A stretch of DNA of 32,000 nt, taken from Candidatus Arthromitus sp. SFB-rat-Yit (lineage in GTDB: Bacteria; Bacillota; Clostridia; Clostridiales; Clostridiaceae). Every line of letters begins with the position of its first letter. Position 1 is the first letter of the stretch. This document shows, one piece after another, positions 1 through 32,000 of this stretch. The notes under the pieces were generated by a model, which saw only the letters and a list, made by a program, of their open reading frames with translations, did no database searches and was not told the DNA's origin. The stretch lies in NCBI RefSeq assembly GCF_000283555.1, contig NC_016012.1, forward strand, positions 720,001 to 752,000, read 5' to 3'. The position numbers and the translations under genes are program-made.

Positions 1-2
1 CA

Positions 3-1667
3 TCCATAGTTAAGTTTTTATCTAAATCATTATCCCTTGAAGAACCTCAAGAAGTTTCAAGCATCGTTAAAGAAGAATCAGATGAAGAATCTTTAAGAGA
101 AATTTGTGAAGAACCTCTTTATGAAGAAGATAAAGATATTCCAATTTATGAAGAAGATAAAGATATTCCAAAAAATAATGACAATAATAATGAACAAATT
201 ATATCTAACGATTTTAAAGAAAATAAAACTAACAATGAATACACTAGAATTAGTTATGACGATATTAATAATGCTTTAGAAGATATAGACACAGATGATT
301 CCTATGAAGTTTCTGAAGAACTTAAAAGAAAAAAGGAATTGCTTCAAAAAACATTGGATGATTTCAAGGTGAAGGCTGAAATTAAAAATGTACAAAAAGG
401 ACCAGCAGTAACTAGATATGAAATAGAGCCACATAAAGGTGTGAAAGTAAGCAAGATATTAAATTTATCAGATGATATAGCACTAGCACTTGCTACTAGT
501 GGAATAAGAATTGAAGCTCCAATCCCTGGGAAATCACTTGTTGGAATCGAGGTTCCAAATGATGTGGTTTCTATGATAAAATTTAAGGAGATTATAAATT
601 CTGAAGAATTTAATTCTTCTAAACTTAAAATTGGTATTGGACTTGGTAAAGACATAAGTGGCAAAAGTATTGTTGCAGATCTTGCTACTATGCCACACTT
701 GTTAATTGCTGGAGCTACTGGTTCGGGTAAATCAGTTTGCATAAATACAATTTTAATAAGTATATTGTGCGAATATCTTCCAGATCAAGTTAAAATTATA
801 CTTATTGACCCTAAGGTTGTTGAACTTAATGTTTATAATGGAATTCCTCATCTTTTGATACCAGTTGTGACAGATCCTAAAAAAGCATCTCATGCGTTAA
901 ATTGGGCAATAACTGAGATGACAAGCAGATATAATAAATTTGCTGAAAAAGGAGTTAGGAATATAGATAGTTACAATGAGTTGTATAACACAGGAGAAAT
1001 TGATGAGAAAATACCGTACATAGTTATTGTAATTGATGAGCTTGCTGACCTTATGATGGTTTGTCATAATGAGGTTGAAGATGCTATAGCAAGACTTGCA
1101 CAAATGGCTCGTGCTGCAGGAATGCATTTAGTAATAGCGACACAAAGACCTTCTGTTGACGTTATAACTGGAGTTATTAAAGCGAATATACCATCTAGAA
1201 TATCTTTTTCCGTTTCTAGTTCTGTAGATTCACGCACGATTTTGGATCAATCTGGAGCTGAAAAGTTATTGGGTCGTGGAGATATGTTATTTTATCCTAT
1301 GGGATACTTGAAACCTCAACGTGTACAAGGTGCATTTATTTCGGAATCTGAGGTTGAAAAATTTGTAGATAGTATAAAGAAAAATTACAAATCAAAAGTT
1401 GAATATAATGAAGAAATTATTGAACATATAAATAATGCTACTTCAAAAGTTGAGGTTGGAAATTTTAAAGGGGATGAGTTATTAGAAGAAGCTATAAAAA
1501 TAGTTGTACAATCTAATATTACAACTACTTCATTTCTTCAAAGGAGACTTAAGATTGGATATAATAGAGCGGCAAATTTAATAGAAGAAATTGAAGCTAG
1601 AGGCATTATTGGAATAGGTCCGTCTGGTAAAAAAGAGGTTTTAGTAAAAGAGGAAGATTTATTTTAA
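3..1667 (+). CDS. ftsK: DNA translocase FtsK/SpoIIIE (5' end lies outside the window)
   Basis: Frame 3 is open from nt 3, so the TTG at 339 in the ORF track is internal. Walker A GATGSGKS, Walker [24 protein letters not shown] motif, and a C-terminal gamma winged-helix ([23 protein letters not shown]). An acidic low-complexity linker lies upstream. Confidence 0.95.
117..170 (+). repeat. 27-bp in-frame tandem duplication in the FtsK linker (LYEEDKDIP / IYEEDKDIP)
   Basis: ctttatgaagaagataaagatattcca (117-143) is followed by atttatgaagaagataaagatattcca (144-170), 26/27 identical. Confidence 0.85.
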
Positions 1668-1677
1668 ATTATTTTTT

Positions 1678-3012
1678 GTGAGTGAGGAAACAAAAGTGAA
1701 AAAATTAAAATTAGGTGTTATAAGTCTTGGATGCGATAAAAATACGATCGACACAGAAATGTTTTTAGGAAGTTTGGTTGATAAATTTGAAATTACATTA
1801 AATGAGGAAGATGCAGATATTTTAATAATAAATACTTGTTCGTTTATTGAATCTGCAAAACAGGAATCTATTGATACCATACTTGATATTAGCAAGTATA
1901 AATCTAAAAATTTGAAGGTTCTTGTGGTTACTGGATGTTTATCAAAAAGATATGGAAAAGAACTTTTTGAAGATATTCCAGAGATAGATATACTCCTCGG
2001 AGTTATGAATTATGATAATATACTTAAGTACATAGAAGATTTTATTAAAACGGGCAATAGAATCATTGATAATGAAAATAAAGAAAATACAATATTTGAA
2101 GCAAATAGAATTTTAACAACTCCTAAGCATTATGCATATTTGAAAATTTCTGAAGGATGCAATAATAATTGTACTTTTTGTATAATTCCTAAAATTAGAG
2201 GGCGTCATGTGAGTAGAAGTATTGAAAGTTTGGTAAATGAAGGTAAACTTCTTGCGACTCAGGGAATTAAAGAACTTATATTGATAGCTCAAGATATAAC
2301 AAAATATGGTCTTGATTTATACGGGGAAAAAAGACTTATACAACTTATTCGTGAATTGTCTAAGATAGATGGGATCAAATGGATAAGACTCCACTATGCT
2401 TATCCAGAAGATATAGATGATAATTTAATAGAGGAATTAAAAATAAATTCTAAACTTTGCAAATATATTGACATTCCACTACAACATGTTAGCGATAAAA
2501 TTCTAAAAAAAATGGCGAGGCATACGAGAAAAGATAAAATTTATAAACTTATAGAAAAATTGAGAGAAGTTCCTGATCTTGTTATAAGAACTTCTTTAAT
2601 AGTAGGCTTTCCAGGAGAAACACAAGAAGACTTTGAAATGCTTGAAGAGTTTATAAAACAAAAGAACATAGACAATATTGGCGTATTTACATATTCGCAA
2701 GAGGAAGATACTGTTGCAGCAACATTTGATGATCAAATTGATGAAGATATTAAAATTAAAAGACGTGATACAATTATGAGAATTCAGCAAAAAAATTCAA
2801 AAGAACTGCTTGAGAAAAAAATAGGAAAGAAATTTGAGGCTGTTGTTGATTCTAAAAATGATGATTATTACATTGGGCGACTAAATTTTCAAAGTCCTGG
2901 AATTGATGGTATAATTTACATAAAATCTAGTCATAATCTAAATATAGGAGAATTTGTTAATGTTAAAATCGTGTCTTGTATGGAGTATGACTTTATAGGA
3001 GAGGTTATTTAA
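1678..3012 (+). CDS. rimO: Ribosomal protein S12 methylthiotransferase RimO (radical SAM MTTase)
   Basis: N-terminal UPF0004 motif ISLGCDKN, radical-SAM CNNNCTFC cluster and a C-terminal TRAM domain. The real start is probably GTG 1696 (MKKLKLGVISLGC), preceded by GAGGAA at 1684-1689. Confidence 0.9.
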   Translation: MSEETKVKKLKLGVISLGCDKNTIDTEMFLGSLVDKFEITLNEEDADILIINTCSFIESAKQESIDTILDISKYKSKNLKVLVVTGCLSKRYGKELFEDIPEIDILLGVMNYDNILKYIEDFIKTGNRIIDNENKENTIFEANRILTTPKHYAYLKISEGCNNNCTFCIIPKIRGRHVSRSIESLVNEGKLLATQGIKELILIAQDITKYGLDLYGEKRLIQLIRELSKIDGIKWIRLHYAYPEDIDDNLIEELKINSKLCKYIDIPLQHVSDKILKKMARHTRKDKIYKLIEKLREVPDLVIRTSLIVGFPGETQEDFEMLEEFIKQKNIDNIGVFTYSQEEDTVAATFDDQIDEDIKIKRRDTIMRIQQKNSKELLEKKIGKKFEAVVDSKNDDYYIGRLNFQSPGIDGIIYIKSSHNLNIGEFVNVKIVSCMEYDFIGEVI

Positions 3013-3581
3013 TGAATTTACCTAACAAATTAACTGTATTAAGGGTGTTAATGATACCTGTCTTTTTAATATTATTGAATTTAAATTCTAAGATAGGTGT
3101 TTTAGGAGCATTAATTATTTTTATATTGGCATCTATTACTGATCAATTAGATGGTTATATTGCAAGAAAATATAATTTAATTACTGATTTTGGGAAGTTT
3201 ATGGATCCTTTAGCAGATAAATTATTAGTAGTAGCAGCTTTCATTTCATTTGTGGATTTGAAGATGGTGGAACCTATATTAGTTATAGTTATAATTTCAA
3301 GAGAATTTATAATTACGGGGATAAGACTTGTATTATCGACTAAAAGTGGGGAAGTTGTGGCAGCTAATATTTATGGAAAACTAAAAACTGTTTTTCAAAT
3401 TTTGGCAATAATATTTCTTTTGATAGAACTATATCTTATTAATTTTGTTAGTGGTTCATCTTTTATAAATATAGTACAGGTAATTGCAGATGCAACATTT
3501 TATTTGTGTGTAATTTTAACTGTTTTATCTGGATGGGATTATATTAGAAAAAATATTAAAGTATTAAAGGAGAGTCTGTAA
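3012..3581 (+). CDS. pgsA: CDP-diacylglycerol--glycerol-3-phosphate 3-phosphatidyltransferase
   Basis: CDP-alcohol phosphatidyltransferase motif DQLDGYIARKYNLITDFGKFMDPLADKL. Multi-TM protein of 189 aa. TAATG overlap with the rimO stop. Confidence 0.9.
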   Translation: MNLPNKLTVLRVLMIPVFLILLNLNSKIGVLGALIIFILASITDQLDGYIARKYNLITDFGKFMDPLADKLLVVAAFISFVDLKMVEPILVIVIISREFIITGIRLVLSTKSGEVVAANIYGKLKTVFQILAIIFLLIELYLINFVSGSSFINIVQVIADATFYLCVILTVLSGWDYIRKNIKVLKESL

Positions 3582-3584
3582 ATA

Positions 3585-4655
3585 ATGTCTATTGATTTAG
3601 ATAAAATGAAAGCCATTGAAATTGCTATGAGTCAAATTGAAAAACAGTATGGAAAAGGATCGATAATGAAGCTTGGTGAGCAAAGTGCTTTAAATATTGA
3701 AAGTGTATCTACTGGTTGTTTAGATTTAGATATTGCACTAGGTATAGGTGGATTGCCTAAAGGAAGAATTATTGAAGTTTATGGACCTGAGTCATCTGGT
3801 AAAACTACAGTTGCTTTGCATGTTATTGCAGAAGCTCAGAAAAAAGGTGGAGCTGCAGCATTTATTGATGCTGAGCATGCTTTAGATCCATCGTATGCAA
3901 AAAATTTAGGGGTAGATACTGAAAACTTAATAATTTCTCAGCCAGATAATGGTGAGCAAGCACTTGAAATTGCAGAGGCATTAGTAAGATCGGGAGCTAT
4001 TGATGTTATTGTAATTGATTCTGTTGCAGCACTTGTTCCTAGAGCTGAGATAGAGGGAGAGATGGGGGATTCGCATGTTGGACTTCAAGCTAGACTTATG
4101 TCACAAGCTCTAAGAAAACTTGCGGGACATATAAATAAATCTAAATGCGTGGCGATATTTATAAATCAATTAAGGGAAAAAGTTGGGGTTATGTTTGGTA
4201 ATCCTGAAACCACTCCTGGAGGAAGAGCATTAAAATTTTATGCATCTGTCAGACTAGATGTTAGGAGAATTGATTCAATAAAACAAGGTGATGAAATTGT
4301 AGGTAACAGAACAAGAGTTAAAATAATGAAAAATAAGGTTGCTCCGCCTTTTAGAATTTCGGAATTTGATATTATATATAATAAAGGCATATCTAAAGAA
4401 GGAAGCTTATTAGATCTTGCTGTTAAAGAAAATATAATTCAAAAAAGTGGATCATGGTTCTCTTATAAAAATGAAAAATTGGGACAAGGAAGAGAAAATG
4501 CTAAACAGTTTTTATTGGAAAACAAAGCTATATTGCGAGAAATAGAAACGTTAATTTTAGAAAAATACAATATAGCAAAATCTGATAACTCGGATGAAAT
4601 AAAAGATATTGATAAGAAAGAAACAAGTGTAAATAGTGACAATGCAACGGTTTAA
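3585..4655 (+). CDS. recA: Recombinase RecA
   Basis: Unmistakable RecA sequence ([44 protein letters not shown]). RBS AAGGAGAG lies upstream. Confidence 0.98.
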
Positions 4656-4693
4656 AAAATGTTATTATTTGTGTTAATAGCTTTTAGTTATAA

Positions 4694-4722
4694 TTGACAT
4701 TAAATAAAAATTAATATAAAAT
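4694..4722 (+). promoter_or_regulatory. Candidate sigma-A promoter for rny (TTGACA - 17 nt - TAAAAT)
   Basis: TTGACA at 4694-4699 and TAAAAT at 4717-4722, about 110 nt upstream of the rny ATG. Confidence 0.35.
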
Positions 4723-4834
4723 TATCTATGATACTGGTTACTAAAAGTTTTAAATGTTTTCAGTAAGAATAAAATATGGCACCAACACGCTTTTGATAAA
4801 TAAATTTTTAAGAGCAAGGGGGTGTTATAGAACT

Positions 4835-6406
4835 ATGTATATAGAAATTTTTAATATAGTTTTTTCTGCTGTAAATATATTTTTAATTATATTTATGGCG
4901 GTTATGATAATCTCAATGAAAAAACGTTTAAAAGAACGTTATGATGCTTCTATACTTAAGATTAAGAAGGAAGAAGAAGAAAGAAAGAATTTGTTTGAAA
5001 ATACTAAGAAAGAAGCTGAGGCATTAAAGAAAGAGTTATTAATTGAAGCTAAGGAAGATGCACATAAGTTAAGAATGGAAGTTGAAAAAGAGTCTAGAGA
5101 AAGAAGAAGTGAAATACAGAGATTAGAGAGAAGAGTCTTACAAAGAGAAGAATCTCTGGACAAAAAGAGTGATGTTCTAGAAAAGAAAGAAAAGGAATTG
5201 AACGTACGTGCATCTGAGGTTGATAAACTTGAAAAGGGTATAAAAGAAATTGATATAAAGAAAAGACAGGAATTAGAAATAATTTCTAATATGAGCTCAG
5301 AAGAAGCTAAAACTTTTTTACTTAATGAAGTTAAGAAAGAAATAACTTATGAATCAGCGATCTTAATAAAAGAGTTTGAAACAAAAGTGAAGGAAGAAAG
5401 TGAAAATAAGGCTAAAGAAATAATAACAGGAGCGATTCAAAGATATGCAGCAGATCATGTTTCTGAATCTACTGTTCATGTGGTTGCACTGCCTAACGAT
5501 GAAATGAAAGGTAGGATCATAGGAAGAGAAGGTAGGAATATAAGAACCTTGGAGATGTTAACTGGTGTTGATTTGATTATAGATGATACTCCGGAGGCTG
5601 TGGTTTTATCAAGTTTTGACCCTGTTAGAAGAGAAATTGCAAAAATAGCTTTAGAAAGATTAGTGTTAGATGGAAGGATTCATCCTACCAAAATTGAAGA
5701 AATGGTTGAAAGAGCAAAAAGAGATATAGAAAATGAGATCAAAGAAACAGGCGAGCAAGCATTATTTGAGACAGGTATTAACGGAGTACATACGGAGATA
5801 GTTAAGCTGTTAGGTAAATTGAAATTTAGAACTAGTTATGGGCAGAATGTACTTAAACATTCTATAGAGGTTGCGTATTTAGCAGGTACTATGGCTTCGG
5901 AACTTGGTTTGGATGCTGGAGTTGCAAAAAGAGCTGGATTACTTCATGATATAGGCAAAGCCTTAGATCATGAGATAGAAGGTCCTCATGCTTTGATTGG
6001 ATACGAGTTTGCTAAACGTTATAATGAGTGTGATGCTGTTGCTGAAGCGATTGGAGCTCATCATGAAGATATACCTATGACTAGATTAGAATCTATTTTG
6101 GTGCAAGCTTCTGATGCTATATCAGCAGCACGTCCTGGAGCAAGGAGAGAAACCTTGCATGCGTATATAAAAAGGTTGAATCAATTGGAATCTATAGCTA
6201 ATTCATATGAAGGCGTGGAGAAGTCTTATGTTATTCAAGCTGGAAGAGAAATAAGGATAATAGTTAAACCAGATATTATCGATGATTTAAATGCTAATTG
6301 TATGGCTAGGGATATAGTTAAAAGAATAGAAAGAGAATTAGAGTTTCCTGGACAAATTAAGATAAATGTTATAAGGGAAACAAGAGCAATTGAATTTGCA
6401 AAGTAA
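4835..6406 (+). CDS. rny: Ribonuclease Y (N-terminal TM anchor, coiled coil, KH and HD domains)
   Basis: KH motif [15 protein letters not shown] and HD domain [12 protein letters not shown]. The start is moved to ATG 4835 ([12 protein letters not shown] helix), which follows AAGGGGG at 4816-4822. The track start at 4754 adds a non-homologous 27-aa extension. Confidence 0.93.
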
Positions 6407-6543
6407 AAGTGATTTTGGTGTACAAATTGAATTAAATTTGATAATGTTCTATTCTCTGGTTAGAATAGTTTATTATATATTTTATTTTAATGAATTTTTA
6501 TATGTGATGTAGTTTTTTTAGATTAATTATAGGGGGCCTAAAT

Positions 6544-6804
6544 ATGGAAGTGTTAAAAGTTTCTACAAAATCAAATCCAAATTCAGTAGCAGGTGCATTA
6601 GCGGCAATTTTAAAAGAAAAGTCTTTAGTAGAAATTCAAGCAATCGGAGCTGGGGCTATAAATCAAGCTATTAAATCTGTAGCTATTGCCAGAGGTTTTG
6701 TTGCTCCTAGTGGTAAGGATATAGTTTGTATACCTGCTTTTACGGATATACAAATTGATGGAGAAGAGAGGACGGCTATTAAATTAATAGTTCAACCTAG
6801 ATAA
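6544..6804 (+). CDS. spoVS: Stage V sporulation protein S (SpoVS family)
   Basis: 86 aa, MEVLKVSTKSNPNSVAGALA...AINQAIKSVAIARGF, typical of SpoVS. RBS AGGGGG. Confidence 0.9.
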   Translation: MEVLKVSTKSNPNSVAGALAAILKEKSLVEIQAIGAGAINQAIKSVAIARGFVAPSGKDIVCIPAFTDIQIDGEERTAIKLIVQPR

Positions 6805-6896
6805 TTTAAATTGATAATAGCTTTTTCTCGAGAATTATGAGATGATTTTTGTTTTGTATAAGATAAATTTTATAAATATATAAAGGAGAGTTTAAA

Positions 6897-7157
6897 ATGG
6901 AATCAATTAAAGTTAAAATTTCAAATAATACTGGTTTACATGCTAGACCCGCAACATTATTGGTTAAGAAAGCATCTTCGTTTGCATGTGATGTGAGTGT
7001 TGAAGCTAATGGTAAAAAAGTTAACGCTAAAAGTCTTATTGGAATTTTATCTTTAGGAGCTACTAAAGATACAGAAGTGACTATTATAACTTCAGGTAAA
7101 GATGAAGTTGAAGCTGCTAAAGAGTTAGCTAAGCTAATTGAAACATTAGAAGATTAA
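6897..7157 (+). CDS. ptsH: Phosphocarrier protein HPr
   Basis: 86 aa with His15 in GLHARPA and Ser46 in NAKSLIG, both at canonical positions. RBS AAGGAGAG. Confidence 0.9.
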   Translation: MESIKVKISNNTGLHARPATLLVKKASSFACDVSVEANGKKVNAKSLIGILSLGATKDTEVTIITSGKDEVEAAKELAKLIETLED

Positions 7158-7182
7158 TTTGAGTTTTATATTTAATATAAAT

Positions 7183-7214
7183 AGAAAGTAAGAAGGGAAT
7201 ACTTCTTACTTTCT
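7183..7214 (+). terminator. Rho-independent terminator after ptsH
   Basis: Perfect 13-bp stem AGAAAGTAAGAAG / CTTCTTACTTTCT with loop GGAATA, followed by a T-rich run. Confidence 0.7.
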
Positions 7215-7222
7215 TATTGTTA

Positions 7223-7351
7223 GGAGTATGGGAACATAATATAGCTTCAATAAAATTTTATGAAAATCTAGGATTTGAAAAATTTGATGTACATATTTTT
7301 AAATTAGGTAATGACAAACAAATAGACTATTTAATGAAATTAATTTTATAA
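7223..7351 (+). pseudogene. C-terminal remnant of a GNAT-family N-acetyltransferase
   Basis: Frame ending at TAA 7349-7351 reads GVWEHNIASIKFYENLGFEKFDVHIFKLGNDKQIDYLMKLIL*. N..A..FYE.LGF is the classic GNAT beta5-alpha4 motif. There is no start codon or N-terminal two thirds, because the upstream frame runs into the ptsH terminator. Confidence 0.6.
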
Positions 7352-7352
7352 G

Positions 7353-7388
7353 ATCAACTTCGCAAAATATAAATTTTGCGAAGTTGAT
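7353..7388. repeat. 36-bp perfect palindrome (16-bp arms, 4-nt centre); either the terminator of the GNAT relic or a recombinase/operator site
   Basis: ATCAACTTCGCAAAAT-ATAA-ATTTTGCGAAGTTGAT. No T-tract follows on either strand. It lies 54 bp upstream of the tyrosine recombinase start. Confidence 0.6.
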
Positions 7389-7441
7389 AATAAGTTAAGT
7401 TGAATTAATATATTCTCGTTTTAAAAAGGGTGATTAATTAA

Positions 7442-8386
7442 ATGGAAAATAAAGAGTGCTCTATTATAATATCTGATTTTTTGGATTATTTGTCTGGTAT
7501 TAAAGGGGCATCCGAAAAAACGATAAAAGAGTATCGTATAGATCTGATTGGTTTTTTTAATTTTATTATAAAAAAAAGAATGAATTTAAAAATTCGACAT
7601 CAGGAAATGGATTTAGAGACCCTTAAAAAAGTTTCAATAAGTGATATGTATGCTTATGTAAGATATATCGATAAAGAGCGTTTAAACGCTCATAATGCAC
7701 GTGCCCGAAAAATTTCTTCGTTAAGAACATTTTATACTTATCTTACAGACAAAATTAAGGTTATTGATAAAAATATTGCTTCTGAATTAGAAACTCCAAA
7801 AATTCCTAAGCGTAATCCTATTTATCTTGATCTTGAAGAATCGAAAAAAGTTTTATCTACCTTAGAACCTGATAAAAAGTTTTATACTCGTGATTATTGT
7901 ATTATTTCTATGTTTTTGAATTGTGCTTTAAGATTGTCAGAACTCGTTTCTATTAATATCGAAGATATAGATTGGGTAAATAATTCTTTATCTATTATAG
8001 GTAAGGGTAATAAAGAAAGAATAATTTATTTAAATGAAATGGTTTTGAATTCTATAAAGAATTATTTGAAAGATCGTAATAAATATCGAATTAAAGAAAG
8101 TTTTAAAAATGCATTATTTATAAGCTCTGTTGGTCAAAGGATTAGCAATAGAGCTGTAGAAGAAATGGTTAAGAAACATGTGAAAAATTCTAGCATTGAT
8201 AAGAAGATTACTCCTCATAAGTTAAGGCATACTTCGGCTACTCTAATGTTTAAGTATGGAAAGGTTGATATACGAACGCTTCAAAAAGTTTTAGGTCATG
8301 AAAATATTTCCACAACGCAAATATATACGCACGTTGATGATGAAGGAATCAAAAATGCTTTTAACTCTAATCCCCTTAATTTATGA
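7442..8386 (+). CDS. Tyrosine recombinase, XerC/XerD family
   Basis: Full catalytic set is visible: ALRLSEL (Arg), GKGNKER (Lys), HKLRHT (His-x-x-Arg), LGHENI (His), IYTHV (Tyr). An N-terminal SAM-like core-binding domain is present. Confidence 0.85.
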   Translation: MENKECSIIISDFLDYLSGIKGASEKTIKEYRIDLIGFFNFIIKKRMNLKIRHQEMDLETLKKVSISDMYAYVRYIDKERLNAHNARARKISSLRTFYTYLTDKIKVIDKNIASELETPKIPKRNPIYLDLEESKKVLSTLEPDKKFYTRDYCIISMFLNCALRLSELVSINIEDIDWVNNSLSIIGKGNKERIIYLNEMVLNSIKNYLKDRNKYRIKESFKNALFISSVGQRISNRAVEEMVKKHVKNSSIDKKITPHKLRHTSATLMFKYGKVDIRTLQKVLGHENISTTQIYTHVDDEGIKNAFNSNPLNL

Positions 8387-8397
8387 TTAAATAGTAC

Positions 8398-8430
8398 AAA
8401 AACTAACCCTTTTATCTTTGGGTTAGTTTT
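8398..8430. terminator. Bidirectional terminator shared by the recombinase gene and the ynbB-like gene
   Basis: AAAACTAACCC-ttttatcttt-GGGTTAGTTTT with T/A runs on both sides. The loop and right arm overlap the stop codon and last codons of the minus-strand gene. Confidence 0.55.
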
Positions 8431-9683
8431 TTAATACTATTTAGAATAGCTAATTGTCCATGCTCAAAAGTTAATGATCCTTGCAAGTAAGCTACATATG
8501 GTTCTCTTATTGGAGCATCACATGATAATTCGATTGATGCTCCAGATACGAATGTTCCTGCTGCCATTATTACTTGATCATTGTATCCTGGCATATCCCA
8601 AGGTTCGCATTCTAAGAAAGAATCCACTGGTGAATTTTTTTGTATCTCTTTACAAAAGTTGATTAGTTCATCTGATGTATTGAATTTGATTGCTTGAATT
8701 ATGTCACTACGTTTTACATCATATTTTGGATATACATCATAACCTAGATTTTCAAAAATTCTTGAACTAAAGATGGCTGTTTTCATTGCTTCTACCACAA
8801 TATGCGGAGCAATAAACAATCCTTGAAATACTTGTCTTAAATCTGTAAGACTCGCTCCACATTCTGCCCCTATACCAGGAACTGTTAATCTATACGCAGC
8901 ATTTTTGATTAAATCAGTATCCCCTACTATGTATCCTCCAGTTGGAGATAATCCCCCTCCAATATTTTTAATTAAAGAGCCAGCCATTAAGTTTACGCCA
9001 ACATCTGTAGGTTCTATTATATCAGTAAATTCACCGTAGCAATTATCAACAAAAATACATAAATTTTTATCTACGCTTTTTATAATTTTTACTATATCTT
9101 TTATGTCATTAGATAAAAGGGATTTTCTGAGAGAATATCCTCTAGATCTTTGAATGTAAATCATTTTTATGTTTTTATTATTATTGAGAATTTTTACAAT
9201 GTTCTCTGTATCAAAATTACCATCATCTTTTAAATTACATTCAAGATAAGATACTCCAAGATTTCTTAGACTACCCTTTTGTTCGTTTTCATAATTTAAA
9301 CCAATTATATTTCTTATTGTGTCATATGGTTGACCGGTTATTGAGAATAAAATATCTCCTTTTGATAAATTTCCTAAAAGAGCACAACCAATCGCATGAG
9401 TCCCATTAACAAATTGAAGTCTGACTAAGGCACTTTGTGTTCCGAAAATATCTTTGTATAAATTTTCAATGCCTTCTCTACCTAAATCTGTATAGGCATA
9501 ACCACTTGTTGTTTTAAAATGTGAATCAGATATCTTATTGTCCTTAAATGCTTTTAAAACTTTATATTTATTCTGTAATTTTACTTGATTTAATCCTTCA
9601 AATATATGTTTTACGTCATTTAGGCTTTCAGTGTATAAATTTTCAATATAATCTCCGAATAAATTTTTAATAAAACTGCTCAT
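8412..9683 (-). CDS. PLP-dependent methionine gamma-lyase-family protein (aluminium resistance protein / YnbB-like)
   Basis: 423 aa. GYAYTDLGREGIENLYKDIFGTQSALVRLQFVNGTHAI and GQPYDTI match my recollection of the YnbB family. Probable PLP lysine in SLIKNIGGG. Confidence 0.8.
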   Translation of the reverse strand: MSSFIKNLFGDYIENLYTESLNDVKHIFEGLNQVKLQNKYKVLKAFKDNKISDSHFKTTSGYAYTDLGREGIENLYKDIFGTQSALVRLQFVNGTHAIGCALLGNLSKGDILFSITGQPYDTIRNIIGLNYENEQKGSLRNLGVSYLECNLKDDGNFDTENIVKILNNNKNIKMIYIQRSRGYSLRKSLLSNDIKDIVKIIKSVDKNLCIFVDNCYGEFTDIIEPTDVGVNLMAGSLIKNIGGGLSPTGGYIVGDTDLIKNAAYRLTVPGIGAECGASLTDLRQVFQGLFIAPHIVVEAMKTAIFSSRIFENLGYDVYPKYDVKRSDIIQAIKFNTSDELINFCKEIQKNSPVDSFLECEPWDMPGYNDQVIMAAGTFVSGASIELSCDAPIREPYVAYLQGSLTFEHGQLAILNSIKKLTQR

Positions 9684-9695
9684 AAATTTTTAGTG

Positions 9696-10616
9696 TTAAC
9701 TCCTATTAAAATCATTAAGTATAAATTCTAAAATTTCACTTTCATTCATTTCATCTCTAGAAATAAATATATTACCCTCTTCTTTTCTAAACCAAGTCAT
9801 TTGACGTTTCGCATAGTTTCTTGAGCCTTGCTTTATTTTTTCAATTGCTTCATCATAAGTTGTAATATTATCTAAATAATCTAAAATTTCTTTATATCCA
9901 ATTCCTTGCATCGATTGAAGATCTTTTGTGTAACCAAGTTTTTTCAAATATATCACTTCATTTAAAAGACCATTTTCAATCATTGCATCAACTCTATTAT
10001 TAATATTTTCATATAAGCGATCTTTGTTTAACGTTAAAGTGTAATATTTGTAATTAAAAATAGGAATATTTTTTTGCTTAAATGAGCTAAAAGGCTTGTT
10101 AGTTAAATGATATACCTCTAAAGCTCTTACTACTCTTTTTACATTATTGTAATGGATTTTATTGTAACTTTCCAAATCGATATCTTTCAAAAGATTATGT
10201 AAATATTTATTCCCATTATTTTTAGCCAAGTTATATAAATGATTTCTATATTCTTTGTCCTCGCCTGATTCACAAAAGCTTTGATCAAAAATAAGAGAAC
10301 GTATATATAAACCTGTTCCACCAACAATAATGGGTAAATTTCCTCTGTTTGTTATATCTTTAATTGCATTTTTTGCAAGCGTTGAGTATAATGATACGTT
10401 AAAAATTTCATCAGGTTCGCAAATATCAATTAAATGATGAGTTATTCCATCCATTTCATGACTTGATATCTTGGCAGAACCAATATCCATATGCTTATAT
10501 ATCTGCATTGAATCAGCAGAAATTATTTCTCCATTTAAATTTTTTGCTAGTTTAATCGATAAACTAGTTTTACCAACACCAGTTGGACCTGATAATATTA
10601 AAATTTTTTCCTTCAT
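9696..10616 (-). CDS. miaA: tRNA dimethylallyltransferase
   Basis: P-loop GPTGVGKTS, ISADSMQIYKHMDIGSAK and GGTGLY motifs, 306 aa. Confidence 0.93.
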   Translation of the reverse strand: MKEKILILSGPTGVGKTSLSIKLAKNLNGEIISADSMQIYKHMDIGSAKISSHEMDGITHHLIDICEPDEIFNVSLYSTLAKNAIKDITNRGNLPIIVGGTGLYIRSLIFDQSFCESGEDKEYRNHLYNLAKNNGNKYLHNLLKDIDLESYNKIHYNNVKRVVRALEVYHLTNKPFSSFKQKNIPIFNYKYYTLTLNKDRLYENINNRVDAMIENGLLNEVIYLKKLGYTKDLQSMQGIGYKEILDYLDNITTYDEAIEKIKQGSRNYAKRQMTWFRKEEGNIFISRDEMNESEILEFILNDFNRS

Positions 10617-10621
10617 ATCCT

Positions 10622-12451
10622 TTAAGTCCTTTTAAACATTTTTTCAATTTCGTTTAATGAAAATTTTATTATTATTGGACGTCCATGCGGACAAGTAAAT
10701 GGATTTTCTAATTTCATAAGCTTTGATATCAGAACTTTTATATCTTCATCATTAAGTTTACAATTTGCTTTAATTGCACTCTTGCATGCTTTTTTCGCAA
10801 TTAAATCATATTTAACTTCAGCAAGAGTTCCTGATCCAAAATTATCAATGTTCTGGATTATATCTAAAATTAAAGATTTAGCATCACAATCTTTAAATTC
10901 AAACGGAACTTCTCTAACTACTATTGAATTTTCTCCAAAGGTTTCCATTGTGAAACCGCAATTTTCAAAGTAATGTTTGTTATTTTCATATACGGAATAT
11001 GAAAATTCATTTAAATGTATTATAGAAGGAATTATTACCTGTCTTGAAATTTTTCCATTATTAAGTTTAGTTGTAAATTCTTCAAATAAAATTTTTTCGT
11101 GAGCGACATGTTGATCAACTATGTAAAAATTATCATACCACTCACCTATTATGTAAGTTTTATTATACTGTCCTATTATTCTAAAATCTGAATTTTGTGC
11201 ATTATTCAAAATTTCAAATTTTAAGTTTTCTTTAAGTTCTTCAAAATGATTTTTACCAAATTCTTCGTTGCTTACTAGGTCGTAAGGTAATGTTTCTGTA
11301 TCGTCATTTTTATTATTACTATTTAGGTTGTTATGTTTATTTATCAATTCTTGTAACTCTGCTTTTGAAAATGGTGACGGTTCTGTTCTGGATAAATTAA
11401 ACAATTTATCGTTTGGCGAAGTAATGCTGGTCATATCATTTTTCTTTACTAAAGTAGAATTTGATAAACAATCGTTCAATTTATTTATGCAGGTTTTATA
11501 TAAAAAGTTATATACCATTCTTTCATCTTGAAATTTGATCTCGGCTTTGGTTGGATGTATGTTAACATCTATATCATTTGGATCAACATCCAAAAATGCA
11601 ATGAAGAATGGATATTTATTTATTGTCAAGTAATTTCTGTAAGCATTCTCTATAGATAAAATCAAATTTCTATTTTTAACTATTCTATTATTTACAAATA
11701 GATATTGATTGTTTCTTGAACTCTTACAAAAGTTAATATCTCCAAGATATCCAAAAATATACACTTTTTCACATTTATTTTCTACAAAAAATAAATTATT
11801 TAGTGTATCTAAACCAAAAATATCAATTATTGCATCTCTCAGGCTTGTTCCATTTGTCTTAAAGATCAATTTACCATTTGATATATACTCAAAGCATATT
11901 TCAAAATTTGATAAAGCAAGTCTAATTATAACATCTCTAATTATCGCAGTTTCACGACTTTCACTTTTTAAAAATTTAAGTCTTGCAGGAGTGTTGAAGA
12001 AGATATCTCTAACAATTATTTCTGTACCGATGTTACACGAACATTCTTCTTTATTAATAATTGTTCCTCCATGGATATCTATACCCATACCATATTCAAA
12101 TTCTTTGCTTCTTGATTTTAGTGATACTTTTGAAACTGATGCAATGCTTGGAAGTGCTTCTCCACGGAAACCAAATGAAGTTATATTAAATAAATCATCT
12201 TCTGATGAAATTTTACTTGTAGCGTGTGGTAAAAATATTTTTTCAATATCATCTCTATGAATACCTTCACCATCATCTATAACTTCTATACACTCCTTTC
12301 CTCCACCAGTAATTTTAATTGTGATATTTTTAGCTTTAGCATCTACGCTATTTTCAACCAACTCTTTAACTATAGCAGCAGGTTTTTCAACAACCTCACC
12401 TGCTGCAATTTTATTTGTAATTGAACTATCTAAAATATTTACTCTACTCAT
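10622..12451 (-). CDS. mutL: DNA mismatch repair protein MutL
   Basis: GHKL ATPase N-terminus IAAGEVVEKPAAIVKELVENSVDA and a C-terminal dimerisation domain ending CPHGRP. The start is set at ATG 12451 (MSRVNILD); the track start at 12484 would overlap mutS. Confidence 0.93.
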   Translation of the reverse strand: MSRVNILDSSITNKIAAGEVVEKPAAIVKELVENSVDAKAKNITIKITGGGKECIEVIDDGEGIHRDDIEKIFLPHATSKISSEDDLFNITSFGFRGEALPSIASVSKVSLKSRSKEFEYGMGIDIHGGTIINKEECSCNIGTEIIVRDIFFNTPARLKFLKSESRETAIIRDVIIRLALSNFEICFEYISNGKLIFKTNGTSLRDAIIDIFGLDTLNNLFFVENKCEKVYIFGYLGDINFCKSSRNNQYLFVNNRIVKNRNLILSIENAYRNYLTINKYPFFIAFLDVDPNDIDVNIHPTKAEIKFQDERMVYNFLYKTCINKLNDCLSNSTLVKKNDMTSITSPNDKLFNLSRTEPSPFSKAELQELINKHNNLNSNNKNDDTETLPYDLVSNEEFGKNHFEELKENLKFEILNNAQNSDFRIIGQYNKTYIIGEWYDNFYIVDQHVAHEKILFEEFTTKLNNGKISRQVIIPSIIHLNEFSYSVYENNKHYFENCGFTMETFGENSIVVREVPFEFKDCDAKSLILDIIQNIDNFGSGTLAEVKYDLIAKKACKSAIKANCKLNDEDIKVLISKLMKLENPFTCPHGRPIIIKFSLNEIEKMFKRT

Positions 12452-12461
12452 AATTACATCT

Positions 12462-15023
12462 CTATAAATTTTTACTGTTTTCAACTAGCTCATTTAATTT
12501 TGTAAGGGCATCCATCGGAGTTATGTTTAATATATCGATAGATTTTATTTTTTTGATAAATTCTTGTGTTTCGTCAATTTCTTCAACGATAATTTCTTCT
12601 TGTGAGTTTTGGTATTCAATTATATCTTTGCAGTCTATTTGTTTTTCGAGAGTTTTCATAACATTTTTCGCTACATCTATAATGTATTGATTTATGCCTG
12701 CAAGTTTTGCAACTTCGATTCCGTATGAATCATCAACAGCCCCTTTTGATACTTTTCTTGAAAAAATTAGATTATCGCCAATTTTTTTTGCAGATACACT
12801 ATAATTTTTTACATTAGGTATAATTTCTTCGATTCGTGTAAGCTCATGATAATGAGTTGCAAATAGTGTTTTAGGTCTAACTTTACTAATAGATGTTAAA
12901 TATTCTATTATGGCATAAGCGATGCTAAGTCCATCGTACGTGCTTGTCCCACGCCCAACCTCATCAAGTATTATCAAACTATTTTGCGTAAAATTATCCA
13001 TTATGTGAGCAACTTCTTTCATTTCAACCATGAATGTGCTTCTCCCAGTTGATAAATCATCTGATGCTCCGATTCTTGTGAAAATTTTATCGCATATGGA
13101 TATTTGAGCTTTTTTCGCAGGAACAAAGCTTCCTATTTGAGTCATGATTACAATAAGTGCTACTTGCCTCATAAACGTTGATTTACCAGCCATGTTTGGA
13201 CCTGTTATAATATGTAGTTGCTCCTCAAAATTATTAAGATATACATCATTAGGAACATAATTAAATTTATTTAAGAGTTTTTCAACAACAGGATGTCGTG
13301 CTTCATGAATATCAATTACTCCATCTTCAGTTATTTTTGGCTTAACATACTTGTTTTTTATAGCAACTACTGCAAGCGAAAATAAACAGTCGATAGTTGC
13401 GATATGCCTTGATACTTCTTTCATTCTAACAACATTTTTTTCTACCTTATCTCTGATATCTAAGAACACTTTATATTCTAAGTCATTTAATTTTTCTTCA
13501 GCGGATATGATTTTCTCTTCAAGGTCTTTAAGCTCTTCTGTTATATATCTTTCAGAATTAGCTAGAGTTTGTTTTCTTATATAGCGATTTTCTGGAACTA
13601 AATCATAATTTGATTTACTTACTTCTATATAGTATCCAAAAATTCTGTTATATCCTATCTTCAATGATCTAATGCCTGTAGTTTCTTTTTCCTTGTTTTC
13701 AATATTTAAAAGACATTCTTTGGAATTAAATTTTATATTTTTAAGTTCATCAATTTCAATATTATAATTTTCTTTTATGATCGAGCCATCCTTTATAGCT
13801 ATACCAGCATCATCTGAGATCGAATCTTCTATAAGATCATAAATATCATCAAGCACATCAAAATGATTGTATATATCTTTAAATAGCGAAGCGTTAAATT
13901 GAATTAAAATTCTTTTGATCTCTGGCAATAGTTTAAGACACTTCTTCAATGAAAGTAATTCTTTTGGGTTAATCGTCATCAAAGAAATTTTTGATATTAA
14001 TCTATCTATGTCTGTTATTTCGGATAATAAATTTTTTAAATTTGCGTGAAGGTTATATTTTTCAATTAATTCTTCTACGCAATTTTGCCTTCTTATTATT
14101 TTTCCGATCTTAAGAAGAGGCTTTTCAATCCATCGTTTTAAAAGTCTTGATCCCATAGAAGTATTTGTGTTGTTTAAAACCCAAAATAAACTCGATTTTT
14201 TTGAATTGTCATATGTATTTGTTATAAGCTCTAAATTCTTTTTAGTGTTTTTATCAATAAGAAGAAAATCATTTATGTTATAAAATTCAACTTGTTTTAT
14301 GTTTGATAAACTCATTCTCTGAGTTTCGTATATGTAATTATAAAATCCACCGATTGAATTAATTTGATGTTCGTATAAATTTTTTTCCTTATCAACATTT
14401 TTTGGAAGTTTTGCATTGGTAAAGAATGCGATGTCTTTTGTTGTAATGAGGAATTCATTTTGAAATGGTGAAAGTAGTTTATCAAAATTAAAATCCTCAT
14501 TAACAATAAGTTCCTTAGGAGAAAATTTCATTAATTCATCAATTAACAGAGAAGCATCATCTAATGATGTGCTATATACTTCACCCGTAGTTATATCTCC
14601 AAAAGTCACACCAAAAACTTCGTTATAAATATCATAAAAAACACTTCCGAGAAACACATTAAAGAAATTATCGTTTGAATTTTCATTAAAATATGTACCA
14701 GGAGTTATTATTTTAACAACATCTCGATTTACAATACCTTTAGAGGCGTTAGATTCTTCTATTTGTTCACAAATAGCAACTTTAAAACCTTTATTTATAA
14801 GTTTGTTTATGTAAGTAGGCGATGAAACATGAGGAATGCCACACATAGGGGCTTTTTCTTCAAGTCCACATTCACGCTTAGTTAAAACAAGTTCTAATTC
14901 TTTTGATGCGATTTTAGCATCTTCAAAGAACATTTCATAAAAATCACCTAGCCTAAAAAAGACTATACAATCTTTGTATTTATCTTTAATTTGTAAATAC
15001 TGACTCATCATTGGTGTTATCAT
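12462..15023 (-). CDS. mutS: DNA mismatch repair protein MutS
   Basis: 853 aa. N-terminal mismatch-binding MMSQYLQIKDKY...FFRLGDFYEMF, Walker A GPNMAGKST, and DEVGRGTSTYDG. RBS AGGAGAA. Confidence 0.96.
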   Translation of the reverse strand: MITPMMSQYLQIKDKYKDCIVFFRLGDFYEMFFEDAKIASKELELVLTKRECGLEEKAPMCGIPHVSSPTYINKLINKGFKVAICEQIEESNASKGIVNRDVVKIITPGTYFNENSNDNFFNVFLGSVFYDIYNEVFGVTFGDITTGEVYSTSLDDASLLIDELMKFSPKELIVNEDFNFDKLLSPFQNEFLITTKDIAFFTNAKLPKNVDKEKNLYEHQINSIGGFYNYIYETQRMSLSNIKQVEFYNINDFLLIDKNTKKNLELITNTYDNSKKSSLFWVLNNTNTSMGSRLLKRWIEKPLLKIGKIIRRQNCVEELIEKYNLHANLKNLLSEITDIDRLISKISLMTINPKELLSLKKCLKLLPEIKRILIQFNASLFKDIYNHFDVLDDIYDLIEDSISDDAGIAIKDGSIIKENYNIEIDELKNIKFNSKECLLNIENKEKETTGIRSLKIGYNRIFGYYIEVSKSNYDLVPENRYIRKQTLANSERYITEELKDLEEKIISAEEKLNDLEYKVFLDIRDKVEKNVVRMKEVSRHIATIDCLFSLAVVAIKNKYVKPKITEDGVIDIHEARHPVVEKLLNKFNYVPNDVYLNNFEEQLHIITGPNMAGKSTFMRQVALIVIMTQIGSFVPAKKAQISICDKIFTRIGASDDLSTGRSTFMVEMKEVAHIMDNFTQNSLIILDEVGRGTSTYDGLSIAYAIIEYLTSISKVRPKTLFATHYHELTRIEEIIPNVKNYSVSAKKIGDNLIFSRKVSKGAVDDSYGIEVAKLAGINQYIIDVAKNVMKTLEKQIDCKDIIEYQNSQEEIIVEEIDETQEFIKKIKSIDILNITPMDALTKLNELVENSKNL

Positions 15024-15053
15024 AGCAAAATTTCTCCTAAGATTTTAAAATTT

Positions 15054-16397
15054 TTAGATTTGTTTTCCTTCGAGTGAGAATGATTTAGGATTTGTAATTT
15101 TCACATCTATAATTTTTCCTACACAACTTTTATCACCAACAAAATTTACAAGTTTTCCATTATCCGTTCTTCCAGTGAGTTTATTTTCATCATTTTTGGA
15201 ATTTCCTTCAACAAGAACTTTAACGATTTTATTTTCATAAGTTTTGTTTATTTCAGCACATATTTGGTTAACTGTATCAACGAGCCTGTTAAATCTTTCG
15301 TGCTTAACATCGTCAGGAATTTGATTAGGCATCATGTCAGCACCTGTGAATTTTCTGTTTGAATATAGGAACATGAATGCTGAATCGTATCTAACTTCAC
15401 GAACAAGATTTAGTGTTTCTTCAAAATCTTCTTCAGTTTCACCAGGGAAACCTACAATTATATCTGTAGTTATAGCGATATCTGGTATTAAATTTTTAAT
15501 CTTTTTGATTTTCTCAAGATATTCTTCTTTGTTATAGTGCCTGTTCATAACTTTTAATACTCTATTTGAACCGCTTTGAACAGGTAGATGCAATTGGTTA
15601 CACACCTTTTCGCACTCTTTCATGACATTTATTAAATCATCAGAAAAATCTCTAGGGTGCGATGTCATATACCTAATTCTTTCTATGCCTTCAACCTCAT
15701 TTACTTTTCTTAAAAGCTTAGGGAAATCTATGTCTTCATCTAAGCCCTTCCCGTAAGAGTTAACATTCTGACCTAAAAGAGTTATTTCTTTATACCCTTT
15801 TTTTGCTAGTTCTTCAATTTCATTTATTATGTCCTTTGACTTTCTAGATTTTTCACGTCCACGAACTTGAGGAACGATACAATAAGTACAGAAATTATCG
15901 CACCCATACATTATAGTTACGAAAGCTTTTAAAGAGCTTTTTCTGTCTATTTCCATTCCTTCTATAATTTCATCAGAACCGGCTTCTATTTCGAGTATTC
16001 TTTCATCATTCATTAAAACACGGTTCAAATATTCAGGGAATTTATGTAGATTATGTGTTCCAAATATTATGTCAACAAAAGGATATTTTTTAGATATTTC
16101 TTGTGGTATACCTTTTTGTTGCATCATGCAACCACACACAGCTATTATTAAATCCTTTTTATGTTTCTTGAGATTTTTTAATTGTCCCAAATTTCCATGA
16201 ACTTTTAGTTCAGCATTTTCACGAACACAACAAGTATTAAAAATTATTATGTCAGCATCGTTTCTATTTTCGCATGAGGAATATCCCATAGAGATGAGCA
16301 TTCCAGATAATTTTTCGGAATCTTCCTCATTCATTTGACAGCCCCAAGTTTCAATAAAGTACAATTTAGTTTTTTTATCGGTTTGTAAAAAATCCAA
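15054..16397 (-). CDS. miaB: tRNA-2-methylthio-N6-dimethylallyladenosine synthase MiaB
   Basis: [13 protein letters not shown], radical-SAM CDNFCTYC and a TRAM domain. The start is reassigned to TTG 16397 ([20 protein letters not shown]), downstream of GAAAGGAG. The track's extension to 16475 would run through the candidate promoter. Confidence 0.9.
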
Positions 16398-16437
16398 TGT
16401 TAAAACTACTCTCCTTTCATTTTTAAAATTCTTAATA

Positions 16438-16446
16438 ATTATAACA
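16438..16446 (-). promoter_or_regulatory. Extended -10 box (TGTTATAAT) for the miaB-mutS-mutL-miaA operon
   Basis: The reverse complement of 16438-16446 reads TGTTATAAT, about 40 nt upstream of the proposed TTG start. Confidence 0.35.
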
Positions 16447-16489
16447 TATTTCTTATATTTTAAAATTACATTCATTAAAAGCTATTTGC

Positions 16490-17653
16490 TTATTTTCCAA
16501 TCTCTTTAAAAGTCAAAAGCTTATCTCTATAATATTCGTATTGTTTCTTCCTGGCTTCAATTTCTGCAGGAAGTCCTTCGGTTAAATCATTGCAAAGCTT
16601 GTCAAACTTATCGAGTATTGAAACTATTCTTTCTTGTTCTTCTAAGGAGGGAAGAGGAATTTCTATATCTAATAAATTACTCGGAGTTACTCTAATAACT
16701 TTTGTTCCATGTGCTAACCTACGTTTTTGCGTAAAAAACATTTCTGTATAAAAATAATAAGCTAGATAAGATGGGTTTTGATTATGTTTAATAATTACAG
16801 CATCTCCACTAATTGCAGCATCTTCATCTCCCAACCAAACTAAACACTTACATAAATCTTTAAGATTTTCGCTCGTTACTGCCATTATGATATCATTCTT
16901 CTGAGCTTTCTTTGATTTTTCAAAAATTTCTCCCTCAACAAAACTAATTGTATTTTTAACTTTCATTCCATATTTTGTATATATCTGCCCATAATGAATA
17001 CATGGAAATCCTTCATCTCTAAAATCTTTTTTCTGAAAATTTCCACCTCTAATTATCGTTGCAACATCCTTGAGTTTTACCCTCGGCACATCATCACCAA
17101 ACGTAAATAGCTTATCTCTATAATACTCATACTGTTTCTTTCTTGCTGTAAGCTCTGCTGTAAGCTCTGCTGTAAGCTCTGTAAACGAATCTAAAATATG
17201 TACAATCTCTTCTTGAACTTCTAGGGGTGGAATTGGGATCTCAAACTTCTCTATCATGGGTTTTCTTATAGATTTTACAGTTGCACTTACAGCCTTTTTC
17301 AAAATAAATTTTTTGAAAAAGACACAAAAATAATAATACACAAACTTTACATTAATTAAATTTCCAGTAAAATGTATCCTATAAACTCTTTGATGAATAG
17401 CATATTTCCCATTTATATAATGATATATCTCTCCAATCCTACCTTCTCCAGGTATAATAATTGCTTCCTCATCATACTCCCATTCATTTTTTCTTTTTAC
17501 AATTTGTGAACGTATAAAAAATGGATAATTCCCACCTTCCTCTGCTTCATTACCATTACTACTTCCAGTAGTAATCTCTGCTAAATTTTCAATTGCTTTA
17601 TACTCAACGCCATCAGGACAAAGTTTTTTTATCAATTCATCTATATTGCTCAT
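16490..17653 (-). CDS. hsdS: Type I restriction-modification specificity subunit HsdS (two TRDs, type IC-like conserved regions); orphan
   Basis: Two target-recognition domains are separated by the central conserved region ELTAELTAELTARKKQYEYYRDKLFTF and closed by the C-terminal EIEARKKQYEYYRDKLLTF. No hsdM or hsdR is present in the window, and there is no obvious SD before the ATG. Confidence 0.9.
   Translation of the reverse strand: MSNIDELIKKLCPDGVEYKAIENLAEITTGSSNGNEAEEGGNYPFFIRSQIVKRKNEWEYDEEAIIIPGEGRIGEIYHYINGKYAIHQRVYRIHFTGNLINVKFVYYYFCVFFKKFILKKAVSATVKSIRKPMIEKFEIPIPPLEVQEEIVHILDSFTELTAELTAELTARKKQYEYYRDKLFTFGDDVPRVKLKDVATIIRGGNFQKKDFRDEGFPCIHYGQIYTKYGMKVKNTISFVEGEIFEKSKKAQKNDIIMAVTSENLKDLCKCLVWLGDEDAAISGDAVIIKHNQNPSYLAYYFYTEMFFTQKRRLAHGTKVIRVTPSNLLDIEIPLPSLEEQERIVSILDKFDKLCNDLTEGLPAEIEARKKQYEYYRDKLLTFKEIGK
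17145..17180 (-). repeat. Three perfect copies of a 12-bp tandem repeat (gctgtaagctct; encodes ELTA x3) in the hsdS central conserved region
   Basis: Copies at 17145-17156, 17157-17168 and 17169-17180 are identical. A partial fourth copy (gtaa) follows. Confidence 0.95.
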
Positions 17654-17829
17654 CTATAAGATCACGTCATTTCTACATAAATTTCAAAATTTTACTATTA
17701 TATATCATTTTAATCATCAAAATTATATCATGAATTTATAAATAATTCTATTTGCTACTTTTATGAATATTCACTAATTTAGTATAATACAATTAAATGT
17801 ACTATTTATTTATTAATGGAGGATGAATT

Positions 17830-18204
17830 ATGGATCAAACAAGTGTACAACTAGATACAAGAATGAATAACGAATCATTTATAGACATGTTTTTATTAAC
17901 AAATAAAAGATTTTTACCCTCATCTAAGATGAATTTGATTAAAGAGAAATTAATGAGGGTGGACAATTATAGATTGGATAATGTTCTATCATTAGATTTT
18001 AAAGATCCAATTACAACTTTTATGTTTTCAATGTCTTTAGGTGTATTTGGAATAGATAGATTTACAATTGGAAGTGTAGGAATAGGAATATTAAAACTTT
18101 TAACATTTTGGTTTTTCGGCTTGCCATGGTTTATAGATTTATTTTTTATCCAAAACGCAACAAAAAACAAAAATTATGAAAAGTTATTAGATGTTATTGG
18201 ATAA
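17830..18204 (+). CDS. TM2 domain-containing membrane protein
   Basis: C-terminal SLGVFGIDRFTIGSVGIGILKLLTFWFFGLPWFIDLF resembles the TM2 domain (G.DRFY.G...GILKL.T.G..GIW...D). RBS GGAGG. Confidence 0.75.
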   Translation: MDQTSVQLDTRMNNESFIDMFLLTNKRFLPSSKMNLIKEKLMRVDNYRLDNVLSLDFKDPITTFMFSMSLGVFGIDRFTIGSVGIGILKLLTFWFFGLPWFIDLFFIQNATKNKNYEKLLDVIG

Positions 18205-18206
18205 TT

Positions 18207-18236
18207 AAAAAGGAGCAATTAAATTGCTCCTTTTTG
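18207..18236. terminator. Bidirectional terminator between the TM2 gene and the PI-PLC-like gene
   Basis: AGGAGCAAT-taa-ATTGCTCCT flanked by an A-run and a T-run. Confidence 0.7.
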
Positions 18237-18241
18237 TTTTT

Positions 18242-19399
18242 TTAAGAATTTATAAAAGTAAATCCCCATCCGTCTGTATTTGAAGTAGATCCCGAAGAGC
18301 TTCCTCCACTGCTACCGCTACCACTTCCATTTGAACTAGATGAATTATTTGTCTTAAAATTAACATTTATAATTTCCTCTATAAGTCCAGCCCCTGGGAA
18401 ATTCGCAAGTATTACACCACAAAACTTAACATCGTTATCTACAATATAATCAAAAGTTAAAGTATTTGTGCCTTCAAAGGCAATAGTTGAGAAAATTCCA
18501 AGTCTATTAACTCTTGGAAAATCTGGATAATATGAATTAAATCCTGGTGTAGTAAGTCCAGTTGATAATCTATTAGCATCCGTTCCAGAACTAACATGAC
18601 CACTTGCAACAAAGTAAGGTAATGCTCCACCTTGTCCAGCTATATTATTTTCATATCTAATGCTAGGATTAGGTGAGTTAGATGTTTGATATAATTGATT
18701 TTTTACCTTTTGCCATTTTGAATATAAATCCCAATTAGTTGCAAGATAATTGTCGGCTTGTATTGAGGCATTTTCCTCATAAGGTATAGTCTTCCATCTT
18801 CTTCCCTTTGTTTCATAATCAGCAAGAAGAATTATTTGACCTCTAGCGTCACCTAGTCTAGGGTTTGTTGTTTTAGATCCATCAAATATATAATGATCTA
18901 ATTTGTCTTTTTCTAAAACTGTTTGAACTTGATAAGCAAAGTTACCTGCACTATCTCCACTCTGAGTTACTTTTAAAAGTACAGTTTCATCTCTGTGTTT
19001 ATCAAGAAACTCCCCTATTGTTTTTACAACATCTGATAAACTATGTCCCAAAGAAATACCTTCTTTGTACACTTCGAACTTATTTTGCTCTATATTTTTA
19101 ACCCAGATATCTATATATCTTATTCCAGATTCGAGTTGTGTTTTAAGATCCATACTTTGAGTTAAAGTAAAGTCGGTATGATCTCCATATGCCATAGATT
19201 GATTTGTACCTGGTATACTCAATCTATTTATTAGAATATCATCACTTAAGCCAGACATCCAATTAGGTTTACTCAAACCCACATTACTATCATGAGAATA
19301 TGAACTATGCTTATGTGCATTTGCCCTAATAGGAATTATAAGTAAACTAAAACACAATAAAAAAGATAAGAACTTCAAAAACTTTTTCAATTGTTTCAC
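18242..19399 (-). CDS. Secreted PI-PLC X-domain (bacterial phosphatidylinositol-specific phospholipase C fold) protein with substituted catalytic residues and a Ser/Gly-rich tail
   Basis: Signal peptide ends ..IPIRANA/HK. It aligns without gaps to my recollection of B. cereus PI-PLC (WM..L....RLSIPGT.., TQ..D...Q...G.R..DI, GDARGQIILL vs GDARGKIVLL). The likely start is TTG 19390, after GAGGTG. Confidence 0.8.
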   Translation of the reverse strand: MKQLKKFLKFLSFLLCFSLLIIPIRANAHKHSSYSHDSNVGLSKPNWMSGLSDDILINRLSIPGTNQSMAYGDHTDFTLTQSMDLKTQLESGIRYIDIWVKNIEQNKFEVYKEGISLGHSLSDVVKTIGEFLDKHRDETVLLKVTQSGDSAGNFAYQVQTVLEKDKLDHYIFDGSKTTNPRLGDARGQIILLADYETKGRRWKTIPYEENASIQADNYLATNWDLYSKWQKVKNQLYQTSNSPNPSIRYENNIAGQGGALPYFVASGHVSSGTDANRLSTGLTTPGFNSYYPDFPRVNRLGIFSTIAFEGTNTLTFDYIVDNDVKFCGVILANFPGAGLIEEIINVNFKTNNSSSSNGSGSGSSGGSSSGSTSNTDGWGFTFINS

Positions 19400-19575
19400 C
19401 TCATGAAATTTACAAACTTTAGTTTAAGTTTAGATTTATTAAAATTTCGTTTATTTCCTAAGAATACTTTACCATGTATAGCAAAAAATTTAAATACTTT
19501 ATTAAAAAATAATTTATAATTTATTAACAATATGCTATTATAATCATAAAAATTAATTATTATAGGAGTTAAAGA

Positions 19576-19950
19576 ATGAATAAAAATAAACTTTTAATTA
19601 AGTTTACATCAGTTGCTTTGCTATCATCTGTTATTTCTTTAGGATTCATCGGACAGATATCTAGTGCAATGTTACGACTTCCTATGAAATTAACTAGTGG
19701 AGGGCTTTTAGGTTTATTAAAAAAGCCATTTACCTCAAGTGCTTCATCATCACCATTTGTAAGAGGTGGATATGGTAGAAATCCTGTTCGATATACAACT
19801 GAAACGGATTCAGGATATTCATTTGATAGAGGCGGTTTTGGGAGAGTAGCTGTAAGATTCCCTGATAGTAGTAGACAGAACTTACCAAAATTCAATAGGC
19901 ATAGACAATATGGTGGGGGTAATTTCCAAGTAGGTAGGGCTAATAGTTAA
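19576..19950 (+). CDS. Small secreted cationic Gly/Arg-rich protein (paralogue A), unknown family
   Basis: RBS AGGAG sits 7 nt before the ATG. Sec signal MNKNKLLIKFTSVALLSSVISLGFIGQISSA. The mature part carries RGGYGR / RGGFGR / GGGNFQVGR repeats. The N-terminus is paralogous to the next gene. Preferred over the antisense ORF 19569-19895. Confidence 0.65.
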   Translation: MNKNKLLIKFTSVALLSSVISLGFIGQISSAMLRLPMKLTSGGLLGLLKKPFTSSASSSPFVRGGYGRNPVRYTTETDSGYSFDRGGFGRVAVRFPDSSRQNLPKFNRHRQYGGGNFQVGRANS

Positions 19951-19996
19951 TTTGACATATATTATATTTTGTAATTTTTAATAAGAGGTATTAATA

Positions 19997-20311
19997 ATGA
20001 ATAAAACTAAACGTTCAATTGTTTGTAAATCAGTTGCAGCTTTGTCATTGGCTTTCACGTGTTTAGGGTTTTATACTAAAGAATCTAATGCGATAAGATT
20101 TCCAAAATTATCACCATTAAAATTACCAACTAATCTTCCAGATGTTACATTAGGACCAATATGTGGTAAAACTAGTAAAGGTTCAAATCAATTACCTGGG
20201 GGAAGGGATTCTATAGTTTTAAAATCTTTTGGAGGAGGTCAAACTCAGAGTAGTAGTCAAAATGGACCTGCAGATCCAAATCTTGGACTTTTCAGACTCG
20301 TTTGTCGCTAA
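19997..20311 (+). CDS. Small secreted cationic Gly/Pro-rich protein (paralogue B), two Cys, unknown family
   Basis: RBS AAGAGG. Signal MNKTKRSIVCKSVAALSLAFTCLGFYTKESNA. The mature N-terminus IRFPKLSPLKL parallels MLRLPMKLTS of paralogue A. Confidence 0.65.
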   Translation: MNKTKRSIVCKSVAALSLAFTCLGFYTKESNAIRFPKLSPLKLPTNLPDVTLGPICGKTSKGSNQLPGGRDSIVLKSFGGGQTQSSSQNGPADPNLGLFRLVCR

Positions 20312-20346
20312 ATTTCAGCTTAACAATTATAAACTTTAAATGTGTG

Positions 20347-20384
20347 CGGTGTAATTACCTTTTCAGGATATTACGCCGTTTTTT
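20347..20384 (+). terminator. Rho-independent terminator after the small-protein gene pair
   Basis: CGGTGTAAT / ATTACGCCG stem (one G-U pair), 14-nt loop, followed by T6. Confidence 0.55.
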
Positions 20385-20386
20385 AT

Positions 20387-20430
20387 TAATAAAATTATTA
20401 TTTAATTTTAAAATATTGATATAATACATA
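20387..20430 (+). repeat. Direct repeat copy A (44 bp, contains the extended -10 TGATATAAT)
   Basis: taataaaattattatttaattttaaaatattgatataatacata is 42/44 identical to 22643-22686. Confidence 0.85.
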
Positions 20431-20477
20431 TAGGTAGGGCTAGAAGTTAGTTTAAAAAAATAATATAGAATTCTCAA

Positions 20478-20526
20478 AACAGTGTTTCGTTATTTTCATA
20501 TAAGGGAAATAACAACACTGTTTTTT
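20478..20526 (+). terminator. Strong terminator hairpin with no gene in front of it
   Basis: AACAGTGTT(tc)GTTATTT - 11-nt loop - AAATAACAACACTGTT, followed by a T-run (20521-20526). Confidence 0.6.
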
Positions 20527-20560
20527 GCTGTTTTTACTCTTTATGAGAAATTTATTGATT

Positions 20561-20610
20561 TATAACTGTTATATGTGTTATGCTGTTATTGTAGATTATA
20601 TAACAGTGTA
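20561..20610 (+). promoter_or_regulatory. Candidate operator/promoter region of the YtrA-type operon
   Basis: Perfect palindrome TATAAC-T-GTTATA at 20561-20573 and a related half-palindrome TATATAACAGTGTA at 20597-20610, just upstream of the RBS. Confidence 0.3.
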
Positions 20611-20629
20611 ATCAGTTAGGAGGGTGATC

Positions 20630-21004
20630 GTGAAACTTATTATTTCAAATGTATCGGGTATTCCAATATATGAGCAAATTAAGCAACAAATCAAATCTGC
20701 AATTATGTCTGGTGATCTACAGAAAGGTGAAACACTTCCTTCATTACGTACCCTTGCTAAAGAATTAAAAATTAGTGTTTTAACTGTAACAAGAGCATAT
20801 ACAGAATTGGAACAAGAAGGTTTTGTAAAAAATATTCAGGGGCGAGGTTGTTTTGTTTTAGATCAGGGATCCGAACTTTTAAAGGAACAGTTGATTTGTA
20901 AAATAGAGAATAATTTATTGGAGGCAATAAATACGGCCCGCGTTGCAAATATTTCCAAAGAAGATTTACATAACCTTCTAAATATTTTAATGGAGGAAAA
21001 ATAG
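20630..21004 (+). CDS. GntR-family transcriptional regulator, YtrA subfamily
   Basis: Winged-HTH LPSLRTLAKELKISVLTVTRAYTELEQEGFV with the short C-terminal domain typical of YtrA (about 125 aa). The start is set at GTG 20630, 6 nt after AGGAGG; the track start is 20624. Confidence 0.85.
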   Translation: MKLIISNVSGIPIYEQIKQQIKSAIMSGDLQKGETLPSLRTLAKELKISVLTVTRAYTELEQEGFVKNIQGRGCFVLDQGSELLKEQLICKIENNLLEAINTARVANISKEDLHNLLNILMEEK

Positions 21005-21865
21005 ATGGAGAATTGCTTAGAGGTAAAAAATCTATCAAAGTCTTTCAAAAATTTTCAATTAAATGATATTACTTTTACACTTCCAAAAGGCTATATTATG
21101 GGATTAATTGGTCCGAATGGATCTGGGAAAACAACTATAATAAAGCTCATATTAAATATGTTAAAACGTTCAGATGGTGAGGTTAAAATTTTAGGACTTG
21201 ATAATATTAAAAATGAAAAAGAAACAAAAATGAATTTGGGTGTTGTTTGTGATTCAAATTATTTTAGTGATGAGTGGAAAGTGTCACAGATTGAAAAGTC
21301 CGTATCGTTATTTTATAAAAATTGGGATACACAAAAATTTTCAAATATGTTGAAGAAATTTAATATTATCACTTCTAAAAAAATAAAAGAGCTTTCTAAG
21401 GGAATGCAGATGAAACTTATGCTCGCATATGCTTTTTCATATAATGCAAAACTATTGATATTAGATGAACCTACCAGTGGTCTTGATCCTGTTTCAAGAG
21501 ATGAACTCCTTGATATCCTATTAGAATATATTGAGGATGGCGAACACAGCGTTCTATTCTCTACTCATATTACTGAGGATTTAGAGCGTATTGCTGATTA
21601 TATTACTTATATTAAACATGGAGAATTATTTTTTAGTGGTGGTAAAAATGAGTTTGTAGATATGTTTCGAGTAGTCAAAGGAGGAAATGAGGAATTGTCT
21701 ATGAATTTAAAGAGAAAAATTGTTAATATTAGGAATTTTTCGACTGGCTTTGAAGCTCTTATTAAAACAGAAAATTTAAAAGACTTTGAGCATTTAAATA
21801 TTGAGAAAGCAACTATTTATGATATTGTTGTATTTACGAGTAATAGAGGTGAACATCATGAGTAA
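21005..21865 (+). CDS. ABC transporter ATP-binding protein
   Basis: Walker A GPNGSGKTT, signature LSKGMQMKL, Walker B LLILDEPTSGLD, H-loop FSTH. Confidence 0.9.
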   Translation: MENCLEVKNLSKSFKNFQLNDITFTLPKGYIMGLIGPNGSGKTTIIKLILNMLKRSDGEVKILGLDNIKNEKETKMNLGVVCDSNYFSDEWKVSQIEKSVSLFYKNWDTQKFSNMLKKFNIITSKKIKELSKGMQMKLMLAYAFSYNAKLLILDEPTSGLDPVSRDELLDILLEYIEDGEHSVLFSTHITEDLERIADYITYIKHGELFFSGGKNEFVDMFRVVKGGNEELSMNLKRKIVNIRNFSTGFEALIKTENLKDFEHLNIEKATIYDIVVFTSNRGEHHE

Positions 21866-22502
21866 TATTTTGAAATTATCAAAGTTGGATTTTGATCTAG
21901 TAAAACCTTACTTGAAATCACTATATTTAAAAATGATAATACCTATTTTTTTTGTAGCTATCTCTCAATCACTAACGGCAGGGATTTCATTTGCGATGTT
22001 TTTGGTTGTTACAACAATAACATCATATATTTTCTCCGTTACAGAAAAGAATTCTATGGAACGATTTTATAGTGTTTTACCAATCAAAAAAAGTGAGGAA
22101 GTTATTGGACGATATATTTTTGTTATAATATCAGGTTTAGTTTCATTAATATTTTATTTGATTTTCCAATATGGCGTATTAGTAATTTTAAATAAGTCTA
22201 TTAGTATTTATGAGATTATATTTTCTGGTTTTATAGGTATTGTTCTTTTTACTTTTTCTGCAGTTTTTCAACTTCCTGGGTATTATAAATTTGGATTTAT
22301 CAAAGGTAAAGTATTTATGTATATACCTCTGTTATTATTTTTCATAACAAATTTTTCCTCTATTAATTTAACTAAATTATTTCAGGTTATTGGATATAAT
22401 TCACCTATTCTATTAATATCATCGCTTATAATCTTTGTAGTTATAGCTTGGATTATTTCTATTTTGATATCTATTAATATATTAAAAAATAGAGAAATGT
22501 AG
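21858..22502 (+). CDS. ABC-2-type integral membrane protein (partner of the YtrA-associated ATPase)
   Basis: Hydrophobic protein of about 6 TM segments. ATG 21858 overlaps the ATPase stop (ATGAGTAA) and follows AGAGGTGA. The track start at 21801 is an upstream extension. Confidence 0.7.
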   Translation: MSNILKLSKLDFDLVKPYLKSLYLKMIIPIFFVAISQSLTAGISFAMFLVVTTITSYIFSVTEKNSMERFYSVLPIKKSEEVIGRYIFVIISGLVSLIFYLIFQYGVLVILNKSISIYEIIFSGFIGIVLFTFSAVFQLPGYYKFGFIKGKVFMYIPLLLFFITNFSSINLTKLFQVIGYNSPILLISSLIIFVVIAWIISILISINILKNREM

Positions 22503-22578
22503 TGTAAAACTTATTATAAATAGTATTTTAGGTGATAAAATGTAAAATTAACAGGAGTAAATAAGCTTAAAATATGTG

Positions 22579-22618
22579 CAGTATAACTATTCTGTTATAG
22601 AATGTTATACTGTTTTTT
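22579..22618 (+). terminator. Rho-independent terminator of the GntR-ABC operon
   Basis: CAGTATAAC...GTTATACTG outer stem with inner ATTCT/AGAAT pairing, followed by T6. Confidence 0.65.
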
Positions 22619-22642
22619 ATATCTATTTAAAACGTTAAAAAC

Positions 22643-22686
22643 TAATAAAATAATTATTTAATCTTAAAATATTGATATAATACATA
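22643..22686 (+). repeat. Direct repeat copy B (44 bp, TGATATAAT at 22673-22681; probable aminotransferase promoter)
   Basis: taataaaataattatttaatcttaaaatattgatataatacata is 42/44 identical to 20387-20430. Confidence 0.85.
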
Positions 22687-22718
22687 ATAAAATGTTTTAA
22701 TAATTTTTATTAAATGAG

Positions 22719-23927
22719 TTGGGATGTGATTGTTTGTTAATCTCAAATAGAATAAGAAATACAAAAATGTCAGCGATTAGAAAGTTAACACCTTTCGCTA
22801 AAGAAGCTAAACAAAAAGGATTAAAAGTTTATCATATGAATATAGGTCAGCCTGATATTGATACACCTGAAGAATATTTTGAGGGACTTAAAAATTATCA
22901 TAAAAAAGTATTGGGATATGAACCTTCAGAAGGAATTGATGAATTAAGATCTGCTTTTTCAAATTTTCTTGGAAAAAATAACATAGATTATTCACCCGAA
23001 GAAATTTATGTAACAAATGGTGGGAGTGAAGGTTTATTATTTTCATTTCTCATGATATGTGATGAGGGGGATGAAATTCTTGTACCCGAACCATATTATA
23101 GCAATTACAACACAATCGCAAATTCTTGCGGTGTAAAATTGGTATCTTTCGAAACCTTTATAGAAGATGGATTTCATATAAAGAGCAAAGAATCTATAGA
23201 AAAAGTAATTACATCTAAGACAAAAGCAATTTTATATTCAAATCCATCAAATCCAACTGGAGTTGTTTATTCAATAAAAGAACTTCAAATGATTGCGGAT
23301 GTTGCACATGAAAACAATTTATATATCATATCAGATGAGGTTTATCGTGAACTTGTGTATGATGGTATAAAATATGAATCTATATTCTCTATCGAAAAAA
23401 TAAGGGAACATTTAATATTAATAGATAGTCTATCTAAAAGATATAGCGTTTGTGGTTCAAGAGTTGGAATGATAGCAACCAAAAATAAAAATTTAAGAGA
23501 AGAAATTGTTAAACTTTGTCAATCACGTTTAAGTACATCATCTGTTGAACAATATTCGGCATTAAATCTTTTGAAAATTCCTACATCTTATATTGAAAAC
23601 ATAAGGGATATATATCAAGAAAGAAGAGATGTCGTTTGCGGAATTTTAGGAAAGATAGATGGAGTTAAGATATATAAACCTGAAGGAGCATTTTATTTAA
23701 TAGCCTCATTACCTGTTGATGATGCTGAAGATTTTTGTAAATGGTTATTAACTGATTTCAACATAAACAATGAAACAGTTATGTTCGCTCCAGCTGAAGG
23801 GTTTTATATGAATAATGAGGTGGGAAAATCTCAAATAAGATTATCTTATTGTATATCAGTTAAGGATTTAGAAAAGGCACTTCATATTTTAAAAGAGGGG
23901 CTAAGGTCTTATAATAACAAAAATTAA
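22719..23927 (+). CDS. Class I/II pyridoxal-phosphate aminotransferase (aspartate aminotransferase-like)
   Basis: NIGQPD, SNPSNPTG, and SLSKRYSVCGSRVG (PLP lysine). The start is uncertain: TTG 22719, TTG 22734 or ATG 22767. The conserved SNRI....SAIRK argues for one of the first two. Confidence 0.85.
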   Translation: MGCDCLLISNRIRNTKMSAIRKLTPFAKEAKQKGLKVYHMNIGQPDIDTPEEYFEGLKNYHKKVLGYEPSEGIDELRSAFSNFLGKNNIDYSPEEIYVTNGGSEGLLFSFLMICDEGDEILVPEPYYSNYNTIANSCGVKLVSFETFIEDGFHIKSKESIEKVITSKTKAILYSNPSNPTGVVYSIKELQMIADVAHENNLYIISDEVYRELVYDGIKYESIFSIEKIREHLILIDSLSKRYSVCGSRVGMIATKNKNLREEIVKLCQSRLSTSSVEQYSALNLLKIPTSYIENIRDIYQERRDVVCGILGKIDGVKIYKPEGAFYLIASLPVDDAEDFCKWLLTDFNINNETVMFAPAEGFYMNNEVGKSQIRLSYCISVKDLEKALHILKEGLRSYNNKN

Positions 23928-23952
23928 AGGAGAGCAAATTATGCTCTCCTTT
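23926..23952. terminator. Bidirectional terminator between the convergent aminotransferase and uracil permease genes
   Basis: AAAGGAGAGCA-aatta-TGCTCTCCTTT, a perfect 11-bp stem. Confidence 0.7.
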
Positions 23953-23953
23953 A

Positions 23954-25162
23954 TTATTTTAAACTTTTAAATTCTTTGTGGTTTAGTATTCTATTTAATA
24001 TCAATCCAACAATGGCTGCAAGACTTAATCCTGTTATAGACACATTTGGAGTTATAGGGATACCGATTGATATTCCTTTATTAGATAAATAACTTGTACC
24101 TATTCCTATTAAAATAATTGCTATTATTACAATTAGATTTTTTATACTTTTAAAAGATTTGCTATCTCTTATCGTTCTTATTCCTATATAGCTTATCATC
24201 GAAAATAACATTATACTTATTCCACCCATAACTGCCGATGGAATACTTTGAAGGAATCCACCGAATACTCCAATAAATGAAAGAAGTATTGCGTATATAG
24301 CTGTATATCTTAACAAAGAAGGATTATAGTTTTTTGTGATTGCAAGGACTGCAGTGTTTTCACCATATGTTGTGTTTGCAGGTCCTCCTATAAATCCTGA
24401 TACTACTGTAGCAAGCCCATCTCCAAGAAGAGTTTTATTTAATCCAGGATCTTCTATAAAATTCTTTCCTACAACTGTTCCATTAGTTGTCATATCTCCA
24501 ACGTGTTCCATAAATACAGCTATAACTATTGGAGCTATTATTATTGTTGCCTCAAGGCTAAACTTTGGTAGTGTAAAGTTTGGAATTTGAAATAAACTAG
24601 CGTTTGTTATTGAGCTTATATCCACTCCACCAGAAATTAAACTTAGTAAATATCCAAAACCAACAGCTATTAAAATTCCTAATTGCTTTAAAAATCCTTT
24701 CCCAAATACATTTATTAATATCGATGTAACTAGTGTTATTAGTGCTATTACTACATTTTCAACTGCCATATTAAGAGCACTAGGTATCAAATTAAGACCT
24801 ATGACAGCAATCATAGCACCTGTTACTTGAGGGGGAAAATATTTTTTAATCTTATCGATACCGATAAATTTGATTACGAAAGAAAGAAGAACATATATAA
24901 GACCTGCAACAATGATACCACCTTGTGCAAAAGCTTTATCACCGTTTGAAATTTGATTTGCTGATATAACAACTGGTATGAATGCAAAACTAGATCCCAA
25001 AAATACTGGAACTTTACCTTTTGTACAAAGATGAAAGATTAAAGTACCAAGACCTGCACAAAATATTGCGACAGACGGATCAAATCCAGTAAGTATTGGA
25101 ACCAGTACTGTTGCACCAAACATTGCTAAAAGGTGTTGAATTGATAAAATAAAATTTTTCAT
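23954..25162 (-). CDS. pyrP: Uracil permease (NCS2 family)
   Basis: 12-TM-type protein with NCS2 motifs (FGATVLVPILTG, YGENTAVLAITKNYNP). It lies immediately downstream of pyrR, as in Bacillus. Confidence 0.88.
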   Translation of the reverse strand: MKNFILSIQHLLAMFGATVLVPILTGFDPSVAIFCAGLGTLIFHLCTKGKVPVFLGSSFAFIPVVISANQISNGDKAFAQGGIIVAGLIYVLLSFVIKFIGIDKIKKYFPPQVTGAMIAVIGLNLIPSALNMAVENVVIALITLVTSILINVFGKGFLKQLGILIAVGFGYLLSLISGGVDISSITNASLFQIPNFTLPKFSLEATIIIAPIVIAVFMEHVGDMTTNGTVVGKNFIEDPGLNKTLLGDGLATVVSGFIGGPANTTYGENTAVLAITKNYNPSLLRYTAIYAILLSFIGVFGGFLQSIPSAVMGGISIMLFSMISYIGIRTIRDSKSFKSIKNLIVIIAIILIGIGTSYLSNKGISIGIPITPNVSITGLSLAAIVGLILNRILNHKEFKSLK

Positions 25163-25236
25163 AAAAAACCTCCTGAATAATTAGGAGAACATGTCTCCTT
25201 TTCTAGCATCTCTGTGCTAATTTAAAAGGGATTAAT
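25163..25236 (-). promoter_or_regulatory. Putative PyrR-dependent attenuator between pyrR and pyrP
   Basis: The minus strand reads ..UUAGCACAGAGAUGCUAG.. (stem AGCA/UGCU, loop CAGAGA, resembling the CCAGAGAGG PyrR box). It is followed by the hairpin AGGAGA-catgt-TCTCCT and AAUUAUU, then the RBS GGAGG. Confidence 0.4.
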
Positions 25237-25767
25237 TTATTTTTTAGTTATAGTCACTGAATCTTCTACATCATCAATTTCTTTTAAATTAACGTGTATG
25301 ATTTCATCTTTTGATGTTGGAATATTTTTACCAACATAATCGGGGCGTATTGGAAGCTCTCTATGCCCCCTATCAATCAAAACAGCTAGTTGTATAGATT
25401 TAGGTCTATCAATATCTATTATTGCATCCAACGCACTTCTGATTGTCCTTCCTGTGTATAAAACATCATCAATTAAAATAATAATCTTATTTTTTATATC
25501 AAAATCTATTTTTGAATTATTTATAGTTGGCTCTTCTGAAATTTTTTGGAGATCATCTCTATAAAGACTTATATCAAGTTCACCAATATTCAAAACTTTA
25601 TTTTCAAAATTTTTAATTTGTTGAGCTATCCTTTTAGCGAGATAAATCCCTCTAGTTTTAATACCAATAAGTACAATGTTATCAATTCCTTTATTTTTTT
25701 CGATGATTTCATGACTTATTCTTGTTATAGATCTCTCTATAGATTTTTCATCAAGCAACTTTTTCAT
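25237..25767 (-). CDS. pyrR: Bifunctional pyrimidine operon regulator / uracil phosphoribosyltransferase PyrR
   Basis: 176 aa with PRPP-binding loop [21 protein letters not shown] and an N-terminal [22 protein letters not shown] typical of PyrR. Confidence 0.92.
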
Positions 25768-25795
25768 AAATTAAATACCTCCACTCTTAACATAA

Positions 25796-25828
25796 AAAAG
25801 TTCCCTACCACAAGGATAGAGAACTTTT
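25796..25828 (-). terminator. Leader terminator (attenuator) about 30 nt upstream of pyrR
   Basis: The minus strand reads AAAAGUUCUC - 13-nt loop - GGGAACUUUU followed by UU. It lies downstream of the extended -10 TGTTATAAT (25947-25955, minus strand). An alternative pairing partner GAGAUUACUUUU occurs earlier in the leader. Confidence 0.5.
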
Positions 25829-25960
25829 ATAGATAAAATGGAAGTTATACAAAATAACGTCTAAATATAAAATAACTTTTTGTAGTATTAAAAAGTAATC
25901 TCGATCCTTATGATATCACTGTATCATTTAAAAAACCTCAATTAATATTATAACATTAAT

Positions 25961-26698
25961 TTAAAAATTTTCAATAATATTTTTACGTTTTATCTGTATA
26001 AAATTTTTGAATTTTTGAACATCTGTATTAATTATAAGCTCATGAGGAAAATCAACTTCTTTAATTAAATTGAATGCAAGTTCATTTTCTCCAACTTGTG
26101 TACAAAAATGAGAGTCACTCCCTATTGTTATGAATGCTCCTACATTTTTACATATTTTCAAAATCTCTTTAAGATTTTCATAAACATTTGCCCTACTGCT
26201 AGTTGGTTTCAAAGAAGAATTATTTACTTCTATTAAAGTATTTGTGTCTTTTGCTTTTTTAACAACTGCTTCGAAATCAATTGGAACATTTCCATTTTCA
26301 GGATGACCGATTATGTTTACATATGGATTATCCATAACTTTAAGAAAAGCATTCGTATTTTTTTCGACTGTACTCACGCTTAAACAAATACTGTGAAAAC
26401 TTGCAATACAAACATCTAATTTACGCAATATGTTTACAGGAAGATCAACGCTTCCATCGTAATCTATAATGTTTAATTCTACTCCCATAAAAATCTCAAC
26501 ACCATGAATAAATTTATCAATTATTTTAAAATTTTTAAAATATATTTCATGAGCAGAGCCGGGCATATTCGGAGCATGATCTGTAATACACAGAAGTTTT
26601 AATCCTTTTTTGCTTGCATAAAATGCCATTTCGCTTAATGTTGAATACGCATGACCGCTAGCGATTGTATGAGAATGAGTGTCTATTAAAAGTTTCAT
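25961..26698 (-). CDS. PHP-domain phosphatase (YcdX-like)
   Basis: MKLLIDTHSHTIASGHAYSTLSEM matches the YcdX N-terminus; further His/Asp metal ligands (ITDH, ASFH, GHPE, GSDSH). Start at ATG 26698, after GGAG. Confidence 0.75.
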   Translation of the reverse strand: MKLLIDTHSHTIASGHAYSTLSEMAFYASKKGLKLLCITDHAPNMPGSAHEIYFKNFKIIDKFIHGVEIFMGVELNIIDYDGSVDLPVNILRKLDVCIASFHSICLSVSTVEKNTNAFLKVMDNPYVNIIGHPENGNVPIDFEAVVKKAKDTNTLIEVNNSSLKPTSSRANVYENLKEILKICKNVGAFITIGSDSHFCTQVGENELAFNLIKEVDFPHELIINTDVQKFKNFIQIKRKNIIENF

Positions 26699-26713
26699 AT
26701 TTAACTCCATTCT

Positions 26714-27664
26714 TTAAGTTTGAATTTTAAATTTATTTTTTGGCATTACTTTAAATAAGTAAATGATGTAATGAGCTACCGTGTAAAATACCAATACTGA
26801 TGCAATAATTATTTCTATGTTAACAATTATTGGTAACCATGAAGGAATCATCATAGCCGCACTAAAATTAGCCACAATTTGTTTCAATGCAGTTGCCGTA
26901 ATTACAAATGGAAATGTAAATGCAGCAAAACTAGGATAAAATTGTAATTTTAAAAATTTTGGAAGTTGAGTTAAAACAATAAAATATATAGTTTGAGCTA
27001 TGCACCCACCAATAAATAGTAAAGTGAGTGATTTGTTTTCGAAAACAGCACAATATCCTGCAATTGTTAAGCTCATGGGTGCTGTATAAAGACATAATAG
27101 AGGTTTTAACGGCACATCCACCTCATGTTTAAAATATCTAAATGTAACTAGCACAAATAAAACAATAAAAGCAGCAAGCCCTAAAACAACTATAATTTTA
27201 CCAACAGCTTGTAATTTAAATTGGACGCATGTAACTGCAGCAACTATAGGTCCAACATATGCAACGAAATAAGTTGGGAAAATATCTTTAAGTGAAAAAT
27301 TGGAAAATCTTCGTATACTGAAATAAATAATAAGAGAAATATGACCAATAAAGGCAAATATCCAAATCATAAATGCAAGCAATATTAAACGTTCGGGTAT
27401 ATAGGTTGTTAATACCATAATAGCCATAAAAAACGCAGCAAAAACACTTGAAACCACAGGACTCCTAAATTCTTCTATAAATTCTTGAGCACAAAAAATA
27501 AATTTAGATGCTACCATCAATATAAATATAAGTGCCAAAATACCGCAAAGTGCATATACAAACATAGAATATGGCTTTAACAAATTTCCTAATGATGCCA
27601 ATCCTAATCCCACACCAGCTATAGGCAAAGGTATCTTTGATAAAAATTCTTTCATGTTATTCAT
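26714..27664 (-). CDS. TDT-family (TehA/Mae1-like) anion transporter
   Basis: About 10 TM segments, 316 aa. The N-terminus KIPLPIAGVGLGLASLGNLL resembles Firmicute TehA/C4-dicarboxylate-malate transporter homologues as I recall them. No HMM check was possible. Confidence 0.55.
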   Translation of the reverse strand: MNNMKEFLSKIPLPIAGVGLGLASLGNLLKPYSMFVYALCGILALIFILMVASKFIFCAQEFIEEFRSPVVSSVFAAFFMAIMVLTTYIPERLILLAFMIWIFAFIGHISLIIYFSIRRFSNFSLKDIFPTYFVAYVGPIVAAVTCVQFKLQAVGKIIVVLGLAAFIVLFVLVTFRYFKHEVDVPLKPLLCLYTAPMSLTIAGYCAVFENKSLTLLFIGGCIAQTIYFIVLTQLPKFLKLQFYPSFAAFTFPFVITATALKQIVANFSAAMMIPSWLPIIVNIEIIIASVLVFYTVAHYIIYLFKVMPKNKFKIQT

Positions 27665-27746
27665 TCCCTCTTAAATTTATTTATTACACTATTTAGTTTA
27701 ATAAAATTTAACGAATAATTACAAGTTTGATTTTTAGATATAAAAA

Positions 27747-27770
27747 GCAACTAATTGTGATTCTAGCTGC
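27747..27770 (-). terminator. Terminator overlapping the stop codon of the kinase-like gene
   Basis: The minus strand reads GCAGCTA-gaatcacaat-TAGTTGC followed by TTTTT. Confidence 0.45.
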
Positions 27771-28719
27771 TTAATTCGTATTCTGCATACTTTTTTAATT
27801 TATTTATCAATTTTTCATTGTCAAATTCCTTATTTCTCAAATAAAATTTAACACCAAATTTTATAAATTTGTATGGAAACTTCATAGATAAATCAAATAA
27901 ACGTTTTTCTATATCGTTGAATTTATAACGATGATTATAAAATTCAAATATTTCATTTAACAATCTCATATCAAATTTATTTTTATAAAACACTCTACGA
28001 GCAAACCTCGCTAGATCGTAAACAAAATTATTAATGCATATTCCACCGAAATCTATGAGATAAATTTTTTTGTTTTTTAATATGAGATTTTGGTAATACA
28101 AACTATTATGACATATTGATTTATTATTGGTTAAAAAATCCTTTATATCGCTTTTGGATAAATCTGATATAATGCTATGTAATATTTTTAACGCTGTATT
28201 TATATTTTCATAATAAAACATATCTATAGAATTCCACGATTTTTTATTTAAAATGATATTTCTTATATTATAAAGATCTATAAGATTTTTATCGAAAACT
28301 ATTTCCCAATTTGAATTATCTTCTATACTCAAATCTGAATAGTCTATACCAGCAAGAGATTTATGAAATAAATAAATAGAATGTATAGATCTCTTGATAT
28401 TTTTAATTTTCCTAAGATCAACTTCAATTCCATCAACCCATGAAAAACAAGAATAATATTTATTACCCAATTTAAAATAAAATTGATTATTATTATTGTG
28501 AAAAATTTTCTGACAAAACTTAAAATTATTTTTATGAAGATAATGAAGAACTTTTTGTATGTTCAATATTTTTTTATCTGACCTAAACTCTTTCAATAAA
28601 ATATTATGACCTTTCGTTGATATCTTATAAACACTCCGAATTTTTTTGATTTTATAATTTTTTATACCATAACTTTCCAGAGTTCTATCTAAATTTTCAT
28701 TGACTTCTACCATATTCAA
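27763..28719 (-). CDS. CotS/aminoglycoside-phosphotransferase-fold kinase-like protein
   Basis: C-lobe pattern ICHNSLYYQNLIL(x6)IYLIDFGG...YDLARF corresponds to the H-x-D-x4-N / IDFD signature of the CotS/APH/choline-kinase families, but with HNS in place of HGD. Confidence 0.7.
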   Translation of the reverse strand: MNMVEVNENLDRTLESYGIKNYKIKKIRSVYKISTKGHNILLKEFRSDKKILNIQKVLHYLHKNNFKFCQKIFHNNNNQFYFKLGNKYYSCFSWVDGIEVDLRKIKNIKRSIHSIYLFHKSLAGIDYSDLSIEDNSNWEIVFDKNLIDLYNIRNIILNKKSWNSIDMFYYENINTALKILHSIISDLSKSDIKDFLTNNKSICHNSLYYQNLILKNKKIYLIDFGGICINNFVYDLARFARRVFYKNKFDMRLLNEIFEFYNHRYKFNDIEKRLFDLSMKFPYKFIKFGVKFYLRNKEFDNEKLINKLKKYAEYELSS

Positions 28720-28964
28720 ATTCCTTTAAATAATTATAATACAACATATTAATATACAATAACATCAATATTGTTACTATATTCATCATTTTACCTCTTT
28801 TTAAAATAGTTTTTGGCTAATAACTTTATTAATCCAGTAATTCAAGATATAATAATACTTAATATAAAAATTGTTCAGTAAAATACAGGAAACACATTCT
28901 ATAACAAATAACATAAGTTTTGTAATTTTACTATATTTTAGGATTCAGAAAGGACAAAATGTGA

Positions 28965-30192
28965 ATGAATAAATCTATGATAAACAATATTTCTTCATTG
29001 CTTGAAGATGTTCGTAAGGATATTGCCTATCTTCAGGAACGAGAAGATAATGAAGTCCGCCAAGCAGTAACTGATAGAAGACAAGTTATTACACAGTACA
29101 TAGAAAGTATGTTGGGTGAGTCACTTAATAATCATATTAGTGCTAATAAGCTTGATGATGCTGAATGGCTTGGTGTAATATACCACATTGTCGACTATTT
29201 GGCTGAACCATTCGAGCCTACCAATGCAATTGATCGTGAATTTTGGAGCTTTCTTAAATATATTTGGCAAAACACTGAGGAGACACTCGTTAAAAAGATG
29301 AAAGAAGTATTGAACACTTGGGAAAAAACGCCGAATGGCAAGGCGTTATACTGTGGTTTTGTGGAGTATTTTGAAAAATATCCACTTTGGGGAACATTTT
29401 CCCCTGAACAAGGTGATTTTGATACGTTTGAGCGACGTGCAGCAGTACTCAAACGCCACAGTTATGACTTTTTGTGGCTATTCCGACGTTTAAATGATTA
29501 TCTTTCCAAATCCACATTAATGGCAATTTTATTCAATTGGGCTGTTCTAGATATTGTGTACCCACAAAAGGTAAAGTCGATTTTTAAGGATTATTGGGAG
29601 CCAGATATATTCTCAAATAATGTCGATGATGTACTTGTAGATGTTGGGGCATATGTTGGCGATTCTATTGCAGAGTATTTAAATATGTATGGAACCAAAT
29701 ACAAGCGAATTTATGCTTATGATATTTCACCTGATATTTGCGATACCATGAGGGCAAATATAGAAAAATGGAATCTTCATGATGTAATTATCTGTAACAA
29801 AGGGACAGGTTCACATACAAGTGAAATGTTTTTGAATCGCTCAATCAATGACGCCTCTGCAAACCAATTAACATCAGACGAAAACAGTGGACAACGCATC
29901 AAGGTAGTTGCATTAGATAAAGATCTTCCTGAACCGGTTACCTTTTTGAAAATGGACATCGAAGGTGCTGAATACGACACCCTATTAGGATGTAAAAATA
30001 TTATTTCTAGACAGTCACCCCCCCCCCCCGCCAAAACTTGCAATTTGTGTTTATCACGGGTATGATGACCTCTGGCGTATTCCATCATTGATCGATAACA
30101 TGAATCCGAACTATGAAATGTATTTGAGACACTACGGTGGTAATTTGATTCCAACAGAATTTGTGTTACTTTGTCGTCCACGAAAAAACTGA
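28965..30192 (+). pseudogene. FkbM-family SAM-dependent methyltransferase interrupted by a frameshift at a poly-C tract (candidate phase-variable gene, currently OFF)
   Basis: Frame 1 (28965-30065) carries the SAM motif VDVGAYVGDS and FLKMDIEGAEYDTLLG, then runs through C12 into AKTCNLCLSRV*. The frame starting at 30031 reads PKLAICVYHGYDDLWRIPSLIDNMNPNYEMYLRHYGGNLIPTEFVLLCRPRKN* (stop 30190-30192), which is the conserved FkbM C-terminus. Confidence 0.85.
30018..30029 (+). repeat. Homopolymeric C12 tract inside the FkbM methyltransferase gene
   Basis: Counted directly: cac followed by 12 C, then gcc. C11 or C14 would restore the reading frame. Confidence 0.95.
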
Positions 30193-30233
30193 TTCCTAAA
30201 AATATCTAAAACTTTTAATATTTTTATAATTTT

Positions 30234-30275
30234 ATCGATCTGCAATACTAATATTATTAAACCTTGCAGATCGAT
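30234..30275. terminator. Hairpin between the convergent methyltransferase and 120-aa ORF
   Basis: Perfect 12-bp stem ATCGATCTGCAA / TTGCAGATCGAT with an 18-nt loop. T-rich on the + side. Confidence 0.6.
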
Positions 30276-30286
30276 TATTTGTTGTA

Positions 30287-30649
30287 TTATAAATTAATGT
30301 TTAAATGATTAAGTCCCACGATTATATCGGATATTTTCATATATTTAAAATTAAAATTTTCGTCTACTTTTTTAAATTGATCTATTTCGTAGAAATAATT
30401 TTTAAATTCATTTTTGCCAAAAATATATCGACACCTACTGAAATCATACGAAATTTCATTTATGTAATTATCCAAAATATTTTTCTTTAGTTGATCCTGT
30501 GAAAATTTTATATATGTAAGATTATCATGATTCATATCTATATCAAAAGATTTATTGATTTTTATTTCTTCCAAGTCATTAATAATACTATAATTAAATT
30601 TCATACTACCATTATTTAAATAACTATCATTTATTAAACAATAAAACAT
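30287..30649 (-). CDS. Hypothetical protein (120 aa, no recognisable domain)
   Basis: Only ORF evidence. Very AT-rich with a weak RBS. Coding status is uncertain. Confidence 0.4.
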   Translation of the reverse strand: MFYCLINDSYLNNGSMKFNYSIINDLEEIKINKSFDIDMNHDNLTYIKFSQDQLKKNILDNYINEISYDFSRCRYIFGKNEFKNYFYEIDQFKKVDENFNFKYMKISDIIVGLNHLNINL

Positions 30650-30805
30650 AAAACTGTACCTGACTTTCTAAAAATAAATAATGCTAATATTATATTCATA
30701 TTTTTTTTATTTATTATTGTAAATTTTAACACGCTTGTTATTTAATTTAAGAAAAATTTATGGGGAAGATAGTAAATAAAAGAAACTAATCCATCTATCT
30801 TATAT

Positions 30806-30836
30806 AAAAAGGCATAGTCGTAATAACGACTATGCC
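30806..30836 (-). terminator. Rho-independent terminator of the surface-protein gene
   Basis: GGCATAGTCG-taataa-CGACTATGCC, a perfect 10-bp stem followed by TTTTT on the minus strand. Confidence 0.7.
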
Positions 30837-30850
30837 GATATTTTATAAAT

Positions 30851-32000
30851 TTATTTTTCAATTCCACCTACTTCGATTTCATAAATTCTAACAGCAGAGT
30901 CTGAACCTTGCGTTGGTTTTGTAGCTGTTACTCTTACATATCTTGCAAAAATTGCTTTAAATGTATCTACTGTATTAGAATTAGAATTTTTCTTAACATT
31001 AACAACTTCAGTAAAATTAGTTCCATCTTCACTAACTTCTATAGTGTAATCTGATGTATTCATGGAATCACTTTCTCCACCAGCCTCAGCATGAGCCATT
31101 TTAACTTCACTAACAAGAGCTACATTGCCAAGATCAACTGTTATACTGTGAGGAGGTGTTCCAGTAGCACACCATTTTGTATCTAGCTTTCCATCAAAAG
31201 CAAAGTTTGGAGCTTCATTTGCATTAACAAAGCTTGATGCTTCTGCATTCTTTGAATTAGATAAATTTTTGAAGTTATCTGCATCTTTTGTTACAGTTAT
31301 ATACTCTTCTAGTACTTTTACATTTTCTCCAGAAGAATTTTTAGCTTTTAATGAAACTTTGTACGTTCCCTCATTTTCATATTTTACTTTTGGTGAAAGA
31401 TCAGTGCTAGTTTGGATATTTGCTCCTTCAAATATCCATTCTAAATTTTCAGTAACTTTTGAACTTAAACTTGTAAATGTTATTTCTTCACCTGGTGAAA
31501 CGAGTGTTTTTGAAGCTGTAAAATCTGCCTTAGGTATACTATTATTTGGCCACTCTATTTTAGTTCTAATACCTTTTCCTCTAGACAAATCATTGTTTAC
31601 AGCTACAACTTCTAAAGTTGTGGTGTTTGAATTATTATCTCTTGGTAATGCATTTATAAAGTAATTTTCATTAATTGAGGCACCTAAAAATGTTAAAGAC
31701 TCATCCTCATTTACTTTATAAATTTCATACTGCTTAACATCTTTTTTATTTGATGCATTAAATGAAAGTCTAACTCCTGCATATAGATCTTCTTCTTCAA
31801 ATACAACATCATCAACATTTACTGATGTAATATCTAAAACGTTTACTTTTTTAGAATCTGTTATGCTTATATTTCCAAAATTAATGTTTATATTATTACT
31901 ATCTTTATCGCTTAAAATTTTATAAGATATCGAACGTATAGTTTTTCCAGAAAATTTTGATACATCGAAACCAACTTTTACCCACTCACTGGAAACATTT
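30851..32000 (-). CDS. Large secreted/surface protein, C-terminal part: PKD domain + F5/8 type C (discoidin/CBM32-like) domain (5' end lies outside the window)
   Basis: The reading frame stays open from 31588 to the window edge (checked codon by codon), so the TTG at 31588 is internal. PKD-like: ADFTAS...GEEITFTSLS...WIFEG...PKVKYENEGTYKVSLKAKN. Discoidin-like: AFDGKLDTKWCA...ITVDLG...YTIEVSEDGTNFTEV...ARYVRV...RIYEIEV. Confidence 0.8.
   Translation of the reverse strand, partial: NVSSEWVKVGFDVSKFSGKTIRSISYKILSDKDSNNININFGNISITDSKKVNVLDITSVNVDDVVFEEEDLYAGVRLSFNASNKKDVKQYEIYKVNEDESLTFLGASINENYFINALPRDNNSNTTTLEVVAVNNDLSRGKGIRTKIEWPNNSIPKADFTASKTLVSPGEEITFTSLSSKVTENLEWIFEGANIQTSTDLSPKVKYENEGTYKVSLKAKNSSGENVKVLEEYITVTKDADNFKNLSNSKNAEASSFVNANEAPNFAFDGKLDTKWCATGTPPHSITVDLGNVALVSEVKMAHAEAGGESDSMNTSDYTIEVSEDGTNFTEVVNVKKNSNSNTVDTFKAIFARYVRVTATKPTQGSDSAVRIYEIEVGGIEK

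Follow-up and report, generated by a model that had tools for sequence, protein, structure and literature searches.

A poly-C tract in an FkbM-family methyltransferase gene of rat SFB as a candidate on/off switch

Homopolymer contingency genes, in which the length of a mononucleotide run decides whether a protein is made in full, are an already known class, and the mechanism that we consider here is itself classical. In Bacillus subtilis, swrA is switched by a poly-A8/A9 run, with reversion shown experimentally, and in Campylobacter jejuni the capsule O-methyltransferases are homopolymeric-G contingency genes. Cj1295 of C. jejuni is likewise described as a homopolymeric-G contingency gene (Hitchen et al. 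2010, PMC3068675, as cited in PMC13317340) and serves as an example of those in its flagellin-glycosylation and capsule loci. FkbM methyltransferases are also known parts of flagellin glycosylation islands, among others in Geobacillus (PMC5109656) and Enterobacteriaceae (PMC4875605). The locus presented here lies in a 32,000-nt stretch of Candidatus Arthromitus sp. SFB-rat-Yit (contig NC_016012.1, positions 720,001–752,000; hereafter, the window) and resembles the C. jejuni loci in that a G/C homopolymer of ~9–12 nt sits inside a putative glycan-modifying gene of a gut-associated flagellated bacterium and its length sets the reading frame. It differs from them in several respects: C. jejuni has ~20–30 such loci, lacks MutS and MutL, and its switching has been shown experimentally, whereas SFB is a Gram-positive clostridial symbiont with one known tract, with mutS and mutL present, with OFF lengths alone observed and with the gene located outside a glycosylation island. 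The likeness to swrA lies in a candidate frameshift switch by a mononucleotide run, in a Firmicute, for a trait probably related to the flagellum; however, swrA is a regulator with a poly-A run and the SFB gene has a poly-C run in a presumed glycan-modifying enzyme.

The tract consists of 12 cytosines at positions 30018–30029 of the forward strand, read as four CCC codons and followed by a G at 30030. A first-pass annotation made from the sequence had reported it within an FkbM gene and had judged it unlikely to arise by chance. Both statements held: no other C or G homopolymer reaches 6 nt in the 32 kb of the window (28.9% GC) and, at a C content of ~14%, only ~1e-4 runs of C12 are expected per 1.5-Mb genome (our own arithmetic), so that the tract lies far beyond chance. 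Codon usage points the same way, CCC being rare among the proline codons of the other window genes (13 of 226) and absent from the 15 proline codons that the methyltransferase gene has outside the tract. The annotated frame, which had been said to end within 12 codons of the tract, translates the run as PPPP and continues for 11 more codons up to a stop (ORF 28965–30065, + strand); its 366-aa product is identical to that of the reference annotation of SFB-rat-Yit (BAK81212.1/WP_014094672.1). The second frame that had been noticed from 30031 onward is indeed open in translation, in the +1 register, with 53 stop-free residues (PKLAICVYHG...CRPRKN) and a stop codon at 30190–30192 (segment 30031–30192, + strand). 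The two frames can be joined by changing the tract length only: C11 and C14, the lengths proposed earlier as restoring an ORF of ~408 aa, give 408 and 409 aa, and C8 does so as well, with 407 aa. Among all lengths from 5 to 18, C5, C8, C11, C14 and C17 are in frame and the rest are out of frame, with a stop 11–20 codons past the tract. Repeat length alone thus sets whether the product is full-length or truncated, no second lesion being present, and the run exceeds the ~8 nt from which a mononucleotide repeat inside a gene is expected to be hypermutable, as in contingency loci (12 nt in the window and 10 nt in a second strain, see below).

The complete gene (28965–30192) is, from its sequence, a two-domain FkbM-family SAM-dependent methyltransferase, with methyl transfer as its predicted activity. 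The part located 5' of the tract (codons 1–351, 28965–30017, + strand) was read from the ORF listing and encodes an N-terminal domain of ~200 aa, helical throughout, and the SAM-binding portion of the FkbM domain, with Pfam and TIGR matches on residues 223–351; the part located 3' of it (30031–30192) encodes the strand beta5 (KLAICVYHG), one helix and the two final core strands. When conceptually repaired to C11, the protein scored above the curated cut-offs of both relevant profiles (45.7 bits for PF05050, cut-off 22.7; 59 bits for TIGR01444, cut-off 37.7), the outcome that the first-pass annotation had anticipated for an FkbM profile search. The SAM-binding motif VDVGAYVGDS and the family motif FLKMDIEGAEYDTLLG, which it had also pointed out, are present and both fall on invariant columns of a 47-sequence family alignment: D226, G228, A229, G232, D233 and S234 for the former, K329–G334 and E336 for the latter (KMDIEGAE, corresponding to the DIEGxE motif). 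Both gene halves align to the 47 homologues without stop or gap. The closest relatives form a 400-aa two-domain family of gut Oscillospiraceae and Lachnospiraceae, which share with the SFB protein the same Pfam domain and a full-length identity of 47–67%, helical N-terminus included. Unlike them, the SFB protein has a proline run, and its gene stands alone in a 1.5-kb cassette, with a CotS-like kinase gene on one side and an N-glycan-utilisation locus on the other.

A second tract-bearing strain was available as a 29.5-kb syntenic contig (L082) in the Logan assembly of SRR19621095, 99.15% identical over 13,037 bp to window positions 18969–32000. Its tract is C10, that is, in the other out-of-frame register, with a predicted product of 374 aa (P0121). 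Over these 13 kb, both sequences differ by 103 substitutions and four indel events. Besides the tract, the indels are an in-frame 3-nt one in a gene for a small secreted protein and two 1-nt gaps in AT-rich non-coding DNA (one of them at 20331), so that C12 versus C10 is the sole homopolymer indel across the compared region. Two T8 runs in it are unchanged from the window to L082. Past the window end, the GH85 gene contains a C7 run that has the same length in L082 and in a further SFB contig (L083). The methyltransferase gene carries ten substitutions between the two strains, all 5' of the tract, with dN/dS of 0.25 (0.217 for the neighbouring genes, 3,010 codons), and the 162 nt 3' of the tract are identical (0/162 differences). 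There is no further lesion in the gene in either strain, in agreement with the initial description of both halves as free of other damage. Tract length therefore differs amid conserved flanks (n = 2 strains, different sequencing technologies), and this difference without added disabling mutations, found in the comparison with a related genome that had been suggested as a check, means that the gene is not a fixed pseudogene of one frozen length. A re-assembly of DRR001117 also has C12; it presumably derives from the reference's own reads and is hence not biologically independent, which leaves two tract-bearing biological samples, one of them the 2011 reference. If the DRR001117 reads are pyrosequencing data, the count of a 12-mer is good only to ~1–2 nt. 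The same comparison revealed a divergence hot spot between rat strains in the gene for a 104-aa signal-peptide protein without Pfam match (19997–20311, + strand), with ~25–30 nt differences plus the in-frame 3-nt indel in or just past ~315 nt, over a background of 0.85%; this may be a fast-evolving secreted or surface protein.

Rat-type SFB also carry a second allele of the gene, which we call allele B, the tract-bearing one being allele A. Allele B is an intact 408-aa gene found at the same locus in five assemblies (L001 and L083–L086, from ENA and Logan) with 83% identity to the window gene (~17% DNA divergence). By comparison, the GH85, ROK, ABC, hypothetical and SBP genes of an allele-B contig are 97–99% identical to those of L082, with dS of 0.04–0.11. 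The divergent block extends from at least window position 28565 to ~30460 where, inside a gene encoding a 120-aa protein, identity jumps from 88% to 99%. This jump looks like a recombination breakpoint, as would fit an allele imported by recombination or a balanced one. All allele-B contigs end 147–398 nt upstream of the gene. At the tract site, allele B reads TCC CCA CCA CCA AAA (S-PPP-K), a run that is stable because it is interrupted. Distant homologues (47–67% identity) have a single invariant proline there (e.g., CAT CCC AAG), and a proline run is absent from all 47 aligned homologues, so that the site forms a series from one proline in distant homologues to a CCA-encoded PPP in allele B and an uninterrupted C run in allele A. 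A comparison of both alleles gives a dN/dS of 0.11 on the 5' side of the tract and of 0.08 on its 3' side (dS ~0.8–1.0); with values of ~0.1 on both sides, the C-terminal frame has been coding, and under purifying selection, for nearly all its history. One further allele-B copy (L106, Logan assembly of SRR10090101) has an independent nonsense mutation, CGA to TGA, at Arg164 (positions 888–890) and is otherwise intact, differing from L083 in 8 codons by nonsynonymous and in 5 by synonymous changes.

Searches for additional tract lengths retrieved none in frame. No in-frame allele-A protein was among the matches in a collection of 5.8 billion protein clusters, and an exact look-up in that collection of the products expected in the Yit background for C8, C9, C10, C11, C13, C14, C15 and C17 found none of them. 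Scanning JGI metagenomes with a 29-nt pattern across the site gave 0 matches and with CCAAAACTTGCAATTTGTGT 7 unrelated ones; neither JGI scan contributed extra allele-A samples. The lengths seen in nature are thus OFF in both tract-bearing samples (n = 2).

The structural consequences of the frameshift can be appreciated on an AlphaFold model of intact allele B built on the 47-sequence alignment (mean pLDDT 92.5). It consists of an all-helical N-terminal domain (residues 1–203), the region in which the first-pass annotation had recognised no motif and which both alignment and model indicate to be conserved across the family, followed by a class I Rossmann methyltransferase domain. Its best PDB match was 2PY6, the FkbM methyltransferase of Methylobacillus flagellatus (Foldseek E = 2.6e-14, rmsd 2.4 A over 257 columns). 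The repaired SFB-rat protein also matched 2PY6 by phmmer (E = 3e-16, residues 162–391, 24% identity) in an alignment that crosses the tract and pairs the 53-codon segment with residues 364–398 of 2PY6; together with the match to the family homologues, this bears out the identification of this segment as the conserved FkbM C-terminus. In the model, the proline site is a loop (350–354) between a helix (344–349) and a strand (355–359). 2PY6 has a similar fold with one proline where SFB-rat has 4–5, the prolines of the repaired protein making a 4-residue insertion with respect to it; since they are a loop insertion, in-frame changes of length should be tolerated. The frameshift removes the strand 355–359 (with the invariant C-x-Y-H-G-Y motif), the helix 366–377 and the strands 381–387 and 397–403. 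Because three core strands are lost, the truncated OFF product should be inactive according to the model.

The gene lies in a region with no counterpart in mouse SFB. In a blastn comparison with SFB-mouse-Japan (AP012202.1; L108 15438–15503), homology ends at window position 28756 and restarts at 30285; in the mouse strain, 64 nt separate the CotS-like gene from the 120-aa gene, with no methyltransferase homologue at the site. The interval 28757–30284 (+ strand), comprising the gene and its own flanking non-coding DNA, thus constitutes a rat-SFB-specific cassette, and it also stands out as a GC island (36–38% GC versus 21–22% in the flanks; GC3 0.31 versus 0.13–0.23). The GC3 of the methyltransferase gene (0.31) is the maximum in the window, far under the 0.48–0.76 of its relatives, which suggests an old, largely ameliorated horizontal acquisition. 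Expression signals are found at both ends. An RBS-like AAAGGA (28949–28954, + strand), read from the sequence 10 nt 5' of the ATG, is kept in allele B. Past the full-length stop, a hairpin with a perfect 12-bp stem and a U-rich tail (30234–30275; RNA fold z = -4.67) was found by folding and, having a long loop, missed by the terminator scan. Its stem is also kept in allele B, partly by G-U pairs in our reading of the alignment, and the hairpin probably acts as a terminator in both directions for the methyltransferase and 120-aa genes, which converge on it. A scan for consensus promoters gave no more matches than shuffled sequence.

On one side, the gene is flanked by the CotS-like kinase gene together with transporter and salvage genes and, on the other, by the 120-aa gene and a GH85/ROK/ABC/GH38 N-glycan locus. 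A functional link to the adjoining CotS-like spore-coat kinase was considered and rejected, as the adjacency arose by insertion of the cassette and is absent in mouse SFB. The downstream locus, for the foraging of host N-glycans, occupies window positions 30851–32000 (− strand) and continues in L082 (11885–21125); it encodes a GH85 endo-beta-N-acetylglucosaminidase with PKD and F5/8 type C domains, a ROK kinase, an ABC transporter and a GH38 alpha-mannosidase, and it is conserved in mouse SFB. A second frameshift in its GH85 gene, suspected from a 245-aa fragment in the ORF list, was also discarded: the translation is intact and the gene simply leaves the window. Intact mutL (10622–12484) and mutS (12462–15023) genes occur in the same window (10622–15023, − strand), 15 kb from the tract. 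Slippage should consequently be at least partly repaired, and SFB-rat-Yit is, on gene content, not obviously mismatch-repair deficient. Elsewhere, a Type I restriction-modification hsdS gene for a protein with two target-recognition domains (16490–17653, − strand) stands alone, hsdM and hsdR being absent from the window, and a tyrosine recombinase gene (7442–8386, + strand) lies ~8 kb from it.

As to the function of the enzyme, a scan of genome contigs with the repaired protein gave at least 80 loci, of use for the gene context of the family, with no SFB locus among the matches listed. Close homologues from Angelakisella and from MAGs of other Oscillospiraceae and Lachnospiraceae lie in clusters of the type CsrA-flagellin-large GT2-(epimerase, second GT2, dTDP-sugar isomerase)-FkbM, and flagellin was detected by tblastn 2–6 kb upstream in 6 of the 8 close-homologue loci with adequate flank. 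Since the homologues adjoin flagellin and GT2 genes, the family appears to comprise sugar methyltransferases of flagellin glycans, and O-methylation of a sugar in a surface (flagellin) glycan is the most likely role of the SFB enzyme, in line with the earlier guess that the gene was involved in glycan modification. Genes of this kind are classic targets of phase variation. The SFB gene is nevertheless an orphan: the association with flagellin and glycosyltransferase genes typical of a flagellin glycosylation island is seen in the homologues and not in SFB, where the 32-kb window contains no gene of either kind. Our literature search retrieved nothing on SFB flagellin glycosylation and no mention of the run accessions.

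The most probable reading, to which we give about an even chance, is that the tract is a hypermutable homopolymer on/off switch. The loop codon for one conserved proline would have grown into a run of 10–12 C in one of the two rat-type SFB alleles, and slipped-strand mispairing at replication would alter the length of the run. C8, C11 and C14 would yield the full-length enzyme of 407–409 aa and other lengths a null enzyme deprived of beta5–beta7 of the Rossmann core, the C12 of the reference and the C10 of L082 then being two different OFF frames. What we have in hand for such a switch is the 10–12-nt run, a polymorphism confined to the tract, its status as the sole lesion, its location in a tolerant loop and the constraint on both halves, to which the conserved RBS and the conserved terminator placed past the full-length stop can be added. 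That the change of length is reversible, that ON cells occur and that a surface glycan is the substrate we take by inference, and a selective benefit, for instance through varying surface structures that are antigenic or face TLR5, would be part of the same reading. Against the switch stand the small sample of two, the intact mutS and mutL, the orphan position of the gene within the 32 kb and the lack of any SSR phase variation of SFB in the literature that we searched. The OFF state of both strains and the absence of an in-frame allele-A protein from the collection searched also count against it, and loss of the gene is tolerated, as indicated by the allele-B nonsense mutation and the absence from mouse SFB. 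The first-pass preference for reversible ON/OFF switching over decay thus finds support in the length polymorphism and the lack of a second lesion, and meets difficulties in these last three points. They would be expected if a symbiont with a reduced genome were losing an accessory methyltransferase, a slip having inactivated a gene whose tract now drifts neutrally with no switch in use, a recent pseudogene, the main rival reading, that we regard as rather unlikely, albeit a serious possibility. It would account for C12 and C10 being both out of frame, in different frames, for the absence of an ON variant from the public assemblies searched, for the independent R164 nonsense mutation in allele B (SRR10090101), for the missing gene at the syntenic site of SFB-mouse-Japan and for an orphan whose glycosylation partners are absent in 32 kb; moreover, the 10 substitutions between strains do not reject neutrality on this short branch (binomial ~0.18, our own arithmetic). 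However, decay would have to have spared 1.2 kb from any second lesion in both strains and the C-terminal 162 nt from any difference between them, with dN/dS of ~0.1 against allele B on both tract sides and a between-strain dN/dS matching that of functional neighbours (0.25 versus 0.217). Allele B is, in addition, intact in five independent assemblies, and a C10–12 run is physically reversible while the remaining gene stays intact. The several lesions and/or the dN/dS near 1 of a decaying pseudogene were, accordingly, not observed, a comparison whose power is low for the recent branch. Under either reading, the 366-aa "FkbM family methyltransferase" of the public annotation is a truncated product.

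Other explanations concern the tract count itself or its decoding. Long G/C homopolymers are a classic weak point of pyrosequencing, and a lesser one of Illumina sequencing, so that either strain, or both, might truly have an in-frame tract (e.g., C11) and an ON gene. The reference dates from 2011, its sole confirmation re-assembles what are apparently the same reads, and the counts of 12 and 10 flank the in-frame 11. Even so, we deem a sequencing or assembly error improbable: two data sets, obtained with two technologies, would both have to be wrong and in opposite directions, the other homopolymers agree between both assemblies over 13 kb, and NCBI keeps the 366-aa truncated product. More improbable still, in our view, is recoding, by slippage of RNA polymerase or by tRNA-Pro slippage on CCC-C (+1 for C12, -1 for C10), which would make the locus leaky instead of OFF. 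Polyproline ribosome stalling and +1 slippage at CCC-N are established phenomena, and Tamas et al. are said to have described in 2008 how transcriptional slippage rescues frameshifted genes at poly(A) tracts in insect endosymbionts. Any register within a pure C run would, by inference only, re-pair perfectly, C12 reaches the C-terminal frame by a +1 shift, and continued constraint on that frame is compatible with recoding. Nonetheless, a stimulatory element is absent, and no single out-of-frame length is conserved, C12 and C10 needing opposite shifts. Leaky expression by slippage is thus conceivable, though unsupported.

Returning to the on/off switch, a broader scenario, which we advance only tentatively and consider rather doubtful, is that a flagellin-glycan methyltransferase was acquired horizontally and persists as two ancient alleles through recombination or diversifying selection, allele B being locked ON by its interrupted CCA codons and allele A carrying the poly-C switch, so that filaments would be stochastically methylated or unmethylated toward IgA, TLR5 and T cells. 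Our literature search turned up no SSR phase variation either in SFB or in clostridial flagellar glycosylation loci. If the gene is a fresh pseudogene, it would reflect the ongoing loss of accessory genes in a reduced genome, which is ordinary. If it is a switch, it would have no described SSR phase-variable predecessor in SFB and very few counterparts in Clostridia. SFB is the model commensal for the induction of Th17 cells and IgA and, to our knowledge, it is not genetically tractable; with a switch, tract length would offer a simple in vivo marker. Should the switch be reversible, it would suggest antigenic or innate-recognition variation in a symbiont, not a pathogen, at a locus that also has two 17%-divergent alleles in strains otherwise 98–99% identical.
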